A stretch of 64,000 bases of DNA, from NCBI GenBank assembly GCA_002256115.1, contig NKIK01000003.1, positions 194,280 to 258,279 on the forward strand, given 5' to 3'. This DNA comes from Burkholderiales bacterium PBB3. GTDB taxonomy: Bacteria > Pseudomonadota > Gammaproteobacteria > Burkholderiales > Burkholderiaceae_C. Numbering within the stretch: position 1 is the first letter of the stretch; each line of letters opens with the position of its first letter. Below the pieces are notes generated by a model. It worked only from the letters and a program-made list of their open reading frames with translations, made no database searches and had not been told where the DNA came from. Below, one piece after another: positions 1 to 64,000 of this stretch. Made by a program: the position numbers and the translations under genes.

Positions 1-29
1 TCCAACTTGCAAAAAGTGCTCTTTGTTAA

Positions 30-485
30 TTGATCAAGGAGAAAATTGAAATGGCAACTGCAAAAAAACCGGTCGCAAAAAAGGCCGCTCCCGTGAAAGC
101 TGCACCCGCTAAAAAAGCGGCACCAGCTAAAAAAGTAGCTGCTAAGAAAGCTGCACCCGCTAAAAAAGCGGCACCAGCCAAAAAAGTAGCTGCTAAGAAA
201 GCTGCACCCGCTAAAAAAGCGGCACCAGCCAAAAAGGTAGCTGCAAAGAAAGCTGCACCTGCTAAAAAAGCGGCACCCGCTGCCAAGAAAGCAACCGCTA
301 AAAAGGCCGCAGTAGCGAAAAAAGCCGCTCCCGCAGCCAAGAAGCCAGCAGCCAAAAAGGCAGCCAAAAAGCCGGCTGCGAAGAAAGCCGCGAAAGCACC
401 CGCTGCAGCGCCTGCAGCACCCGCGGCCCAGACCACGTTAAACCCTCAGGCTGCGTGGCCTTTTCCAACCGCAAGCAAGCCTTAA
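30..485 (+). CDS. Histone H1-like / AKKA-repeat basic nucleoid-associated protein (low-complexity Ala/Lys/Pro repeats; alternative start at 54 MATAKK)
   Basis: Translation is almost entirely AAPAKK/VAAKK repeats with pI far basic. This resembles BpH1/AlgP-type H1-like proteins of beta/gamma-proteobacteria. A terminator follows. Confidence 0.6.
   Translation: MIKEKIEMATAKKPVAKKAAPVKAAPAKKAAPAKKVAAKKAAPAKKAAPAKKVAAKKAAPAKKAAPAKKVAAKKAAPAKKAAPAAKKATAKKAAVAKKAAPAAKKPAAKKAAKKPAAKKAAKAPAAAPAAPAAQTTLNPQAAWPFPTASKP
99..290 (+). repeat. Tandem 51-bp repeat (about 3.7 copies) encoding the 17-aa unit AAPAKKAAPAKKVAAKK inside the histone-like gene
   Basis: Direct reading: gctgcacccgctaaaaaagcggcaccagcYaaaaaagtagctgcWaagaaa recurs at 99, 150, 201 and partially at 252. 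Confidence 0.8.
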
Positions 486-505
486 ACCTTCGGGTGTAAA
501 GCTAC

Positions 506-539
506 AAAGCCCGGTGCTGCAAAGCCCGGGCTTTTTTTT
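506..539. terminator. Rho-independent terminator, probably bidirectional between convergent genes
   Basis: aaagcccgg-tgctgcaaag-cccgggcttt hairpin (9-bp stem) followed by an 8-T run. It lies between the stop at 485 (+) and the stop at 564 (-). Confidence 0.6.
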
Positions 540-563
540 ATGCGCGCTAGCCAAAGAAATGCG

Positions 564-1697
564 TCAGGGGTAAAACGCCAGCAAGCGGTATCCACTGATC
601 CGATCTGCAGGGGTGGCGACTTTGACGTGCACGGGAATAGTCACCGTGAGATCGCCGCCTGCGACCAAGCTGCCACTGGAAGCCCCCAGATCTGCCGCCG
701 ACAGCACGTGCCGGATCATCGGCTGCTCCTGCAGGTCCGTCAGTGTCAGCTCCACTGCAGGCGCGGCAATGTCTATGGGGGCTGTGTTCTTCAGTGTGAT
801 GTTCAGGCGGTAGACATCGCCCCGCACTTTGACGAAAGCCGAATTTTCGATAACGACAGAATCGATCTGCCGGTAGGGTGAAATTTTGCAATCCAAAGCA
901 TCACACATCGCCAGCAATGCAGGACGCAAGTCTGCAATGCTGGCGGCCAAGCGCTCACGCTCATGAAAAATAACCTGGAACGCCAGCCCCAACACCAACC
1001 CGAGGGACACGGCGGCCAAACTTCGTCGCACCCAGGGTCGACTCCAGGCACTGGGGAGTTTTGCATTGCGTAAGAAACTGGGTCGCACCGTATCCAGGGG
1101 CGGCACAGGAAGTTCAGGCTCCTGCTCGTCTGCCACCGACGCTATCTCCGCAGCCGATTTTGCCGCGTTGGGAGGCTCACGCACTGCCGATGCGCCGTGA
1201 GCACCGGGCAGACTCCATTCCACTCCTGCATCCGTGGCTACCAAGGGGTAAGCATCCGCTTCGGGCGCGACACCGTCACCGGGTAGCTCAAGGTGCAAAG
1301 CGGGTTCTGCCGCCAAGGACTCGCCCGGCCGAACATCCAACAATGGATCACGGTCAAAGGCCGATGCTTCGGGCCAATCCAATTGGGCGGCCAGCTCTTG
1401 CTCTGGTGTCGACCCCAAGGCCGGTGCTGGCTCCGGGTGTTCAAAGAATTCTGGTGATGTCGGTGTCCCGGCATCGGGCTCCGCCACCGGTTCATCGTTA
1501 GGCACAGGTGCCGTTGGGACAACCAGTGCCTCGGTGGGACGCGGCGCTAAGGCCTGCGGTTCCCCCTGCAGATGCACATTGGCATCAAACACTTCATCGC
1601 ACTTGCCGCAACGCACCCAGCCCTCGGAAACGCGAAGTTGGTCAGGTACGACCTTAAATAGTGTGGTGCAGGCAGGGCAACGGGTGATCAGGCTCAT
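564..1697 (-). CDS. DUF3426-type zinc-ribbon protein (MJ0042-like CPxC...CxxC N-terminal finger, Pro/Glu-rich linker, C-terminal DUF3426)
   Basis: N-terminus MSLITRCPACTTLFKVVPDQLRVSEGWVRCGKCDEVF is the classic zinc-ribbon start of the protein conserved downstream of prmA in betaproteobacteria. Confidence 0.6.
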   Translation of the reverse strand: MSLITRCPACTTLFKVVPDQLRVSEGWVRCGKCDEVFDANVHLQGEPQALAPRPTEALVVPTAPVPNDEPVAEPDAGTPTSPEFFEHPEPAPALGSTPEQELAAQLDWPEASAFDRDPLLDVRPGESLAAEPALHLELPGDGVAPEADAYPLVATDAGVEWSLPGAHGASAVREPPNAAKSAAEIASVADEQEPELPVPPLDTVRPSFLRNAKLPSAWSRPWVRRSLAAVSLGLVLGLAFQVIFHERERLAASIADLRPALLAMCDALDCKISPYRQIDSVVIENSAFVKVRGDVYRLNITLKNTAPIDIAAPAVELTLTDLQEQPMIRHVLSAADLGASSGSLVAGGDLTVTIPVHVKVATPADRISGYRLLAFYP

Positions 1698-1731
1698 CGT
1701 GACGCCATTGTAGAGTCGACCTCAGCCTGGC

Positions 1732-2610
1732 TCAGGGGGTGGCAGTCATCAAAATCCAGCCGTCTTCACTGTCGGTGACTTGCAATTGGCAGTAAGGTGC
1801 ATAAGCCTCTTTTAGCTCATCCGCCTGACGCGCCAAAATGCCTGCCAGTACTAGATGCCCGTGCTCAGCTACATAGGCGCGCAGCAGCGGTGCCAACACC
1901 TTCAGCGGCGTGGCGAGGATATTGGCCAGCACCAAGTTGTACGTGCCACTGGCAAGCTCGGGCAGGCCGGCTCGCAATTGCACGCCATTCGCGCTGGCGT
2001 TCAGCTCTGTCGACTCCACGGCCGCCGTGTCAATGTCCACCGCATCGACCATGGTAGCGCCAAACTTGGCGGCACCGATAGCCAGAATGCCGGAGCCACA
2101 GCCGTAATCCAGCACCCGTGCAAAACCGGGGTGCGCCGCAATCCAGCGCAAACACATGCGTGTGGTGGGGTGCGTGCCGGTGCCAAAGGCCAAGCCTGGA
2201 TCCAGACGAATGATCTGTCGGGCCTGGGCTGGCGGCTCATGCCAGGTCGGCACGATCCAAAACTCGGGCGTGATCTCGACCGGCGCAAACTGCGACTGGG
2301 TCAAGCGCACCCAATCCTGGTCTTGCAATTCCGACAAGCCCAAGACTTCGCAACCTTCAAAGAAATCTTGCGCCAGCAGCAAGACCGAGGCTTCTTCGGC
2401 CATGGCCTTGTCTGCAAACAGCGCGGTGATGCGTGAACGCTGCCAACCATCTTTGGGAGCCGGCATGCCCGGCTCGCCAAACAAGGCCACTTCGGCGTCG
2501 GTCTGAGCGTCCGCGTCTTCCACGCTGACGCTCAAAGCCTCCAACGCATCCAGCGCGTCGCTCAGCGACTCGACCCGGTCTTGCGGGCACATCAGCATCA
2601 GTTCAAACAT
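1732..2610 (-). CDS. prmA: Ribosomal protein L11 methyltransferase
   Basis: 292 aa; GCGSGILAI SAM motif with PrmA-like N-terminal domain. Conserved accBC-prmA synteny. Confidence 0.85.
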   Translation of the reverse strand: MFELMLMCPQDRVESLSDALDALEALSVSVEDADAQTDAEVALFGEPGMPAPKDGWQRSRITALFADKAMAEEASVLLLAQDFFEGCEVLGLSELQDQDWVRLTQSQFAPVEITPEFWIVPTWHEPPAQARQIIRLDPGLAFGTGTHPTTRMCLRWIAAHPGFARVLDYGCGSGILAIGAAKFGATMVDAVDIDTAAVESTELNASANGVQLRAGLPELASGTYNLVLANILATPLKVLAPLLRAYVAEHGHLVLAGILARQADELKEAYAPYCQLQVTDSEDGWILMTATP

Positions 2611-2618
2611 CGCGTTGC

Positions 2619-3968
2619 CTAGCGCTTGTGCTGTTCCAGCCAGTGTTCCAGGTAGTGGATATTGGTTCCACCATCCATGAACTTGGCGTCCACCAGCAGC
2701 TCACGGTGCAACGGAATATTGGTGTTGATGCCTTCGATCACGGTCTCGGCCAACGCCGTGCGCATGCGGGCCATGGCTTGCTCGCGGGTATCGCCATGCA
2801 CAATGATTTTTCCAACCATCGAATCGTAGTTGGGTGGCACAAAGTAGTTGGTGTAGATGTGGGAGTCGACACGCACACCGGGGCCGCCTGGCGCATGCCA
2901 CACGGTCACACGACCCGGCGATGGCACAAACTTGTACGGATCTTCCGCATTCACCCGGCACTCAATGGCATGGCCACGCATCACGATGTCGCGCTGGGCA
3001 AAGGGCAATTTCTCGCCCGCCGCCACCATGATCTGGGTCTTGACGATGTCCACGCCAGTCACCATTTCGGTCACGGGGTGCTCCACCTGCACGCGGGTGT
3101 TCATTTCAATGAAGTAGAACTCGCCGTCTTCGTACAGAAACTCGAAGGTGCCCGCACCGCGGTAACCAATCTTCTTGCAGGCAGCTACACAGCGCTCGCC
3201 AATGCGTTCGATCAATTTGCGATTGATGCCCGGCGCGGGAGCCTCTTCAAGAATCTTCTGGTGGCGGCGCTGCATGGAGCAATCGCGCTCGCCCAGGTAG
3301 ACCGCGTTCTTGTGCTTGTCGGCCAGAATCTGGATTTCAATATGGCGCGGATTCTGGAGAAACTTCTCCATATACACCGCCGGATTGCCAAAGGCAGCAC
3401 CGGCTTCCGCCTTGGTCATGGCCACCGCATTGATCAGCGCAGCCTCGGTATGCACCACGCGCATGCCGCGTCCACCGCCGCCACCCGCCGCCTTGATGAT
3501 GACGGGATAGCCCACGGCCTTGGCAATGCGACGAATCTGCACCGGGTCATCGGGCAACTCGCCCTCAGAACCGGGTACGCAGGGTACGCCCGCCTTGATC
3601 ATGGCTTGCTTGGCCGACACCTTGTCGCCCATGATGCGAATGGACTCGGGTGTGGGGCCAATGAACTGGAAACCGCTTTTCTCCACACGCTCGGCAAAAT
3701 CGGCGTTTTCGCTCAAAAAGCCGTAGCCAGGGTGAATCGCCTCGGCATCGGTCACTTCGGCGGCCGAGATGATGGCCGGCATATTGAGATAGCTCAAATT
3801 GGACGGTGCAGGCCCGATACAGACGGCTTCTTCGGCCAAACGCACGTATTTAGCGTCACGGTCTGCCTCGGAATACACCATGACGGCTTTAACGCCGAGC
3901 TCGCGGCAGGCGCGTTGAATCCGCAGCGCAATTTCACCGCGATTGGCAACAAGGATCTTTTTAAACAT
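2619..3968 (-). CDS. accC: Acetyl-CoA carboxylase biotin carboxylase subunit
   Basis: 449 aa; [17 protein letters not shown] start and ATP-grasp motifs ([24 protein letters not shown]). Confidence 0.95.
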
Positions 3969-3985
3969 GGGGTTCGGGCGATGCC

Positions 3986-4456
3986 TTATTCGATGATGAA
4001 CAGGGGTTGCCCGTATTCGACGGCCTGGCCGTTTTCGCTCAAGATTTTGGACACCGTGCCGGATTTGTCGGCCTCAATCTCATTGAGGATCTTCATGGCC
4101 TCAATGATGCAGATCGTGTCGCCTTCTTTGACGACATCACCGATTTCCACAAACGCTTTTGCCCCCGGCGACGACGACCGGTAAAAGGTGCCCACCATGG
4201 GTGACTTGACGGTATGGCCGGTTGGCACTTCTGCGACCGGCGCGCTGACAGGGGCATCGGGCGCGGCTGGAGCCATGGGCATGGCGGCATACATGGGTTG
4301 GGGTGCGTAGGCTTGCACCATGGCACCACCGCCTTTGACGATGCGCACTTTGCCTTCGGCCTCGGTAATTTCGAGCTCCGAGACATTGGACTCGGACACC
4401 AAATCGATCAGGGTTTTAAGTTTGCGTAAATCCATGGAATCTCCAACAACGGCCAT
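3986..4456 (-). CDS. accB: Biotin carboxyl carrier protein of acetyl-CoA carboxylase
   Basis: 156 aa; C-terminal biotinyl domain [17 protein letters not shown] (AMKM-like biotinylation motif with Ile). Immediately upstream of accC. Confidence 0.9.
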
Positions 4457-4604
4457 TTGGGCAAGCGGCGAATTTACAGCAAAACCACCGAAATGACGAT
4501 AAATTTATTTATTTTTAGCCAATTGGGCTTAAAAATTATGCAGCCCGGTAAAGACTGAGGATGAATTGCTAGCGCGTTCCGTGCCAAAATTTAGGGCGAA
4601 CACC

Positions 4605-5198
4605 CTATTTTAAACCAGCCCAGAGCGCCAACTCTTCAGGAGTTACCCGACCCATCTTGCGGTGCAAGATGGAGCCATCGGCGCTCAACACCACGCTAAA
4701 AGGCAAGCCACCGGTCAGGTTGCCCATGGCGCGTGTCAGCTCGGTGCCCGCCAAACCGGCCATACCCACCGAAAAATCCAGCGGCGACTTCTGCAAAAAG
4801 GCCTGCACCGGTTGCAGCTTGTCCACGGCCAGGCCCAGCACCTGCCAGCCATTGGCTTTATTTTTCAAATAAAAGTCATTGATCAAAGGCAGCTCTTCCA
4901 CGCACGGCGGGCACCAGGTTGCCCAAAAATTGAGCAGCAGAGGTTTACCGGCCAGGCTTTTCATGGGAAGCGTTGTGCCCTGGGGGGTGGGCCATTCGGT
5001 TTGCCAAAAACCTTCTGGCGGCGGCGTACCGGCTGGCGCAGCCACGACCGGCGGGGCGGCTTGGCGCCACCAAGCCAAACCTAGCCCAGCAACCGCAGCT
5101 GCACCCCCCACCGCAACCATGAGTGCGCGCCGCCCCGGCGCGAGCAAGGTGGACGATGCGCCGGGCGTGGCGACGGGTGGTACTGCAGGCTTCTTCAT
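4605..5198 (-). CDS. TlpA/ResA-family periplasmic thiol:disulfide oxidoreductase (thioredoxin fold, Tat-like signal)
   Basis: WATWCPPCVEE active site. N-terminal RRALMVAVGG signal-like segment. Confidence 0.75.
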   Translation of the reverse strand: MKKPAVPPVATPGASSTLLAPGRRALMVAVGGAAAVAGLGLAWWRQAAPPVVAAPAGTPPPEGFWQTEWPTPQGTTLPMKSLAGKPLLLNFWATWCPPCVEELPLINDFYLKNKANGWQVLGLAVDKLQPVQAFLQKSPLDFSVGMAGLAGTELTRAMGNLTGGLPFSVVLSADGSILHRKMGRVTPEELALWAGLK

Positions 5199-5803
5199 AG
5201 GGCCTGATCATGCAGCAAACTGCGCAGGGCCGCCGCATCGCCCCGGGGACTGCGACCGCGGTGGTCGGGTTTCAGGGCGCCGCGCAGGTCGTCAAAGTCG
5301 TAAATCAGCAGGTGCACGCCCACGTGCTCCCCCAGCTCCGCGCTGCGCGCCTGGATGCTCAAGGCCTCCACCCGCTCGCCGGTAAAGCCGGTGACGGTGC
5401 TGGGGTCATAACGCACGCCCAGGTCGATCAGACCGATCTCCGCAGATTTGGGGTCATCGCAAAACAATTGCAGGTAAATATCTGAGCGGCGCGTGGCCGT
5501 GCCATGCCAGACCGCGCCGCCAATATAGGGGCGAAACCGCTGCAGCCGGTCCATCCAGCCCAATGCCAGACCGCGCAGCGCGCGCAGCTCCTGCGGCTGG
5601 GTGTCGGCACAAAACAGCGCGATGTAGTCCTCTACATGCGCTTCCAACAGCGCGTTGTCGGGCAAGGCGGTGCGCTCGGGCAGGCCGAGCTGCTTCACAG
5701 CGCGGCGTTTGGCTCCGCCATATTCCAAACCCTCTTCCACCACCAGGCGGGCGGCCACGGCGGCAATTTCTTCTTTCAAGGTATCCATAGGAACATTGTG
5801 CAT
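5195..5803 (-). CDS. Conserved hypothetical protein (202 aa), 4-nt overlap with the downstream TlpA-like gene
   Basis: Long ORF with codon usage typical of the window. No motif I can name. ATGA overlap suggests an operon. Confidence 0.4.
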   Translation of the reverse strand: MHNVPMDTLKEEIAAVAARLVVEEGLEYGGAKRRAVKQLGLPERTALPDNALLEAHVEDYIALFCADTQPQELRALRGLALGWMDRLQRFRPYIGGAVWHGTATRRSDIYLQLFCDDPKSAEIGLIDLGVRYDPSTVTGFTGERVEALSIQARSAELGEHVGVHLLIYDFDDLRGALKPDHRGRSPRGDAAALRSLLHDQAL

Positions 5804-6404
5804 GCACTGCGTTCGACCTAGTTTGCTACAGTTTTAGGTTGCGGTAGGAGCGGAGGTTACCCCCCTCGCCCCCCCGCACAGATCCGTACGTGCGGAATTA
5901 CCGCATGCGGCTCTTGCCTCAGGTAGGTGACGCATAGAAACGATCCTCCGGGTAAGGGTGCAAACTGCGTATGGGTGGTATGAACCGCTGGGCAATACGG
6001 CTGAACCTGCATCATGGCATCTTGGGCTTCTGGCTTCTATGGCTTGGGGCCTTGCCTGTTCCGCCCGTGCCGCGTGGCTCGGGCACCGATGAGATCTCCC
6101 AGCTTCCGAGTAGATCGCTTCCCGGCATGCTCAGGGTCTCAGACCGCGCGGGGTCACAGCATGTCTTGCGATTGACGTCATGCTGCGTGTTGCCTTCTGG
6201 CATAGCAACACCATGGGCACCCCGATTGAATGATTTCGCGGCTCAATGGCTGGCCTGCTGGTCTCCCCTGTCAACGCTTCGATCCACACATCGCGGTGTG
6301 CAACGCATGACTCGGGGCCAGAGTGAGTTCGCTATTTTTTCCCTGTATTGGACTTCCACCAACTACGATCCACCGCCTTTGCCGGCGCACTGCTATATAT
6401 TTAA

Positions 6405-6430
6405 TAGCTTCTCCCGCACTATCCACAGCC
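6405..6430 (+). repeat. Dispersed repeat copy G (forward orientation: tagcttctcccgcactatccacagcc)
   Basis: Matches the 38-bp family core; see the dispersed-repeat finding. Intergenic, about 150 bp upstream of the IS200 tnpA fragment. Confidence 0.8.
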
Positions 6431-6576
6431 TGAATGGCCGGTTTGGCTTAAATCCAAGGGGTAATCCCCCGGCTGTGCCGGGGTGACAGTAGAAGTTTGA
6501 CATTTGCGTTGGTATGGGTGTTCATCGCAGAAACTTCCAATCGTGAGCCGCCAAGCACACGAAAGGAAAAGAGGCG

Positions 6577-6927
6577 ATGGACAAGATAGAAAACCTAAAC
6601 CACACGAAGTGGGACTGCAAGTACCACGTAGTGTCCATACCGAAGGATCGAAGAAAAGTACTGTACGGGCAATTGAGAGTGCACCTCGGAGAGGTATTTC
6701 GGGGGCTGGCCCAACACAAGGAGAGCCAGATAGAGGAAGGGCATTTAATGGCCGACCACGTCCACATGATGATCTCGATACCGCCGAAATACACGGTGTC
6801 CAACGTGGTGGGTTACATCAAGGGGAAAAGCGCGATACACCTAGCTCGGGTGTATGGGGAGAGAAAGAGAAATTTCACGGGGCAAAGCTTCTGGGCGCGG
6901 CGTTACTTTGTCTCGACCGTGGGATGA
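6577..6927 (+). mobile_element. tnpA: IS200/IS605-family Y1 (HUH) transposase TnpA, C-terminally truncated at 116 aa versus about 150 aa (likely pseudogene or remnant)
   Basis: MDKIENLNHTKWDCKYHVV...DHVHMMISIPPKYTVSNVVGYIKGKSA...FWARRYFVSTVG carries the HuH motif and catalytic Tyr region. The ORF stops right after STVG, where intact IS200 TnpA continues about 35 aa; no continuation in other frames. Confidence 0.75.
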
Positions 6928-6996
6928 GACGAGGTATAGCCGCTTTGAGCGGCTCACAATATTGAAAACCCCCGGCTTTGCCGAGGGATGGTTATT

Positions 6997-8100
6997 TCAC
7001 ACCAAGCTAGCCAAGGCCGCCGGTGAAAAGTCAGACAGCTCGCTGGTGCGGCCATCGCGCACTTTCAGTGCCCAGTCCGGGTCACTGATGAGGGCGCGGC
7101 CCACGGCTACCAAGTCAAAGTCGCCGCGGTCAAAGCGGCGCATCAACTCGTCCAGCGACGCGGGCTTGGAGCTTTCGCCACCAAAGGCGGCGATGAATTC
7201 ACCGCTCAGGCCCACCGAGCCGACGGTGATGGTCGGGCGGCCAGTGAGCTTTTTGGCCCAACCGGCAAAGTTGAGGTCAGAGCCTTCAAACTCGGGCTCC
7301 CAGAAACGGCGTTGCGAGCAATGGAAGATATCCGCACCTGCGTCGGCCAGGGGCTGCAGCCAGGCGGCCATTTCATCGGGCGTTTGCGCCATGCGCGCGG
7401 TGTAGTCTTGCTGCTTCCATTGCGACAGGCGAATGATGACCGGATAGTCGGGCCCCACTTCAGCACGCACCGCTTTCAAAATATCGGCCGCAAAGCGCCC
7501 GCGTGCCACCAAGTCGCTGCCGCCGTAGCGGTCGGTGCGCGTGTTCATGCCGTCCCAGAAGAACTGGTCGATCAAGTAACCATGCGCACCGTGCAGCTCG
7601 ATGCAATCAAAACCCAGGCGCTTGGCGGCACCGGCGGCCTTGGCAAAGGCGGCAATGGTGTCGGCGATGGCCGAGTCTGTCATGGGTTCACAAAACGCCT
7701 TGCCCGGCTTGGACAGGCCAGATGGGCCGTCCCACGGCATAGGTGGCAGCCAGTCGATGCGGCGGTTAGGCACAGCGCCCACATGCCAGAGCTGCGGTGC
7801 CATCACGCCACCGGCGGCATGCACGGTGTTGATGACGTCTTGCCAACCGGCCAGCGCGTCGTCGCCCCAAAAGCGGGGCACATTGGGGTCGTTGCTAGAG
7901 GCGGGGCGCTCAATCACCGTGCCCTCGGACACGATCAAACCAACTGCCGATGCAGCGCGCTTGCGGTAATACTCGCTCACGTCCTTGGTGGGCACGCCGC
8001 CGGGTGAAAAAGAGCGTGTCATGGGGGCCATGACAATGCGGTTGGCGAGCTTGAGGCTCTTCAGGGCGAAGGGTTGGAACAGCGGTGCAGCGTTAGACAT
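6997..8100 (-). CDS. NADH:flavin oxidoreductase, Old Yellow Enzyme family (NemA-like)
   Basis: 367 aa; TIM-barrel OYE pattern (LANRIVMAPMTR..., HGAHGYLIDQF). Confidence 0.85.
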   Translation of the reverse strand: MSNAAPLFQPFALKSLKLANRIVMAPMTRSFSPGGVPTKDVSEYYRKRAASAVGLIVSEGTVIERPASSNDPNVPRFWGDDALAGWQDVINTVHAAGGVMAPQLWHVGAVPNRRIDWLPPMPWDGPSGLSKPGKAFCEPMTDSAIADTIAAFAKAAGAAKRLGFDCIELHGAHGYLIDQFFWDGMNTRTDRYGGSDLVARGRFAADILKAVRAEVGPDYPVIIRLSQWKQQDYTARMAQTPDEMAAWLQPLADAGADIFHCSQRRFWEPEFEGSDLNFAGWAKKLTGRPTITVGSVGLSGEFIAAFGGESSKPASLDELMRRFDRGDFDLVAVGRALISDPDWALKVRDGRTSELSDFSPAALASLV

Positions 8101-8257
8101 ACAGGCAAAAGGTGAAAGAGTTGCAGATCAAACCAGTTTACGTGGGCTGGCGGGGGCGCGTGGCGCGCAGGGTCTCCCAGGCTACAGCGGCAAACTCTCT
8201 GGTTAGACTGGCCATTACGCAGGTCATTTGAATGTCTAAGCACGCTACTCATTTGAT

Positions 8258-8282
8258 AGCTGCTCCCGCACTATCCACGGGC
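8258..8282 (+). repeat. Dispersed repeat copy H (forward), 50 bp upstream of hsdM
   Basis: tagctgctcccgcactatccacgggc. Confidence 0.8.
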
Positions 8283-8332
8283 TGGAAGGCGTATTTCTAT
8301 ATGAAAACTTTAGAATTAAAACTGTCACATTC

Positions 8333-10633
8333 ATGAAAAATCTCGACGCCTTTAAGGCCCACGGCGACGTCATCTGGAACATTGCCAACCTGCTGCGCGG
8401 CCCCTACCGCCCACCGCAGTACCGCCGAGTCATGATTCCCCTCACCGTGCTGCGCAGGCTGGACTGTGTGCTGGAAGCCAGTAAAGACGCCGTCATCAAG
8501 TACCACAAGCAGCTCAAAGAGCAAACAGACAAAGACGGTAAACCCAAGTACGACACCGAAACCATTGAAAAAATGGTCTTCCACAAGTTCAAATTGGCGT
8601 TCTTCAACACCAGCGAATTCACCTTTCAAACCCTGCTGGGGGACCCCGACAAGCTAGTCGCCAACCTGGCGAACTACATGGCCGGCTTTTCCACCCGTGC
8701 CCGCAAGATCATTGAAAAGTTTAAGTTTGAGGAAGAGATCGACAAACTTGAAGAAGCCAACCGCCTGTTTGATGTGGTCAAGCAAGTGGCTGCAGTGGAC
8801 CTGCACCCTGACACCATTCCCAACATTGCCATGGGCTACTTGTTTGAGGACTTGGTGCGCCGCTTTAACGAGCAGGCCAACGAAGAGGCGGGGGACCACT
8901 TCACGCCGCGTGAAGTCATCAAGCTCATGGTGAACCTGCTGTTCACCCATGACGATCTGGTGTACCGCAAGGCCAAACTCATCAAGATTTATGACCCGAC
9001 CTGTGGCACGGGCGGCATGTTGTCGGAGTCTGAAAAGGTCATCAAAGATCCGGAGACGGGTTTGAACCCCAGCGCCGATGTGCGCCTATTCGGCCAAGAG
9101 TACAACCCCGAGTCTTATGCCATCTGCGGCTCCGACTTGATGATCAAAGATGAGGATGTCAAAAACATCGTCTTTGGCGACACGCTAGGTACCGGCAAGC
9201 TCAAGGAAGGCTTTGCTGATGGCGATGGCCACCCAGATGAGCACTTTCACTTCATGCTGGCCAATCCGCCCTTTGGCGTGGAATGGAAGCCTGAAAAAGA
9301 CTTTGTCACCAAAGAGCACGACGCCTTTGGCTTTAAGGGCCGCTTTGGCCCCGGCTTGCCGCGCATCAACGACGGCGCGCTGCTCTTTTTGATGCACATG
9401 ATCTCCAAAATGCAGCCCGCACCCGAGAAAGGTGGCGAGGGCTCGCGTATTGCCGTTGTCTTCAACGGCTCGCCGCTATTCACCGGCGATGCGGGCAGTG
9501 GCGAGAGCAACATCCGCCGCTGGATCATTGAAAACGACATGCTCGAAGCCGTCATCGGCCTGCCCGACCAGCTCTTCTACAACACCGGCATCTACACCTA
9601 TGTGTGGATCGTCACCAACCGCAAGACCGAGCAGCGCAAAGGCCGGGTGCAGCTCATCAACGCCACCGACTTTGCCTGGAAGATGAAGAAAAGCCTGGGC
9701 GACAAACGAAAGCGCATGGGCGATGGCACCGATGGCACGCCCGACCATCTGGCCGCCATCACCCGCCTGTATGGCGACTACGTCCACAACGTGCGCAAGA
9801 CCGTGGCCGAGATTCAAACCAACATCGACCAACGCGGCGAATCTAAACGCGACCAAACCAAAAGCCAATGCGTCAGCAAGATTTTTGACAACCAAGACTT
9901 TGGCTTTCTCAAGATCACCGTAGAGCGCCCTCTGCGCTTGAACTTTGCCGTGACGCCAGAGCGCATTGCCCGCGTGCAAGCCACTGACGCATTTACCGAC
10001 CTGGTAGTCTCACGCAAACGCAAAGACAAAAAAGCCATTCAAGAGCAAATTTTGGTGGGCGAAGCTGCGCAGCAGGCCATTCTGAAAGTGCTGCACGGCA
10101 TGCAAGACGCATTTGCCAATGGCGGACTGGTCAAAGATCGCAGCGTATTTGAGTCACTTGTGAATGACGCTTTTGCAGCAGACGGCATAGAACTGGACAG
10201 CAAGCTCAAAACCGCCTTCTTGTCCGCAGGTGGCTTGGCAGACAAAGACCCCAGCGCCGAAATTTGTTACAACAAAAAAGGCCAGCGCGAGCCCGACGCT
10301 GACCTGCGCGACACAGAGAACGTGCCCCTGCCCCCCGGCATCGCGCTGCCCCTGCCGCTGGACTATGAGAGCAAAAAGAACAAAGGCAAGGTGGACACCG
10401 CGCCCCTGCTGAAACTGGTGCAAGCCCACTGCGAGGCATACCTGGCCAATGAAGTGCTGCCCTACCGGCCCGATGCGTGGATAGACCACAGCAAAATCAA
10501 AGTGGGTTACGAAATTCCTTTCAATCGCCACTTCTATGAATACGAGCCTCCCCGCCCGCTGGAGGATATTGAGGCCGACATCCTGGCGCTGGAAAAAGAC
10601 ATCATGGCGATGCTGAAGGCCGTGACGGCATGA
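8333..10633 (+). CDS. hsdM: Type I restriction-modification system DNA methyltransferase subunit (N6-adenine), 766 aa with C-terminal extension
   Basis: HsdM N-terminal domain. Motif I DPTCGTGGML and motif IV FMLANPPFG. Confidence 0.9.
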   Translation: MKNLDAFKAHGDVIWNIANLLRGPYRPPQYRRVMIPLTVLRRLDCVLEASKDAVIKYHKQLKEQTDKDGKPKYDTETIEKMVFHKFKLAFFNTSEFTFQTLLGDPDKLVANLANYMAGFSTRARKIIEKFKFEEEIDKLEEANRLFDVVKQVAAVDLHPDTIPNIAMGYLFEDLVRRFNEQANEEAGDHFTPREVIKLMVNLLFTHDDLVYRKAKLIKIYDPTCGTGGMLSESEKVIKDPETGLNPSADVRLFGQEYNPESYAICGSDLMIKDEDVKNIVFGDTLGTGKLKEGFADGDGHPDEHFHFMLANPPFGVEWKPEKDFVTKEHDAFGFKGRFGPGLPRINDGALLFLMHMISKMQPAPEKGGEGSRIAVVFNGSPLFTGDAGSGESNIRRWIIENDMLEAVIGLPDQLFYNTGIYTYVWIVTNRKTEQRKGRVQLINATDFAWKMKKSLGDKRKRMGDGTDGTPDHLAAITRLYGDYVHNVRKTVAEIQTNIDQRGESKRDQTKSQCVSKIFDNQDFGFLKITVERPLRLNFAVTPERIARVQATDAFTDLVVSRKRKDKKAIQEQILVGEAAQQAILKVLHGMQDAFANGGLVKDRSVFESLVNDAFAADGIELDSKLKTAFLSAGGLADKDPSAEICYNKKGQREPDADLRDTENVPLPPGIALPLPLDYESKKNKGKVDTAPLLKLVQAHCEAYLANEVLPYRPDAWIDHSKIKVGYEIPFNRHFYEYEPPRPLEDIEADILALEKDIMAMLKAVTA

Positions 10634-10748
10634 GCGTGAATTTCATCTGCGGTGGAACATGTAAGTGCGGCTTACAAGTTCAATTCGAATCGAATTTCAG
10701 CGAGTCAGTTGTCAAGGAATCCTTGTCAACCGCCTTCAGGGGCAAACG

Positions 10749-12113
10749 ATGAATCTCGCTCCATATCCCGGCCACAAGCGCACAGGCATCGAATGGCTTG
10801 GCGCATTCCCCTCACACTGGGTTGTGAAGCGCCTTCGTTTCGCGACCGAACGCATTGAGCAAGGTTGGTCGCCCCAGTGCGACAACCAGGCAGCCGACGA
10901 TGATGCCTGGGGCGTGATGAAGGTCGGTTGCGTCAATGGCGATCAGTTCGATGCCAGTGAAAACAAGGCATTGCCACCAGAGCTAGACCCGAAAACCGAG
11001 TACGAGCTGCGCCCTGGCGATGTATTGATCAGCCGCGCCAATACCCGAGAGCTGGTGGGTAGTGCAGCAATCGTGCCCTGTGACGTGCGTTCCAAACTCT
11101 TGCTGTGCGACAAGCTGTTTCGCATCGACCTGAGCCCTGAAGTTGATGCCGCGTATTTGACGTTTTGCCTGCGAACTCAGGCAGCGAGACACCAGTACGA
11201 GCAAGAAGCAACCGGTGCGAGTGGCTCCATGCAAAACATTGGGCAGGACACCATCAAGAATTTGATATTGCCATTTCCTCCGTATTCGGAGCAACAGCAA
11301 ATCGCCGCCTTCCTCGACTGGAAGACCAGCCAGATCGACGCGCTGATTGCCAAAAAGCGAACACTGCTGGAGAAGCTCAAAGAAAAGCGCCTAGCCGTCA
11401 TCACCCAAGCCGTGACCAAGGGCCTGAACCCGGATGTGCCTATGCGCGATTCAGGTTCAGGCTGGATTGGTCAAGTGCCCTCAAATTGGGATGTTTTGAA
11501 AATCAAATTTGTGACTGAATTGGCAAGCGGGCACACGCCTTCTCGCTCCGTTGAAGAGTATTGGATTGATTGCACCATTCCTTGGGTTTCTTTGAATGAC
11601 TCAAAGATGCTCCGTGAGAAGGACGCCATTTCTGAAACGCACTACCAAATCAGCGAACTAGGCCTGGCAAACTCATCTGCAAGACTGTTGCCGGCTGGGG
11701 TTGTAGTCTTCTCGCGGGACGCTACGGTTGGACTTTGCGCAATTACTGAAGTCCCAATGGCCGTCTCGCAGCACTTCATTGCCTACATTTGCGGGGAAAA
11801 AATCAGTGGAAAGTATTTGCTATTTGTTCTCAAAGCAATGAATCAACACTTGCAGAGCCTTCAGACTGGTTCAACAATTGTCACCATTGGTATGCCGGAG
11901 GTTCGTAGTTTGATATGTCCGCTGCCGACAAGCGCAGAACAGGCTGACATAGTCGATCACATAGATTCAGTGACAGCAAGAATTGATCAAATGTTGGCAA
12001 ACGCCGAGACAGCCATCGCCCGCCTCACCGAATACCGCTCCGCCCTCATCACAGCAGCCACTACCGGCAAGATCGACGTGCGTGGCTGGCAACCTTTGGA
12101 GTCATCCCCATGA
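10749..12113 (+). CDS. hsdS: Type I R-M specificity subunit (two target-recognition domains; lower GC than neighbours); alternative GTG start at 10665
   Basis: Located between hsdM and hsdR. Conserved central and C-terminal HsdS helices (LILPFPPYSEQQQIAAFLD..., ...RLTEYRSALITAATTGKIDVR). AT-richer TRD regions typical of hsdS. Confidence 0.8.
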   Translation: MNLAPYPGHKRTGIEWLGAFPSHWVVKRLRFATERIEQGWSPQCDNQAADDDAWGVMKVGCVNGDQFDASENKALPPELDPKTEYELRPGDVLISRANTRELVGSAAIVPCDVRSKLLLCDKLFRIDLSPEVDAAYLTFCLRTQAARHQYEQEATGASGSMQNIGQDTIKNLILPFPPYSEQQQIAAFLDWKTSQIDALIAKKRTLLEKLKEKRLAVITQAVTKGLNPDVPMRDSGSGWIGQVPSNWDVLKIKFVTELASGHTPSRSVEEYWIDCTIPWVSLNDSKMLREKDAISETHYQISELGLANSSARLLPAGVVVFSRDATVGLCAITEVPMAVSQHFIAYICGEKISGKYLLFVLKAMNQHLQSLQTGSTIVTIGMPEVRSLICPLPTSAEQADIVDHIDSVTARIDQMLANAETAIARLTEYRSALITAATTGKIDVRGWQPLESSP

Positions 12114-13243
12114 AATTTGAGACCTTCAAAGCGGGCACCTGGACGCCGCGCTACCAGTACAAGAGTTTTGAGCCGGTGCTGGTAGACCACGCCTGGATAT
12201 GGGAAGACTCCACCATCAACGCGCTGCTCGAATCTGCCAATCGGGCGTTGGGCGAGCTGAATGCGTTCTCACTGATCGTGCCGGACATTGACCTGTTCAT
12301 TGAAATGCACGTGGTGAAAGAAGCGCAAACCTCCAGCCGGATTGAAGGCACGCAAACCGGCATGGACGAAGCGCTGATGACCGAAGACCAGATTCAGCCC
12401 GAAAAGCGGGACGACTGGCGCGAGGTGCGCAACTATGTGGATGCCGTGAACGGTGCCATTGCCGAGCTGCAGACGCTGCCGCTGTCTAACCGCTTGTTGC
12501 GCAAAACCCATGAAATTTTGATGCGGGGCGTGCGCGGTGAGAACAAACAGCCTGGGGAGTTTCGCATCAGCCAAAACTGGATTGGCGGCTCCAGCTTGAT
12601 GGACGCGGTGTTTATTCCGCCGCACCCGGAAGGCGTGCCAGACCTGATGAGCGACTTGGAGAAGTTTTGGCACGATGAGAGCATTACCGTGCCGCACCTG
12701 ATTCGCCTGGCCATCAGCCACTACCAGTTTGAGACTATTCACCCGTTTCTGGATGGCAATGGACGCATTGGGCGACTGCTGGTGCCGCTGTATTTGGTGA
12801 GCAATGGGCTGCTGGCGAAGCCATCGCTGTACCTGTCAGACTTTTTTGAGCGTAACCGCGCCAGCTATTACGACGCACTGATGCGGGTGCGTGTGTCCAA
12901 TGACATGATTCATTGGGTGCGGTTTTTCTTGCAGGGCGTGGCGGAGACGGCCACAAAGGGTCGCAATGTATTCAAGGAAATTTTGACACTGAGGACGGAT
13001 GCTGAGCACAAATTGCTTTCATTGGGCAAGCGCGCGCCTAACGCAAAACAAGCACTCAACTTGCTATACCGGCGTCCTATGTTGAGCGCCATGGACTTGG
13101 AACGCAGCTTGGGCGTAAGCCATCCGACTGCGAATGCCTTATTGCGCGACTTCATTAGGCTGGGGTTTTTGAGAGAGATCACCGGCGCTTCTCGGCACCG
13201 CCTGTATGTGTTCGAAACTTACCTTGATCTCTTCACAAGGTAA
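12110..13243 (+). CDS. fic: Fic/DOC-family protein (putative AMPylator) embedded in the hsd operon
   Basis: Fic motif HPFLDGNGRIGRLL (HxFx[DE]GNGRxxR). ATGA start overlaps the hsdS stop. Confidence 0.85.
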   Translation: MKFETFKAGTWTPRYQYKSFEPVLVDHAWIWEDSTINALLESANRALGELNAFSLIVPDIDLFIEMHVVKEAQTSSRIEGTQTGMDEALMTEDQIQPEKRDDWREVRNYVDAVNGAIAELQTLPLSNRLLRKTHEILMRGVRGENKQPGEFRISQNWIGGSSLMDAVFIPPHPEGVPDLMSDLEKFWHDESITVPHLIRLAISHYQFETIHPFLDGNGRIGRLLVPLYLVSNGLLAKPSLYLSDFFERNRASYYDALMRVRVSNDMIHWVRFFLQGVAETATKGRNVFKEILTLRTDAEHKLLSLGKRAPNAKQALNLLYRRPMLSAMDLERSLGVSHPTANALLRDFIRLGFLREITGASRHRLYVFETYLDLFTR

Positions 13244-13263
13244 GGGAAATCAATTTCCCTTAC
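13240..13263. promoter_or_regulatory. Perfect 11-bp-arm palindrome gtaagggaaat-ca-atttcccttac between fic and hsdR (candidate operator or attenuator)
   Basis: Seen directly. Lies 40 bp upstream of the hsdR start. Confidence 0.3.
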
Positions 13264-13303
13264 ATTAAGTCCAGCATAAGGTAAAGATTAGGCCTGCCTA
13301 ACC

Positions 13304-16300
13304 ATGAAAAAGCACACCGAAGCCCGGCTGGAAGATGCCATTGTGGACAGCCTGACCCGTGAGGGCGGCTTTGCGTTGGTGGACTATCGGCATGGCCCTG
13401 CCGCAGGCCGCTATGACAAGGCGCTGGCGCTGGACCCGGCGCTGGTGCTGGGCTTTATCCAAACCACCCAGCCCAAGGTATGGCACAGCCTGCATGCCAT
13501 CCACAAGGACGAAACGCCCAAGGTGGTGCTCGACCACCTGGTCAAAGAGCTGGACACCAAGGGCATGCTCAAGGTGCTGCGCCAGGGCTTCAAGTGCTAT
13601 GGCAAGAAACTGCGCGTGGCGGTGTTTGCCCCCAACAACGCCATGAACCCCGACACGCTGGCGCTGTACGGGCACAACCAACTGACGGTAACGCGCCAGC
13701 TGTATTACAGCGACGCCCACAGCAAGTCGCTGGACCTTGTGCTGTTTTTAAACGGCCTGCCCATTGCCACGGCAGAGCTGAAGAACCCGCTCTCCGGCCA
13801 AACGGTAGAAGACGCCAAGCGGCAATACAAGCGCGACCGCGATGCCCGCGAGCTGCTGTTTGAATTTAAAAAGCGTGCGCTGGTGCACTTTGCGGTAGAC
13901 CAAGACCAGGTGTTCATGGCCACGCGCCTGAGTGGCGACAAGACTTTCTTCTTGCCCTTTAACCTGGGCGATAACGGTCACCCAGGCAACCCGCCTGCGG
14001 CAGACGGCGGCTACCGCACGGCCTACCTGTGGCGCGAGGTGTGGCAGCGCGATAGCTTGCTGGACATCGTGGGCCGCTTTATGCACCTGCAGGAGGAGGA
14101 CAAGCGCATCCTCACCAACGAGGGCATCAAGAAGATTCACAAAGAGACCATGATCTTCCCGCGCTACCACCAGCTGGACGCGGTGCGCAAGCTGGTGGTC
14201 CATGCCCAAGCGCATGGGCCAGGGCGCAACTACCTGGTGCAGCACTCGGCGGGCTCGGGCAAGTCCAACTCCATCGCCTGGCTGGCGCACCGCCTGAGCA
14301 GCCTGCACGATGCGGCTGACAACAAGGTGTTTGACTCGGTGATTGTGGTGACCGACCGGCAGGTGCTAGACACGCAGTTGCAAGACACCATTTACCAGTT
14401 TGAGCACAAGCAAGGTGTGGTGCAAAAGATTGACGAAGACACGCGTCAGCTGGCCCAGGCGCTGGCGGGCGGCACGCCCATCATCATTACCACGCTGCAG
14501 AAGTTTCCGTTCATTACCGAGACGCTGGACAAGCTGCGCAAAGAGAACCACCCCGGCATTGCCATTGACACCCGGGACAAGCAGTTTGCCGTGATCGTGG
14601 ACGAGGCGCACAGCTCGCAGTCGGGCGAAAACGCCATGGAACTCAAAGGCGTACTGAACGCGCACCGCATCGAAGAAGAAGCCGCCCAATACGTGGCGGA
14701 GCAAGGGCTGGACTCGCAGGACGATGAAGACGAAGCCGACCCTCTGGCCGGCGTGGTGCGCGAGATGCGCAAGCGCGGCAAGCAAAGCAACCTGAGCTTT
14801 TTTGCATTTACCGCCACGCCCAAGTTCAAAACCAAAAAGGTGTTTGACGAGCCCGGCCCCAACGGGCAGTCCCCCTTTCACCTGTACACCATGCGGCAGG
14901 CGATTGAGGAGAAGTTCATCCTCGATGTGCTCAAGCACTACATCACCTACGAGGCGTACTTTCGCCTGGTGCAGGTGGGCGACGATGACCCGCATGTTGA
15001 GCGCAAGAAGGCAGCCCGTGCGCTGGCCCGCACGCTCACCTTCCATGAGGTGAACCTGCGCAGCAAGACCGAGGTGATGGTGGAGCACTTTCGCACCCAT
15101 GTGCGCCACAAAATCGGCGGCCGTGCCAAAGCCATGGTGGTCACCGACGGGCGCTTGCACGCGGTGCGCTACAAGCAAACGTTTGATGCCTACATTGCCG
15201 AGAAGGGCTACACCGATGTGAAAACGCTGGTGGCATTTTCAGGCATGGTGGAAGACCCGCGCTTTCCCGGCAAGAACCTGACCGAGGTGGGCATGAACGG
15301 TGGCATCAAAGAAAAAGAGCTGCCCGAAAAGTTTGAAAGCGCCGAATACCAAGTGCTGCTGGTGGCCGAGAAGTACCAAACCGGCTTTGACCAGCCCTTG
15401 CTGCACACCATGTATGTGGACAAGAAGCTCACCGGGCTGCAGGCGGTGCAAACCTTGTCGCGCCTGAACCGCAGCTGTGTAGGCAAGGAGGACACCTTCA
15501 TTCTGGACTTCAGGAATACCCCCGAAGAGATTTTTACGGCCTTCAAGCCCTATTACGAAGACACGCCCACCGATCTGCTGACGGACGCGCAGCACCTATA
15601 TCGACTGCACCACCAGATTGAAGAAACGGGGCTGATCTTTGAAGAAGAGGTGAACGCGTTTGGTGCGGTGTACTTCAAGTCGGTACGCAAACAGTCTGTA
15701 AGTGACCACGCAGCCATGAACGGCGTGCTGGACCAAGCCGTTGACCGGTTTAAGGAGCTGGATGAAGATGAGCGCGAGGAAACCAAAGCGCTGCTGGTGA
15801 ACTTTCGCAACCTGTATGCCTTTATGTCGCAGGTGATTCCCTACCAAGACTCGGATCTGGAAAAGCTCTACACCTACCTGCGCTTTTTGCTGACCAAACT
15901 GCCGCGCCGCGAGGGCGGGGGCACGGTGCAGCTGGATGAAGAGGTGGAGCTGCAGTACTACCGGCTGCAGAAGATTGGTGAAGGTCGAATCGACCTGTCT
16001 GCAGGGCAAGCACAACCACTCAAAGGCCCCAACGATGTGGGCACCGGGCAGGAGGATGCACCGATTCGACTCTCCGAACTGATCGACCTATTGAACCAGC
16101 GTTTTGGAACGGACTTTACCCAAGCTGACCAGCTGTTTTTTGATCAAATTCAAGAAGAAGCGATTGAGAGCGACGTACTGCAACAAGCGGCGGAAACCAA
16201 CTCAAAAGAGGATTTCCGCTACGTGTTTGAAAAGGCGTTTGAGGGCTTGGTCATGGAGCGCATGGAGGGGAACGAGGAAATCTTTGGCAAGCTGATGGCG

Positions 16301-16381
16301 GATGGCGAATTCCGAAAACTGGCGCTGGAGCACCTGTTGCACAAGGTGTACCAGAGTTTGAAGAATGGGAAAAAGCGTTGA
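13304..16381 (+). CDS. hsdR: Type I restriction enzyme R subunit (SF2 helicase/translocase plus N-terminal nuclease)
   Basis: 1025 aa. Helicase motif I QHSAGSGKSNSIAWLA, DEAH box VIVDEAHSSQ, HsdR-type N-terminal region. Confidence 0.9.
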   Translation: MKKHTEARLEDAIVDSLTREGGFALVDYRHGPAAGRYDKALALDPALVLGFIQTTQPKVWHSLHAIHKDETPKVVLDHLVKELDTKGMLKVLRQGFKCYGKKLRVAVFAPNNAMNPDTLALYGHNQLTVTRQLYYSDAHSKSLDLVLFLNGLPIATAELKNPLSGQTVEDAKRQYKRDRDARELLFEFKKRALVHFAVDQDQVFMATRLSGDKTFFLPFNLGDNGHPGNPPAADGGYRTAYLWREVWQRDSLLDIVGRFMHLQEEDKRILTNEGIKKIHKETMIFPRYHQLDAVRKLVVHAQAHGPGRNYLVQHSAGSGKSNSIAWLAHRLSSLHDAADNKVFDSVIVVTDRQVLDTQLQDTIYQFEHKQGVVQKIDEDTRQLAQALAGGTPIIITTLQKFPFITETLDKLRKENHPGIAIDTRDKQFAVIVDEAHSSQSGENAMELKGVLNAHRIEEEAAQYVAEQGLDSQDDEDEADPLAGVVREMRKRGKQSNLSFFAFTATPKFKTKKVFDEPGPNGQSPFHLYTMRQAIEEKFILDVLKHYITYEAYFRLVQVGDDDPHVERKKAARALARTLTFHEVNLRSKTEVMVEHFRTHVRHKIGGRAKAMVVTDGRLHAVRYKQTFDAYIAEKGYTDVKTLVAFSGMVEDPRFPGKNLTEVGMNGGIKEKELPEKFESAEYQVLLVAEKYQTGFDQPLLHTMYVDKKLTGLQAVQTLSRLNRSCVGKEDTFILDFRNTPEEIFTAFKPYYEDTPTDLLTDAQHLYRLHHQIEETGLIFEEEVNAFGAVYFKSVRKQSVSDHAAMNGVLDQAVDRFKELDEDEREETKALLVNFRNLYAFMSQVIPYQDSDLEKLYTYLRFLLTKLPRREGGGTVQLDEEVELQYYRLQKIGEGRIDLSAGQAQPLKGPNDVGTGQEDAPIRLSELIDLLNQRFGTDFTQADQLFFDQIQEEAIESDVLQQAAETNSKEDFRYVFEKAFEGLVMERMEGNEEIFGKLMADGEFRKLALEHLLHKVYQSLKNGKKR

Positions 16382-18717
16382 GACGCCTCCTTGCTATTCT
16401 TTTAGTAGCTGCTCCCGCACTATCCACGGCCCCAGCAGCGCATTCGGCTAGTTTTTCGGAGGTCAAAGCGGCTTACCAACCGTCGGACACGCTAATTCTG
16501 GACCGCCGAGGGGAGGTGATTCACCGCATCCGCACCGATGCCACGGTGCGCCGTGGCCAGTGGGTGGCCTTGGCGGATGTGTCGCCCGCCTTGCGCACGG
16601 CGCTGGTGTTGAGTGAAGACAAGCGTTTTTACGAACACAGCGGGGTAGATTGGCAAGCCGTGTCCAGCGCGGCCTGGGGCAATCTGTGGAACAGCAAAAC
16701 GCGCGGCGCGTCCACCATCACCATGCAGCTCAGTGGCTTGCTGGATGACGACCTGAAACGCGGTAGCGGCGGGCGCAGCGTGGTGCAAAAGTTGGGGCAA
16801 ACCGTGTCGGCCACGGTGCTGGAGCGGAGCTGGCGCAAAGATCAAATTTTGGAAGCCTACCTGAATCTGGTGCCGCTCAAAGGCGAGCTGGTGGGCATAG
16901 ACGCGCTAAGCCGCACCCTGTTTGGCAAGGCCGCGCACGGCCTGGACAACCGCGAGGCTGCCGTGGCCGCCGCCCTGGTGCGCGCGCCCAATGCCAAAGC
17001 GCCCCAAGTGGTGCAGCGCGCCTGCAGCGTGCTGCAAGCGCTGCAAAAAGCGGGCAATGCAGATTGCGAGGCGCTGGATTTGTTTGTGACTGGTGCGCTC
17101 TCGCGGCGCGACTATGAGGCCAGCAGCGGGCTGGCACCGCATGTGGCGGTGCAGGTGACGAAAGCGCTTCAAGCAGGGCCAGCAAACGGTGGGATTGGGG
17201 AAAGCTCGGCTGCGAAGTTGCCTGCCAAGTTAGTGAGAGCCAGCACCATCATCACGACGACTTTGCGCGCACCCTTGCAGCGCTTTGCCGTGCAAACCCT
17301 GCAAACCCATTTGCGTGAACTCAGTGGCCGCCATTTGGAAGACGCCGCGCTGGTCGTGCTGGACAACGCCGGCGGCGAGGTGCTGGCCTGGGTCGGGTCC
17401 TCCGGGCCACTCAGCCGCGCAGAAGACGTGGACTTTGTCACCGCGCTGCGCCAGCCAGGCTCTACGCTCAAGCCGTTTTTGTATGCGCAGGCGATTGCCG
17501 AGCGGCGCATCACCGCCGCCTCCCTCTTGGAGGACTCGGATGCCCAAATACAGACCAGCGGCGGCCTGTATATCCCGCAAAACTACGACCGCCACTTCAA
17601 AGGCTGGGTATCGACCCGCACGGCGCTAGGCGCATCGCTCAATGTGCCGGCCGTGCGCACGCTGGTCATGGTGTCGCCCGACGCGTTTCAAAAACAACTG
17701 GTGGCGCTGGGCCTGCCGCTGAAGGAAAGCGGCGACTTTTATGGCTACAGCCTGGCGCTGGGCAGCGCCGAGGTGTCGTTGCTGAATCTGAGCAATGCCT
17801 ACCGCGCTTTGGCCAATGGCGGGCGCTACAGCCCCACCCGCCTGACGCTGGCGGCACCCGTGGCTACGCAGCGCAGCACACGCACCCCACTCACTGCAGC
17901 CGCTTTGCCCCCCAGCCGCCAGGTGCTGGACCCGCGCGCGGCATTCATCGTGGGCGATATCTTGAGCGACCCCCTGGCCCGCGCCCGCAGCTTTGGCACC
18001 GACAGCGTGCTGGCCACCCGCGCCTGGACGGCCGTGAAAACCGGCACTAGCAAAGACATGCGCGACAACTGGGCCGTGGGCTACTCCCAGGCCTACACCG
18101 TGGGTGTGTGGGTGGGCAATGCCAGCGGCGCGCCGATGTGGGATGTGAGCGGCACCACCGGCGCGGCACCAATCTGGGCGGCGACGATGAACTACCTGCA
18201 CGCCAAACAGCCCAGCCGCGCGCCCAAGCCACCAGCGGGTGTGGTGCAGGCCGCAGTGCAATTTGCCAACCCCACGCCCGGCGGCGGCGCGGCTTCTGGC
18301 ACCGCAGCCCTGGTTAGCAGCACCGAAGCCGCGCGCCAGGAGTGGTTTATTGCAGGCACACAGCAAAGTGCATTTGCTATGAAAACAGGAGCTTCTCCCG
18401 CACTATCCACGGCCTACAAAGCACATAACACCAGTAACGCCCAAGACAGCGCCAGCGCCCGCATCACCAGCCCCACGCACGGCACCATCATCGCGTTGGA
18501 CCCCGACATCCCCCCCAAAGCCCAACGCCTGAGCTTCAGCGCCGAAGGCAGTGGCCTGCGCTGGAAGATGGACGGCAAAGTATTCGCCAGCGGCAACGCC
18601 GCCCAGTGGCTGCCCTGGCCGGGGCGGCATGTGGTGCAGATTGTGGACAGCAAGGGCAAGGTGCTCGATGAGATCAAACTCGAAGTGCGCGGGGCGGGGG
18701 TGGTGGCTAAGCGATAG
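16378..18717 (+). CDS. pbpC: Penicillin-binding protein 1C (transglycosylase/transpeptidase plus C-terminal PbpC domain); TTG start overlapping the hsdR stop (TTGA)
   Basis: GT51 motifs (EDKRFYEHSGVD, RGASTITMQL), transpeptidase region, PBP1C C-terminal domain (ITSPTHGTIIALDPDIPP...GRHVVQIVD). N-terminal signal peptide is encoded by repeat copy I. Confidence 0.85.
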   Translation: MRRLLAILLVAAPALSTAPAAHSASFSEVKAAYQPSDTLILDRRGEVIHRIRTDATVRRGQWVALADVSPALRTALVLSEDKRFYEHSGVDWQAVSSAAWGNLWNSKTRGASTITMQLSGLLDDDLKRGSGGRSVVQKLGQTVSATVLERSWRKDQILEAYLNLVPLKGELVGIDALSRTLFGKAAHGLDNREAAVAAALVRAPNAKAPQVVQRACSVLQALQKAGNADCEALDLFVTGALSRRDYEASSGLAPHVAVQVTKALQAGPANGGIGESSAAKLPAKLVRASTIITTTLRAPLQRFAVQTLQTHLRELSGRHLEDAALVVLDNAGGEVLAWVGSSGPLSRAEDVDFVTALRQPGSTLKPFLYAQAIAERRITAASLLEDSDAQIQTSGGLYIPQNYDRHFKGWVSTRTALGASLNVPAVRTLVMVSPDAFQKQLVALGLPLKESGDFYGYSLALGSAEVSLLNLSNAYRALANGGRYSPTRLTLAAPVATQRSTRTPLTAAALPPSRQVLDPRAAFIVGDILSDPLARARSFGTDSVLATRAWTAVKTGTSKDMRDNWAVGYSQAYTVGVWVGNASGAPMWDVSGTTGAAPIWAATMNYLHAKQPSRAPKPPAGVVQAAVQFANPTPGGGAASGTAALVSSTEAARQEWFIAGTQQSAFAMKTGASPALSTAYKAHNTSNAQDSASARITSPTHGTIIALDPDIPPKAQRLSFSAEGSGLRWKMDGKVFASGNAAQWLPWPGRHVVQIVDSKGKVLDEIKLEVRGAGVVAKR
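16406..16431 (+). repeat. Dispersed repeat copy I (forward), inside the 5' end of pbpC (encodes [10 protein letters not shown] of the signal peptide)
   Basis: tagctgctcccgcactatccacggcc. Confidence 0.8.
18388..18414 (+). repeat. Dispersed repeat copy J (forward), in-frame inside pbpC (encodes GASPALSTA)
   Basis: ggagcttctcccgcactatccacggcc lies between the transpeptidase and the C-terminal PbpC domain. The reading frame is continuous. Confidence 0.8.
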
Positions 18718-18733
18718 ATAGGGCGAAAGAGAA

Positions 18734-18765
18734 AGTGGCGCGGTTTAATAAACTGCGCCACTTTT
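18734..18765 (+). terminator. Rho-independent terminator after pbpC
   Basis: agtggcgc-ggtttaataaact-gcgccact followed by tttt. Confidence 0.5.
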
Positions 18766-18893
18766 GCTGGAAACTGCGCCATTTGAAGCGCTATCGGCGG
18801 CACACATGGGTGTTTGTGTGCGCTTTGGCGTCACACACCCACATCGGGATAATCCACTGAGCACAGCAGGCACTTAGTTTTAAAAGCACTATC

Positions 18894-20588
18894 TTGCAAC
18901 CCCTTCTAATCAACCAACCCTCCCTCCAAGGCATGTGCCCCATAGCCGAGGCCGTGGATCGGCTCGCCCATGACTCAGATGGCGGTGAACGCGGGGCCGT
19001 TTTCACCCGGCGCGAGGTGGTTGATTTCATGTTGGACTTGGCGGGCTACACACCAGATCGTCCCTTGCACCAGCTGCGACTGTTGGAGCCCTCTTTTGGT
19101 AGCGGGGAGTTTTTGCTGGCGGCGGTAGAGCGGCTGCTAACGGCGTTTCAGGCGGCTGGCAGCGTGGGTGATTTGAGCTCGTGTATTCGGGCCGTGGAGT
19201 TGCACAGCAATACGTTCAATACAACCAAACACATCCTTGAAGTATTGCTTGCGCGCTTCGGCGTCCCCGAGCCAGAAGCCGCCCGCTTGCTAAACACCTG
19301 GCTCATCTCCGGTGACTTTTTACTGTCCCCCCTATCGGGTCAATTTGACTTTGTAATCGGCAACCCACCCTACGTGCGGCAAGAGCTGATACCTGCTGCG
19401 CTGATGCTGGAATATCGCAAGCGCTATGCCACGCTCTACGCCCGGGCCGACCTCTACATTCCTTTTATCGAGCGCTCGCTCGGTCTACTGGCCGACGGCG
19501 GGCAATGCGCGCTGATCTGCGCAGACCGCTGGACCAAAAACCGCTACGGTGCGCCGCTGCGCGCGCTGGTGGCGGGGGGCTTTCATTTGCGAGCCTATGT
19601 GGACATGGTGGACACACCGGCGTTCAGCACGCAGGTCATTGCTTACCCGGCTATCACGTTGATCGCAAAGGCCGCGCCTGGCCCCACGCTGGTGGCCGAG
19701 CGCCCCGCCATAGAGGTTGCCAGCCTCGCACTGCTGGCGCGTGCGCTGCTGCATGGAGTGGCCAACGACTCCCTAGGCATCTCTAGGGTCGATCATGCGA
19801 CCGCAGGCTCGCAGCCTTGGGTGCTGAGTTCTGCGCCCAAGCGCGCGCTGTTGCGCCGACTAGAGGAGCAATTTCCGCTACTGGAAGACGCGGGTTGCAA
19901 GGTAGGCATTGGCGTTGCTACTGGGGCCGACAAGGCTTTCATCGCCAAGATGGATGCACTGGACGTAGAGCCGTTTCGCAAATTGCCACTGGCAACCACT
20001 AAGGACATTGCCAGCGGCCAGGTGCATTGGTTAGGGCTGTGCGTTATCAACCCGTTTGAGGACGATGGCAAGCTGGCAAACTTAGACCATTACCCCAAGC
20101 TGCGCGCCTACCTGGAATCGCATCGCACCTTGATTGCAGGACGGCATGTTGCCAAAAAATCACCCGCCAACTGGTACCGCACCATTGACCGCATCACACC
20201 CGCATTGGCGGCACGCCCCAAGCTGCTGATACCAGATATCAAAGGCTCGGCCCATGTGGTTTATGAGCCCGGCGGTCTTTACCCGCACCACAATTTGTAT
20301 TACGTCGAATCCAACGAATGGGATTTGCGGGCGCTGCAAGCGGTGTTGCTGTCTAGCGTGGCGCGGCAGTTTGTCGCCGCGTATTCAACGACCATGCGGG
20401 GTGGCTATCTGCGGTTTCAGGCGCAATACCTGCGCCGCATTCGATTGCCATCATGGTCGGCGGTGCCCCTAGCCATGCGCGAGCGACTGGTGCGGGCGGC
20501 TGTCGCTTTTGATTTGCCCGAATGCGACCGGGCTGCAGCGGAGCTGTATGGCCTGACTGAAGATGAATCTGCCATGCTGGCGCAATAG
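18894..20588 (+). CDS. Type II N6-adenine DNA methyltransferase, gamma class (Eco57I/TaqI/PaeR7I-like); probable true start near 18933
   Basis: N-terminal [18 protein letters not shown] and catalytic [11 protein letters not shown] (NPPY). Size of about 550 aa fits M.PaeR7I/M.XhoI-type enzymes. Confidence 0.8.
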
Positions 20589-20614
20589 AACTCAACTACC
20601 AAGAGAAAAAGTCA

Positions 20615-21349
20615 ATGGCACTGGATCTGAGTGACTACGAGAACAAAACCCGAGAGGCCATCAAAACCTTTTGGCAATCCCGCGCCGATGCCACCCAAAA
20701 GCAGAAAGACTCGGGCAAAACCGACCAAGGTGAGCGTGCCGGAGTAACCGGCGGCAAGAACATGGACGGCTTTGTCAATTTGATGATTGATATCGTCAAG
20801 GCCAATGGCCTGCCCCATGCCCAAGTTCACCAGAACCGAGCGATGCTTAGCTTGCCGGGTTACTTGCGCCCCACAAAGCTATGGGATTTGCTGGTGATGA
20901 ACGACGGGTATCTGGTTGCCGCGCTGGAGTTCAAAAGCAATGTCGGCCCCTCGTTTAGCAACAACTTCAACAACCGCACCGAAGAAGCTATCGGCACCTC
21001 GCATGATTTGTGGACTGCCTACCGCGAAGGCGCGTTCGGCAAGCAAACCCGACCGTTCGTGGGCTGGCTGATGGTGGTGGAAGACGCACCCGCTTCACGT
21101 GCTCCGGTCAATGGCAACTCCCCTCATTTCCCGGTGTTTAAAGAATTCATTGGTGCCTCTTATCAAAAGCGCTACGACATCCTGTGCCAGCGCCTGGCGC
21201 TGGAGCAGCTCTACAGCGCCGCAGCGGTCATAGCCACGCCGCGCTCAGCGGTTGCCAACGGTGCTTTCACAGAACTCTCATCCATGACAAGTCTCCGATC
21301 TTTTGTGGCCTCATTGGCCGGGCATATTGCCGCCGAGGCAGCGCGCTGA
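20615..21349 (+). CDS. Putative type II restriction endonuclease, XhoI/PaeR7I-like (244 aa); product identity from memory of the family, not verified
   Basis: Lies 27 bp downstream of the gamma-class MTase on the same strand. Size matches R.PaeR7I (about 246 aa). No other recognisable domain. Confidence 0.45.
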
Positions 21350-21513
21350 ATCGATATATTTCTCCCGCTACGGGTTAACCCCATATAGCCAAGCTCTGGC
21401 GCTGCACAAAATCATTTCGAATTAATCTGAAGCCTGTTGCCTTACCCCAGCAAGGCCCGGTCGATATGTTTTCAGGTTGGTTTGCTGTCACCTCAACCCA
21501 CCTCGGAGAAACC

Positions 21514-22281
21514 ATGAAAACACTGTTATTGGCCGCAACGCTGTTGACCACGGCCCTGACTTGCGCTTGGGCAGACGACAAAGCCGCCGCCGCCCACGGT
21601 ACCGCCCCGCATTGGAGCTACACCGGCCCAGCGGGTGCCATCAAATGGGGGGAGCTGCAAAAGGACTTTGCCACCTGCAAATTGGGCACCAAACAGTCAC
21701 CCATTGACATCAAAGGCGCGGCCAAAGGTAATCTGCCTGCCATCGGCTTCAACTATGGGCAAACCACCGCAGAAGTCGTCAACAACGGCCACACCATTCA
21801 GGTGAACTTGGCCGGTGGCGGTGATGTGAAAGTCGCCAGCGGCGGCTACAAGCTGCTGCAGTTCCACTTTCATACACCCAGCGAAGAAAAGATCAATGGC
21901 AAGCCCTACCCCATGGTGGCCCACCTGGTGCACAAGAGCGACGCGGGCAAGCTGGCGGTGGTCGCTGTGCTCTTCAAAGAAGGCAAAAAGAATGAGGTGC
22001 TAGAGAAAGTGTTTGCCGCCATGCCCGCCAAAGCCGATGGCAAGGTCGAACTGGCGGGCGGCGTGAATGTGGCGAATTTGTTGCCCACCAAGCGCGCGTA
22101 CTGGGCATTTGAAGGCTCTCTGACCACCCCGCCTTGCAGCGAAGAGGTGCAATGGCATGTGCTCAAAGACCCGGTAGAGATGTCCAAAACCCAGCTCGCG
22201 GCCTTCAAGAAGCTCTACCCCATGAACGCCCGCCCGGTGCAGCCGCTCAATGGCCGCAGCCTGCAGGAAAGCGCCTCCTGA
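21514..22281 (+). CDS. Periplasmic alpha-class carbonic anhydrase (signal peptide MKTLLLAATLLTTALTCAWA)
   Basis: HWSYTG..., QSPIDI, zinc-binding LLQFHFHTPSE and SLTTPPCSE motifs. Confidence 0.85.
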   Translation: MKTLLLAATLLTTALTCAWADDKAAAAHGTAPHWSYTGPAGAIKWGELQKDFATCKLGTKQSPIDIKGAAKGNLPAIGFNYGQTTAEVVNNGHTIQVNLAGGGDVKVASGGYKLLQFHFHTPSEEKINGKPYPMVAHLVHKSDAGKLAVVAVLFKEGKKNEVLEKVFAAMPAKADGKVELAGGVNVANLLPTKRAYWAFEGSLTTPPCSEEVQWHVLKDPVEMSKTQLAAFKKLYPMNARPVQPLNGRSLQESAS

Positions 22282-22376
22282 AGGCGTAAGCATTACGGCC
22301 ACCGCTGCACGCCGGGGACGGCGGCGGTGGCCGGGGCATTCGGGTCTATGATTACCAAAAACCAACCGAGAATCCC

Positions 22377-23327
22377 ATGTTTTTTAAGGCACTTTGCCAT
22401 TGGGCCACCCCCCTTAGGCGCACCCTGTTCACACGGGCGGCGCTGCTTACGAGTTTGGCAGCGCTGTCGGCACACGGCGCATTCGCTGCAGACAGTAGCC
22501 CGAATGCTGCTGACTATGATGGCAAAGCCATCGACCGGATTGCCCCGCGTTTTGTGTTGTCGGCCCAGCGCCCGCTCTGGCCCAATGCCCAGATTAATTA
22601 CTACTACAACCCCCAAGACCAACCGGCCGGCATTAGCACCGCCGACATGGAAGGCCTGCTGCGCAGCGCCGCGCGTAAGTGGGAAAACGTCTGCAATGTG
22701 CGGTTTAACTACCTGGGCACCACCGCCGTGCGGCCCAACCTGGCCGCCACCTTTGAGACCACAGACCGCGTAAATGTGGTGGGCTGGGAATTGCTCACGG
22801 GTAGCCAGGCACAGTTCTCGGGCTATGTGTCGTGGTGGTACCAAAACCAGGGCAACGCCATGATTGATGCGGACATGTTCCTCAACATCAGCGGCGGTGC
22901 GCAGTTTGCCCGCAACAAGCCCGGCCTGGGTGCGCTGCTGACGCACGAGATGGGGCACATGCTGGCCATCAGCCACTCCAATGTGCAACAGTCCGTGATG
23001 TTTGCTGAGCCCTACAACGACTTCACCTACCAAGCCACCCTGCGTGGCGACGACGCGGCCGCATGTACCACCATGTATGGTCCCAGCGCAAAAATCGACG
23101 CCAACCGTATCTTTAACTGGACCGAGCAAACCTTCACCCAGTTTTTAAGCCCCGTGGGCTCTACGTCACAAGACCTAGAGGGCTACCACTACCGCTTTTA
23201 CCCTAGCACCAACAGCTACATCGCCGAACGCAATGGGGTTTTGTACTACCTGCCCGTGGGGGGCAGTGTCATCACGCTGGGCACCGTAACGCAGTTCATG
23301 CCATCGGCATCCGGCGCAGGCTTTTGA
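22377..23327 (+). CDS. Secreted zinc metalloprotease, metzincin-like (HEMGHMLAISH)
   Basis: Signal peptide present. HExxHxxAxxH zinc site; Gly replaced by Ala, so family assignment is tentative. Confidence 0.5.
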   Translation: MFFKALCHWATPLRRTLFTRAALLTSLAALSAHGAFAADSSPNAADYDGKAIDRIAPRFVLSAQRPLWPNAQINYYYNPQDQPAGISTADMEGLLRSAARKWENVCNVRFNYLGTTAVRPNLAATFETTDRVNVVGWELLTGSQAQFSGYVSWWYQNQGNAMIDADMFLNISGGAQFARNKPGLGALLTHEMGHMLAISHSNVQQSVMFAEPYNDFTYQATLRGDDAAACTTMYGPSAKIDANRIFNWTEQTFTQFLSPVGSTSQDLEGYHYRFYPSTNSYIAERNGVLYYLPVGGSVITLGTVTQFMPSASGAGF

Positions 23328-23436
23328 CCGGCGGCGACACACTCTGCGGTTAGCATGGCAGCACGCCTGACGCACGCGCAGGCGCTCTCGGAAACAGTAG
23401 TAAGTAGCAATCATCAGCAACCAACCAGGAAATACC

Positions 23437-23841
23437 ATGAGCATTTTTAGCAGCATCCTCTCCAAACTCGGCTTTGGCGACAAAAAGGACGACGCAGCCG
23501 CAGTGGCCCCCGCACCGGCGGCGGATACCCCTGTGACCTCGATTGCACCCGTGGCCCCTGCCGCACCCGTCGCTATCAGCGAGGTCGATGTGGTCGCCAA
23601 GCTGACCGCTCTGGCCGCAGCCCATGCCGAAAAATTGAACTGGAAGACCTCCATCGTCGATTTGATGAAGCTCTTGGGCCTGGACAGCAGCCTGGCCGTG
23701 CGCAAAGAATTGGCCACCGAACTGGGCTGCCCCGCAGAGAAGATGGGCGACTCCGCCCAAATGAATATGTGGCTGCACAAAACAGTGCTGCAAAAGCTGG
23801 CAGCCAACGGCGGCAATATCCCAGCGGATATGTTGGACTGA
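23437..23841 (+). CDS. DUF3597-like small protein (Ala/Pro-rich N-terminal half, conserved C-terminal domain)
   Basis: 134 aa; C-terminal NWKTSIVDLMKLLGLDSS...MNMWLHKTVLQKLAANGG pattern. Confidence 0.5.
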   Translation: MSIFSSILSKLGFGDKKDDAAAVAPAPAADTPVTSIAPVAPAAPVAISEVDVVAKLTALAAAHAEKLNWKTSIVDLMKLLGLDSSLAVRKELATELGCPAEKMGDSAQMNMWLHKTVLQKLAANGGNIPADMLD

Positions 23842-23849
23842 GCACCTCC

Positions 23850-24431
23850 ATGCCCGCAGACCTTTTGCGCAGGGCCACGCCGTGGCACAAGGTCTGCGGT
23901 GTCTCTGGGGCCTTGCGCGCCAGCGCCGCCTGCACGCTTGGCGTGGCGCTGATCAGCCTGGTGGGCTGCGCCAGCGCCCCCAGCCTCAACCAAACCCCCT
24001 CCCCCAACAGCGGCACCACAGCCGCCAATGTGCCCAACCCCGTAGGCAAGCTCACCCCCGGCCAGGCCCAGGATGTGACCCTGTACGCCATGACCCTGGT
24101 GGGCACGCCCTACCGCTATGGTGGCAACACGCCCGAGGGCGGCTTTGACTGTAGTGGGCTGATTGGCCATGTGTACCAAACCAATGCCGGTCTGCAGCCC
24201 CCGCGCACTACGGCCAAGCTTCAGTTTTGGGGCAATGCGGTGGCCTTGGAGCAGGTGCGGATGGGGGATTTGGTCGTTTTTTTGAATAGCAACAACACGG
24301 CGAACCACGCGGGTATTTACGTGGGTAGTAATCGCTTTGTGCATGCGCCGTCCACGGGCGGGGTAGTGCGGCTGGATTCCTTGGCTGGCAAGCATTGGGC
24401 TGCGCAGACAGTGGTGGTGCGTCGGCCTTAG
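23850..24431 (+). CDS. NlpC/P60 (C40) family cell-wall peptidase lipoprotein
   Basis: Lipobox LVGCAS. Catalytic GFDCSGLIGHVYQ...HAGIYVGSNRFVHAP. Confidence 0.8.
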   Translation: MPADLLRRATPWHKVCGVSGALRASAACTLGVALISLVGCASAPSLNQTPSPNSGTTAANVPNPVGKLTPGQAQDVTLYAMTLVGTPYRYGGNTPEGGFDCSGLIGHVYQTNAGLQPPRTTAKLQFWGNAVALEQVRMGDLVVFLNSNNTANHAGIYVGSNRFVHAPSTGGVVRLDSLAGKHWAAQTVVVRRP

Positions 24432-24626
24432 TTTCGACAAGTGCGCCCGAAGAGCGCGGGCTCGGTGTTGGTGCTGGTGCTGGTCCGCACTGAATACCGT
24501 GCGGAAATTATTTCAAACGCGCGCTGTCGCATTTCACGCCGGAGTCAGGGGCGCGGCAGGTCTGTCGCCGTACTATATCGGGCATGCGTTGTGCGCTCCC
24601 CAAAAACACCCTGAGACACCCCCACC

Positions 24627-25772
24627 ATGACTGTCATTACCACCATTGAAGACCTGCGCGTATTGGCCGAAAAACGCGTGCCACGCATGTTCTATGACTA
24701 CGCCGATTCGGGCTCGTGGACAGAATCGACCTACCGCGCCAATGAGAGCGATTTTCAGAAGATCAAGCTGCGCCAGCGCGTGGCGGTGAACATGGAAAAC
24801 CGCAGCACCGCCACCAAAATGATTGGCATCGACGCCAAGATGCCGGTGGCCATCGCGCCCGTGGGCTTATGCGGCATGCAAAATGCCGATGGTGAAATCA
24901 AGGCAGCCAAGGCGGCCGAGAAATTTGGTATTCCGTTCACGCTGTCGACCATGAGCATTTGCTCGATTGAAGACATTGCCGAGAACACTACAGCGCCCTT
25001 CTGGTTTCAGCTGTACATGATGCGGGACCGCGGTGCCATGGTGAAGATGATTGAACGCGCCCGCGCGGCGCGCTGCAGTGCACTGGTGCTGACGCTGGAC
25101 TTGCAGGTGATTGGCCAGCGGCACAAGGATTTGAAGAACGGACTGACCGCACCGCCTAAGCCGACACTGGCCAACATCATCAACCTGATGACCAAGCCGC
25201 GCTGGTGCCTCGGCATGGCGGGCACCAAGCGCCACACGTTCCGCAATCTGGTCGGGCATGTGGAGGCAGTAAGCAATATGTCGTCGCTGGCGTCGTGGAC
25301 CAATGAGCAGTTTGACCCGCGCCTGTCGTGGTCCGATGTGGCTTGGGTCAAAGAGAAATGGGGCGGCAAGCTGATTCTCAAAGGCATTCAGGATTTGGAA
25401 GACGCGCACCTGGCCGTGGCCAGCGGAGCCGATGCGATTGTGGTCAGCAACCACGGCGGTCGCCAACTGGATGGCGCGCCCAGCAGCATCAGCGCGCTGC
25501 CCGAGATTGCGCAGGCCGTGGGCGACAAGATCGAAGTGTGGATGGATGGCGGCATTCGCAGCGGCCAAGACGTGCTGAAGGCCTGGGCTCTGGGTGCCAA
25601 GGGCACGATGATTGGCCGCGCCATGGTCTACGGCCTGGGTGCGATGGGCGAGGCGGGTGTGACCAAGGCACTGCAGATCATCCACAAAGAGCTAGACATC
25701 ACCATGGCCTTTTGCGGCCACACCAATATTCAAACCGTGGACAAAGGCATCCTGATTGCGGGCACTTACTGA
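24627..25772 (+). CDS. lldD: FMN-dependent L-lactate dehydrogenase / alpha-hydroxy-acid dehydrogenase
   Basis: 381 aa; FMN_dh signature (SNHGGRQLDG, TIM barrel). Confidence 0.85.
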   Translation: MTVITTIEDLRVLAEKRVPRMFYDYADSGSWTESTYRANESDFQKIKLRQRVAVNMENRSTATKMIGIDAKMPVAIAPVGLCGMQNADGEIKAAKAAEKFGIPFTLSTMSICSIEDIAENTTAPFWFQLYMMRDRGAMVKMIERARAARCSALVLTLDLQVIGQRHKDLKNGLTAPPKPTLANIINLMTKPRWCLGMAGTKRHTFRNLVGHVEAVSNMSSLASWTNEQFDPRLSWSDVAWVKEKWGGKLILKGIQDLEDAHLAVASGADAIVVSNHGGRQLDGAPSSISALPEIAQAVGDKIEVWMDGGIRSGQDVLKAWALGAKGTMIGRAMVYGLGAMGEAGVTKALQIIHKELDITMAFCGHTNIQTVDKGILIAGTY

Positions 25773-25784
25773 TCGACCGGCCCC

Positions 25785-26309
25785 ATGAACCCTGAAAACT
25801 CCCCCGCTTCCTCAACACCGCCCCAAGGCGTGAGCCCCTGGTGGCGTGCGGGCGCGTACGCACTGTTGGTCGTGCTGGCCACCGGCATTGCCACCACCAT
25901 GAGTTTGTTCGCGCAATTTCAGACGCAGATCGCACATCTGCAAAACCAGCTCACACAAACCGCGCAGATCGCCCACATTGCCGTGCTGCTGGATGACAAA
26001 GCGGCCCCGGCCCTGCTGGTGACTTTTGCGCCGCAAGAAGGGGCTTTGCAATTGCAGCGGCTCAATGCCGTGAAGGAAGGCCGCGAGGACAGCATGCAGC
26101 TCTGGGCGCTGCGCGCGGGTGCTGCACCACAGTCCTTGGGCGTTATCACCAGCAAAGCCGCCACGCTGCGTTTGCCTGCTGCGGCCACGGCACTGCAGGG
26201 CATCGACCAATTGGCCATCAGCGTGGAAGACAGGGGCGGTGTAGACCCGGCGCGTGGGCCGCGTTTGCCGTATCTGTTTCAGGGTGCGTTGGTGAGGAAG
26301 GCTTTGTAG
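25785..26309 (+). CDS. Membrane protein with RskA-like (anti-sigma-K C-terminal) domain
   Basis: One TM segment then LWALRAGAAPQSLGVI-type pattern. Weak assignment. Confidence 0.35.
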   Translation: MNPENSPASSTPPQGVSPWWRAGAYALLVVLATGIATTMSLFAQFQTQIAHLQNQLTQTAQIAHIAVLLDDKAAPALLVTFAPQEGALQLQRLNAVKEGREDSMQLWALRAGAAPQSLGVITSKAATLRLPAAATALQGIDQLAISVEDRGGVDPARGPRLPYLFQGALVRKAL

Positions 26310-26459
26310 TTCTGGAGCTAGGTATATGCGCAGGAGCCTGGTCGGCAAAGCGCTCTGCTCCGTGTCCCCCGCCCGCTTCGCGGGCTCCTCCTTTTACCTA
26401 CGCAGAACACTCTGCCGCCCAAGCTCCCGGGGCCGCGCAGCGCGGGGCGCTAGTTGTGT

Positions 26460-27140
26460 CTATTTGCTTAAGTGCAACACGTAGCGGCTGCCCAATCGGG
26501 CCTTAAAGATTTTGGCCAACTCGCCATTCCTCTGCAGCTCCGCCAGGCCGCGCACCAACTCCTGCCCCAGCTCTGGCTCCAAACCCGGAGACAGCATCAA
26601 CCACACCGGTTTGGATGCCAACACCAAGCGCTGGGCATCTGCAAAACTGGCTTCCAAACCCGTGCTGGACAAGGCATCGAGCAAAGATTCATTTACCGTA
26701 CAAAAGCCATCGATCCGCCGTGCCTGCAACATGCGCACACCTGACTCCTGCGACTGAAGTTCCTGAAACCGCCAGGGCACGGCGCGGTCGTCACTCAGCT
26801 CTTGGCAGCCACCGTTCATGCGGCCCAGCGCCAAGGGTGCCAAATCACCGCGCCCGGCCACCAGCGCAGCCGCACGGGCAAAGGGCACGACCTCCACCCG
26901 TATCACCCGCCCTGTTTGTTGGGACAAGGCTGCCGCAATGTCCGGGTAAATTCCCTGCGGGCGGCCACTGGCGTCTATCCAGCCAAACGGCTTGGCCTGC
27001 AAAACCGGCATAGAGAGCGCACGCTCGGTTGCTAGCAGAGGCGCGCACCATACCAACGCCCAACACGCCAACAAAGCCCGGCGCAGCGCTGCAGCAGTAG
27101 AAACGGCGAAGGGGAATGGCATGGAGACATCGTAGTCCAA
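26460..27140 (-). CDS. Periplasmic substrate-binding protein (family 3 SBP-like) with signal peptide
   Basis: 226 aa; secreted. Bacterial extracellular solute-binding fold pattern. Confidence 0.55.
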   Translation of the reverse strand: MDYDVSMPFPFAVSTAAALRRALLACWALVWCAPLLATERALSMPVLQAKPFGWIDASGRPQGIYPDIAAALSQQTGRVIRVEVVPFARAAALVAGRGDLAPLALGRMNGGCQELSDDRAVPWRFQELQSQESGVRMLQARRIDGFCTVNESLLDALSSTGLEASFADAQRLVLASKPVWLMLSPGLEPELGQELVRGLAELQRNGELAKIFKARLGSRYVLHLSK

Positions 27141-27172
27141 TCACGGGGGTCTGGGCTTGCTATCCTTGTCCC

Positions 27173-28471
27173 GTGCCATCGCCCTCCCCCACCATCCGCC
27201 GCATTGCCCACCTGGACATGGACGCGTTTTACGCGTCGGTAGAGCTGCTGCGCTACCCGCAACTCAAAGACCTGCCGGTGGTGATAGGCGGTGGGCGCGC
27301 GAATGTGGCGGCAGCCCTGGAGGTACTGCGCCAGCAAGCCGCAGAAGACGCGCCCGAGCTGGAGTGGGATGCCGCCGCGCAGCGCGCCGCACTGCGCCGC
27401 ATTCCCATCGATGCGTTTGCTCGCCTGGCGGACTACACCGGCCGCGGTGTGATCACCACCGCCACCTATGCCGCGCGCCAGTTTGGTGTGGGCTCGGCCA
27501 TGGGTCTGATGAAGGCCGCCAAGCTGTGCCCGCAGGCCATTCTTTTGCCGGTAGATTTTGAAGAATACCGGCGCTACTCGCGCCTGTTCAAATCCATCAT
27601 CACCGAGATTGCACCGCTGATGGAGGACCGCGGCGTGGACGAGGTCTACATCGACTTCACCGACGTGCCCGGCGGCCAGCGCGAGGGCGGCCGCGTGCTG
27701 GCGCGTCTGATTCAAAAGGCGATTTTGGACGCGACTGGTCTGACTTGCTCAGTGGGCGTGGCACCCAACAAACTGCTGGCCAAGATGGCCAGCGAATTCA
27801 ACAAGCCGCGCGGCATCTCTATCGTGTTTGAGGCCGATGTGCCGACCAAGGTGTGGCCGCTGGCCTGCCGCAAGATCAACGGCATTGGCCCTAAGGCGGA
27901 CGAGAAGCTCAAGCGCTTTGGTATTGAAACGATTGGCCAACTGGCCGAGCGTGATTTGCAGTGGCTGATGGATACCTTTGGCCAGCGCACTGGAGCCTGG
28001 CTGCACGCCGCCAGCCACGGCCAGGACGACCGCCCGGTGGTGACGGAAAGCGAACCCGTGAGCCTGAGCCGCGAGACAACTTTTGAGCGCGACCTGCACG
28101 CCGTGCGCGACCGCGCCGAGCTGGGGGCAGTCTTCACCCGCCTGTGCGAGCAGGTGGCGGCCGACCTGCAGCGCAAGGGCTACGTCGGCAAAACTATCGG
28201 CATCAAGCTGCGCTATGACGATTTCAGCGGCGTGACGCGCGACCTGACGGTGGAGCAGTACACCGACGATGCAAAAACCATCCGCCAACTGGCTGGCCAG
28301 TGCCTGAAACGCGCGCCGCTGCAGAAGAAGCTGCGGCTGCTGGGTGTGCGCGTGGGGGCGCTGGCAAACCGTGCCGACCTCCCTGGATTAATAGCCAAAA
28401 GTGCCTTGCAGGCCGTGGATAGTGCGGGAGCAGCTCCTGAATTAATAGCGGTTAACGGGGAGCTCTTTTAA
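27173..28471 (+). CDS. dinB: DNA polymerase IV (Y-family); GTG start chosen to avoid overlap with the divergent SBP gene. Last about 35 codons come from repeat copy A
   Basis: IRRIAHLDMDAFYASVE, SVGVAPNKLLAKMAS, little-finger region. The ORF runs through the extended repeat (…[33 protein letters not shown]). Confidence 0.85.
   Translation: MPSPSPTIRRIAHLDMDAFYASVELLRYPQLKDLPVVIGGGRANVAAALEVLRQQAAEDAPELEWDAAAQRAALRRIPIDAFARLADYTGRGVITTATYAARQFGVGSAMGLMKAAKLCPQAILLPVDFEEYRRYSRLFKSIITEIAPLMEDRGVDEVYIDFTDVPGGQREGGRVLARLIQKAILDATGLTCSVGVAPNKLLAKMASEFNKPRGISIVFEADVPTKVWPLACRKINGIGPKADEKLKRFGIETIGQLAERDLQWLMDTFGQRTGAWLHAASHGQDDRPVVTESEPVSLSRETTFERDLHAVRDRAELGAVFTRLCEQVAADLQRKGYVGKTIGIKLRYDDFSGVTRDLTVEQYTDDAKTIRQLAGQCLKRAPLQKKLRLLGVRVGALANRADLPGLIAKSALQAVDSAGAAPELIAVNGELF
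28361..28470. repeat. Dispersed repeat copy A (reverse orientation; extended about 110-bp version, core 28411-28449)
   Basis: ctggcaaaccgtgccgacctccctggattaatagccaaaagtgccttgcaggccgtggatagtgcgggagcagctcctgaattaatagcggttaacggggagctctttta. Extended form is shared with copies B and C. Confidence 0.85.
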
Positions 28472-28479
28472 AAACCCGC

Positions 28480-30981
28480 TCAAGCCGTGCCACTGATGCG
28501 CAAAAGTCGATCCACCAATGCCAATAACAGCGTGACATCGATGGGCTTGGTGACATAGCCGTCCAGGCCCGCAGCGGCGCCCTCTGCCTGTTCGCCTGGC
28601 GTTGAGTTGGCCGTAACAGCGATAACCGGAATGGTCTTGGTGCGCCCATAAGACTTGAGCACCTCCAGTACTTGGTAGCCATCCATACCGGGCATGTTGA
28701 TATCCAGCAAAATCAAGTCCGGCTGCTGAGCCAGCGCAATGTTCAGGCCCTCGCCCGGCGTCAGCGCTGTGGTCAGCCGCAGCTGGGGTCGCCTTTTTAG
28801 TATCACCCTTATCAGCTTCAGGTTGACCGGGTTGTCATCAATGCACAGCACATGCAACAGGCGCTCAATGGCGATTTCTTGCACCCCGTTGCCCCCAACT
28901 TCCTCAGTCATGGCTTGGTCGGGCAACGCACTTGCCGCCAGTTCCACCCAAAACATGGCCCCCGCGCCCAGGGTGCTTTGCACGCCCACTTGCCCCCCCA
29001 TCCGGCGCACGAGCTGATCGGTGATGCTCAGGCCGAGGTGGGTTCCGTCAGGACTGGACGGGTCACCCAACTGGTCAAAGGGCGCAAATACATGTTTCAG
29101 CCGCTGGGGCTCGATACCCGGCCCCGTGTCTTGTACCTCTACACGCAGCTTGTCAGCCCCCCACCGCAGCACCCGCACGCCAACATCGCCGCCCGTGGGG
29201 CTGTAATGGATGGCGTTGGTCAAGAGGTTGAGCAAAACTTGCTTGAGTCGCATCCGGTCCGCCTGCACCACAAGTCCCGGTGCAATCTCGCTGTGAAACG
29301 TCAGGGACTGTGCTTTTGCCAACGGAGCCACCAGACTCCAGCACTCCGCAATTGCGCGGCCCAGGTCGACCGGCTCCAACGTCAAACCCACCGCCCCGGA
29401 CTCGATCCTGGCCAAGTCCATCACCTCGTTGATTAGCTTGAGCAGGTGGGTGCCACCGCTGGTAATTTGGGCGATGCTGTCGCTCTGGTCTTTGGTGAGC
29501 CGCTCATCCAATTGCAACACCTGAGCGAAGCCCAGCACCGCATTCAGAGGGGTGCGCAGCTCGTGGCTCATGCCAGAAATAAACTGCGTCTTGGCCAGAC
29601 TGGCTTCCTCGGCCTGCACCTTGGCCTGCCGCAACTCCTCTTGCTGGGCCAATACGCCGCTCAGGTCGCTAAAAATGTTGAAGATGTACTGTATTTCCCG
29701 TTGTGGGCCAAGCACAGCACCAATCGAGCTTTGCGAGAGACAACGGCTGCCGTCTTTGCGCTGAAACGGCAAAGGTCCGCTCCAGCGACCGGTGGCAACC
29801 ATGGACGCTTTGATCTCAGACTCCAGCCTGGCTGCCACATCGGGCGGGAAGGCACGCGTAAACGGTGCCCCTTTGACCTCCGAATCGCTGTAGCCCAAAA
29901 GCCGCTTATGTGCCGCATTTTGGTAAAAACCGTGTCCCGTGGCATCTGTAATCACCACGCACTGGCTGCTGGCATCAATCACCCGGTGAAACAGGTTGAG
30001 CTCTTTTTGCGCTTCTTTGCGTTGGCTAATGTCGGTCACAAAGGCCGTCACTACCTGCCCGTTGCCACGCGAAGATCGCGTGAGGGCAATTTCCACCGGA
30101 ATTTGCGCACCGCTGCGGGTGGCCATCAGCATTTCTGCGCGCCCGGCCTTGGTTGAACCCGACTGCCCCAACAACTCGGACACAGACCTGCGCTGCGCAG
30201 TGTCGGGTTGGAATATCTCGACCACATCGTCAAACGGCCAGCCCTGTATCTCCTGAAACCCCCAACCCAAAAGGGTCTCCGCCTTGGGGTTCCAGCCAAT
30301 GATTTTGCCATCACGATCTACCGTGATAACCGCATCTTGCGCATTGTCCAAAATACCCTGCAGGCGCAACTGGGACTCTGTTTGTTTTTGCAATATCCGG
30401 GCCAATTCCGAGCCCACCAACACAATAAGCACCATGCCGACCAGCAACTCCACACCGACCAGCTGCGGCGCGCCTGTGCGCGTCAGCAGTGCGGCCAGTG
30501 CAGGTGGCAAGAGCACCAGCACCGTAAAGATCTGCATGGCCCGCTGGATATACGACATTGACAGCATGGCGATCACGCATACAGCCAAAAGTGCGGTTAC
30601 CAGCATCGCACTGAACTGGAAACCTGCCTGCGACAGCAGCCACGCGGGCACTGCAGACCAGCTCAACGCAGCCAGTGCGGACTGCGCCGTGAATAACGTC
30701 CGCCAACGCACAATGGCTTTGCCCTGCGGCGCTGCCTTTTTGAAACTGCGGCACTCCCACACACCCAGCGCCGACCCCAACCAGATGGCAGCCACCCAGA
30801 TGATCAACACTTCAGGCAAAAAGAATTGCCAAAACAGTGCGCCACCTACAGGGGCTACCACGGCCGCCGTGGTTACGTTCAAAGGTTTGCGGGCATACGC
30901 CTCGTAGAGCAGGTGCTGCTCTACGTCCAGATGGGTGGACGGGCGGGTCAGAAAGGAAAAATCCATGGGCTGTGTCAACAA
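28480..30981 (-). CDS. Hybrid sensor histidine kinase (membrane N-terminus, PAS domains, HisKA, HATPase_c, C-terminal receiver)
   Basis: H-box SHELRTPLNAVLGFAQVL, HATPase region, REC domain (LCIDDNPVNLKLI...LILLDINMPGMDG). Confidence 0.85.
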   Translation of the reverse strand: MLTQPMDFSFLTRPSTHLDVEQHLLYEAYARKPLNVTTAAVVAPVGGALFWQFFLPEVLIIWVAAIWLGSALGVWECRSFKKAAPQGKAIVRWRTLFTAQSALAALSWSAVPAWLLSQAGFQFSAMLVTALLAVCVIAMLSMSYIQRAMQIFTVLVLLPPALAALLTRTGAPQLVGVELLVGMVLIVLVGSELARILQKQTESQLRLQGILDNAQDAVITVDRDGKIIGWNPKAETLLGWGFQEIQGWPFDDVVEIFQPDTAQRRSVSELLGQSGSTKAGRAEMLMATRSGAQIPVEIALTRSSRGNGQVVTAFVTDISQRKEAQKELNLFHRVIDASSQCVVITDATGHGFYQNAAHKRLLGYSDSEVKGAPFTRAFPPDVAARLESEIKASMVATGRWSGPLPFQRKDGSRCLSQSSIGAVLGPQREIQYIFNIFSDLSGVLAQQEELRQAKVQAEEASLAKTQFISGMSHELRTPLNAVLGFAQVLQLDERLTKDQSDSIAQITSGGTHLLKLINEVMDLARIESGAVGLTLEPVDLGRAIAECWSLVAPLAKAQSLTFHSEIAPGLVVQADRMRLKQVLLNLLTNAIHYSPTGGDVGVRVLRWGADKLRVEVQDTGPGIEPQRLKHVFAPFDQLGDPSSPDGTHLGLSITDQLVRRMGGQVGVQSTLGAGAMFWVELAASALPDQAMTEEVGGNGVQEIAIERLLHVLCIDDNPVNLKLIRVILKRRPQLRLTTALTPGEGLNIALAQQPDLILLDINMPGMDGYQVLEVLKSYGRTKTIPVIAVTANSTPGEQAEGAAAGLDGYVTKPIDVTLLLALVDRLLRISGTA

Positions 30982-32030
30982 TCTAACAAGCTATTGCGGA
31001 TAGCCAGCAGCGCGGGCAGGCAGAGCTGAAAGTGGCGAATGACCTCGGGGTCAAAGTGCGCGCCGCTTTGTGAAACTAAAAATTCAACAGCCGCATCCAC
31101 GCTCCAGGCGGCTTTGTAGGGCCGCTCAGACGTAAGGGCATCAAACACATCGGCCACGGCCACAATGCGGGCCGCCAGGGGTATGGCCTCACCCTCCAAG
31201 CCGGCCGGGTAGCCAGTGCCGTCCCACTTTTCGTGGTGATTTAGCGCAATTTTCTGGGCCAACTGCAGCAGATCGGATTCGTCATCATCGGCCAATATCA
31301 TGGCCCCGATAGCGGCGTGCGTTTGCATCGTGGCCCACTCGGCCGCGTCCAGCTTGCCTGGCTTGAGCAGGATGCTGTCAGGGATGCCAATCTTGCCCAC
31401 ATCGTGCATGGGGCTGGCGTGCAGTAGCAGGTCGCACCGCTCAATACTCCAGCCCATGCTGTTGGCTATGCACTCTGCAAACCGGCTCATGCGAATGGTG
31501 TGCAAGCCGGTTTCGTTGTCGCGGTACTCCGCGGCGCGGCCCAGGCGCTGCACCACTTGCAGACGCGTCTTGTTAAGGGCCTCGGTGCGCTCGCGCACGC
31601 GCTCTTCCAGCACTGCCTTTTGGTCAAACACCATGCGGTGTGCCAGCTGCGCGTCCAGCAAATTGCGCACCCGCATGAGCAGCTCAGCGCGGTCAAAGGG
31701 CTTGCCAATGAAGTCCCGCGCGCCACTGTTGAGCGCCTTGAGCAAGGCATCGCGCCCGTGCTGCGCTGTCATAACTACCACCGGGGGCAGCATGGAATCC
31801 TCCAGATTTTTGAGCTGCTCCATGACCGCGTAGCCATCCAGGTGCGGCATGTTGATGTCGAGCAAGATCAGGTCCGGGCGGCCCTCTTGGTAGCGCGGCA
31901 GCACCTCACGCGGGTCCTGCAAGAGTACGAGCTGGGTGTAGCCCTGTCCGGTGAGCAGTTTGTCGAGCAGCTTAAGATTGACCGGCTCGTCGTCCACCAC
32001 AAAAATGCGGGCTGGGTTGGTCTGGGTCAC
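30975..32030 (-). CDS. Response regulator with HD-GYP phosphodiesterase output domain (RpfG-like c-di-GMP PDE)
   Basis: REC (VVDDEPVNLKLL...LILLDINMPHLDG) plus HD-GYP (HDVGKIGIPD..., HHEKWDGTGYP). 7-nt overlap with the downstream kinase. Confidence 0.85.
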   Translation of the reverse strand: MTQTNPARIFVVDDEPVNLKLLDKLLTGQGYTQLVLLQDPREVLPRYQEGRPDLILLDINMPHLDGYAVMEQLKNLEDSMLPPVVVMTAQHGRDALLKALNSGARDFIGKPFDRAELLMRVRNLLDAQLAHRMVFDQKAVLEERVRERTEALNKTRLQVVQRLGRAAEYRDNETGLHTIRMSRFAECIANSMGWSIERCDLLLHASPMHDVGKIGIPDSILLKPGKLDAAEWATMQTHAAIGAMILADDDESDLLQLAQKIALNHHEKWDGTGYPAGLEGEAIPLAARIVAVADVFDALTSERPYKAAWSVDAAVEFLVSQSGAHFDPEVIRHFQLCLPALLAIRNSLLDC

Positions 32031-34561
32031 AAGGTGGTCTCTGTTGGGCTACTTTGCAGTAAATCGTCCATGGTCCAAAGGAGTACCCGCACATCCACCG
32101 GCTTGGTCAGATAGCCGTCGAAGCCGGCAGCCAGGCCCCGCGCCACATCGGCTGGCATGGCGTTGGCCGTCACGGCAACAAAGGGTACGTGCCGGAATCG
32201 CGCGTCCGCTTTCAGAATGCCCAAGACCTGGTAGCCGTCGAGTCTTGGCATATCGATATCCAGCAAAACAATGTCAGGCGTGTTGGCCAACGCCAGTTCT
32301 ATGCCTTGCTCCGGCTCGGCGGCAGACGTCAGTTTGAAGTTGGGCCGACGCGCCAATACGACTTCAATCAAGCGCAAGTTGATGGGGTTGTCGTCAATCG
32401 AGAGTACCCGGACCGTGCGCTCCAATGCGCCAGACTCCGTGGCGCAGGCGAAACCCACCTCGCAATCATCCTCGGCAGGCAGCACATCGGGGCCTTGCGG
32501 CAACACAATGCTGAACGTCGTACCCACCCCCACGGTGCTGTGCACCTCCACCGTGCCGCCCATCAGTTCGACCAAGCGCCGCGTGATGGTCAGGCCAATG
32601 CCAGTGCCTTCCACCGTGCCGGTATCGGCACCCAAACGATTAAAGGGTTGAAACAAGTCGCCCAGGCGCTCGGGGGCAATACCCGCACCCGTGTCACTGA
32701 CTGCAATGCACAGCAAGCCCTCTGGCATGACTTGTACCGACGCGGTAACGCTGCCACCGACTCGGTTGTATTTCACGGCGTTAGACAACAGGTTGATCAA
32801 CGCCTGCTTGAGCTTGGTGTGGTCGGCCCGCGCTGTCAGCCCGGCGGGTACCGCAAACTCCAGGCGCACGTTGTGTGCAGTCGCCAGGGTCTGGATCAGG
32901 TCGCGGCAGTCTTTCAGCAGTTCGGCCAGAATCACGCTTTCCAGCGATACATCCAGTTTGCCGGATTCGATTTTGGCCAGGTCCAGCACTTCATTGATCA
33001 AAGCCAACAAGTGCTGCCCGGCCTTCATGATTTCCTGCACACTGTCTTGCTGGTCGGCGTTCAGATCCTGGTCATATTCCAGCATCTGCGCAAATCCCAA
33101 AATGGCATTCATGGGCGTGCGCAACTCATGGCTCATGCTCGACAAAAAATCGGACTTGGCCAGATTGGCCCGCTCGGCCTCGTCTTTGGCCCCGGCCAAC
33201 TCCGCACGGCGCGCCAGTTCGGCGCTGAAGTCGGTAAATATATTGAAAGAGTACTGCACCCTGCCGTCGTCATCACGAATAAACCCCACATTGCTGGCCG
33301 ACGTAAAAACGGAGCCGTCTTTGCGCTGGATAGTCAGTTGGCCCATCCAGCCACGCTCGGAGGCAACCGCGTCCCGCGAAGCCAGTTTGAATGCCTCTTT
33401 TGCTTCCTTTGGCACTACTTTGGAGAAGTGTTGCCCCAAAATTTCTCCATCGCGGTAACCCAGTTCTTTTGCCTGCGCCTGGTTTTGATAGACCACGATG
33501 CCTTTGGCATCGGCAATGCCCACGCACTGATCACTGGAATCAAACACGCGTCTGAATAGTTTCAAGCGCTCCTGGACCTTCTTACGCTCTGAAATATCGG
33601 TCAAAAATGCCGTGTAACTGAGCTTGCGGTCATGTTGTAGCGGTGTGACCACCAGCTCGACCGGGAACACTTCGCCGTTTTTACGCTGGGCAGTGGCCTC
33701 TATTCTTTGACCCGGCGTAGTCATGCCAACGGCCTTGCGCCCAGGCACCAAATGGCGGTAGATACCGCGTTGGCTGGTGGGATCAAACCGCTCGGCCTCA
33801 GGCACCAACGTGCTTTGCACTGTAGCCCCCACGGCATCTTCCGCCGTCCAGCCAAATATGGTCTCGGCCCGGTGGTTCCAGGCGGTGATGTGCCCTTGCG
33901 CATCGATGCCCACCACTGCGTCGGGCACATCTGCCAACACGGCCTTGAGGTGCAGTTGCGACTCCTGCAGCTGCCAGGCGGTTTGATGCGACGCGCGCCC
34001 TACCACAATCAGCGCCGCTATACCCGCCAGCAAGACCAGCGCCACCAAACGGTCAACATCACCGCCGGTGACCAGGCCGACAGTCGCCGTGGGCAACAAA
34101 GCCCCCACCACAAAGCCCGCCATGGCCATGCGCTGCTCTGACACCGAAGCGACGATAACCGCGCTGACACAAAACAACATACTCACAAACAAGACCGCAT
34201 AGGGGCCATCAATGGGCCACATCATCAGCGCAGGCCCCACGGACCAGCACAGGCCGGAGACGGTGATCTGCAGCGCAAATACGCGCTGCCAAAAGACGAT
34301 ATTTTGTCCGGACGGAGCCGCCCTAAAGAATGCCCAACAGTTGAAACCGGCCGCTAGACACATGCAAGCCATGGCGCTGACCCAGATCACTTTGGGCTGG
34401 TGCGGCAGGTAGGGCCAAAGGACCCACGCACCAACAATGGTTGCAACGGCCGACATGGCCACATCCAACACATTTCTTCTGTAGGCCAGATACAGAAGCG
34501 CCGATTCAACGGACAAGTCGCGGTGGGGCTGGGGCATCGTTTGATGATACCCACGCACCAC
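32027..34561 (-). CDS. Second hybrid sensor histidine kinase (membrane N-terminus, PAS, HisKA, HATPase_c, receiver)
   Basis: SHELRTPMNAILGFAQML, HATPase, C-terminal REC (LSIDDNPINLRLI...VLLDIDMPRLDG). 4-nt overlap with the HD-GYP gene. Confidence 0.85.
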   Translation of the reverse strand: MVRGYHQTMPQPHRDLSVESALLYLAYRRNVLDVAMSAVATIVGAWVLWPYLPHQPKVIWVSAMACMCLAAGFNCWAFFRAAPSGQNIVFWQRVFALQITVSGLCWSVGPALMMWPIDGPYAVLFVSMLFCVSAVIVASVSEQRMAMAGFVVGALLPTATVGLVTGGDVDRLVALVLLAGIAALIVVGRASHQTAWQLQESQLHLKAVLADVPDAVVGIDAQGHITAWNHRAETIFGWTAEDAVGATVQSTLVPEAERFDPTSQRGIYRHLVPGRKAVGMTTPGQRIEATAQRKNGEVFPVELVVTPLQHDRKLSYTAFLTDISERKKVQERLKLFRRVFDSSDQCVGIADAKGIVVYQNQAQAKELGYRDGEILGQHFSKVVPKEAKEAFKLASRDAVASERGWMGQLTIQRKDGSVFTSASNVGFIRDDDGRVQYSFNIFTDFSAELARRAELAGAKDEAERANLAKSDFLSSMSHELRTPMNAILGFAQMLEYDQDLNADQQDSVQEIMKAGQHLLALINEVLDLAKIESGKLDVSLESVILAELLKDCRDLIQTLATAHNVRLEFAVPAGLTARADHTKLKQALINLLSNAVKYNRVGGSVTASVQVMPEGLLCIAVSDTGAGIAPERLGDLFQPFNRLGADTGTVEGTGIGLTITRRLVELMGGTVEVHSTVGVGTTFSIVLPQGPDVLPAEDDCEVGFACATESGALERTVRVLSIDDNPINLRLIEVVLARRPNFKLTSAAEPEQGIELALANTPDIVLLDIDMPRLDGYQVLGILKADARFRHVPFVAVTANAMPADVARGLAAGFDGYLTKPVDVRVLLWTMDDLLQSSPTETTL

Positions 34562-34577
34562 GTCAGCACAGCGTAAG

Positions 34578-34922
34578 CTACTGGTCTGTGGCGACGCCCA
34601 GCCGCCACAGCGACGTCACCTCTTTGGAGCGTGCTGCGTGCGGCGGGTCGGTGGCCACGATCCGGCCGATTCCCCGGCGCGCCAGCACCGCCAACAAAAC
34701 ACCGGTGCCCGTGCCAATATCAAAGGCGCACAGGGCCGCCACCGAAGCCACGCTAACGGCGCCGGGTGGGCCCCAGGCCTCTGCACAAGCCTGACGCGCA
34801 TCGGGGCTGCGCTTCAGAGGGACACTGTAGTCAGCCTCAAAGCCAATCAACAGCATGCCCAGCACGCGAGAGCGCTGGGCTTGGCGATGCAGATGGAAGC
34901 CTGCGGCAAAACTAAGTGCCAA
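34578..34922 (-). pseudogene. Remnant of a SAM-dependent methyltransferase gene (paralog of 47407-48393) with two internal deletions; TTG-initiated ORF
   Basis: Translation aligns with the N-terminal (AFHLHRQAQ...LLIGFEADY...), GxGxG (AFDIGTGTGVL) and C-terminal (HAARSKEVTSLWRLGVA) segments of the 47.4-kb gene. The roughly 80-aa and 130-aa middle parts are missing. Confidence 0.65.
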
Positions 34923-34990
34923 ATCGGCCTTTGAAGCCGTGGATAGTGCGGGAGCAGCTCCTGAATTAATAGCGGTTAACGGGGAGTTGT
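34921..34990. repeat. Dispersed repeat copy B (reverse), nearly identical to copy A through ...aattaatagcggttaacggggag.t.tttta
   Basis: gccaaatcggcctttgaagccgtggatagtgcgggagcagctcctgaattaatagcggttaacggggagttgtttta. Confidence 0.85.
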
Positions 34991-35020
34991 TTTAGCTTGT
35001 GGTGCATCTGCGCATCAGCA

Positions 35021-36373
35021 TCACGACGGCCGCACAGGCTTCTTGCCGCGCTTGGGCGCCAGCAATACCGACTCACCCACTCTTGCAGTGGCGAATTTCT
35101 GGGGTGGTGATGGCTCCATCACCCCCGCCTCTTGAGTGAGCTTTGTCATTTCTGGCACCTGGATTTGAATGCGCTCGTTCAGTCGATTGAGCCCTGCGTT
35201 CCAGTGCCACAGCATCCTCGCGCCCACCGCGTCAAACCCTGGCGTGTGCTTCATGCGTTGAATCAATTCCGGCACGGTCGCCGCCACGGCGGTGCACACC
35301 AGCTCAGCGAGTTCGCGTTGGCGCGGGGGGTCGATACCCAGAAACACTTGCATGAATTGCCACAAGGGCTTCAGATGGGTCCAGCTCTTGCGGCCATCGA
35401 TGGACATGCCTGGCGGGTTATCCGCGTAGCTGTCATAGGCCACGATGGTCAGCATGTCGTAGATGGGCGCGACATGCACATCCTCCAAGCCGGTGTACAA
35501 AAAAGCAAGATTCTTGGTGTGGCAGTCTGAGTTGCCAAGTGCGTGCGTCAACAGCAGTGTCACGGCCAGTTGCTCGTAGGACGCGCGGCGGCCCTGGGGT
35601 GGCACATAGTTGCGCACAAGGCGCGCGGCGCGCTCCCAGGTGCCGTCGTACTTTTGCTCGGCACCCATGCCCAGCATGCTGCAAAAGTCTTCAAAACCCA
35701 GCCGCTCGCCAGTGAGCGGATCAATGTCAAAGCGCTCGACCACGAGGATCTGACCGTCGTCGGAAACCACTGTTTCTGCAACCGCGAAGCCGGTGGCTTT
35801 GGCCGCTTGCATACACAGGTGCTCGTTGAGCCCCACAAGCGGTTGCTTGTCTGAGCTAGCTTTGACGATGTGGCGCTCTGTGGATACGGTGCCTTTGCGG
35901 AACAGTGCTTTGGTCTCTGGCGTCAGAAATTTGGGGACCACCCCCGACACGCCTGAGGCCGCGTACTGGCTCATCAATTGCAGAAACACTTCGCGCGAAG
36001 ACTCACCATGCAACAGTCCATCGAGTTCATTGGCGGCGAGTTGCGGATTGGGACTACTGCCTGCGCTTACCTGAACGCGACCGATCATGTTGTGCCCCAC
36101 CACCGACAGCAGATCCATGGGACTTGCTCCCAGATGCGGCCCCAACTGCTCTTTGAGGACGGACAGTAAAAACCCCTCCGGCAGACTCACCTGAAAGAAA
36201 GGGTGCAGATTGGGCCACTCCCAGCTGGGGGACTGCACGGGCATGAGCAGCGACACAAAATCCTCGGGAGGGGTTCCGTGCAGGTAGGTCAGGTAATGCT
36301 CAAACCCTGCGGGGCTCTGCAACACCGCCACATGTCTGCCGTTCACGAAGACATTGAGTTCTGCCTTGCTCAT
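35021..36373 (-). CDS. hipA: HipA-family serine/threonine kinase toxin
   Basis: 450 aa; HipA N- and C-terminal domains; catalytic SDCHTKNLAF (DxHxKN). Confidence 0.8.
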   Translation of the reverse strand: MSKAELNVFVNGRHVAVLQSPAGFEHYLTYLHGTPPEDFVSLLMPVQSPSWEWPNLHPFFQVSLPEGFLLSVLKEQLGPHLGASPMDLLSVVGHNMIGRVQVSAGSSPNPQLAANELDGLLHGESSREVFLQLMSQYAASGVSGVVPKFLTPETKALFRKGTVSTERHIVKASSDKQPLVGLNEHLCMQAAKATGFAVAETVVSDDGQILVVERFDIDPLTGERLGFEDFCSMLGMGAEQKYDGTWERAARLVRNYVPPQGRRASYEQLAVTLLLTHALGNSDCHTKNLAFLYTGLEDVHVAPIYDMLTIVAYDSYADNPPGMSIDGRKSWTHLKPLWQFMQVFLGIDPPRQRELAELVCTAVAATVPELIQRMKHTPGFDAVGARMLWHWNAGLNRLNERIQIQVPEMTKLTQEAGVMEPSPPQKFATARVGESVLLAPKRGKKPVRPS

Positions 36374-36690
36374 GGCTTGCCGGACGCTCCGTGCGAAGCA
36401 TTGCGCAGTTCTTGCTGCAAGTCGTTCAAATTGGGGCGGCGGGTAGCGGGCACAAACTCCATCTCCACATCCAACACCTGCAACAAACGCAAGAGCTTGC
36501 CTGCGGATAGATCGCTGGAGGCCCCCGTCTCAAAGCGCGACAGCGTCTCTTGTCGCAATCCGGCAGCTGCTGCTACCTCAGTCTGCGTCTTGCCCGCTGC
36601 CTTGCGCAGCTGCTTGTACCGCGCACCAACGTCGGGCAGTGTTAATAAGGGATTTGCGTTTGGCATCATAAATTGGAGAAAATTTTCCAA
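36370..36690 (-). CDS. hipB: HipB-like XRE-family HTH antitoxin/regulator
   Basis: HTH QTEVAAAAGLRQETLSRFETG. 4-nt overlap with hipA. Confidence 0.7.
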   Translation of the reverse strand: MENFLQFMMPNANPLLTLPDVGARYKQLRKAAGKTQTEVAAAAGLRQETLSRFETGASSDLSAGKLLRLLQVLDVEMEFVPATRRPNLNDLQQELRNASHGASGKP

Positions 36691-36824
36691 ATCATGCTGT
36701 TCATTGCATATTTCGTCAATCCAAAATATGTTTTTCAGATCAAACTATTTGTAATTTTTGTAGAAATATGATTTGAATAGCATATTTTGGGCAAGGGAAG
36801 AAACGGCCAATGCTGGGTAAGCGC

Positions 36825-36912
36825 GCTGGCAACCGTGCCGATCCCCCTAGATTAGTGGCCAAAAGTGCCTTTCAACCGGCGATAGTGCGGGGGCAGCTCC
36901 TGAATTAGTAGC
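36825..36912. repeat. Dispersed repeat copy C (reverse; extended, diverged core ggcgatagtgcgggggcagctcctgaattagtagc)
   Basis: gctggcaaccgtgccgatccccctagattagtggccaaaagtgcctttcaaccggcgatagtgcgggggcagctcctgaattagtagc parallels the extended part of copy A. Confidence 0.75.
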
Positions 36913-37092
36913 AATTCGCGCAGATAAAGACTCGGCATCATGTACTGCATGGACATATCGGCAGCCAACGGCTATTGGAGGCTCATTTCGGTCTTTGCAG
37001 CCTCTCCGAAGCGGTCGGTCAAAATGCAGTTTTAACGTTGGAGGCCAGGCGCGGCTGAAGGCCGTCGCCTCTGGGCCGACCAGTTAGATTTC

Positions 37093-37578
37093 TTATAGGC
37101 CAAGAACATCACAGTGAAGTGGCCTGAGGTGAAACTTGCGGCGTTCGCGGCCCTGCCACTCACGCGGTACTTTGTCGAGTTCGCAGTTGAGTGTGACGCT
37201 GTTGACAATGCCAAACCCCAAAGCTACCCACTCAAACTCTCGCGAGTCTGATCCTGCATTTACCTTAAACCAGAATGCCTGTGTCGGGTCGCTTGAACTG
37301 GGAGGCATGCCAGGGTATCGCACCGGGGTCGCTTTCCCGGTAGCCACAACGACAAGGGCAGTACCCCGCGCGTCGGTAGTCGCGTAAATTGGGCGTTCGC
37401 AATCATCCGAGCCCAAGCTTCTGTAATCCAGGCACGTTGAGATGCCTGCAGCTCGCACTGGCTTTCCCGACTTTGTCAGCGTCACAGTAATCGGCGTAAG
37501 GACGACGTTCTCCGCATAAGCGGCAGGTACAGCCAAAGCGAGTGCTAAGGCGATATGAATGTGCCGAACGTAATACAT
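37093..37578 (-). CDS. Small secreted hypothetical protein (signal peptide MYYVRHIHIALALALAVPAAYA) in a low-GC segment
   Basis: ORF with a clear signal peptide and 4 Cys. Lower local GC than the window average. No recognisable domain. Confidence 0.4.
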   Translation of the reverse strand: MYYVRHIHIALALALAVPAAYAENVVLTPITVTLTKSGKPVRAAGISTCLDYRSLGSDDCERPIYATTDARGTALVVVATGKATPVRYPGMPPSSSDPTQAFWFKVNAGSDSREFEWVALGFGIVNSVTLNCELDKVPREWQGRERRKFHLRPLHCDVLGL

Positions 37579-37849
37579 GCTCGCGTGAAATCTACTTAAT
37601 GTCCAGAGCACCAATAAGTGCTCGATAAACTGGCTGATGCACGATATTCTGGTCATCAAATCCTCCCGAAAGTGGCTTGCAGCCTCACTTTCACTGTTTT
37701 TCGACTTTGTTAAATGGATATCGATATTCTGGCAGACCTGCCGAGACTGGCGGATACAAAACCATGTCCACAGACTCCATGAGACTGAAATTGGGTGACC
37801 GTCCTGAACGACAGCTATCACCCACAGATCGCAACGAGCAGGCTGAATC

Positions 37850-38566
37850 TCAATCGCCCAACTTTCCCCACAACTGATCAAACGCCCCCTGAAACTGCCG
37901 CACCAACGCAGCGTCATTCGTCACAACCACGTTCTCTTCGTTATGAGCCGCAGCACTGCGCGTCCAGTTGTAGCTGCCGTTCAGCAGCCACTGCCCATCA
38001 AAGATCGCAAACTTGTGGTGCATGTGCGCATCGGTGCGGTCCACGGCGGTGGGCACACCGGCGGCGCGCAGTCGGGTCACATCGCTGCCGGAGTCGGTTT
38101 CTTTGTCGTTGTCGGTGATGAAGCGCAGGGCCACGCCGCGTGCATGCGCGGCCAGCACCTCTTGGGCGATGCGGTCGTCGGACACGGTGAACACACAAAA
38201 ATCTACGCTGCGGTGGGCGCTGCGGAAGTGCTCGACGATGGTGTTCAGGCAAGCTTCACCAGGGCTAAAGAATGCGCTGGAGCGAATGGCTTGCGCTGGC
38301 GTACGGGCCACGTCCAGCGCGCGCACCACGGCCTCCGTCCAGCGCAGCACGGCCATGGGGTCTTGCTGTTCGGCCAACCGGTTGCGCGCCAGTGTGAAAG
38401 CATGGTTGCGCAGTTGGCGAAAGCCGTCTTCCGGCGGCTGGGCCTGGCGCAGGGTTTGGGCCAGGCTGTGTTTCTCTTCGTCGTCCAAGCGCAGGTCGGC
38501 CAGAGAGGCTTCCAACTGGCCTAGCAAGTTTTCCATGTCTGCGGGTGTGGCAGTCATCGTTTCCAC
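37850..38566 (-). CDS. Phospholipase D-family protein with a single HKD motif (Nuc-like endonuclease/phosphodiesterase fold); last gene of the five-gene operon
   Basis: HHKFAIFDGQWLLNGSYNWT (HxKx4Dx6GSxN). Preceded by an about 100-aa helical N-terminal region. Start lies 2 nt after the giant gene's stop. Confidence 0.75.
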   Translation of the reverse strand: METMTATPADMENLLGQLEASLADLRLDDEEKHSLAQTLRQAQPPEDGFRQLRNHAFTLARNRLAEQQDPMAVLRWTEAVVRALDVARTPAQAIRSSAFFSPGEACLNTIVEHFRSAHRSVDFCVFTVSDDRIAQEVLAAHARGVALRFITDNDKETDSGSDVTRLRAAGVPTAVDRTDAHMHHKFAIFDGQWLLNGSYNWTRSAAAHNEENVVVTNDAALVRQFQGAFDQLWGKLGD

Positions 38567-38568
38567 AC

Positions 38569-41500
38569 TCAGCCCTCGGTCTTCTTGCCACCGCCCTGGG
38601 CACGCGGTGCCCGTGGCTCGTTGGCTTTGGCCAGCAGCAGCTCCAGCCGTTTACTGATGCTGTGGTCCAGGTCCATGCGCTTCTCCGTCGCGGCGATCAG
38701 CGGCATGATGACTTTGCGGTATGTCACCGCCAACTGCAGCACGGCCTCAGCCATTTGCGCTCCCTCACTGGGTTCTTTGGGTCCCGCTGCCGGGCGCAAC
38801 TCATCAACCGACCGGCTCACATCCAGCAGTGCATTGGCAATGCGCGTAGAGCCGTCCGCATCCGCCCCACCCGCTTTGCGCTGGCGCACAAATTCGGCGC
38901 AGATGGCCTGCCAACGCGCATCCTCCTCGGGGCTTGCGGTGCCCATCAGTTGGGCCAGCTTGAGTAGGTTTTCTTGCGTGCCGGTGGTCAGGGTCTGGGC
39001 CTCACCCCGGTAGTGGTCGCGCAGCAGGGCGTCCAGTTCATCCTCATGCATCAGCCCGGTGATCTGGGCAGCCAGCTTGGTCATATTGCGGTAGCTGCCC
39101 TGTAGCTTGAAAGCGGGCTCGGTGCGGTAGTCGTCACGCTGGGCGGCTGAATCGATATAGGCCTGGTTCACCTTCAGCAGCAGATCGCGCGCGCGGAACA
39201 GCCTTTGCATGAGTGCTTTAAGCTCTTCCAGTTCGGCACTACTGTAAGCATGGGCAAAGTCGCCGCTGGCCACCTCATCCCCCTGGGCCAGGCGCACCAG
39301 CAATTGCACATCGCGCGGGTCGCGCGATGACAGGGGTGCCAGCACCGGATTGCTGGTCAGGCTGTTCTCAATATACGACTGGGCGAACAGGGCTTCGCGC
39401 CCAGCCAACACATCGCCCAGGTTGTAGATATCGGCCCGGTTGGCCAGCATGTCCGGGATCTTGAAGACCTCGCCCGACTCGGTATACGGGTTGCCCGCCA
39501 TGGCGATGGCAAAGCGCTTACCGCGCAAGTCGTAGCTGCGCGCCTGGCCTTGCCACATGCCTTCAATGCGGCGCGTGCCATCGGCCAGGCCGATGAACTT
39601 CTGCAAAAACTCCGCACTGGTGTGCTGAATGTCGTCCAGGTAGAGCATCACATTGCTGCCCATGGCCAGGCCCAGGTTCAGCTTCTCCAGCTCTTGGCGG
39701 GCAGCGCTGTTGCTGGCCGACGCAGGGTCAAGCGCCGTCACGTCATGGCCCAGTGCGGGGCAGTTGATGCGCACAAACACCAGCCCCAGCCGGTCGGCCA
39801 CATATTCCATCAGCGTGGTCTTGCCATAGCCAGGCGGCGAAATCAGCAACAACAGCCCCATGCGGTCCGTACGGCTGGTGGCACCGGTGGTGCCAATCTG
39901 CTTGGCCAGGTTGTCGCCAATCATCGGCAGGTACACCTCGTCGATCAGACGGTTGCGCACAAAAGATGACAAAGGCTTGGCCTGGAACTGGGATAAACCG
40001 AGGCGCGATTTTTCTGCGCTCAGCAGTTCGTGGTGCAAGCTTTTGAGCGCTGCAAACGCGGGCACCACCGTTTCGGCATGCGCGCGGTAGCGGCTCCAGA
40101 AGTCATTCAAATTGATCTGCAAGCTGCCTTGATTGATGCGGGCGTGTTCGCTGCGCAAACCGGTCACCGTGGCATCCAGCACCACATTCACCCTGCGGCG
40201 CTGGCCTGGCACAGCCAATACGCAGGCGGCATCGTCTACCCATGCGATGGCGGTCGGCTGGTGCGCCAGTGCAAAGGCATGCATCCAGGCACGCGCCAGC
40301 AACCAACGCTCGGCGGGTGTGGATGCATCCAGGCTGTGTTGCCAATCCAGCGCTTGGCCCAGGCGCTCCAGCTCGCGCTGCAGTGCGCTGGCCATGTCTT
40401 CGCCCGCGCCGCTGATAACCCAGGCCTGCTCTGTACCTGCAGCCCCAATCTCCCGCAGCCAATAGCTCGCGGCTTGATGGCACGCGGTCTGGTGATGCCC
40501 GTTATCAACGGACACTGGCGACAACGCGAAGCCGCTCTCTTCGGCAAACTGCAGCACGCTGTGCGCGGCCTCCACTTCCAGTTTTTGCAGGCTATCGCCA
40601 GCGCCAAAGAGGTGTTGCACTTGCAGCGCTGCACGCGCACGCCGCCGCCAAGACGCCTGCGCCTCACCCGAGCCCAAGTGCTGCCAAACCAATGTCGCCA
40701 GCGCGCGCTCTGTGGGGCCCCAAGTCAGCAAGCCTGCCTGCTCTTGCATGGGCACCAAAGCAGCAACCAAGCGCACCGCATCTTCGTCGTGCACGCCCTT
40801 TTCGTACCCTTCTTGATAACGGGCTGCGGCAAATTGGCGCACGCCCTCCAGCAGCGCCGCATGGCCGTCTTCACCTTGCGCCACCAGCGCCAGAGTTTGT
40901 GCCCAGGTCAGTGTGGCCTGCCCTTTTAGAACCTCTTCAATCCAACTTGCCGCCAAGTACTCTGCGCGGCTGATCAGCGCGGTCTCAGACGGCAGGGCTT
41001 GTTGCCAATACGGGCGATACGCGTCCAGCCGCGCGTCTTGCAGCGGTGCCCGGTAATCCGTGCCCGTCAGGTAAAAGGCCATGCTGTCGCCCAGCGGAGC
41101 CAGTGTGAGCTCCAGCGGCTGGCGGCTGATGGTGAAAGCGTGGCGGCCCAGGCGCAAATGGTTGCCGCCCTCAGACACCAGCTCGCGCTGATCACGCACC
41201 GCGCGCAAGGCGTGGTCGCGGCAAGTCTTGAGGCGCGTGTCCAGATCATCCGCAGCCACCTGGTCACCCAGGCCCCGCATGTCTGCAATCAGAGTGCGCA
41301 GCTTGGCAATCAGCAAGTCCGCCGCAAAGTAGCTGTGCACTTCTTCCAAGCCACTGAGCTGGGCCACACGGCGCTGCGCCCCGTCCAAAATGCGACCGGC
41401 CGCTGCAGCCAGAGCCTGCACGCGCTGCTGGCGCGCTTGCACCAGCGTTTGCTTGCGCGCGGTCAGCGCTTCGTAGACGGCCTCGCGTTTCTCTGTCACA

Positions 41501-43743
41501 TCGGCCAAGAACTCAGCGTGCTCGGCAAAGCGGCCCTCCAGCTCTTCCAGTTGGGCCAGCAGGCGGGTCAATGCGTCATCGCATTTTTCGGGGGTGTCGG
41601 CAAAGTCCAGCGCGTTCTCCACCGCTTGGCCAAACAATTTGAACTGGGCCTGAAACTCGGCTGCCGCCTCGCGCGAGCCCAGTGCCTTGCGTCGGTTACG
41701 CGCATCGGCTCGCAAGCGGTTGATGTCGGTGTACAGCGCAGAAATGCGCTCCAGAATGCCAGTGCGCTGCACGGCATCGCCGCCGGGCAAACCACCCAGC
41801 TGTTCGGTCAGCAGGTCCAGGCCTGCGGCCGTATCGTCCAGCCCCTGCAGAATGCTTTGTAGGCCCTGGCTGGTGGATACCTTGGGCAGCTCAGTGGCCA
41901 CTTGTGCCAGTTGCTGCTGGTGGGCGTGGAAGGCCTTTGCATCGGCCATGAAGGCCATGGCGCGCTCACCCACGCGCTGCTGCTCGGCCACCAGCTCGGT
42001 GTGCATGGCCTCTATGCGGGGCAGATCGGTGTAGCGCAGTTCTTTCAGGGTTTCCAGGTGGCCGCGGCGTTCGCGCAGGCGGCCCAGCGCCGCCACAAAG
42101 TCTTCGGGCTTGCGCCATAGCGTGCTGGCAATATCCACCACCAGTGCCTTGTGCTGGGCCTGTGCTTCGTCCAGGGCCTTGGCGGTCTCCTTGCGGATTT
42201 GCTCTACCTTCTCAAACTCGGCCAGCGTGGTGCGCGCCGCATCGCCAATGCCTTGCAGGTCTTGCAGCAAAGCACCCGCCTCGGGGTCGGCCAGCCAAAA
42301 ATAAGCGTCTGTGACGCGTCCGCATTGGCGAATCAAATCCTCATAGGCGGTGCGGGTGGGCGCTTGCTCTTGCAAGGCGCGCGCAATGCCCATCAACTCG
42401 GCAATACCGCGCACCAGCTCCGCATTGCCGATACGGCTGAAAAAGCCGGTGCCCGCATTCGCGCCGCCCGCGTACTCCTCGCTAAAAAACGGGGTTTGCC
42501 ACAGCTGCATCGGGTGCAGCCGCGTGGGCTCACCCATGCCCGCCTGAAACACCAGCACCTTGCCATCGGCAAACAGCGCGTAGCCATTGGCCACGATCGG
42601 CGCGGCCAAGGATTTATCGATCAGGTTGTAGGTAAACAGCGCATAGTGGCCGCTGACCGGCTGGTAAAACAGATACAGCACATCCTCGCCATTGGGCGAG
42701 CGCAGCATGCGCTTGAAGCGCAAATTGCGTGCAACATCTTCAGGCAAATCAAAGTGCTTGAACTCGCCCGACTGCAGGTAATAGCCACCCGGAAACACAA
42801 TGCCGTGGTCCTCCGGCAACTGCACACACGACAAGCCAATGGCATCAATGCGCGCTACCTGCAGCGTGCGCTGGTTGAAGACCAGATAGCGGGTAGTTTG
42901 TTCGCGATAGGGCCGCACGCGCAGCAAAATGAGTGCGCCCAGCTTGGCGTAGGCCACCTCGGCATCGGTGAGCGACTGGCTCTTGTCGTCCACCGGCTCG
43001 CTGTAAATGCCCAGTCCGGTTTCGGTGTTGTTCTCTACCTTAACGGTCAGGTCGCCACCCACCGTCTCCACGAATACCGTGTCCAGAATATTGATATGCG
43101 GATGCTTGCCGTCCACATGGTTTTCACGGGTGGTTGGCGTCCATTCAAAGTCGTGGCTAGGCGGTAGCGCAATGTCGCGCTCGCCACGGTTGTCCAGATA
43201 CTGCAGCGTGCCATCTGGCGACAACTGCCAGCGGAACACGCGCACGTCGTGCACTTGCTGACCTATCTGAAAAGCCGCCAGCAGCTTACCCTGCGTGACC
43301 CGCAGTTGCAGCAGTTGGGCTTGCTTGTAATAGGCGTAAAGCTCTTTGAAGTCGGATGCGAAACGCGCGTCTTCCAGAAAGCTGCCAGCCAGAGGCACAT
43401 CTTCCAGATCCTGCTCGGTACCCATGCGGTACAGCGCAAAAACATCCCCCACGCTGGTCTCTTTGCGCAGGCCAATGAAAACGTTATAGCCAAACAGCAG
43501 CAGATCGCCAATGCGCACGATGTCGCGGGCGACACAGTTGTTTTGGGTGCGGGCACGGGTGCGCAGTACCAGCGTTTGCTCGGACTTGCCAAACTCTAGC
43601 GTGCGGGCGGCATTGAGCGTTTGTGCTTTTTTAAGCAGCACTTCGCCCTGCACGGTCAGGCGATTCTTCAGCAGCTCGTAGCTATTGCTGCCAGCGACCA
43701 GACTCTCAGTGGAGTCTGCCGCCGCGGATGTGTCAGAAGGCAT
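38569..43743 (-). CDS. Giant (1,724 aa) protein with one MoxR/AAA_5-like AAA+ ATPase module in the C-terminal third; remaining ~1,280 N-terminal residues have no recognisable domain
   Basis: Walker A LLLISPPGYGKTTLMEY, Walker B VMLYLDDIQH, sensor-1-like AMAGNPYTESGEVFKIPDMLANRADIY. Long helical/coiled-coil central region (residues ~550-1000). Uninterrupted ORF with consistent codon usage. Confidence 0.8.
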   Translation of the reverse strand: MPSDTSAAADSTESLVAGSNSYELLKNRLTVQGEVLLKKAQTLNAARTLEFGKSEQTLVLRTRARTQNNCVARDIVRIGDLLLFGYNVFIGLRKETSVGDVFALYRMGTEQDLEDVPLAGSFLEDARFASDFKELYAYYKQAQLLQLRVTQGKLLAAFQIGQQVHDVRVFRWQLSPDGTLQYLDNRGERDIALPPSHDFEWTPTTRENHVDGKHPHINILDTVFVETVGGDLTVKVENNTETGLGIYSEPVDDKSQSLTDAEVAYAKLGALILLRVRPYREQTTRYLVFNQRTLQVARIDAIGLSCVQLPEDHGIVFPGGYYLQSGEFKHFDLPEDVARNLRFKRMLRSPNGEDVLYLFYQPVSGHYALFTYNLIDKSLAAPIVANGYALFADGKVLVFQAGMGEPTRLHPMQLWQTPFFSEEYAGGANAGTGFFSRIGNAELVRGIAELMGIARALQEQAPTRTAYEDLIRQCGRVTDAYFWLADPEAGALLQDLQGIGDAARTTLAEFEKVEQIRKETAKALDEAQAQHKALVVDIASTLWRKPEDFVAALGRLRERRGHLETLKELRYTDLPRIEAMHTELVAEQQRVGERAMAFMADAKAFHAHQQQLAQVATELPKVSTSQGLQSILQGLDDTAAGLDLLTEQLGGLPGGDAVQRTGILERISALYTDINRLRADARNRRKALGSREAAAEFQAQFKLFGQAVENALDFADTPEKCDDALTRLLAQLEELEGRFAEHAEFLADVTEKREAVYEALTARKQTLVQARQQRVQALAAAAGRILDGAQRRVAQLSGLEEVHSYFAADLLIAKLRTLIADMRGLGDQVAADDLDTRLKTCRDHALRAVRDQRELVSEGGNHLRLGRHAFTISRQPLELTLAPLGDSMAFYLTGTDYRAPLQDARLDAYRPYWQQALPSETALISRAEYLAASWIEEVLKGQATLTWAQTLALVAQGEDGHAALLEGVRQFAAARYQEGYEKGVHDEDAVRLVAALVPMQEQAGLLTWGPTERALATLVWQHLGSGEAQASWRRRARAALQVQHLFGAGDSLQKLEVEAAHSVLQFAEESGFALSPVSVDNGHHQTACHQAASYWLREIGAAGTEQAWVISGAGEDMASALQRELERLGQALDWQHSLDASTPAERWLLARAWMHAFALAHQPTAIAWVDDAACVLAVPGQRRRVNVVLDATVTGLRSEHARINQGSLQINLNDFWSRYRAHAETVVPAFAALKSLHHELLSAEKSRLGLSQFQAKPLSSFVRNRLIDEVYLPMIGDNLAKQIGTTGATSRTDRMGLLLLISPPGYGKTTLMEYVADRLGLVFVRINCPALGHDVTALDPASASNSAARQELEKLNLGLAMGSNVMLYLDDIQHTSAEFLQKFIGLADGTRRIEGMWQGQARSYDLRGKRFAIAMAGNPYTESGEVFKIPDMLANRADIYNLGDVLAGREALFAQSYIENSLTSNPVLAPLSSRDPRDVQLLVRLAQGDEVASGDFAHAYSSAELEELKALMQRLFRARDLLLKVNQAYIDSAAQRDDYRTEPAFKLQGSYRNMTKLAAQITGLMHEDELDALLRDHYRGEAQTLTTGTQENLLKLAQLMGTASPEEDARWQAICAEFVRQRKAGGADADGSTRIANALLDVSRSVDELRPAAGPKEPSEGAQMAEAVLQLAVTYRKVIMPLIAATEKRMDLDHSISKRLELLLAKANEPRAPRAQGGGKKTEG

Positions 43744-43751
43744 GCAGACCC

Positions 43752-44288
43752 TTACCAGTCAGCACGCAACAAGGCGACTAGCTCGTCACGGCCTGGCTGC
43801 GCCTGAAGCCACTGGCGAATGCGTGCCAGCTCATCCATGGTCTCAGCGCCGTGGCGTTGGCGCAGCACGGCTTCGCGTCCTTGGCGCAACTCGTTAGTCT
43901 GCAATTGGCGCTGCCAAGCATCGGTCAGAATCTCGTCGAGCCGGCTGCCCAGACCTGCTGCCACAAATGCCTGCCACTCGCCGCGGGCAAACCAGACGTT
44001 CTGGCACGCAGCGCAACGGTCCACGCGGAAGTCGGGCTGCGCGCCTACGCGGAAACGCTGCATCAGGCGCGCGCACGCAGGGCAATGCCGGGCGATCGGG
44101 TCTTCATCGGCAGCGATGGCTTGCGCCACCGGCGGCACCGGTGTTTTGTCGCGCCAGGCGCGGTAGTCGTCGAGTTGTAAAAGCTGGCCTTCACAACTGA
44201 CGCATTCCAGGCCCTGCAGTCCGGGTGCCAATTCGCAGACTGTGAGTTCGGTGTGGGCCTCGCAGCCGCAGCGCAGTGTTGATTTCAT
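43752..44288 (-). CDS. Double zinc-ribbon protein (two CxxC...CxxC pairs, TFIIB-like zinc-finger domain) plus helical C-terminal tail
   Basis: CGCEAH...CVSCEG and CPACARL...CAACQN. Start 15 bp after the flotillin stop; stop 8 bp before the giant gene start. Confidence 0.6.
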   Translation of the reverse strand: MKSTLRCGCEAHTELTVCELAPGLQGLECVSCEGQLLQLDDYRAWRDKTPVPPVAQAIAADEDPIARHCPACARLMQRFRVGAQPDFRVDRCAACQNVWFARGEWQAFVAAGLGSRLDEILTDAWQRQLQTNELRQGREAVLRQRHGAETMDELARIRQWLQAQPGRDELVALLRADW

Positions 44289-44303
44289 GGGTGTGCTCCT
44301 GCG

Positions 44304-46466
44304 TTACTCGGGTTTCTGGCCACTTTTGTTGGTCTTGGACAGCAAGGAGGCAATCGCCAGGTCTTTCAGCTCGCCCGACGAGTTGCCGAGCGACCCGACC
44401 AGTTGCCCCAGGTCGTCCACCATATTGCGTTTGCCCGACAGGTGATCTTTCAGCCCGATCTTCAGCGTATCGCTCTTGGCGATAGCGCCGTCGATGCCCT
44501 TGCCCACCGCCAGCGCACTGACGAAACGCTCGAAGTAGCTGCCGTCGCCGCCCACCATCTCGATCTTGGCATTGGCCAGTGCTTTGCCCAGGACTTCGGC
44601 CTGCTCTTTGGCGATGGCGGTTTGTGCATCGATGCCCTTGAGGGTCTCGGTATGCGCCATCTCCAGCCGCATGCGGTATTCCTCGTGGTCGCGCGTTTCG
44701 CTGCTCATGGCCTTCATGGCTTCAAACTTCTCGCGCAGGCCCTTGGCCTCTGCAGAGAAGCGTGCTTGCACGTTCTGGGCATCAGCTTCGCCTGCCTTGA
44801 TCGTGGCTTCGGCTCCGGCGGTGCGCACAGCCACTTCGGCCAGGCCCAGTTTCTCTTTGCCTTGCGCTTCAGCTTCCAGTTTGGCCTGCAGGCCCGTGGC
44901 TTCGGCTTGCGCGCGCGCTTCGATCACCTGCGCGTCTGCCAGGCCGGCTTTGATGGTGGCTTCCACGCCCGCTGTACGCACCGCCACATCGGCCAGGCCC
45001 AGCTTCTCTTTGCCTTGCGCTTCAGCCTGGTTACGCGCCTCAATCACATGCACATCCGACAGACCCTTTTTCTCGGTGGCGTCGGCAGTCACCATCATCA
45101 CGCGGGCGGCCGCCAGGCCAGGGGCGGCACTCACTGCCTCCATGCCTTCCGCCTCCCGCTTTTTGGACTCGGCGTTCTTCTCTGACACCTTGAGTCGCGC
45201 ATCCGCCATGGCGACTTCTTCGCTAGCTTTGTGGCGTGCACTGCGTTCTTGCGACTCTGCCGCCTTCACTTCCGCAATCATTTTTTCTTCGGCCTGACCT
45301 TCAGCCAGGATGATGGTGGAGCGCTTGGTGCGCTCTGCCTCCGCTACCACGCGCAGTTCCTTGATGGCTTCTTCTTGCTCGGCCACGGTGCGGTCCACCA
45401 CGATGCGTTCGCGGATCACGTCGGCAATGGCTTTCTTTTGCACCTCCAGCGCGCGTTCTTTGTCGATCTTCTGCAGGGCCACTTCTTTCTCGCGGTCCAC
45501 CACTTCCAGGTCGCGCGCACGAATCACTTTTTCTTCTTCAATGGCCACCGCGCGCTTGCGGTTGTTCTCGGCCACTTCTTTTTCGCGCAATGCGTTTTCG
45601 TTTTGCACTGCTACCTGCTGCTCGCCTTGCAGGCGCGCCATCTCGGATTTGGTGCGTTCCTCAGATTGGATCTTGGAAGTCTCGGCCTCTTCGCGAGCGC
45701 GCATGGTGGCCACTTCCCGCTGCTGGCGGGCTTGGGCGTCGGCGGCCTGGCGATCCAGCTCCAGCATGGTCTCCTGGGTTTCCACGTTTTTCTTCTTGAT
45801 CTGCATCTCTTCGTTGCGGCGCAGCTCGTTGGTGCGCACGCTCTCCACCGCCGTCAGCTCGGTGATTTTCTTGATGCCCTGGGCGTCCAGAATATTGCTC
45901 GCGTCCAGCTTGGACACCGGTGTTTGCTCCAGGTAGTCAATGGCAGCATCTTCGAGCACATAGCCCGACAGGTCGTCGCCAATCTGGCGAATGATTTCGT
46001 CGCGGAAATGGTCGCGCGCCTGGTACAGGTCCACAAATTCCATGGACTTGCCCACGGTTTTGAGCGCCTCTGAAAACTTGGAGGAGAACAGGTCTTCCAA
46101 CGCATCCTGGTTGGAGGCTCGCTCGCAGCCCACGCCTTGGGCGACCTTCAAAACGTCTTCCGCGGTTTTGTTGACGCGTACGAAAAACTTGACCTTGATG
46201 TCGGCGCGGATGTTGTCCTTGCAGATCAGCCCTTCGCGGCCCGAACGGTCAATCTCAATGGTCTTGACCGAGATGTCCATCAACTCGGCCTTGTGGATGA
46301 TGGGGTAGACCATGCAGCCTGTGAAAGTGACCGTAGGCTCAGCGCGCATGGTGTTCACGATCAGGGCGTGGCCCTGCTCAATCTTCCGGTAAAAGCGCGC
46401 AAACAATACAAACATGCCGAACACGATGACCGTGATGACGGCTGCTGCGACGATGATGGGTTCCAT
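44304..46466 (-). CDS. Flotillin-like SPFH/band-7 protein (YqiK family) with very long Glu/Ala-rich coiled-coil tail
   Basis: N-terminal TM segment, SPFH domain (HALIVNTMRAEPTVTF...), about 350 aa of EA-rich heptads with an internal ~41-aa duplicated unit. Confidence 0.85.
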   Translation of the reverse strand: MEPIIVAAAVITVIVFGMFVLFARFYRKIEQGHALIVNTMRAEPTVTFTGCMVYPIIHKAELMDISVKTIEIDRSGREGLICKDNIRADIKVKFFVRVNKTAEDVLKVAQGVGCERASNQDALEDLFSSKFSEALKTVGKSMEFVDLYQARDHFRDEIIRQIGDDLSGYVLEDAAIDYLEQTPVSKLDASNILDAQGIKKITELTAVESVRTNELRRNEEMQIKKKNVETQETMLELDRQAADAQARQQREVATMRAREEAETSKIQSEERTKSEMARLQGEQQVAVQNENALREKEVAENNRKRAVAIEEEKVIRARDLEVVDREKEVALQKIDKERALEVQKKAIADVIRERIVVDRTVAEQEEAIKELRVVAEAERTKRSTIILAEGQAEEKMIAEVKAAESQERSARHKASEEVAMADARLKVSEKNAESKKREAEGMEAVSAAPGLAAARVMMVTADATEKKGLSDVHVIEARNQAEAQGKEKLGLADVAVRTAGVEATIKAGLADAQVIEARAQAEATGLQAKLEAEAQGKEKLGLAEVAVRTAGAEATIKAGEADAQNVQARFSAEAKGLREKFEAMKAMSSETRDHEEYRMRLEMAHTETLKGIDAQTAIAKEQAEVLGKALANAKIEMVGGDGSYFERFVSALAVGKGIDGAIAKSDTLKIGLKDHLSGKRNMVDDLGQLVGSLGNSSGELKDLAIASLLSKTNKSGQKPE
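44770..45035. repeat. Intragenic tandem duplication of about 153 bp inside the flotillin coiled-coil region
   Basis: Protein segments AQGKEKLGLADVAVRTAGVEATIKAGLADAQVIEARAQAEA and AQGKEKLGLAEVAVRTAGAEATIKAGEADAQNVQARFSAEA. The corresponding DNA is near-identical. Confidence 0.6.
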
Positions 46467-46523
46467 GAAAACTCCCTAGTGAAACAAATTACTTAAACGA
46501 TCGAAGAGGCAGTGCGCAGGGCG

Positions 46524-47153
46524 CTAAGGCTCCGCCACCACCTTGTAGCGTGCTGTCTTTTCGTCATAGCCCACGATGCGTGCACTGCTACCGCGTGCCA
46601 GTGCATTGGGCACAGGCGTCCAGATGCGAATATTGATGCTGGCACCGTGCTGGGCCACCTCGGCGCGGCCCATCTGCTCATCCACCGTTTGGGTCAGCAC
46701 TTTGCAGGTCTGCCCCACCAGCGATGCATTGTTGATGGCAGCGTGGGTGACGAACAAACCACGCAGCGGCCGAATCATGCGGGCACTGACCGTGACCGCC
46801 AAAGACAGGCTGGCCAGGGCCAACACAGCACCCGCGCCGTAGTTGGCTGCGGCACCACCCAACCAGGGCAGCACCCACATGGCCCCCAGGCAGCTCAGTG
46901 TCCAAGCGACCAATATGACCAGGCTGACCGCGATAGAAAATGGAACCCCGTGCAGGCCGAAAGCGACCACATAGCTGGCCACCGTGCTGATCTCGTAGCC
47001 GTCCACATCGGCGGCAGAGCCAGGCTCCAGGTCCAGAGACTCTAAATCGACCACGCCCAGCAGGGCCAGCAGCCAGTAAAAGATCACGACCCCTAAAAAA
47101 GTCGTGAAGAGTGCGGTGGGAAATGCGACCACCGCGTCCAAAAAGCTCAGCAT
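46524..47153 (-). CDS. YqiJ/NfeD-like inner-membrane protein (DUF1449; TM helices plus C-terminal OB-fold); first gene of the operon
   Basis: Multi-TM N-terminus. C-terminal LVGQTCKVLTQTVDEQMGRAEV...RIWT resembles the NfeD OB-fold. Positioned immediately upstream of flotillin as in the E. coli yqiJ-yqiK pair. Confidence 0.65.
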   Translation of the reverse strand: MLSFLDAVVAFPTALFTTFLGVVIFYWLLALLGVVDLESLDLEPGSAADVDGYEISTVASYVVAFGLHGVPFSIAVSLVILVAWTLSCLGAMWVLPWLGGAAANYGAGAVLALASLSLAVTVSARMIRPLRGLFVTHAAINNASLVGQTCKVLTQTVDEQMGRAEVAQHGASINIRIWTPVPNALARGSSARIVGYDEKTARYKVVAEP

Positions 47154-47337
47154 TGTTCTCCCTCTTATATGGCTAAGCGCCGTTTTGCCGCGATGTTAGC
47201 CAATCTGGCCCGCGGCGGGCCCGTTTTCTACGGGCTTGCGGATATTGTGTGCAATAAATTGGCCCCACAGCGCAAAAGCCATCTTGGGCTTAGGGGCCTT
47301 GGCAGCCGCGCAATTTAAATGAATTCAAGCTGTAGAG

Positions 47338-47375
47338 CCCATGGATAGTGCGGGAGCAGCTTCTGAATTGATAGC
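47338..47375. repeat. Dispersed repeat copy D (reverse), in the 5' region of the operon
   Basis: cccatggatagtgcgggagcagcttctgaattgatagc. Confidence 0.8.
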
Positions 47376-47406
47376 AATCAATAACAACGAATGGCCAACT
47401 GCGGGG

Positions 47407-48770
47407 CTAGCGTGCGGGTGCCACCGCCAACCGCCACAGCGAGGTGACCTCTAGCGCACGCGCCGCGTGCAGCGGGTCGGCCGCATCAAAGGCCTTGCCA
47501 TGCACCGGCTTGGTATCCAGCCGCCCCAGCACCTGCAGGCCCGCGCCAGCAATCGCGTCCAACAATTCAGCGCGGCTGCGCAGGCCCAGGTGTTCGGCCA
47601 AATCCGAGAGGATCAGCCAGCCCTCGCCCTGCGGCTCCAAGTGCGCGGCCAGGCCCGCCAAAAAGCCCAGCAGCATAGCGCTGCCTTCGTCATACACCGC
47701 GTGCTCTATGGGTGAGCTGGGCCGGGCGGGTAGCCACGGCGGGTTGCACACGATCAGATGCGCCAGCCCTGGCGGGAATAGGGATGTCTGCAACAACTGC
47801 ACCGGCGAATCAGCGCGGCCCGCCACGCCCAGCCTCTGCAAATTTTCAGCCGCGCAGGCCAGGGCGCGCGGGTCCAGATCGGTGGCCACGATATGGCCCA
47901 CACCCCGGCGCGCCAGCACCGCAGATAACACGCCCGTGCCCACACCAATGTCAAACGCCGTCAGCTTGGCGGCGGCCTGCGCACCGTGGGCTCCTTGGAC
48001 TCCTTGGACTACTTGGACACTTGGCAGCGGTGCCTGCTGCACCAAGCTCACATACTCACCCCGCTGCGGAGAAAACACGCCGTAGTGCGGGTGGATGCGG
48101 TTGTGGGGCGCAGCGCCCAGGGCGGGCACTTCCACACCGTTTTTGCGCCACTCGTGCGCGCTGATCAGGCCCAGCAGCTCACGCAATGACGCTACCGAAG
48201 CCACAGCGTCCGCACCCGGCGGGCCCCAAGCCTCAGCACAGGCCTGGCGCGCATCGGGGGCGCGCTTGAGTGCGATACCGTAATCCGCCTCAAAGCCAAT
48301 CAGAAGCATGCCCAGCACGCGCGCACGCTGCGCCTGGGCTTGGCGGTGCAAATGAAAGGCAGTGGCCGGATTCGATGCCTTTTCGGCCACTGAGGCCGTG
48401 GATAGTGCGGGAGCAGCTCCTGAATTAATAGCATTGCGCTCTGGCGCGCCCGCTAGTTGCTTTGCCCTCTTGATGGCCTTGGCACCCTTGGCGGCTTTGC
48501 CGCTGGGGCCCGACGCATCGGCCCGCCGCGCGAGCGCCTGCAGCATCTGCCGCGCGTTTTGAAAATCACCCCGCCACAGCAGCGCCGTGCCTTCGCAGGC
48601 CAGGCGGTAAGCGACATCGGCGCTCAGGGTGTCATCGGCCAGCACCACGCGCTTGGGTGGGCTGACACCACGCTCTGAGCGCCACTGCGCGCTGCAGGGC
48701 TGGCCGGCTTCTTGCCAGTGGATGCGGGCTTCGCCCGATGTTGGTGAAGTCGTCATAAGTTCAGTAGCCA
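47407..48770 (-). CDS. Class I SAM-dependent methyltransferase (MTS 'small methyltransferase domain', NPPW motif) with N-terminal ~110-aa domain and in-frame repeat-derived linker; start ATG overlaps the ccdB stop
   Basis: GxGxG AFDIGVGTGVLSAV, acidic loop VATDLDPRAL, catalytic LIVCNPPW. ORF runs through repeat copy E (…[15 protein letters not shown]…). Upstream segment (VVLADDTLSADVAYRLACEGTALLWRGDF…) also looks coding. Confidence 0.6.
48394..48432. repeat. Dispersed repeat copy E (reverse), in-frame inside the methyltransferase ORF
   Basis: ggccgtggatagtgcgggagcagctcctgaattaatagc. Confidence 0.85.
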
Positions 48771-49075
48771 TGGAGGGCGTATTCCAGGGCGTCCCAAATG
48801 GCTTCGGCATCGCCTTGCAGGTTGGCTACTGGGCGGCGCAGATCGCCGGGCTCATGGGAGGTAATCGCCAAAGTCTCCAACACAAGCATTTCACCCGCAA
48901 CACTCAGCCAGGGATTCAGTGTGGTGGGAGGCGCTGTTTGCGTATCCGGGCGCGCCAACGCCACGGTGATCACCGCTACGGGGCGTTTCAGAAAATTGCT
49001 TTGAATGCCGACGACGAAGGGATGACTGTCGCGCAACTCTTCGACCGGGTTGGGGTACACATCGAACTGAGCCAT
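48761..49075 (-). CDS. ccdB: CcdB-family toxin (gyrase poison fold)
   Basis: 104 aa; MAQFDVYPNP...HPFVVGIQSNFL...LNPWLSVAGEMLVLETLAI parallels CcdB (MQFKVYTY...VDVQSD...). Abuts the antitoxin ORF. Confidence 0.6.
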   Translation of the reverse strand: MAQFDVYPNPVEELRDSHPFVVGIQSNFLKRPVAVITVALARPDTQTAPPTTLNPWLSVAGEMLVLETLAITSHEPGDLRRPVANLQGDAEAIWDALEYALHGY

Positions 49076-49488
49076 CAGTTGGCTTCACCTGTGGAAGCTG
49101 CAGCGGGGCTTTGCTTCTTCAGCGCCTTGGCCTTACGCCATTCGTGAATACGTATCCCCATCGATCCAATCTTTGCCATTCGCCGGTTCATGGCCTCAAT
49201 GGCCTCTTTGTTCTCATCCTCCCATTGCGTACGGGCCGCTTCCACTTCAGCAGGGCTACGGGCTGCTGCCGCTGCGCGACGGGCTATGCGCTCTGGCGTA
49301 AGCCAGCCGTTGCCCGCAGCATTCACTTTGTAGGTGGCGCTCTCCTCCTGGACGCTGGGGGTGACGGGCACGACTTTGACCGGTTGCATGACGATGCTGC
49401 CATCGGCCTGCACGGTCAGATCAAACAGCTGACCCGCGTACTTTTTACCCAGCGATATCTGGCCGCTGGCGCCCACTTCTTTCAGCAT
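49075..49488 (-). CDS. ccdA: CcdA-like antitoxin with N-terminal SpoVT/AbrB-type swapped-hairpin domain
   Basis: MLKEVGASGQISLGKKYAGQLFDL... (AbrB/MazE-like). C-terminal AEVEAARTQWEDENKEAIEAMNRRMAKIGSMG resembles the CcdA C-terminus. Confidence 0.5.
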   Translation of the reverse strand: MLKEVGASGQISLGKKYAGQLFDLTVQADGSIVMQPVKVVPVTPSVQEESATYKVNAAGNGWLTPERIARRAAAAARSPAEVEAARTQWEDENKEAIEAMNRRMAKIGSMGIRIHEWRKAKALKKQSPAAASTGEAN

Positions 49489-49629
49489 GGTGATGCTCCT
49501 GCAAAAACAATTCATGCCATCATGCCGCATGAATGCAGCCTGTCAAGCTGCCATGGCGCGGCGCACATGCACTAAAGTTCGCCCACCCCATCACTAACCC
49601 TCACCACCCCTCATTCACCCTCGCCCACC

Positions 49630-50475
49630 ATGATCGACCTCACCTGCTTCACCCTCACCGAATCCGCCCACATTGCCCACCTGGTGCTGAACAAGCCCGA
49701 GGCCATGAACACCATGCACCCTACCTTCTGGCGCGAGCTGGATGCGGCGCTGACCCATATCCACGCCCAAGGCACGGCGCGTGCGCTGGTGATCAGCAGC
49801 ACAGGCAAGCACTTCAGCGCCGGCATGGCGCTGGAGACCTTTGCTGGCGCGATTCAGATGGACGACCAAAGCCCCGAAGGCCGCGCCGCCATCTTTGATG
49901 TGCTGACCGACATGCAGGCCACCTTCACCAAGATTGAAAACCTGCGCATCCCGGTGATCGCCGCCATCCAGGGCGGCTGCATTGGCGGCGCGGTGGATAT
50001 GGTGACGGCCTGCTGCATCCGCTACGCGTCTGCCGATGCCTTCTTTTGTATTCAAGAAATCAACATCGGCATGGTGGCCGATGTGGGCACGCTGCAGCGC
50101 CTGCCCAAGCTGATCCCACTGGCCATCGCCAAAGAGCTGGCCTACACCGGTCGGCGCATGCCCGCCACGCAGGCTCTGCAATACGGCCTGGTCAACGCCG
50201 TGCTGGAAACGCCCGAGGCCGCCACCGCAGCCGCGCTGCAGTGCGCCGCCGAGATCGCCAGCAAGCCGCCCATCGCCCAATGGGGCACCAAGCAAGCCCT
50301 GCACTATGCGCGTGACCATTCGGTGGAAGATTCACTCAAACAAATGGGCTGGCTGCAAGGCGCTATCTGGAGCAACCGCCATGTGATGGAAGCCGTGACC
50401 GCCATGAAGACCAAGCGCCCGGGCGACTTCCCAGCGCTCAAAACCCTGCACCGGTTTAACGATCTCGGGCAATGA
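49630..50475 (+). CDS. Enoyl-CoA hydratase/isomerase (crotonase) family protein
   Basis: 281 aa; LNKPEAMNTM, oxyanion-hole region VISSTGKHFSAGMAL. Confidence 0.8.
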   Translation: MIDLTCFTLTESAHIAHLVLNKPEAMNTMHPTFWRELDAALTHIHAQGTARALVISSTGKHFSAGMALETFAGAIQMDDQSPEGRAAIFDVLTDMQATFTKIENLRIPVIAAIQGGCIGGAVDMVTACCIRYASADAFFCIQEINIGMVADVGTLQRLPKLIPLAIAKELAYTGRRMPATQALQYGLVNAVLETPEAATAAALQCAAEIASKPPIAQWGTKQALHYARDHSVEDSLKQMGWLQGAIWSNRHVMEAVTAMKTKRPGDFPALKTLHRFNDLGQ

Positions 50476-50732
50476 AGCAAGGGCGCGCGGGACGCCACAA
50501 GTCGGGCACCAATCCGCAACGCCTGAAGCTAGAGCTGACCGAAAGCAAGCTGGTGGACGATGGGGAGGACATCATTTCCAGAATGAATGCCATCAAGCGC
50601 TGGGCACTTGACCAGCTCTAAATTGACCAGGCTTTTGGACGCGATAAGCGCAATGACGCGAGTGATGCGATGACTGCCGAAGGCGCGGAGACGGCCGACC
50701 CTGCAGTGGTATCCGCCTGAAGGGTTTCGGCG

Positions 50733-51653
50733 CTACTGGCGCGCGGTGCGGGTATTGCGCGGCAAGGCCTGCGGGTGGCTGGTGCGAAAGGGGTTGATGT
50801 CCAAACCACCGCGGCGTGTGTAGCGCGCGTACACCGCCAGCTTCATGGGTTTGCAGCGGGTCCAGATGTCCATGAAGATGCGCTCCACACACTGCTCATG
50901 AAACTCGTTGTGGTTGCGAAAACTCACGAGGTACTGCAACAAGCCAGCTTGGTTAATCTGATCACCGGTGTAGCTGATCTGCACACTGCCCCAGTCCGGC
51001 TGGCCGGTGACCAGGCAATTGCTTTTGAGCAAATTGCTGACAAACACTTCGGACACCGGCGCTTCATCCGGCGTCGCGCTCAAGAGCTGCGGCGCAGGCG
51101 TGTAGTGCTCAAAGTCCATGTCCAGCCGGTCCAGACTCAGGCCATCCAGCTCATGCACGGGCTCTTTGTCAAACGCGTCCATGCCGAACACTGTGACGCC
51201 AATAGAGGCGTGGGTGGACACTATCCGTTCTCCCTGAGCCTGTCGAAGGGCTCCGACGGGCTCAGCCCGAACGGCCGTCGAATCTTCAGTCGCCGTGTCC
51301 CGCCACACCGCTTCTGAAATATCGGCGCGCAGCCGTTCCTTCACTGCCTGCGCATCGGCAAAGCGGGTGTTGTTAAAGCTGTTGAGATAGAGCTTGAAGG
51401 ACTTGCTCTCTACGATGTTCAGCGTCTCACACGGAATGGTGAAGTGGGCCAGCGCCACCTGGGGCTTGCCGCGCAGGTTCAGCCAGCTCAGCTCAAACGC
51501 GGTCCACATATCGGCACCCAAAAACGGGGTGGTGCCAGCAATGCCAATCTCTTCCCGTTTGCCCGCGCGGGGAATGGGAAACAGCAGCGTGGGGTCGTAC
51601 TGGTCGATATAGGCGCTGGACTTGCCCAGTTGCGATTGCTCGGGCGTGTTCAT
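50733..51653 (-). CDS. queF: NADPH-dependent 7-cyano-7-deazaguanine reductase, bimodular type II QueF
   Basis: [44 protein letters not shown] (QueF motif E-x3-[FY]-x-L-Y). Confidence 0.9.
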
Positions 51654-52549
51654 GGCCGCGTGCCTAACAAGTGCGAGGTCAGGGCCTCCACAATTTGGCG
51701 CACCGGCTCGGGCGGCAGATCGTGGCCCATGCCGTCAATGGTGAGCAGGCGTGCGCCGGGAATGCGGCGTGCCGTGTCTTCGCCATTGCCCAGCGGCACC
51801 AGGGGGTCCGCCTTGCCATGGATCACCAAGGTGCGGCTGGTGATGGACGCCAAGGCCTCCGCCCGCCCGGTGTCGGCCACGATGGCCAGCATCTGGCGCA
51901 GCGTGCCCACCGGGTGAAAACTGCGCTTAACGCCGATGGCAATGCGCTCGCGCATTTCGGTCTCGGGCACCGGGTAGGCCGGGCTGCCAATGATTTTGAA
52001 CAAGGCGACAAAATGGTCCATGGCTGCCGCCGGGTTGCGGGCGGGGCGCTTGAGCATGGCGCGCAGCACTTCTGGCCGGGCCTGGGGCAGGCCGCGTGCA
52101 CCGCTGCTGCTCATGATGCTGGTCAGACTCAGCACCCGCTTGGGCGCGGCGATGGCCACGCGCTGGGCAATCATGCCGCCCATGCTGACGCCCACCACAT
52201 GGGCGTATTTGATTTTTAGGGTGTCGAGCACGCCAATGGCGTCCTGCGCCATATCAGTCAGGGTGTAAGGGGGCTTGGTGCCCAGGCCCAGCTTGAATTT
52301 CAAGGTAGCCCACAGCAGGCTGGGTTTGCCCAGGTGGTCAAAGTGCTGGCTCAGGCCAATGTCGCGGTTGTCCATGCGGATCACGCGAAAGCCCGCGTCC
52401 ACCAGCGCCTGCACCATCTGCGGCGGCCAGGCCACCAGTTGCATGCCCAGCCCCATGATCAGCAAGACCACCGGTTGGCTGGCCGATGCGGGCTTGCCGT
52501 TGGCACTGTCTTCAATCTCGATATCGATACCATTTGCTCTGATTTTCAT
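51650..52549 (-). CDS. Alpha/beta-fold hydrolase
   Basis: Nucleophile elbow [10 protein letters not shown]. 4-nt overlap with queF. Confidence 0.75.
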
Positions 52550-52562
52550 AGCTGCTCCCGCA
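52548..52562. repeat. Partial dispersed-repeat copy K (tagctgctcccgca only) abutting the hydrolase start codon
   Basis: Only the 5' 14 nt of the core match; the rest is diverged. Confidence 0.4.
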
Positions 52563-52623
52563 TATTTACAGGGCCTTACAGCCCGATTGGGTTAAAAATT
52601 GAGTACTGCTGAACCCAAGGGGT

Positions 52624-53394
52624 TCACGCCTTGCGCCGAAAGACAAGGCGCTGGGGTGTGGACTCAGGCGCAGTCCAGCGGTAGCCCTCCAGGTCAAAGG
52701 CGCGCAACTGGTCGGGCATGGTCAAGCGGTGCGTGGTGGCATAGCGCGCCATCAGGCCCCGGGCGCGTTTGGCAAAAAAGCTGATGACTTTGTACTGCCC
52801 GGCCTTGTGCTCCTGAAACACACACTCCACCACCCCGGCTTTCAGGGCCTTGATGTTCACTGCCCGGTAGTACTCGGTAGACGCCAGGTTAATGACCACG
52901 GGGCTGATGTCTTTGCGCAGCCGGGTGTTCAGGTAGTCCGAAATCTGGCTGCCCCAATATTGGTAGAGGTCTTTGCCCTGCGCGGTGGGCAGGCGCGTGC
53001 CCATCTCCAGGCGGTAGGGCTGCATCAGGTCCAGGGGGCGCAGCACGCCATACAGGCCGCTCAAGATGCACACATGGTCCTGGGCCCAGGCCAAGTCGTC
53101 GGGGCCTAGGGTCTTGGCATCCAGGCCACCATACACATCACCATCAAAGGCCAGCGCCGCCTGGCGCGCGTTTTTGGGTGTGGCCCGGCTCGACCAAGCC
53201 TGGTAGCGCGCTACGTTCAGGCTAGACAGCGCGTCGCTCAAGTCCATCAGCTCCGAGATCTGGGGCGGTGAGTACGTGCGCAGCACATCAATGAGGGCTT
53301 TGCTTTGTTTGACGAACAACGGGGCGGTGTGGGGCTGGCCGACAAGCGGGGTGTCGTAGTCCAAAGATTTAGCGGGCGAGAGGAGAAAAAGCAT
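52624..53394 (-). CDS. yaaA: Peroxide stress protein YaaA (UPF0246)
   Basis: MLFLLSPAKSLDYDTPL start and overall YaaA pattern. Confidence 0.85.
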   Translation of the reverse strand: MLFLLSPAKSLDYDTPLVGQPHTAPLFVKQSKALIDVLRTYSPPQISELMDLSDALSSLNVARYQAWSSRATPKNARQAALAFDGDVYGGLDAKTLGPDDLAWAQDHVCILSGLYGVLRPLDLMQPYRLEMGTRLPTAQGKDLYQYWGSQISDYLNTRLRKDISPVVINLASTEYYRAVNIKALKAGVVECVFQEHKAGQYKVISFFAKRARGLMARYATTHRLTMPDQLRAFDLEGYRWTAPESTPQRLVFRRKA

Positions 53395-53510
53395 GCGGCA
53401 TTATCCCGATTGGCAGGCACCCCAACGCGGCCCCGGCCCGTGCCCTGGAGTGTTGCCAGGCGCAGAATCGGCCACCCAGGCCCTCAAATTTAAGCCAAAT
53501 CAGCCGTTCA

Positions 53511-53549
53511 GGCCGTGGATAGTGCGGGAGCAGCTCCTATTTTTATAGC
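53511..53549. repeat. Dispersed repeat copy F (reverse) in the yaaA/valS divergent intergenic region
   Basis: ggccgtggatagtgcgggagcagctcctatttttatagc. Confidence 0.85.
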
Positions 53550-53606
53550 AATCGATGCTACACATCGGCACCGGTAAAATCATCGGTCGCTCACAAGAGA
53601 ACCCCC

Positions 53607-56600
53607 ATGTCTGATAACGCCACCCCCCCATTGCCCACAACGCCCGCTGCTGCCCTGGAGCAGCCCGGCCTGCAGTCCCTGTCCAAATCCTTCGAGCCCG
53701 TCGCGCTGGAAGCACACTGGGGCCCCGAGTGGGAAAAGCGTGGCTATGGCGTGGCGGGCTACCGTGGCACCAGCGCCCCTGATGCGGCCGCTGCAGCCCA
53801 GAGCAAAAACTTCTGCATCCAGTTGCCGCCGCCCAATGTGACCGGCACGCTGCACATGGGCCATGCGTTCAACCAAACCATCATGGACAGCTTGACGCGC
53901 TACCACCGCATGGCCGGTTTCAACACCGCGTGGATTCCCGGCACCGACCACGCCGGCATTGCCACCCAGATCGTGGTGGAGCGCCAGCTGCAAGAGCAAA
54001 AAATCAGCCGCCACGACCTGGGTCGCGAGGCCTTCACTGCCAAGGTGTGGGAGTGGAAAGAGAAATCCGGCAACATCATCACCAACCAGATGCGCCGCAT
54101 GGGCGACACCGTAGACTGGAGCCGCGAGTACTTCACCATGGACCCCAAGCTGTCCAAAACGGTGACCGAGACCTTTGTGCAGCTGTACCAGCAAGGCCTG
54201 ATCTACCGCGGCAAGCGCCTGGTGAACTGGGACCCGATTCTGATGAGCGCCGTGAGCGATCTGGAAGTGGAGAGCGAAGAGGAAGACGGCTCGCTCTGGC
54301 ACATCCGCTACGACTTTGTGGATGGCCCGCAAACAGTGAACGGTGAAACCGTGCAGGGCTTGGTGGTGGCAACTACTCGCCCCGAGACCATGCTTGGCGA
54401 CGTGGCCGTCATGGTGCACCCAGAGGACGAGCGCTACATGCATTTAATTGGCAAGCAAGTGAAGCTGCCCTTGTGCAACCGCAACATACCAATCATTGCT
54501 GACGACTACGTGGACAAGGCCTTTGGTACGGGCGTGGTCAAAGTTACACCGGCACACGACCAAAACGACTATGCCGTGGGCAAGCGCCACAACTTGGAGC
54601 CCATTTGTGTCTTAACCCTAGACGCAAAGATCATCAGCAATGACATTGTTGCTGCGGGCCAAGGCTGGGAAAAATATACGGCTCCACTTGAGGGTGGCGG
54701 CAAGATCAGCCGAGTGAGTCCTGGCATCTCCTCTTTGGCGGTTGACGTGGGTATTCCGGAAAACCTGCAGGGGCTTGATCGTTTTGTTGCGCGCAAGCAA
54801 GTTGTAAAGGACTTGGAAACCTTGGGTCTTCTAGTCGAAGTGAAGAAACATAAACTGATGGTGCCGCGCTGCGCGCGCACCGGCCAGGTGATCGAACCCA
54901 TGCTGACTGACCAATGGTTTGTCGCCATGAACCAAGTGGGTGCAGGCGACGCTACCGGCAAATCCATCGCGCAAAAAGCCATCGACGCGGTGCAGAGCGG
55001 CGAAGTGAAGTTCGTGCCCGAGAACTGGGTCAACACCTACAACCAGTGGATGAACAACATTCAGGACTGGTGCATCAGCCGCCAGCTCTGGTGGGGCCAC
55101 CAGATTCCGGCTTGGTACGACGAAGACGGCAAGGTTTACGTCGCACGCAACGAAGCGGAAGCCCAGGCGCAAGCCCTTGGCAAGACACTCAAGCGCGACC
55201 CGGATGTGCTGGACACCTGGTACTCCTCCGCATTAGTTCCTTTCAGCACCATGGGTTGGGGCAATAGCGACAACGTAGCTGGCGAGTGTGCCGGTGTCGG
55301 CCGCAGCGACTTGGCAAGCGCAGCGCCTCTGAGCAAGGCCGATTCCGGCACCCTCGCCAGCGGGGCCAAGGCCGAAAGCCTCGATGACTTCGACCTGTAC
55401 CTGCCCTCTAGCGTCCTGGTCACCGGCTACGACATCATCTTCTTCTGGGTCGCCCGAATGATCATGATGACCACGCACTTCACCGGCCAGGTGCCGTTCA
55501 AGCACGTCTACATCCACGGCCTGGTGAAAGACGCGCAGGGCAAAAAGATGAGCAAGTCCGAGGGCAATGTGCTGGACCCGGTGGACCTGATTGACGGCAT
55601 CGAGCTCGGCCCCCTGCTGGCCAAACGATCCGAAGGCCTGCGCAAGCCCGAGACCGCACCCCAGGTGCGCAAAAACACCGAAAAAGAATTCCCCGAAGGC
55701 ATCCCCGCCTACGGTGCCGACGCTTTGCGTTTCACCTTTGCAGCGCTCGCATCGCTGGGCCGTGGCATCAACTTCGACAGCAAGCGCTGCGAGGGCTACC
55801 GCAATTTCTGCAACAAGCTGTGGAACGCCACCCGCTTTGTGCTGATGAACTGCGAAGGCAATGACTGTGGGCTGAACGAGCACACCAAAGAGCAGTGCGA
55901 ACCCGGTGGCGAAGCCCATGGCTACCTGGAGTTCAGCCAGGCCGACCGCTGGATCGTCTCGCTGCTGCAGAAGACCGAGGCTGAAGTGGCCCAGGGCTTC
56001 ACCGACTACCGCCTGGACAACGTGGCCAACACGATTTACGACTTCGTGTGGAACGAGTTCTGCGACTGGTACCTGGAAATTGCCAAGGTGCAAATCAACA
56101 CCGGCAGCGATGCACAAAAGCGCGCCACCCGCCGCACGCTGATCCGCACGCTCGAGACCATCCTGCGCCTGATCCACCCCATCACGCCCTTCATCTCCGA
56201 AGAGCTGTGGCAAAAGGTGGCGCCCGTTGCGGGGCGTCAGGGTCCGTCTGTAGCTATCGCTGCTTACCCCGTGGCCCAGCCCGAGCGCATTGACGAAGCC
56301 GCCATCGCGCATGTGGTCAAGCTCAAAGCCCTGGTGGATGCCTGCCGCACCCTGCGCGGCGAAATGAGCGTGTCGCCTGCCACCCGTCTGCCCTTGTATG
56401 TGGTGGCGCAGACCGCAGCAGAGAGCGAATTCCTGCAGTCGTCCGCAGCGGTACTGCAAGCGCTGGCTAAGCTCAGCGAAGTGAAGGTATTTGCTGATGA
56501 AGCCAGTTGGCAGGCAGCGGCGCAATCTGCACCTGTGGCGGTGGTGGGCGAAGCCCGCGTCTGCCTGTTTGTAGAAGTGGACATAGCGGCTGAAAAAATC

Positions 56601-56783
56601 CGCCTGGGCAAGGAAGTAGCGCGCCTGGAAGAGCAAATCGGCAAGGCCCAGATCAAGCTGAGCAACGAAGCCTTTGTGGCCAAAGCCCCAGCCGCCGTGC
56701 TGGAGCAGGAACGCAAGCGTGTGGCCGACTTTGTAGCCACGCTCAGCAAGGTGCGAGAGCAATTGGCCCGCTTGGGCACATAA
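53607..56783 (+). CDS. valS: Valine--tRNA ligase
   Basis: 1058 aa; HMGHAF (HIGH), KMSKS, editing domain, C-terminal coiled coil. Confidence 0.95.
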
Positions 56784-56787
56784 AAAA

Positions 56788-56816
56788 AGGGCGACCTAAG
56801 GGTCGCCCTTTTTCTT
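56788..56816. terminator. Bidirectional rho-independent terminator between valS and the convergent tusA-like gene
   Basis: aaagggcgacc-taa-gggtcgcccttt flanked by A-run and T-run. Confidence 0.6.
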
Positions 56817-56831
56817 GGGGTGGCGTGGCGA

Positions 56832-57059
56832 CTAGCGACGGCGCATTACATGGATGTACTCTTCGCCCAGCGTTTCCTGATGGATCAGCTCGTTCCCGGT
56901 TTGTTTGGCAAAAGCCTGAAAGTCCCGCGTCGAGCCTGAATCGGTGGCCACGACCTTCAGCGTTTCACCACTGGCCATATCGGCCAAAGCCTTCTTGGCT
57001 TTCAAAATGGGCAGGGGGCAATTCAAACCACGGGTGTCGAGTTCTCGGTCAATGTGCAT
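56832..57059 (-). CDS. TusA-like sulfurtransferase (SirA/YedF/YeeD family)
   Basis: 75 aa; LDTRGLNCPLPILKAKKAL (CPxP motif). Confidence 0.7.
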   Translation of the reverse strand: MHIDRELDTRGLNCPLPILKAKKALADMASGETLKVVATDSGSTRDFQAFAKQTGNELIHQETLGEEYIHVMRRR

Positions 57060-57103
57060 GTCAGGTCCTTTGTTTTGAATTGTAGGTGTGCGCTCGTGCA
57101 GGC

Positions 57104-57634
57104 TCAATCCCGCTTGGGAAACTCCACAAAGCTGGGGGTATGCCCGCGCGATTTCAACCAATCGGCCAGCGCATAGCCAGTGCCTGCCGGCCAGCATTTC
57201 ACGGTTTCTGGCGTGTAGAGCCGGTAATCGACCAACTCCGCCGACAAACGCACATCCCCATGGCAAACCGCGTGGTAGGCAATGATGATTTGGTTCATAC
57301 GCTGAAAGTCGTAGACGCCAATCAAATTCAGGTCCGTGGTGACCAGGCTGGTTTCCTCGGCAATCTCACGCGTAATGCCTTCTTGGGGCGTTTCACCCGC
57401 CTCCATAAACCCGGTGATCAGCGCATACATCTTGCCGGGCCATGCGGCGTTGCGGGCTAGCAAAATGTGGCCGTTGTACTCAATGACGGCGGCCAACACC
57501 GGCGTGGGATTGTTCCAGTGCGTGAAGTCGCAGGCCGGGCAGCGCAGGCGGGCCTTTTCGCCCCCATCTTCCACCTGGGTGATGAGGGCCAAGGGTGTGG
57601 CGCACTGTGGGCAAAATTTAAAGGCAGATGTCAT
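57104..57634 (-). CDS. NUDIX hydrolase with N-terminal zinc ribbon
   Basis: CPQC...CPAC then NUDIX box GFMEAGETPQEGITREIAEETSL. Confidence 0.75.
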   Translation of the reverse strand: MTSAFKFCPQCATPLALITQVEDGGEKARLRCPACDFTHWNNPTPVLAAVIEYNGHILLARNAAWPGKMYALITGFMEAGETPQEGITREIAEETSLVTTDLNLIGVYDFQRMNQIIIAYHAVCHGDVRLSAELVDYRLYTPETVKCWPAGTGYALADWLKSRGHTPSFVEFPKRD

Positions 57635-58533
57635 GCAGGGAAAACTCCGGTAGAGAGGTAGCGGTCACCCCGGTCACACACTATGAAGACGATGGTGGCA
57701 TTGGCGTCGCGCTTGGCAATCTCTTGCGCCACCCAGCAGGCACCCGCTGCCGATACGCCAGCAAAAATGCCCTCTTCGCGCGCCATGCGGCGGCACATGT
57801 CCTCGGCATCTGCCTGGCTCACATACACCAGCTCATCCACATTGGCAGGGTCGTAGATTTTGGGCAAATAGGCCTCGGGCCATTTGCGAATGCCGGGAAT
57901 GCGCGAGCCCTCAGACGGCTGCGCACCGATGATGCGGATGGCGGGGTTCTTTTCCTTCAGGAACCGTGCCACACCGGTGATGGTGCCCGTGGTGCCCATG
58001 GCGCTCACAAAGTGGGTAATCTGCCCGCCGGTTTGCTCCCAAATCTCGGGGCCCGTGGTCTCGTAGTGGATGCGCGGATTGTCCTGGTTGGCAAATTGGT
58101 CCAACACCCGGCCTTTGCCATCGCGCTGCATTTGTTCGGCCAGATCACGGGCGTATTCCATACCACCGCTCTTGGGCGTCAGGATCAGCTCTGCGCCAAA
58201 GGCTTTCATAGTCTGCACGCGCTCGATGGACAAGTCCTCCGGCATGATCAACACCATGCGGTAGCCCTTGATGGCTGCCGCCATGGCCAGCGCAATGCCG
58301 GTGTTGCCCGAGGTAGCCTCCAGCAAAGTGTCGCCCGGCTTGATTTCACCGCGCTCCTGGGCCCGCTGGATCATCGACAAGGCGGGCCGGTCTTTGACTG
58401 AGCCCGCAGGGTTATTGCCCTCCAATTTGCCCAAAACCACGGTCTTGCGGGCCGTGTTTTCAGTGGCACCAATGCGTTGCAGGGCGACCAAGGGGGTTTT
58501 TCCGATTGCGTCTTCAATAGTTGGATAGATCAT
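57631..58533 (-). CDS. cysM: Cysteine synthase B (O-acetylserine sulfhydrylase)
   Basis: PLP-binding NPAGSVKDR, TSGNTGIALA, GTTGTITG. Confidence 0.9.
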   Translation of the reverse strand: MIYPTIEDAIGKTPLVALQRIGATENTARKTVVLGKLEGNNPAGSVKDRPALSMIQRAQERGEIKPGDTLLEATSGNTGIALAMAAAIKGYRMVLIMPEDLSIERVQTMKAFGAELILTPKSGGMEYARDLAEQMQRDGKGRVLDQFANQDNPRIHYETTGPEIWEQTGGQITHFVSAMGTTGTITGVARFLKEKNPAIRIIGAQPSEGSRIPGIRKWPEAYLPKIYDPANVDELVYVSQADAEDMCRRMAREEGIFAGVSAAGACWVAQEIAKRDANATIVFIVCDRGDRYLSTGVFPA

Positions 58534-58575
58534 GTCCGTAAATGTGCCATAATTCAGGGCTTACGTATTAGCGTC

Positions 58576-58660
58576 GCCCGGGTGGTGGAATTGGTAGACG
58601 CACGGGACTCAAAATCCCGCGCCGCAAGGCGTGCCGGTTCGATTCCGGCCCCGGGCACCA
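58576..58660 (+). tRNA. tRNA-Leu (anticodon CAA), with encoded CCA
   Basis: Acceptor gcccggg/cccgggc, D-arm, anticodon loop ctCAAaa, long variable arm (class II), T-arm ggttcgattcc. Confidence 0.9.
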
Positions 58661-58667
58661 CATTGAA

Positions 58668-58699
58668 AGCCAGACAACACCTTGTTGTCTGGCTTTTTC
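58668..58699 (+). terminator. Rho-independent terminator after tRNA-Leu
   Basis: agccagacaaca-cct-tgttgtctggct (12-bp stem) followed by ttttt. Confidence 0.65.
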
Positions 58700-58743
58700 T
58701 TTGCGCTGGATTATTCTTGGCGCCAATGGCATCCTAGGGTCCC

Positions 58744-59457
58744 ATGCAAACTACCGTCCTGTCCAATGTAACTGCCCCGCAGCCCCAGGCGAAAACACCC
58801 GCGCTGTTTTGGGCCGTGTTGGTCGTGTTTGTGGTGTTCGCCCTCATTCCCACCCTCTGGACCGATGTGGATCTGGCTGCAGCGGGTCTCTTTGCTGGCC
58901 AAAGCAAGCAGTTGGACGCTGGCCCTTGGCCTTGGGTGGTGTGGATCAATGCGCAGATTCCGACCGTTTTTCGCTTCGTGGTGCTGGCCGCCTTTGCGGG
59001 CTGGCTGTTCACCAGTTTCAGCCGCTACGGCAAGCAGTGGCGCTTGCAGCTGGCATTCCTGGCATTGGCTGGCACCTTGGGACCTGGGCTCGTAGTGAAC
59101 CATGTGTTCAAAGACAACTGGCAACGTGCCCGGCCCTACCAAGTAGCGCAGTTTGGTGGCCCGCAACAATTCACCCGCGCTGCGGTCATGACCGACCAGT
59201 GCGACAACAACTGCTCTTTTGTCAGCGGCCATGTGGCTTGCGGCTTCTTTTTTGCCAGCCTGATGCTGGTCCACCGTCGGCGTCGTGTGGCGTGGGCCGT
59301 CACGGGCGTCACCAGCGGCTTGGTCATCGGCTTTGCCCGCATGGCAGATGTAGCCCATTGGCTCAGTGACGTGCTGTGGGCCTGCCCAATCACCTTGTTG
59401 TGCAGTTGGGTCGTATGGAAACTGCTTTTACTTCTATACAAGCCACCCAAGTTTTAG
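58744..59457 (+). CDS. PAP2-family membrane phosphatase (LpxE/PgpB-like)
   Basis: Motifs KDNWQRARP, SFVSGH, MADVAHWLSDV (PAP2 C1-C3). Confidence 0.75.
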   Translation: MQTTVLSNVTAPQPQAKTPALFWAVLVVFVVFALIPTLWTDVDLAAAGLFAGQSKQLDAGPWPWVVWINAQIPTVFRFVVLAAFAGWLFTSFSRYGKQWRLQLAFLALAGTLGPGLVVNHVFKDNWQRARPYQVAQFGGPQQFTRAAVMTDQCDNNCSFVSGHVACGFFFASLMLVHRRRRVAWAVTGVTSGLVIGFARMADVAHWLSDVLWACPITLLCSWVVWKLLLLLYKPPKF

Positions 59458-59504
59458 TATCAGGGCACAATGCATTGAAATAATCCGTTGGACCGCGAGG
59501 CGAG

Positions 59505-61091
59505 GTGAACGCCCGCGACAAAGCCCAGGAGTCCTTGATGGAAATGCTCTTTGCAGACGAGGCGCCCGCACCCACCCCTGATGCCACTACGTTTGGCAAG
59601 AAGAGTTGGTGCGTTCTCATGGTGGATGACGATGAAGAGGTGCACACCGTCACCCGTTTGGCTCTGCGCAATTTTGACTTTCAGGGCCAGGAGTTGGAGC
59701 TGATCAGCGCCTACTCTGCCAAAGAGGGCCGGGCTATTTTTGAGAGCCGCGATGACATCGCTCTGGCCATCATCGATGTGGTCATGGAAACCGAACACGC
59801 CGGCTTGGACCTGGTGCACTACGTGCGCAACACCCTGGAAAACAACCGCACCCGCCTGGTGATGCGCACCGGCCAGCCCGGACAGGCACCGCAGGACCAG
59901 GTGATCCGCGAGTACGACATCGACGACTACAAAGAAAAAACGGAGATGACCATCCAGAAGCTGCGCACCCTGCTCTACAGCAAGCTGCGCGCTTACCGGG
60001 ATTTATGTGTCATTGAAGAGCAGCGCGACGGGCTGACCCGCGTATTGCGCGCCACCGAGAAGGTTCAGACCTCCGAGTCACTCACTCTGTTTGCCACGGC
60101 CGTCTTAGAGCAGTTGACGTCGCTGTTGCACCTAGACATCTCCGCGCTGTATTGCACCGTCTTGCCCTCCACCCATGCGAGGCAACAGGCATCGCGCACG
60201 CTGGCGGCCACTGGGGAGTACGTCAAATACAGCACGGGTACGCAATTTGACGATTTGCCAGCCGTTGTCGCAGAGCGCTTTCAAAAAGTGCTGGATGCCA
60301 AAGCGCCTCTGCACTTCGAGGACGCCTATGTGGTCTATAGCGCGGGCGACCGGGGCTCCAGCAATCTGCTGTACGTGACGCACTCCTCGACACTGGACAA
60401 ACTGGATCGTCAGCTATTGGAGATTTATACCCAAAGTGTGGCGATCACCTTTGAGAACATCAACCTGCAGGAAGACCTGCGTGACACCCAAAAAGAGCTG
60501 GTGTACATCCTGGCCGATGCTGTGGAGGCGCGCAGCAAAGAGACGGGTGCCCATGTCAAACGGGTGGCCTTGGGCAGTGAAATGCTGGCCCGCTTGTGCG
60601 GACTGCCCGAAGACCAGGTGCTGTTGATCAAGCATGCGTCTCCGCTGCATGACATTGGCAAAGTGGCCATTCCGGATGCGATCCTGCATAAGCCCGGCAA
60701 GCTGGATGCGCAGGAGTGGGCCTTGATGCAAAAGCATGCGCAGTTCGGTTTGGACATTCTGCAAAGATCGGATCGACCGCTGATGAAACTGGGTGCCGAA
60801 ATCGCTATCACCCACCACGAAAAATGGGATGGCACGGGCTACCCCAACGGCATGCAGGGTGGTGCCATTCCTATCTCAGGGCGCATTACGGCGCTCATTG
60901 ATGTGTTTGATGCCTTGGGCTCTAAACGCAGTTACAAAGGTGCGTGGTCCGATGATCTGGTTATGGAACACATTGTTGCGGGGTCGGGCACGCAGTTTGA
61001 CCCCGTGTTGGTAGAACTCCTGGTGGCCAATCGTGAAGCCTTTCAGGCATTGCGCCTGCAATATCCCGACCTTGAAGAGCCACACGCCTAG
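59505..61091 (+). CDS. Response regulator with HD-GYP phosphodiesterase domain
   Basis: REC (VLMVDDDEEVH...AIIDVVME), central linker domain, HD-GYP (HDIGKVAIPD, HHEKWDGTGYP). Confidence 0.85.
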   Translation: MNARDKAQESLMEMLFADEAPAPTPDATTFGKKSWCVLMVDDDEEVHTVTRLALRNFDFQGQELELISAYSAKEGRAIFESRDDIALAIIDVVMETEHAGLDLVHYVRNTLENNRTRLVMRTGQPGQAPQDQVIREYDIDDYKEKTEMTIQKLRTLLYSKLRAYRDLCVIEEQRDGLTRVLRATEKVQTSESLTLFATAVLEQLTSLLHLDISALYCTVLPSTHARQQASRTLAATGEYVKYSTGTQFDDLPAVVAERFQKVLDAKAPLHFEDAYVVYSAGDRGSSNLLYVTHSSTLDKLDRQLLEIYTQSVAITFENINLQEDLRDTQKELVYILADAVEARSKETGAHVKRVALGSEMLARLCGLPEDQVLLIKHASPLHDIGKVAIPDAILHKPGKLDAQEWALMQKHAQFGLDILQRSDRPLMKLGAEIAITHHEKWDGTGYPNGMQGGAIPISGRITALIDVFDALGSKRSYKGAWSDDLVMEHIVAGSGTQFDPVLVELLVANREAFQALRLQYPDLEEPHA

Positions 61092-61101
61092 AACGTGGCG
61101 C

Positions 61102-62013
61102 TCAGACTAGACCCGTGTGGACACTGGGGTAGCGCAACTTCAAGCCGAGTTCGCGCTTCATTCGCATGTTCACCAATCGACGCGACTCCCCCATAAAGCT
61201 CAATTGCATGGGCGATAGCAAAGCCGCCGCCTCAGCCCGCGTCACGCGCGGCGGCTTGCTAAGCCCATACAAGCCTGCCGCCAAATCAAAGTAGTCGCCC
61301 ATCTTGAGATCGGAGTCATCACAGACGTTGTAGGCCCGTTGGGGCTTGCCCAGCCACAGCGCCCGTACGCAAGCCCTGGCCAGGTCGTCCGCGTGGATGT
61401 GATTGGTATACACATCCTGTGCGGCCTCCAAAACCGGCAGCCCTTTCTGCAAACGCGCGCGCGGGGTGCCACCCTCGCGGTCCGGTGCGTAGATGCCGGG
61501 GATGCGCAAAATGCAAATGGTCGCGGCGGTTGCGCGGCCCCAATGCCGCAGCCGGTCCTCTGCATCCACCCGACGCCGAGCCCGTTCCGTGCCAGCGTTA
61601 ACTGCACGCAACTCTGATACCCAAGTGCCTCCGCAATCCCCGTAAACACCGCTGGTGGAGCCATAGACCAAGGCGCGCGGCTTAGAACGACCTCGCAATG
61701 CCTTCAGCAGGGCCGCGGTGCGACCATCCGCGCTACCGGTGGGCGCTGGAGGGGCCAGATGAATGATGCGGTGGGCCAAGCCTGCCAGCCGTTGCAAGCT
61801 CGTTGGTCCATCCAAATTGCCTAGCAACGGGACAATGCCCGCAGCACGCAATGGCGTCATACGCTCCATGGTAGAAGTCAGTGCCAGCACACGGGTACGC
61901 CCCGCTAGCTGGTGCGCAATCCGCATACCAATATCGCCACATCCAATGATCAAGACGCGCTGCCGACGAAAACGGGAAGGTAGTGCCCCCAGTGGGCTTT
62001 GGATTGAGGGCAA
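61102..62013 (-). CDS. NAD(P)-binding SDR-family epimerase/dehydratase-like oxidoreductase
   Basis: N-terminal Rossmann VLIIGCGDIGMRIA. 303 aa. Confidence 0.7.
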   Translation of the reverse strand: MPSIQSPLGALPSRFRRQRVLIIGCGDIGMRIAHQLAGRTRVLALTSTMERMTPLRAAGIVPLLGNLDGPTSLQRLAGLAHRIIHLAPPAPTGSADGRTAALLKALRGRSKPRALVYGSTSGVYGDCGGTWVSELRAVNAGTERARRRVDAEDRLRHWGRATAATICILRIPGIYAPDREGGTPRARLQKGLPVLEAAQDVYTNHIHADDLARACVRALWLGKPQRAYNVCDDSDLKMGDYFDLAAGLYGLSKPPRVTRAEAAALLSPMQLSFMGESRRLVNMRMKRELGLKLRYPSVHTGLV

Positions 62014-62061
62014 AATCGACGCCTTGTGAATTCAACTGTCCGCAAGGATACTTAAAAAACT

Positions 62062-63114
62062 ATGACGGCTGCTGCAGGTGCGCAATCCTTCTTTTCTGTC
62101 ACAGTACAGCCCAGTGGGCGCAGCTTTACGGTACCCAACGGGGACACCGTACTGGCGGCAGGGATCAACCAGGGTATTGGCCTTCCCTATGGCTGCAAAG
62201 ACGGGGCCTGCGGTTCGTGCAAATGCAAAATGCTCAGCGGAGCTGTAGTGCATGGCAATCACCAAAGCAAGGCGCTGAGCCCGGAAGAAGAAGCCAGCGG
62301 CTATGTGCTGACCTGCTGCGCCATGCCCCAATCGGATCTGGTATTGGAGTCACGCCAGGTGACCGAGGCCGGTTCTCTGCCCATCAAAAAAATGCCCACC
62401 CGCGTGAGCAGCATGCGCAAAGCGTCTGACGACGTAATGGTCATTCAACTGCAACTCCCGGCCAACGACATGTTTGCGTACCGGGCGGGCCAGTATGTGG
62501 AATTCATTTTGCGCGACGGCGCACGGCGCAGCTATTCGATGGCCAATGCACCGCACCTGGGGCCCGGGGTCGAGTTGCACATCCGACACATGCCTGGCGG
62601 CAAATTTACCGACCATGTGTTTGGCGCTATGAAGGAAAAAGAGATTCTGCGCATTGAGGGCCCCTTCGGCTCATTCTTCTTGCGTGAGGACTCTGACAAG
62701 CCCATTATTTTGTTGGCCTCAGGCACGGGCTTTGCGCCCGTCAAGGCTTTAATCGAGCATATGCAGCACCAGGGTATTGCACGCAAGGTGGTGCTGTACT
62801 GGGGGGCACGCAAGCCCTCGGATTTGTATATGCAAGACTGGGTTCAGAATCAGTTGGCGACCATACCCACGCTCAGCTTTGTACCGGTGGTCTCGGATGC
62901 CTCGGAAAGCGATGCCTGGTCAGGCCGCACGGGCTTTGTGCATCAAGCCGTAATGCAAGACTTTCCGGATATGCGGGCCTATCAGGTCTATGCCTGTGGC
63001 GCGCCCATCGTGGTGGAGTCTGCACGCGCAGACTTTGTGGCGCTGTGCGGGCTCGACTCCGACGAGTTCTTCGCCGACGCATTCACCTCAGAGGCGGACA
63101 AGCTGGCCCCTTAA
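62062..63114 (+). CDS. 2Fe-2S ferredoxin fused to FAD/NAD(P)H oxidoreductase (ferredoxin-NADP reductase family; ascD/phenol-hydroxylase-reductase-like)
   Basis: Plant-type ferredoxin cysteines CKDGACGSCKCK...C, RxYS FAD motif RRSYSMAN, NAD motif LLASGTGFAP. Confidence 0.8.
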   Translation: MTAAAGAQSFFSVTVQPSGRSFTVPNGDTVLAAGINQGIGLPYGCKDGACGSCKCKMLSGAVVHGNHQSKALSPEEEASGYVLTCCAMPQSDLVLESRQVTEAGSLPIKKMPTRVSSMRKASDDVMVIQLQLPANDMFAYRAGQYVEFILRDGARRSYSMANAPHLGPGVELHIRHMPGGKFTDHVFGAMKEKEILRIEGPFGSFFLREDSDKPIILLASGTGFAPVKALIEHMQHQGIARKVVLYWGARKPSDLYMQDWVQNQLATIPTLSFVPVVSDASESDAWSGRTGFVHQAVMQDFPDMRAYQVYACGAPIVVESARADFVALCGLDSDEFFADAFTSEADKLAP

Positions 63115-63120
63115 AGTTGC

Positions 63121-63954
63121 TCATGCGCGTTTTCGGGTCGGGTACTCGCTCATCACCACGGCAATGACCACCAGAGCCGCACCGATAGAGGCCTGCAAAG
63201 CCAGTGCCTCGCCGAGCCATAGCCATGCAAACACGGCGGCAAATACCGGCTCCGTGGCGTAGACCAAGGCGGCTTTGTCGGCAGTAACATGGCGCTGGGC
63301 AATCGCTTGCAAAAAGAGCATACCCGCAGTGGCTATCACGCCCAAGTACACCAATCCTGCAAACACTTGCCAATCCATTCTGTCGGGCAAAGTAGCCAAG
63401 CTGTCGGTGCCAACGGACGCCAACACCATCCACACGCCACCCAAGCCAGCCATCCAGACCACCTGCGTAGCCGCCAAATGTTTGGGGTTATGGCGCACCG
63501 CCCATTTTGACAAGATGATGACGTCTATTGCATACGCCAAGGCACCCAAAATGGTTGCAGCATCTGCCCACCAATGGGCACCGCCCTCCCACGACATCAA
63601 GCCAATGCCAACACAGGCGAGGGCTGCGGCAGCCCATACTAGCCAACTCGGGCGTGCACCCAGCACGAAGCCCAACATGGGAACCATCAGCACATTGAGA
63701 CTGGTGAGGAAGGCACTGCGGTTAGACGAGATGTGTTCCAAGCCATAGGCCTGCGCCACATAAGACGCCAGCACGATGACGCCCAGCACACCACCATCTC
63801 TCCAGGCTTGCTTAGGCGCGCGCACTGCAAAAGGCAGCATCAGCGCCGCTGCAATGAACCTATTTCCGGCAGTTGAAGCTACTAAAACCTGCTGCAAGTT
63901 AGACTGGGAGCCGAGTTCAACGAATTTGTAGAGGTCACCAAATGGGTGAAGCAA
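63121..63954 (-). CDS. EamA/DMT-family transporter
   Basis: 10-TM hydrophobic pattern with duplicated EamA halves. Confidence 0.7.
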   Translation of the reverse strand: MLHPFGDLYKFVELGSQSNLQQVLVASTAGNRFIAAALMLPFAVRAPKQAWRDGGVLGVIVLASYVAQAYGLEHISSNRSAFLTSLNVLMVPMLGFVLGARPSWLVWAAAALACVGIGLMSWEGGAHWWADAATILGALAYAIDVIILSKWAVRHNPKHLAATQVVWMAGLGGVWMVLASVGTDSLATLPDRMDWQVFAGLVYLGVIATAGMLFLQAIAQRHVTADKAALVYATEPVFAAVFAWLWLGEALALQASIGAALVVIAVVMSEYPTRKRA

Positions 63955-64000
63955 AAAGACGTCAATTGGCTGCGCAAGCGCAAGCCATGGATGTCATGTT

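Follow-up and report, generated by a model that had tools for sequence, protein, structure and literature searches.

A stretch of 64,000 nucleotides from a 258-kb contig of the metagenome-assembled genome (MAG) of Burkholderiales bacterium PBB3, called the window below, carries between a hybrid histidine kinase gene and a hipBA cassette a short open reading frame (ORF) that resembles parts of an intact methyltransferase (MTase) gene of the same window. The question raised by this locus is whether the fragment is a decayed copy of the intact gene, as a preliminary description of the sequence had proposed, or the remainder of a gene that stood in this very place. In our literature search on MAG PBB3, only a linaridin-discovery paper was found, where the MAG is merely named. 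The features discussed are collected in Table 1, and related loci are designated by L numbers.

Structure of the remnant and of the intact gene

We used positions 34300-35300 as a blastn query against the window itself, compared the translations by BLASTP, and set the block limits by global alignment. The three methods agree that the ORF at 34578-34922 matches, in order, three segments of the ORF at 47407-48770, as had been described from the translations. On the minus strand, 34591-34973 corresponds to three separate collinear parts of the MTase gene at 47407-48810, with 77-80% nucleotide identity. The blastn matches pair 34737-34973 with 48190-48432 (78%, E 1.4e-53), 34648-34727 with 47879-47958 (80%, E 5e-15) and 34598-34651 with 47427-47480 (80%, E 2e-7). 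At the protein level, the three segments gave E values of 6e-30, 6e-14 and 2e-7 with BLASTP.

Two internal deletions separate these segments. Their sizes had been put at about 80 and about 130 residues, with the NPPW motif among the missing parts, and global alignment gave 74 and 134 codons. At the first, 231 nt are gone and 9 unaligned nt stand in their place, a net loss of 222 nt; the second removed 402 nt, which correspond to residues ~312-445 of the intact gene, N356-P-P-W359 among them. The short repeats reported at the second junction were found as a 4-nt microhomology, CCGA, within GCCACCGA/GCGGCCGA, and the first junction shows ragged similarity only. A 6-nt indel also distinguishes the remnant from the intact gene. 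All three indels (6, 222 and 402 nt) are multiples of three and the reading frame is kept. A further loss, not stressed in the preliminary description, is that codons 1-126 of the intact gene have no counterpart in the remnant: homology begins at the repeat that lies inside the intact gene. An in-frame stop is found just upstream of this point, and the remnant ORF itself contains no internal stops.

An independent Logan assembly (run SRR5749613) equals window positions 34951-28433 with one mismatch in 6519 nt. The contiguity of remnant and kinase gene and the internal deletions are thus present in both the MAG and the Logan assembly, and the deletions cannot be put down to a single assembler. 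For the joint between hipA and the repeat, the MAG assembly is the sole source, as the Logan contig ends inside the repeat.

The product of the intact gene comprises a conserved N-domain, a variable linker, a helical middle segment and a HemK/MTS-like class I SAM domain with NPPW. An ATG start at 48756 suits the family alignment better than the 467-aa mechanical ORF, and the part of that ORF at 48756-48810 overlaps the 3' end of ccdB by 50 nt. The protein matches PF05175 (2.5e-8), TIGR03534 (2.7e-11, far below cutoff) and the release-factor glutamine MTases of the PDB (2e-5), and it passes none of the equivalog cutoffs. Members of the family are found very widely among Burkholderiales and the neighbouring orders: a protein search gave 8000 hits, and of 600 candidate stretches from species-representative genomes, 599 proved to be members. 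It shares motif I (DIGxGTG) and NPPW with the HemK/PrmC N5-glutamine and MTS-type class I MTases, but differs from them by its extra conserved N-domain and its middle helical segment.

Of the motifs shared with those enzymes, the remnant retains motif I alone, as FDIGTGTGV aligned to FDIGVGTGV of the intact protein. It also keeps the helical segment FHLHRQ...AWGPPG and the C-terminal tail DP(L>P)HAAR..SLWRL, together with the native stop position. The deletions have removed motif IV (NPPW) along with the remainder of the Rossmann fold, and the family-specific N-terminal domain (WRSERG...LACEGTALLWRGDF) is absent. Pfam returned a sub-threshold Methyltransf_23 match (17.6 bits vs a cutoff of 27). 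With motif IV and the N-domain gone, the remnant cannot be a working methyltransferase. Its earlier classification as a pseudogene of the same MTase family therefore stands, and CFE43_04230 would be better labelled a methyltransferase pseudogene fragment than a hypothetical protein.

Table 1. Coordinates of the remnant, the intact MTase gene, the repeat copies and neighbouring features in the window
Feature	Position	Strand	Remarks
Group II intron domains D1-D4-6	6134-6356	-	Rfam 166.6 bits, E 2.6e-48
Repeat copy adjoining the intron match	~6389-6447		
DinB-like (IMS) gene	27173-28468	+	
Full-length repeat at DinB-like (IMS) 3' end	28394..28470	+	closest match to the remnant's copy, 51 nt identical
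HK2	28537-30924	-	extra PAS hybrid histidine kinase paralog
PAS/HisKA/HATPase/receiver hybrid histidine kinase	32027..34537	-	true start is the ATG near 34537
Remnant ORF	34578..34922	-	114 aa, TTG start; annotated hypothetical protein CFE43_04230 in source MAG
Homology block 3	34591..34651	-	intact gene 47420-47480, 77%
Deletion junction 2	34651/34652	-	CCGA microhomology; loss of 134 codons incl. NPPW
Homology block 2	34652..34727	-	intact gene 47883-47958, 79%
Deletion junction 1	34728-34736	-	net loss of 74 codons
Homology block 1	34737..34973	-	intact gene 48190-48432, 78-80%, one 6-nt in-frame indel
Repeat at remnant 5' edge	34918..34994	-	core and inner part in same register as in-gene copy
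Outer arm AAAACAACTCCCCGTTAAC of the remnant's repeat copy	~34975-34994	-	typical of intergenic copies only
hipA	35021-36373	-	toxin-antitoxin cassette with hipB
hipB	36370-36690	-	toxin-antitoxin cassette with hipA
Repeat on hipB side of hipBA	36858-36912		
Accessory block	37093..47153	-	six genes: o274, PLD-like nuclease, 1724-aa DUF3686/DUF7902/AAA ATPase, Zn-ribbon protein, o720, o209
Repeat just downstream of intact MTase	47339..47375	-	
Intact MTase	47407..48810	-	mechanical ORF 467 aa; annotated start 48756, 449 aa
In-gene repeat	48377..48432	-	translated in frame in MTase linker; same position in L081, L084
CcdB/CcdA-like toxin-antitoxin pair	48761-49530	-	between ECH and MTase
GGDEF/EAL relic	50502-50705	+	in-frame stops
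Repeat upstream of YaaD	53494-53549		orthologous position in L084 (~605-662)

Position of the remnant and divergence of the two sequences

The place occupied by the remnant is one at which relatives have an intact gene. In L087 and L089, an ortholog of the kinase (65-72% amino acid identity) comes directly after an intact MTase gene, and the same adjacency is found in L091 and L092, whose kinases are the closest two orthologs that the database contains. The stop codon of the remnant, the spacer of ~40 nt and the kinase start align with the MTase-to-kinase junctions of these four relatives. The remnant thus lies at the ancestral MTase position and was not copied to a new site, which speaks against the proposed segmental duplication.

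In its left part, the window shows the order M10 - DUF3597 - NlpC - FMN_dh - RskA - SBP - IMS - HK2 - RR-HD - HK - remnant; after the remnant come hipAB and the accessory genes, then MTase - CcdBA - ECH - QueF - Abh - YaaD. One flank matches L092/L081, the other L084/L091, and no other gene is duplicated. ECH, with or without CcdAB, followed by the MTase gene is conserved upstream in L081-L085, L087 and L091. By this gene order, the two outer flanks are the halves of one conserved locus, split by ~12.4 kb of accessory DNA.

Several neighbouring genes also deserve description. The HK2 paralog, between RR-HD and the DinB-like gene, is ~40% identical to the L092 kinase and is absent from L091 and L092. 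The CcdB of the window is only ~35% identical to the CcdB found at the same place in L081/L084, and the N-terminus of the P0004 ORF (L085 2362-3765) resembles that of the CcdA-like protein of the window; the MTase ORF call there may thus have a decayed cassette fused to it. Between ECH and QueF, the GGDEF/EAL relic corresponds to residues 726-831 of an 857-aa L084 gene (47% identity). A full GGDEF/EAL gene stands at that place in L082-L084 and L087, and the relic is a second pseudogene scar of the locus.

We then compared the two MTase sequences of the window codon by codon. Over 123 codons, remnant and intact gene differ by a dS of 0.64 and a dN of 0.13 (dN/dS 0.21), with 18, 15 and 44 differences at codon positions 1, 2 and 3. 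Restricting the comparison to 98 strictly coding codons gave a dS of 0.82 (0.54-1.36) and an omega of 0.13; for the same codons, dS is 0.67 between the intact gene and L084, 0.77 between the intact gene and L081, and 0.40 between L081 and L084. The changes seen in the remnant only are 21 synonymous and 8 non-synonymous ones, with a pN/pS of 0.14 that compares with 0.11-0.19 in the working lineages. Replacements at family-invariant residues are limited to two, A->S in RARVL and L->P in DPLHAAR. The dS of 0.64-0.82 together with the dN/dS of 0.13-0.21 indicates that nearly all of the divergence accrued while both were working genes in separate lineages, and this pattern does not fit the proposal that the remnant is a decayed copy of the resident gene. 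The pair are diverged alleles, as different as orthologs of different species. As a rough estimate from the 21/8 change counts, the pseudogene phase would make up less than ~10% of the separate history of the remnant.

Sliding identity to eight relatives revealed no sharp mosaic boundary in the intact gene, and its dS to L081/L084 (0.60-0.63) is no different from the values of the flanking genes (0.56-1.1), so that neither comparison tells which side was imported.

A dispersed repeat and a proposed history of the locus

The 5' edge of the remnant coincides with a copy of a repeat of 60-77 bp, which is present in at least 10 copies in the window and in further copies in L081, L082 and L084; the family is seen only in the PBB3/L081/L084 subclade. 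Its core reads, in gene sense, GCTATTAATTCAGGAGCTGCTCCCGCACTATCCACGG. The repeat has no match in Rfam. Fold z-scores of -1.33 to +0.60 reveal no significant structure, and a hairpin with T-tract is formed only with the outer arm. In the intact gene and in the two closest relatives, L081 (P0002) and L084 (P0003), a repeat insert is found at one codon position, and L085, L087 and L089 show it in part. This common position shows that the repeat is an old internal part of the gene and not a flanking passenger. The unit of repeat plus MTase that had been taken for the duplicated segment is therefore replaced by an in-frame piece of the MTase linker that marks the cut point.

The observation that the repeat next to the remnant is in the register of the intact gene was borne out: the distance from the copy at 34918-34994 to FHLHRQ is identical to that of the in-gene copy at 48377-48432. 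The two copies differ at their outer end. The outer arm AAAACAACTCCCCGTTAAC is found in intergenic copies (window 28.4 kb, L081 near 7800, L084 near 10060), and all three in-gene copies have coding sequence in its stead, whereas the copy of the remnant has the arm. Its inner part could belong to either type, in-gene or intergenic. Since the remnant's copy carries an outer arm of intergenic type, the break looks like the product of a repeat-by-repeat recombination, and 34918-34994 is the presumed recombination joint. The full-length copy at 28394-28470 bounds the HK2-RR-HK-remnant module on the side opposite this joint. The direct repeats at 48377-48432, 47339-47375, 36858-36912 and 34918-34994 are members of a family of at least 10 copies and do not form a unique att pair.

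Other copies of the repeat show features of their own. Between 28 and 54 kb, every copy is direct in orientation and stands at a gene-module boundary, and hipBA is bracketed exactly by the copies at 34918-34994 and 36858-36912. At the 3' end of the DinB-like gene, the full-length copy supplies the last ~20 codons and the stop, and on the plus strand its outer arm and core yield a hairpin followed by a T-tract, a terminator-like arrangement; the 3' end of the L081 IMS gene also bears the repeat. Elsewhere in the window, a copy adjoins a match to group II intron domains.

The accessory DNA looks defence-island-like. PADLOC gave only weak PLD-domain matches (MkoB/DpdK/DrmC-like) and no recognised system, and neither Pfam nor PADLOC detected an integrase or recombinase among its six large ORFs (37.1-47.2 kb) and hipBA. 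The last gene of the block, o209, follows the MTase gene in L090 too, the sequence of L090 ending just after it.

Our preferred reading, which we consider rather probable, is that the remnant is an in-place 3' relic of the MTase gene, in a locus that was rebuilt by repeat-linked recombination of two haplotypes and afterwards suffered deletions. The ancestral locus would have carried a divergent enoyl-CoA hydratase gene, then MTase, kinase and RR-HD regulator genes in this order, and a convergent DinB-like gene. In this clade the repeat stands in frame in the MTase linker, and further direct copies mark the module boundaries behind the MTase gene, ahead of hipB, behind hipA and at the 3' end of the DinB-like gene. 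Recombination would then have taken place between two diverged forms of this variable locus. In the first, the MTase gene may have been followed by accessory genes ending in hipBA and an intergenic repeat; in the second, by the kinase and regulator genes. We infer a crossover between the MTase repeat inside the gene and an intergenic copy that lay either behind hipA or at the DinB end. Its product would have an intact MTase gene on the hydratase side, ~12.4 kb of accessory DNA, and a 5'-truncated MTase gene, opening within a hybrid repeat and still joined to its kinase gene. The truncated copy afterwards lost 74 and 134 codons, the second loss at the CCGA microhomology, and gained a few replacements at otherwise invariant residues. 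Neither of the two predicted parental arrangements turned up in a close relative: in the search for kinase homologs, the nearest is 65% identical, and a HipA scan of metagenomes returned hipBA homologs in unrelated contexts only.

A broader role of the repeat was also considered. It seems unlikely, on present grounds, that the repeat serves a cassette-like variable region of this Comamonadaceae subclade as its recombination handle, with modules shuffled between haplotypes and with the frame-preserving indels of the relic resulting from selection for translation into the kinase. In such a region, the modules bounded by direct copies could be the 3' part of the MTase gene, the PLD/DUF3686 block, hipBA and the kinase-regulator pair, and the repeat could be tolerated in frame in two conserved genes, in the MTase linker and in the DinB-like C-terminus.

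Alternative origins of the remnant

The location of the joint in a repeat bears on whether the contig is a chimera, in which the assembler joined two co-occurring related populations through a shared repeat so that no genome holds both pieces. One population would have MTase - accessory block - hipBA - repeat, and the other an in-place, already internally deleted MTase gene upstream of the kinase gene. The source is indeed a metagenome-assembled genome, the repeat at the joint has a 51-nt exact match to another copy, and the Logan contig starts and stops inside repeat copies and provides no bridge to hipA. Moreover, the genes on the left side are relatively closer to L081 than those on the right side (ratio 0.6-0.7 vs 0.8-1.0), but this difference is small next to the gene-to-gene variation of dS. 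An exact repeat of at most 51 nt is below the typical read length, so that read and pair support should resolve it. The GC3 of the accessory DNA is ordinary and similar on both sides of the hipA-remnant joint, and the halves are complementary parts of one locus. Both assemblies show the remnant with its internal deletions, so that a broken MTase gene exists in any case. We judge a chimera to be quite unlikely.

We give still less credit, and regard as improbable, a duplication within the genome, by which the repeat and the 3' part of the MTase gene at 47.4-48.4 kb were inserted near the kinase gene and then altered by point mutation and two deletions. In nucleotide identity, the resident gene (79.3%) is slightly nearer to the remnant than L081, L084 and L085 are (73-77%), and the equal register of the repeat in both copies would also follow from such an event. 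A neighbour-joining bootstrap on the 98 codons places the remnant inside a narrow clade, with the intact gene as its sister in 35% of replicates and L081+L084 in 25%, and first and second codon positions favour L081 as sister. The intact gene, however, is nearer to L081/L084 than to the remnant, and its copy of the repeat lacks the outer arm found at the remnant. The duplicate would also have had to land, by coincidence, at the MTase site of four relatives with a homologous stop-spacer-kinase junction, and its species-level dS and low dN/dS misfit the neutral decay of a truncated copy.

Retention of the 114-aa ORF as an expressed mini-protein, or of the fragment for expression signals of the kinase, is highly improbable. 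It would agree with the three in-frame indels, the open frame, the preservation of the native stop ~40 nt before the kinase start and the low pN/pS of the branch, but chance alone, at ~1/27 to 1/9, could have produced the in-frame pattern, the low pN/pS is accounted for by divergence that predates inactivation, and two family-invariant residues are replaced. The TTG start is weak, and no promoter-like site was detected in 34300-35300. A search for the remnant in related genomes, suggested in the preliminary description as a check, found no homolog of the same architecture: the 90 related loci hold no extra partial copy, a protein search with the remnant matched the PBB3 entry alone, and a 30-mer across the deletion junction has no match in the JGI metagenomes. 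An integrase-mediated island with a duplicated target 3' end is not supported by the Pfam and PADLOC scans of the block, which found no integrase or recombinase gene.

The rearrangement of two diverged haplotypes at the repeat thus remains our preferred reading. Synteny in relatives and the pattern of synonymous and non-synonymous changes identify the fragment as the stay-at-home piece and the two copies as diverged alleles. "Duplicate plus decay", when deduced from similarity alone, can err on direction and history. The locus offers a clean small example of a short dispersed repeat that stands in frame inside conserved genes and probably also served as the breakpoint in this hotspot of toxin-antitoxin and defence-like cargo. 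Its value is mainly for annotation and method, and it opens no long-standing question.

Among known systems, the arrangement resembles the gene relics at island borders, with a 5'-truncated and internally deleted copy at one border of the accessory block and an intact, diverged allele at the other. It differs from them in that no integrase or att site was found, and in that the joint is a 60-77 bp repeat inside the target coding sequence and not a tRNA or 3'-end att core. The repeat itself has the many dispersed copies and the conserved core of REP-, MITE- or RPE-like repeats. Rickettsia palindromic elements (RPE) are short repeats inserted in frame in protein-coding genes, as Ogata et al. reportedly showed in 2000. 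Like them, the PBB3 repeat is translated within a conserved protein, in the MTase linker; on the other strand it forms the C-terminal tail and stop of the DinB-like protein, and the insert is kept across related species. In contrast to RPE, it gave no significant palindromic fold, and its family was seen in one subclade only.

The inferred process is closest to homology-facilitated illegitimate recombination, which de Vries and Wackernagel (2002) are said to have described during the uptake of related DNA. Here too, of the two crossovers one would have fallen within extended homology, the other within a short similar patch, leaving a duplicated, truncated piece of the anchor gene, but the patch in PBB3 would be a ~50-60 bp repeat rather than a microhomology of 3-10 bp. 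The remnant is real but dead, an ordinary scar of genome rearrangement and a new instance of known processes.

Follow-up and report, generated by a model that had tools for sequence, protein, structure and literature searches.

A flotillin, YqiJ-like and giant AAA+ gene block of Burkholderiales bacterium PBB3 as a probable abbreviated form of a PspA-associated membrane-stress operon

Why a flotillin-family gene should stand next to genes for a 1,724-residue AAA+ ATPase and a phospholipase D (PLD)-superfamily protein is the question raised by a block of five genes in Burkholderiales bacterium PBB3. A first-pass annotation of this DNA took the block for a uniform and possibly novel unit, with a defence role among those suggested. 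Here, we examined the five genes, their surroundings in the 64-kb stretch of DNA analysed (the window), and their relatives in other genomes.

Gene order and predicted products of the block

The five minus-strand open reading frames (ORFs) of the first-pass annotation were all recovered where it had placed them, as follows.

46524-47153, minus strand: gene 1, YqiJ-like, ORF of 209 aa
44304-46466, minus strand: gene 2, flotillin family, ORF of 720 aa
43752-44288, minus strand: gene 3, double zinc-ribbon protein, ORF of 178 aa
38569-43743, minus strand: gene 4, giant AAA+ protein, ORF of 1,724 aa
37850-38566, minus strand: gene 5, single-HKD PLD protein, ORF of 238 aa with a GTG start

An in-frame ATG, 9 nt downstream of the GTG, is an alternative start for gene 5. 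The ORFs are real genes and not chance ORFs, because other genomes have conserved counterparts of all five, with 27–80% identity for the giant. The intergenic gaps from gene 1 to gene 5 are 57, 15, 8, and 2 bp; the last three had been given correctly, while the first had been counted as 58 bp. Judged from this spacing alone, the five genes probably form one operon; a promoter and terminator scan of the block performed no better than shuffled sequences. Hydrophobicity analysis predicted transmembrane (TM) segments in the products of genes 1 and 2 only, with the YqiJ-like protein and the flotillin predicted to be membrane-anchored and the zinc-ribbon, giant, and PLD proteins predicted to be soluble.

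Genes 1 and 2 had been identified as a yqiJ/yqiK pair, and the flotillin half of this assignment stood. Gene 2 is a clear YqiK homolog, with 27% identity to the E. coli protein over 449 aa that include the SPFH region (E = 4e-39), and its product consists of an N-terminal TM anchor (the single TM segment, residues 1–27), an SPFH/band-7 domain, a long charged coiled coil, and Flot repeats; the Pfam Flot match is weak, and the repeats include a 51-aa internal duplication that corresponds to a 153-nt direct repeat at 44719-45024. The kinship of gene 1 to E. coli YqiJ is marginal in sequence (BLAST E = 3.5, not significant; hhalign probability 54%, E = 1.2e-4), and no match to Pfam or PDB profiles was obtained. 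The likeness lies in the same length, in the location upstream of the flotillin gene, which is the slot of YqiJ/YuaF (DUF1449, NfeD-like), and in the layout of three predicted TM segments (hydrophobic residues ~4–41, 58–98, and 105–127) followed by a small beta-rich C-terminal domain. Close homologs of gene 1 are named “DUF1449 family protein” or “OB-fold-containing protein” (NCBI/JGI).

The soluble gene 3 product contains two zinc ribbons (CxC...CxxC and CxxC...CxxC) with invariant cysteines (n = 8: C7, C9, C29, C32, C69, C72, C92, and C95) and a conserved C-terminal helical region; Pfam Zn_ribbon_TFIIB matches residues 68–107. Its family is small, with 88 proteins, one of which, from a metagenome-assembled genome of the name Burkholderiales bacterium PBB3, is 100% identical to the gene 3 product.

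The giant is composed, in order, of an N-terminal helix, a propeller-like DUF3686 domain, a helical stalk with DUF7902, a helical, well-conserved middle domain, an AAA+ module, and a C-terminal helical domain. The parts located by coordinates are listed below.

42298-43638, minus strand: DUF3686, beta-rich propeller-like domain of the giant (residues 36–482, Pfam E = 4.5e-197)
41686-41937, minus strand: DUF7902, part of the helical stalk (residues 603–686, PF25472, E = 6e-23)
40777-40797, minus strand: G-V-H-D-x-D-A motif of the middle helical domain (residues 983–989)
39304-39876, minus strand: single AAA+ module (residues ~1290–1480)

The two DUF matches fall in the N-terminal ~1,280 residues, for which no nameable domain had been claimed; residues 880–1290 gave no Pfam match even at E ≤ 10. 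AlphaFold models had pLDDT values of 88.1 (residues 1–900) and 90.7 (residues 880–1724), the former comprising the N-terminal helix, ~28 strands, and the long stalk, whose long helices span residues 492–540, 657–714, and 743–793; Foldseek matches of this N-terminal model were propeller-containing proteins with low TM-scores. In the G-V-H-D-x-D-A motif, G983, H985, and D988 are invariant, and D986 and A989 are at least 90% conserved, among 69 family members. The proposed single AAA_5/MoxR-type module was confirmed, as the modelled AAA+ fold is MoxR-like, being structurally closest to CbbQ/NorQ, and Pfam AAA_5 also matches. Its key residues are K1308 (Walker A), D1370-D1371 (Walker B), N1418 (sensor 1), and R1436. 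The motifs reported earlier, namely SPPGYGKTT (Walker A), LYLDDIQH (Walker B), and GNPYTESG...ANRADIY in the giant and HHKFAIFD...GSYNWT in the PLD protein, were all present; the Walker B sequence is of the DD and not the DE type, and DDIQH is invariant across the same 69 members, which makes the giant a putative ATPase. No TM segment was predicted in the giant, and it has no protease domain. Its family comprises 861 clusters at 50% identity, with full-length members of 1,590–1,930 aa.

Gene 5 matches Pfam PLDc_2 (E = 4e-30) and carries one HKD motif (HHKFAIFD) and one GSxN motif (GSYNWT), as do MitoPLD/Zucchini (PLD6) and Nuc/NucT. The single HKD motif claimed earlier was therefore found, and among solved relatives the protein is closer to MitoPLD/Zucchini (E = 4e-27 and 6e-25) than to Nuc (1e-8), with which it had been grouped, or NucT (6e-6); the closest named relative is “mitochondrial cardiolipin hydrolase”. 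It differs from these enzymes in a helical N-terminal extension of ~100 aa and in having no predicted TM anchor or signal-like segment. Gene 5 encodes a Zucchini/MitoPLD-like member of the single-HKD clade of the PLD superfamily, predicted to be a cytoplasmic phosphodiesterase.

A three-gene core and its genomic company

A synteny survey placed a flotillin gene immediately upstream of the giant gene and in the same orientation in 79 of 80 informative related loci, among them relatives of the giant at only 27–33% identity. Five giants in that range are each directly preceded by a ~190–245-aa gene and a ~650–680-aa Band_7-type gene, and the distant counterparts of gene 2 carry PF01145 Band_7. 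Gene 1 is conserved in 70 of 77 loci. The giant's constant company therefore comprises the flotillin and the YqiJ-like protein; the PLD gene, which follows the giant at a distance of up to 1.5 kb in 38 of 73 loci, all of Burkholderiales/Rhodocyclales type, does not belong to it. A homolog of gene 3 lies between flotillin and giant in ~32 of 58 loci. Thus, the idea of a uniform five-gene unit gave way to a nearly invariant three-gene core of YqiJ-like, flotillin, and DUF3686-AAA+ giant genes. The other two genes are clade-specific extras, the PLD gene being an accessory gene of the beta-proteobacterial clade.

The cluster opens, in 45 of 58 fully informative loci (gamma-proteobacterial Thiodiazotropha among them), with genes for a CesT/Tir-like DUF2170 protein (E = 1e-28), PspA/IM30 (E = 6e-33), the bacterial ESCRT-III, and a small protein of ~100 aa. 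Most beta-proteobacterial relatives, and some gamma-proteobacterial ones, have the core behind DUF2170 and PspA/IM30. Plasmid pQBR103 carries it downstream of a PspA/DUF2491/DUF350/DUF1190/glutathionylspermidine-synthase (yjfJKLMC-like) cluster, and a TelA gene adjoins two distant copies of the core. The leading DUF2170 and PspA/IM30 genes of most relatives were the decisive context that the first-pass annotation lacked. No homologs of DUF2170, PspA, or the small gene were present anywhere in the 64-kb window.

This survey independently reproduces the in silico description of a neighbourhood in Ravi et al. (2024, mSystems 9:e00847-23; PMC11237479), who reported an operon for CesT/Tir-PspA, YqiJ/YuaF, band-7/flotillin, and beta-propeller-coiled-coil-AAA+ proteins (e.g., ANH61663.1 of Dokdonia donghaensis) and assigned it to the PSP envelope-stress network. 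[quoted passage not shown] The window matches that operon in its flotillin with one N-terminal TM segment, in its giant with DUF3686, DUF7902, and AAA (propeller-like domain and stalk in the model), and in the optional phospholipase D gene. In the place of the 3-TM YqiJ/YuaF protein it has gene 1, a candidate for that type with three hydrophobic segments and the length of YqiJ but marginal sequence similarity. It departs from the full operon by the missing CesT/Tir-PspA dyad, that is, it has the abbreviated form, and by the zinc-ribbon gene between flotillin and giant, which is absent from the published operon listing; the paper is also silent on the ~100-aa gene that separates pspA from the YqiJ-like gene in full-length relatives. 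Sequence comparison indicates that the block is a known PSP-associated operon type, catalogued by comparative genomics, and not a new anti-phage system. The claim of novelty was accordingly not sustained, the giant being catalogued under DUF3686/DUF7902 and the neighbourhood, with its HKD variant and PspA-less form, having been published.

Chaperone, DNA-repair and anti-phage readings

The resemblance of the AAA+ module to CbbQ and NorQ, the AAA_5 match, and the name “MoxR-like ATPase” given to some family members by JGI raise the possibility of a MoxR-type maturation chaperone (cf. CbbQ/NorQ/RavA), in which the giant would remodel a specific membrane enzyme complex or insert a cofactor, with the flotillin as an assembly platform, and would not serve stress or repair in general. 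CbbQ and NorQ are stand-alone ATPases of ~260 aa with the VWA partners CbbO and NorD, and an adjacent VWA/MIDAS protein is the typical MoxR companion. The giant, in contrast, has ~1,280 additional N-terminal residues, its Walker B ends in DD where canonical MoxR proteins have hhhhDE, and no gene for a VWA/MIDAS partner was found either in the window or among annotated neighbours in related loci. Nor was a conserved client-enzyme gene found adjacent to the operon, the downstream genes being heterogeneous among related loci. Although the chaperone-like proposal of PMC11237479 is in its favour, we consider a dedicated maturation chaperone quite unlikely.

The family is named “DNA repair ATPase” (or “ATPase involved in DNA repair”) in NCBI, UniRef, and Pfam, which would have the giant process damaged DNA together with the Nuc-like HKD enzyme. 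Relatedness of the latter to the nucleases Nuc and NucT, weak RuvB_N-type P-loop matches in the giant, and the raised spontaneous mutation rate of a Shewanella knock-out of the flotillin SO1377 (PMC1468410) are compatible with this role. However, the RuvB matches are to a generic P-loop only (~50 residues, E ~1e-3), Pfam detected no DNA-binding domain in the giant, the conserved neighbours all encode membrane or PSP-network proteins, and the authors of PMC1468410 attributed the mutation rate to iron and oxidative stress. A search of the literature on DUF3686, DUF7902, or “DNA repair ATPase” with flotillin, SPFH, or PspA returned nothing experimental for the giant family and no experimental source for the name. 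A role in DNA repair is very improbable.

The surroundings of the block bear on an anti-phage or abortive-infection module, in which flotillin/YqiJ would sense phage damage to the envelope, the giant would transduce the signal, and the HKD nuclease would degrade phage or host nucleic acid. The flanking elements described earlier were all present: hipBA (35021-36690), a low-GC stretch (36000-38000; 0.53–0.54 versus ~0.60–0.64 nearby), and two of the five copies of a dispersed repeat found in the window (0 expected by chance), which bracket the block.

36881-36912, plus strand: dispersed-repeat copy C, between a low-GC orphan ORF and hipB
47344-47375, plus strand: dispersed-repeat copy D, between gene 1 and an upstream methyltransferase ORF

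This context, together with the lack of flank conservation in the Rhodoferax-like clade to which the window belongs, fits accessory DNA. One relative has a type I-F cas operon 3.7 kb away, and a few family members are on megaplasmids. Gene 5 gave weak, generic PLD-domain matches to defence-associated models in PADLOC-DB v2 (MkoB, 1e-8; DpdK, 2e-8; DrmC, 3e-7), with weak matches of this kind in NCBIfam too, and weak matches to NucT models; its substrate could be nucleic acid, since MitoPLD/Zucchini relatives are also nucleases and these weak matches exist. Against defence, genes 1–3 had no match in PADLOC-DB v2 and the giant reached only noise level (LmuB, E = 5.6e-4, in the coiled-coil region; IetA, 2.6e-3); no PHROG family matched, and the operon was not found in phage records. 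About half of the loci, and every gamma-proteobacterial or distant one, lack the PLD gene, which is hence not an obligatory effector of the system, whereas PspA/CesT-like genes head the operon in most. Only 13 of 72,556 plasmid records carry the family, mostly on chromids or mis-labelled chromosomes, and across Variovorax species the locus is stable with conserved flanks, indicating a vertically inherited chromosomal locus. The defence role proposed at first thus gained no positive evidence, and we regard it as unlikely.

Analogous systems and the proposed membrane-stress role

Known systems resemble parts of the block. E. coli yqiJ-yqiK stands alone, as had been stated, and, like B. subtilis yuaF-floT, parallels genes 1 and 2, whereas in the window the pair is followed by three closely spaced genes. 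In B. subtilis, the SPFH protein YdjI is needed for PspA membrane foci (PMC8581546; bioRxiv 10.64898/2026.02.06.704340), and pspA-ydjGHI (samGHI) likewise combines a link to PspA with an SPFH protein, a membrane partner, and a two-zinc-ribbon protein; by analogy, it may serve as a model for the scaffold part of the operon. It has neither a giant AAA+ nor a PLD gene; YdjI lacks the TM anchor of gene 2, YdjH is a TPM-domain and not a YqiJ-like protein, and YdjG, likened to soluble gene 3 for its zinc ribbons, contains a TM segment plus an NTF2-like domain. HflK/HflC-FtsH, in which an SPFH scaffold physically cooperates with an AAA+ enzyme of the inner membrane (PMC13220708), is a mechanistic analogy only. 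FtsH is a TM-anchored protease of the classical AAA+ clade inside an HflK/C cage that faces the periplasm, unlike the soluble, MoxR-like, protease-less giant.

Taken together, the core synteny, the PspA/DUF2170 heads, the operon of PMC11237479, the YdjI analogue, the TM topology, the similarities to CbbQ/NorQ and MitoPLD, and the Variovorax flanks argue, with moderate confidence, that the block represents, in abbreviated form and without PspA, the PspA-associated flotillin/YqiJ/giant AAA+ operon, a module for cytoplasmic-membrane stress and remodelling. Flotillin oligomers, with the YqiJ-like protein as NfeD-type partner, would form a scaffold attached to the membrane from the cytoplasmic side, onto which the giant would dock via its propeller and long stalk; the double zinc-ribbon protein could act as an adaptor, as suggested by YdjG. 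As pspA and DUF2170 genes are absent from the 64 kb, PspA as a client is conjecture at this locus; where a PspA is supplied in cis or in trans, its polymers would be among the clients. By analogy with MitoPLD, the HKD enzyme would be a local phosphodiesterase whose most plausible substrate is an anionic phospholipid (cardiolipin or phosphatidylglycerol). The AAA+ ring, presumably hexameric, would use ATP to work on scaffold or client proteins where the membrane is damaged, by assembling, disassembling, or extracting them.

The five genes and their products

The five minus-strand ORFs named by a first-pass annotation, which had proposed a five-gene defence or stress operon, were all found at the coordinates it gave, and its Walker A, Walker B and HKD motifs were all present in the translated proteins.

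Genes of the operon (ORFs in the window).
46524-47153, minus strand: gene 1, YqiJ-like protein (209 aa)
44304-46466, minus strand: gene 2, flotillin (720 aa)
43752-44288, minus strand: gene 3, double zinc-ribbon protein (178 aa)
38569-43743, minus strand: gene 4, giant AAA+ protein (1,724 aa)
37850-38566, minus strand: gene 5, single-HKD PLD protein (238 aa)

From gene 1 to gene 5, the genes are separated by 57, 15, 8 and 2 bp. Because a promoter/terminator consensus scan gave results no better than those of shuffled sequence, co-transcription rests on this spacing and the conserved gene order.

The assignment of the first two genes as a YqiJ/flotillin pair was clear for gene 2 and marginal for gene 1. 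Judged by its sequence, gene 2 encodes a true flotillin with a single, N-terminal TM segment; its 449-residue alignment to YqiK of E. coli K-12 takes in the SPFH domain (27% identity, E=4e-39). The flotillin C-terminal repeat region contains a direct 153-nt (51-aa) duplication (44719-45024, 73% identity), which was detected by a general repeat search and not reported by a TRF run; the length range of gene 2 homologs, ~647-720 aa, is consistent with a variable repeat number. The gene 1 product carries a C-terminal beta-rich domain after three hydrophobic segments and is equal in length to YqiJ, to which its sequence similarity was marginal (BLAST E=3.5; hhalign probability, 54%). Neither a Pfam search nor a PDB profile search with gene 1 gave a match, and its close homologs bear the source names "DUF1449 family" or "OB-fold-containing". 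Membrane anchoring is confined to genes 1 and 2.

Gene 3 encodes two zinc ribbons formed from eight invariant cysteines and belongs to a small family of 88 proteins. Gene 5 encodes a cytoplasmic single-HKD enzyme. Among proteins of solved structure, it matched MitoPLD/Zucchini best (E=4e-27 and 6e-25; "mitochondrial cardiolipin hydrolase"), whereas the matches to Nuc (1e-8) and NucT (6e-6) were far poorer. Nothing informative came from searching the PDB by sequence for the flotillin, the giant and gene 3, or with a profile of gene 1.

The N-terminal ~1,280 residues of the giant, described at first pass as matching no nameable domain, in fact contain Pfam DUF3686 (residues 36-482, E=4.5e-197) and DUF7902 (residues 603-686). 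AlphaFold models built from an input alignment of 69 family sequences were confident (pLDDT of 88.1 over residues 1-900 and of 90.7 over 880-1724) and predicted, in order, an N-terminal helix, a ~28-strand domain, a long stalk of helices, a middle domain that is also helical, a single AAA+ module and a helical C-terminal domain. The AAA+ fold is of the MoxR type, and conservation within the giant family is highest in this region. Its Walker B motif (residues 1370-1371, 39631-39636) has DD rather than DE, invariantly across the 69 family members. A GVHDxDA motif (residues 983-989, 40777-40797), with three positions invariant and two at least 90% conserved, is located in the helical middle domain, where there is no Pfam family; its reading as an HD phosphohydrolase was rejected for want of Pfam support. 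NCBI and UniRef label the family "DNA repair ATPase". Literature searches found no papers on DUF3686 or DUF7902 and no experimental study of a "DNA repair ATPase" with flotillin, SPFH or PspA, and the label appears unfounded and misleading.

Conservation of the core and its linkage to PspA

A scan of one genome per species yielded 245 relatives of the giant, for 80 of which the loci were retrieved; six extra loci from distant relatives, 27-33% identical in the N-terminal 690 residues, brought the set to 86, from a family of ~860 clusters. Co-occurrence of the giant with SPFH and PLD neighbours, a check put forward at first pass, held for the former and not for the latter. A flotillin homolog lay upstream of the giant on the same strand in 79 of the 80 informative loci, the sole exception being locus L042 (230-8283), in which the genes upstream of the giant are, in turn, those of a type I-F cas operon (Csy1-4), transketolase and OmpW. 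A gene 1 homolog was detectable in 70 of 77 loci, and the distant loci kept genes of ~190-245 aa and ~650-680 aa at the gene 1 and gene 2 positions, with Band_7 recorded in three. Only 38 of 73 loci, each of them beta-proteobacterial, had PLD behind the giant, and unrelated genes took its place elsewhere; the zinc-ribbon gene was present in about half of the loci.

In three Thiodiazotropha loci (L073, L076, L079), a gene for a Peptidase_M50B-like membrane protein (E=1e-42) occupies the PLD position directly after the giant, and TelA adjoins the giant in two distant loci (L082, L083/L084). The genes for the M50B-like protein and TelA, each membrane or stress related, represent accessory alternatives.

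Upstream of gene 1, a DUF2170 gene (CesT/Tir-like YjfI family, E=1e-28), a PspA/IM30 gene (E=6e-33) and a ~100-aa gene head the operon in 45 of the 58 loci with enough flank. This PspA-headed form occurs also in gamma-proteobacterial Thiodiazotropha; the prefix is absent from the window and from its closest (Rhodoferax/Ramlibacter-like) relatives.

Small gene of the full-length operons.
6083-6448 of related locus L009, with an equivalent in about 46 loci: small conserved gene (~100-120 aa) between pspA and the YqiJ-like gene

The small gene, likewise absent from the window, belongs to no Pfam family, with noise-level CopG-antitoxin and DUF6364 matches in one member. On pQBR103, a megaplasmid of P. 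fluorescens SBW25 (L088, NC_009444.1 85446-104350), a hypothetical/SPFH/giant core stands directly behind a PspA-containing cluster (PspA/rhomboid/DUF2491/DUF350/DUF1190/glutathionylspermidine synthase) and is followed by an MvaT/MvaU-family gene. The pQBR103 and TelA contexts point the same way as the PspA finding. The three-gene core of YqiJ-like protein, flotillin and giant is tied to flotillin and often cis-linked to PspA.

The same neighbourhood was described in a comparative-genomics study by Ravi et al. (2024, mSystems, PMC11237479), in which a CesT/Tir-PspA dyad is combined with three proteins, one of them a 3-TM YqiJ/YuaF protein, and an HKD phospholipase D is part of the operon in some Proteobacteria. 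According to that study, the abbreviated operons that lack PspA have the wider distribution and may cooperate with PspA encoded elsewhere, and a Dokdonia example in its supplement has the identical gene order. The pQBR103 arrangement merges the two PspA-CesT operon classes of that study. The block had therefore been assigned in silico to the phage-shock-protein (PSP) envelope-stress network before, and the earlier claim of novelty fails, since both the system and its protein families were on record. For this operon, that study leaves only two details unmentioned, the small gene that follows pspA and the gene for the double zinc-ribbon protein; the analogous B. subtilis pspA-ydjGHI operon has a two-zinc-ribbon protein, YdjG, according to the same paper, and PspA membrane foci have been found experimentally to depend on the SPFH protein of that operon, YdjI (PMC8581546). 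A paper on the Shewanella SO1377 flotillin (PMC1468410) was rejected as a precedent, as the DUF1449-flotillin pair that it deals with stands alone and has a terminator of its own. Our literature search found no experimental work on any member of the operon family.

Surroundings of the operon and the defence reading

The neighbouring hipBA genes (35021-36690), the lower-GC stretch (~36000-38000) and the repeat copies at 36881 and 47344 reported at first pass are all real. The repeat has a 32-nt core, GATAGTGCGGGAGCAGCTCCTGAATTAATAGC, inside a ~59-nt unit, and a repeat search found five copies in the window, where none is expected by chance.

Dispersed 32-nt repeat core.
28418-28449, plus strand
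34942-34973, plus strand
36881-36912, plus strand
47344-47375, plus strand
48401-48432, plus strand

The last copy falls within a 467-aa methyltransferase ORF (47407-48810) and would encode ...AINSGAAPALS...; RNA folding of four copies gave no significant structure, and there was no Rfam match. Just downstream of hipA, parts of the methyltransferase ORF recur in truncated form (34591-34973, ~80% identity); this copy aligns with 47420-48432 and retains a ~130-aa frame despite internal deletions. By virtue of this copy and the dispersed repeat, direct repeats stand on both sides of 12.4 kb comprising hipBA, an orphan ORF and the operon; they may mark the boundaries of an island or of a recombination event.

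A 274-aa ORF in the lower-GC stretch (37093-37917, minus strand) matches no Pfam family and shares 68 bp with the 3' end of the PLD gene. Its internal start, MYYVRHIHIALALALAVPAAYA..., resembles a signal peptide, suggesting that the product is probably a secreted protein of ~160 aa, unrelated to the operon. Just beyond hipA (28480-34561, minus strand), an HD-GYP-type response regulator (Response_reg + HD_5) lies between two hybrid PAS histidine kinases of 833 and 844 aa, which are paralogs. Also outside the operon are a group II intron D1-D4 RNA match (RF02005, 166.6 bits, 6134-6356, minus strand) and a tRNA gene (58576-58657, plus strand).

The bracketed segment from hipA to gene 1, the adjoining hipBA and flanks sharing no context with any of the 80 genome loci argue for accessory status of this copy. 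Against the reading of a new anti-phage defence system, no phage record encoded the giant, and among 72,556 plasmid records only 13 did, most of them megaplasmids, chromids or chromosomes under the wrong label. Variovorax species retain the same flanks, as expected of a vertically inherited chromosomal locus. PLD, the presumed effector, is dispensable across the family. Scans of all five proteins with PADLOC, PHROGs and NCBIfam gave no system-level match, and genes 1-4 had no meaningful defence match. Nothing positive was found for defence, and a new defence system was not upheld for this published neighbourhood; on account of these arguments and the accessory traits of this copy, we keep defence as a minor and quite improbable rival.

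A proposed role in membrane remodelling

Overall, the observation made at first pass was confirmed and its interpretation partly supported. Taken as a whole, the operon is probably a membrane-stress or remodelling module; our confidence in each single step of the following mechanism is much lower. The flotillin and its YqiJ-like partner would form a scaffold attached to the membrane, on which the propeller and stalk may serve as the docking parts of the giant. The giant could then spend ATP on assembling, disassembling or extracting scaffold components or clients, PspA polymers among them where these are available. The zinc-ribbon protein would act as an adaptor, and the HKD enzyme might locally modify anionic phospholipid or, alternatively, cleave nucleic acid. 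As analogies only, HflK/C-FtsH, which pairs an AAA+ machine with an SPFH scaffold, and Vps4-ESCRT-III serve as precedents.

A more specific proposal, which we consider rather unlikely to hold in all its parts, is that the DUF3686 giant is a dedicated ATP-driven remodeller of flotillin and, where present, PspA/ESCRT-III assemblies, a functional Vps4 counterpart built on a MoxR-type ring, propeller and long stalk. The PspA-less cassette of the Rhodoferax type would couple it to a Zucchini/MitoPLD-like enzyme remodelling cardiolipin at damaged membrane sites, making a self-contained, horizontally mobile membrane-repair machine.

What interest remains lies in the giant ATPase, which is widespread and nearly always linked to flotillin, and on which no experimental study was found. 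At stake is whether assembly and disassembly of bacterial flotillin and PspA (ESCRT-III-like) structures are driven by an ATPase, as by Vps4 in archaea and eukaryotes. Because it is tied to flotillin in nearly all informative loci and often lies behind pspA, the giant is a concrete candidate for such a Vps4-like role.
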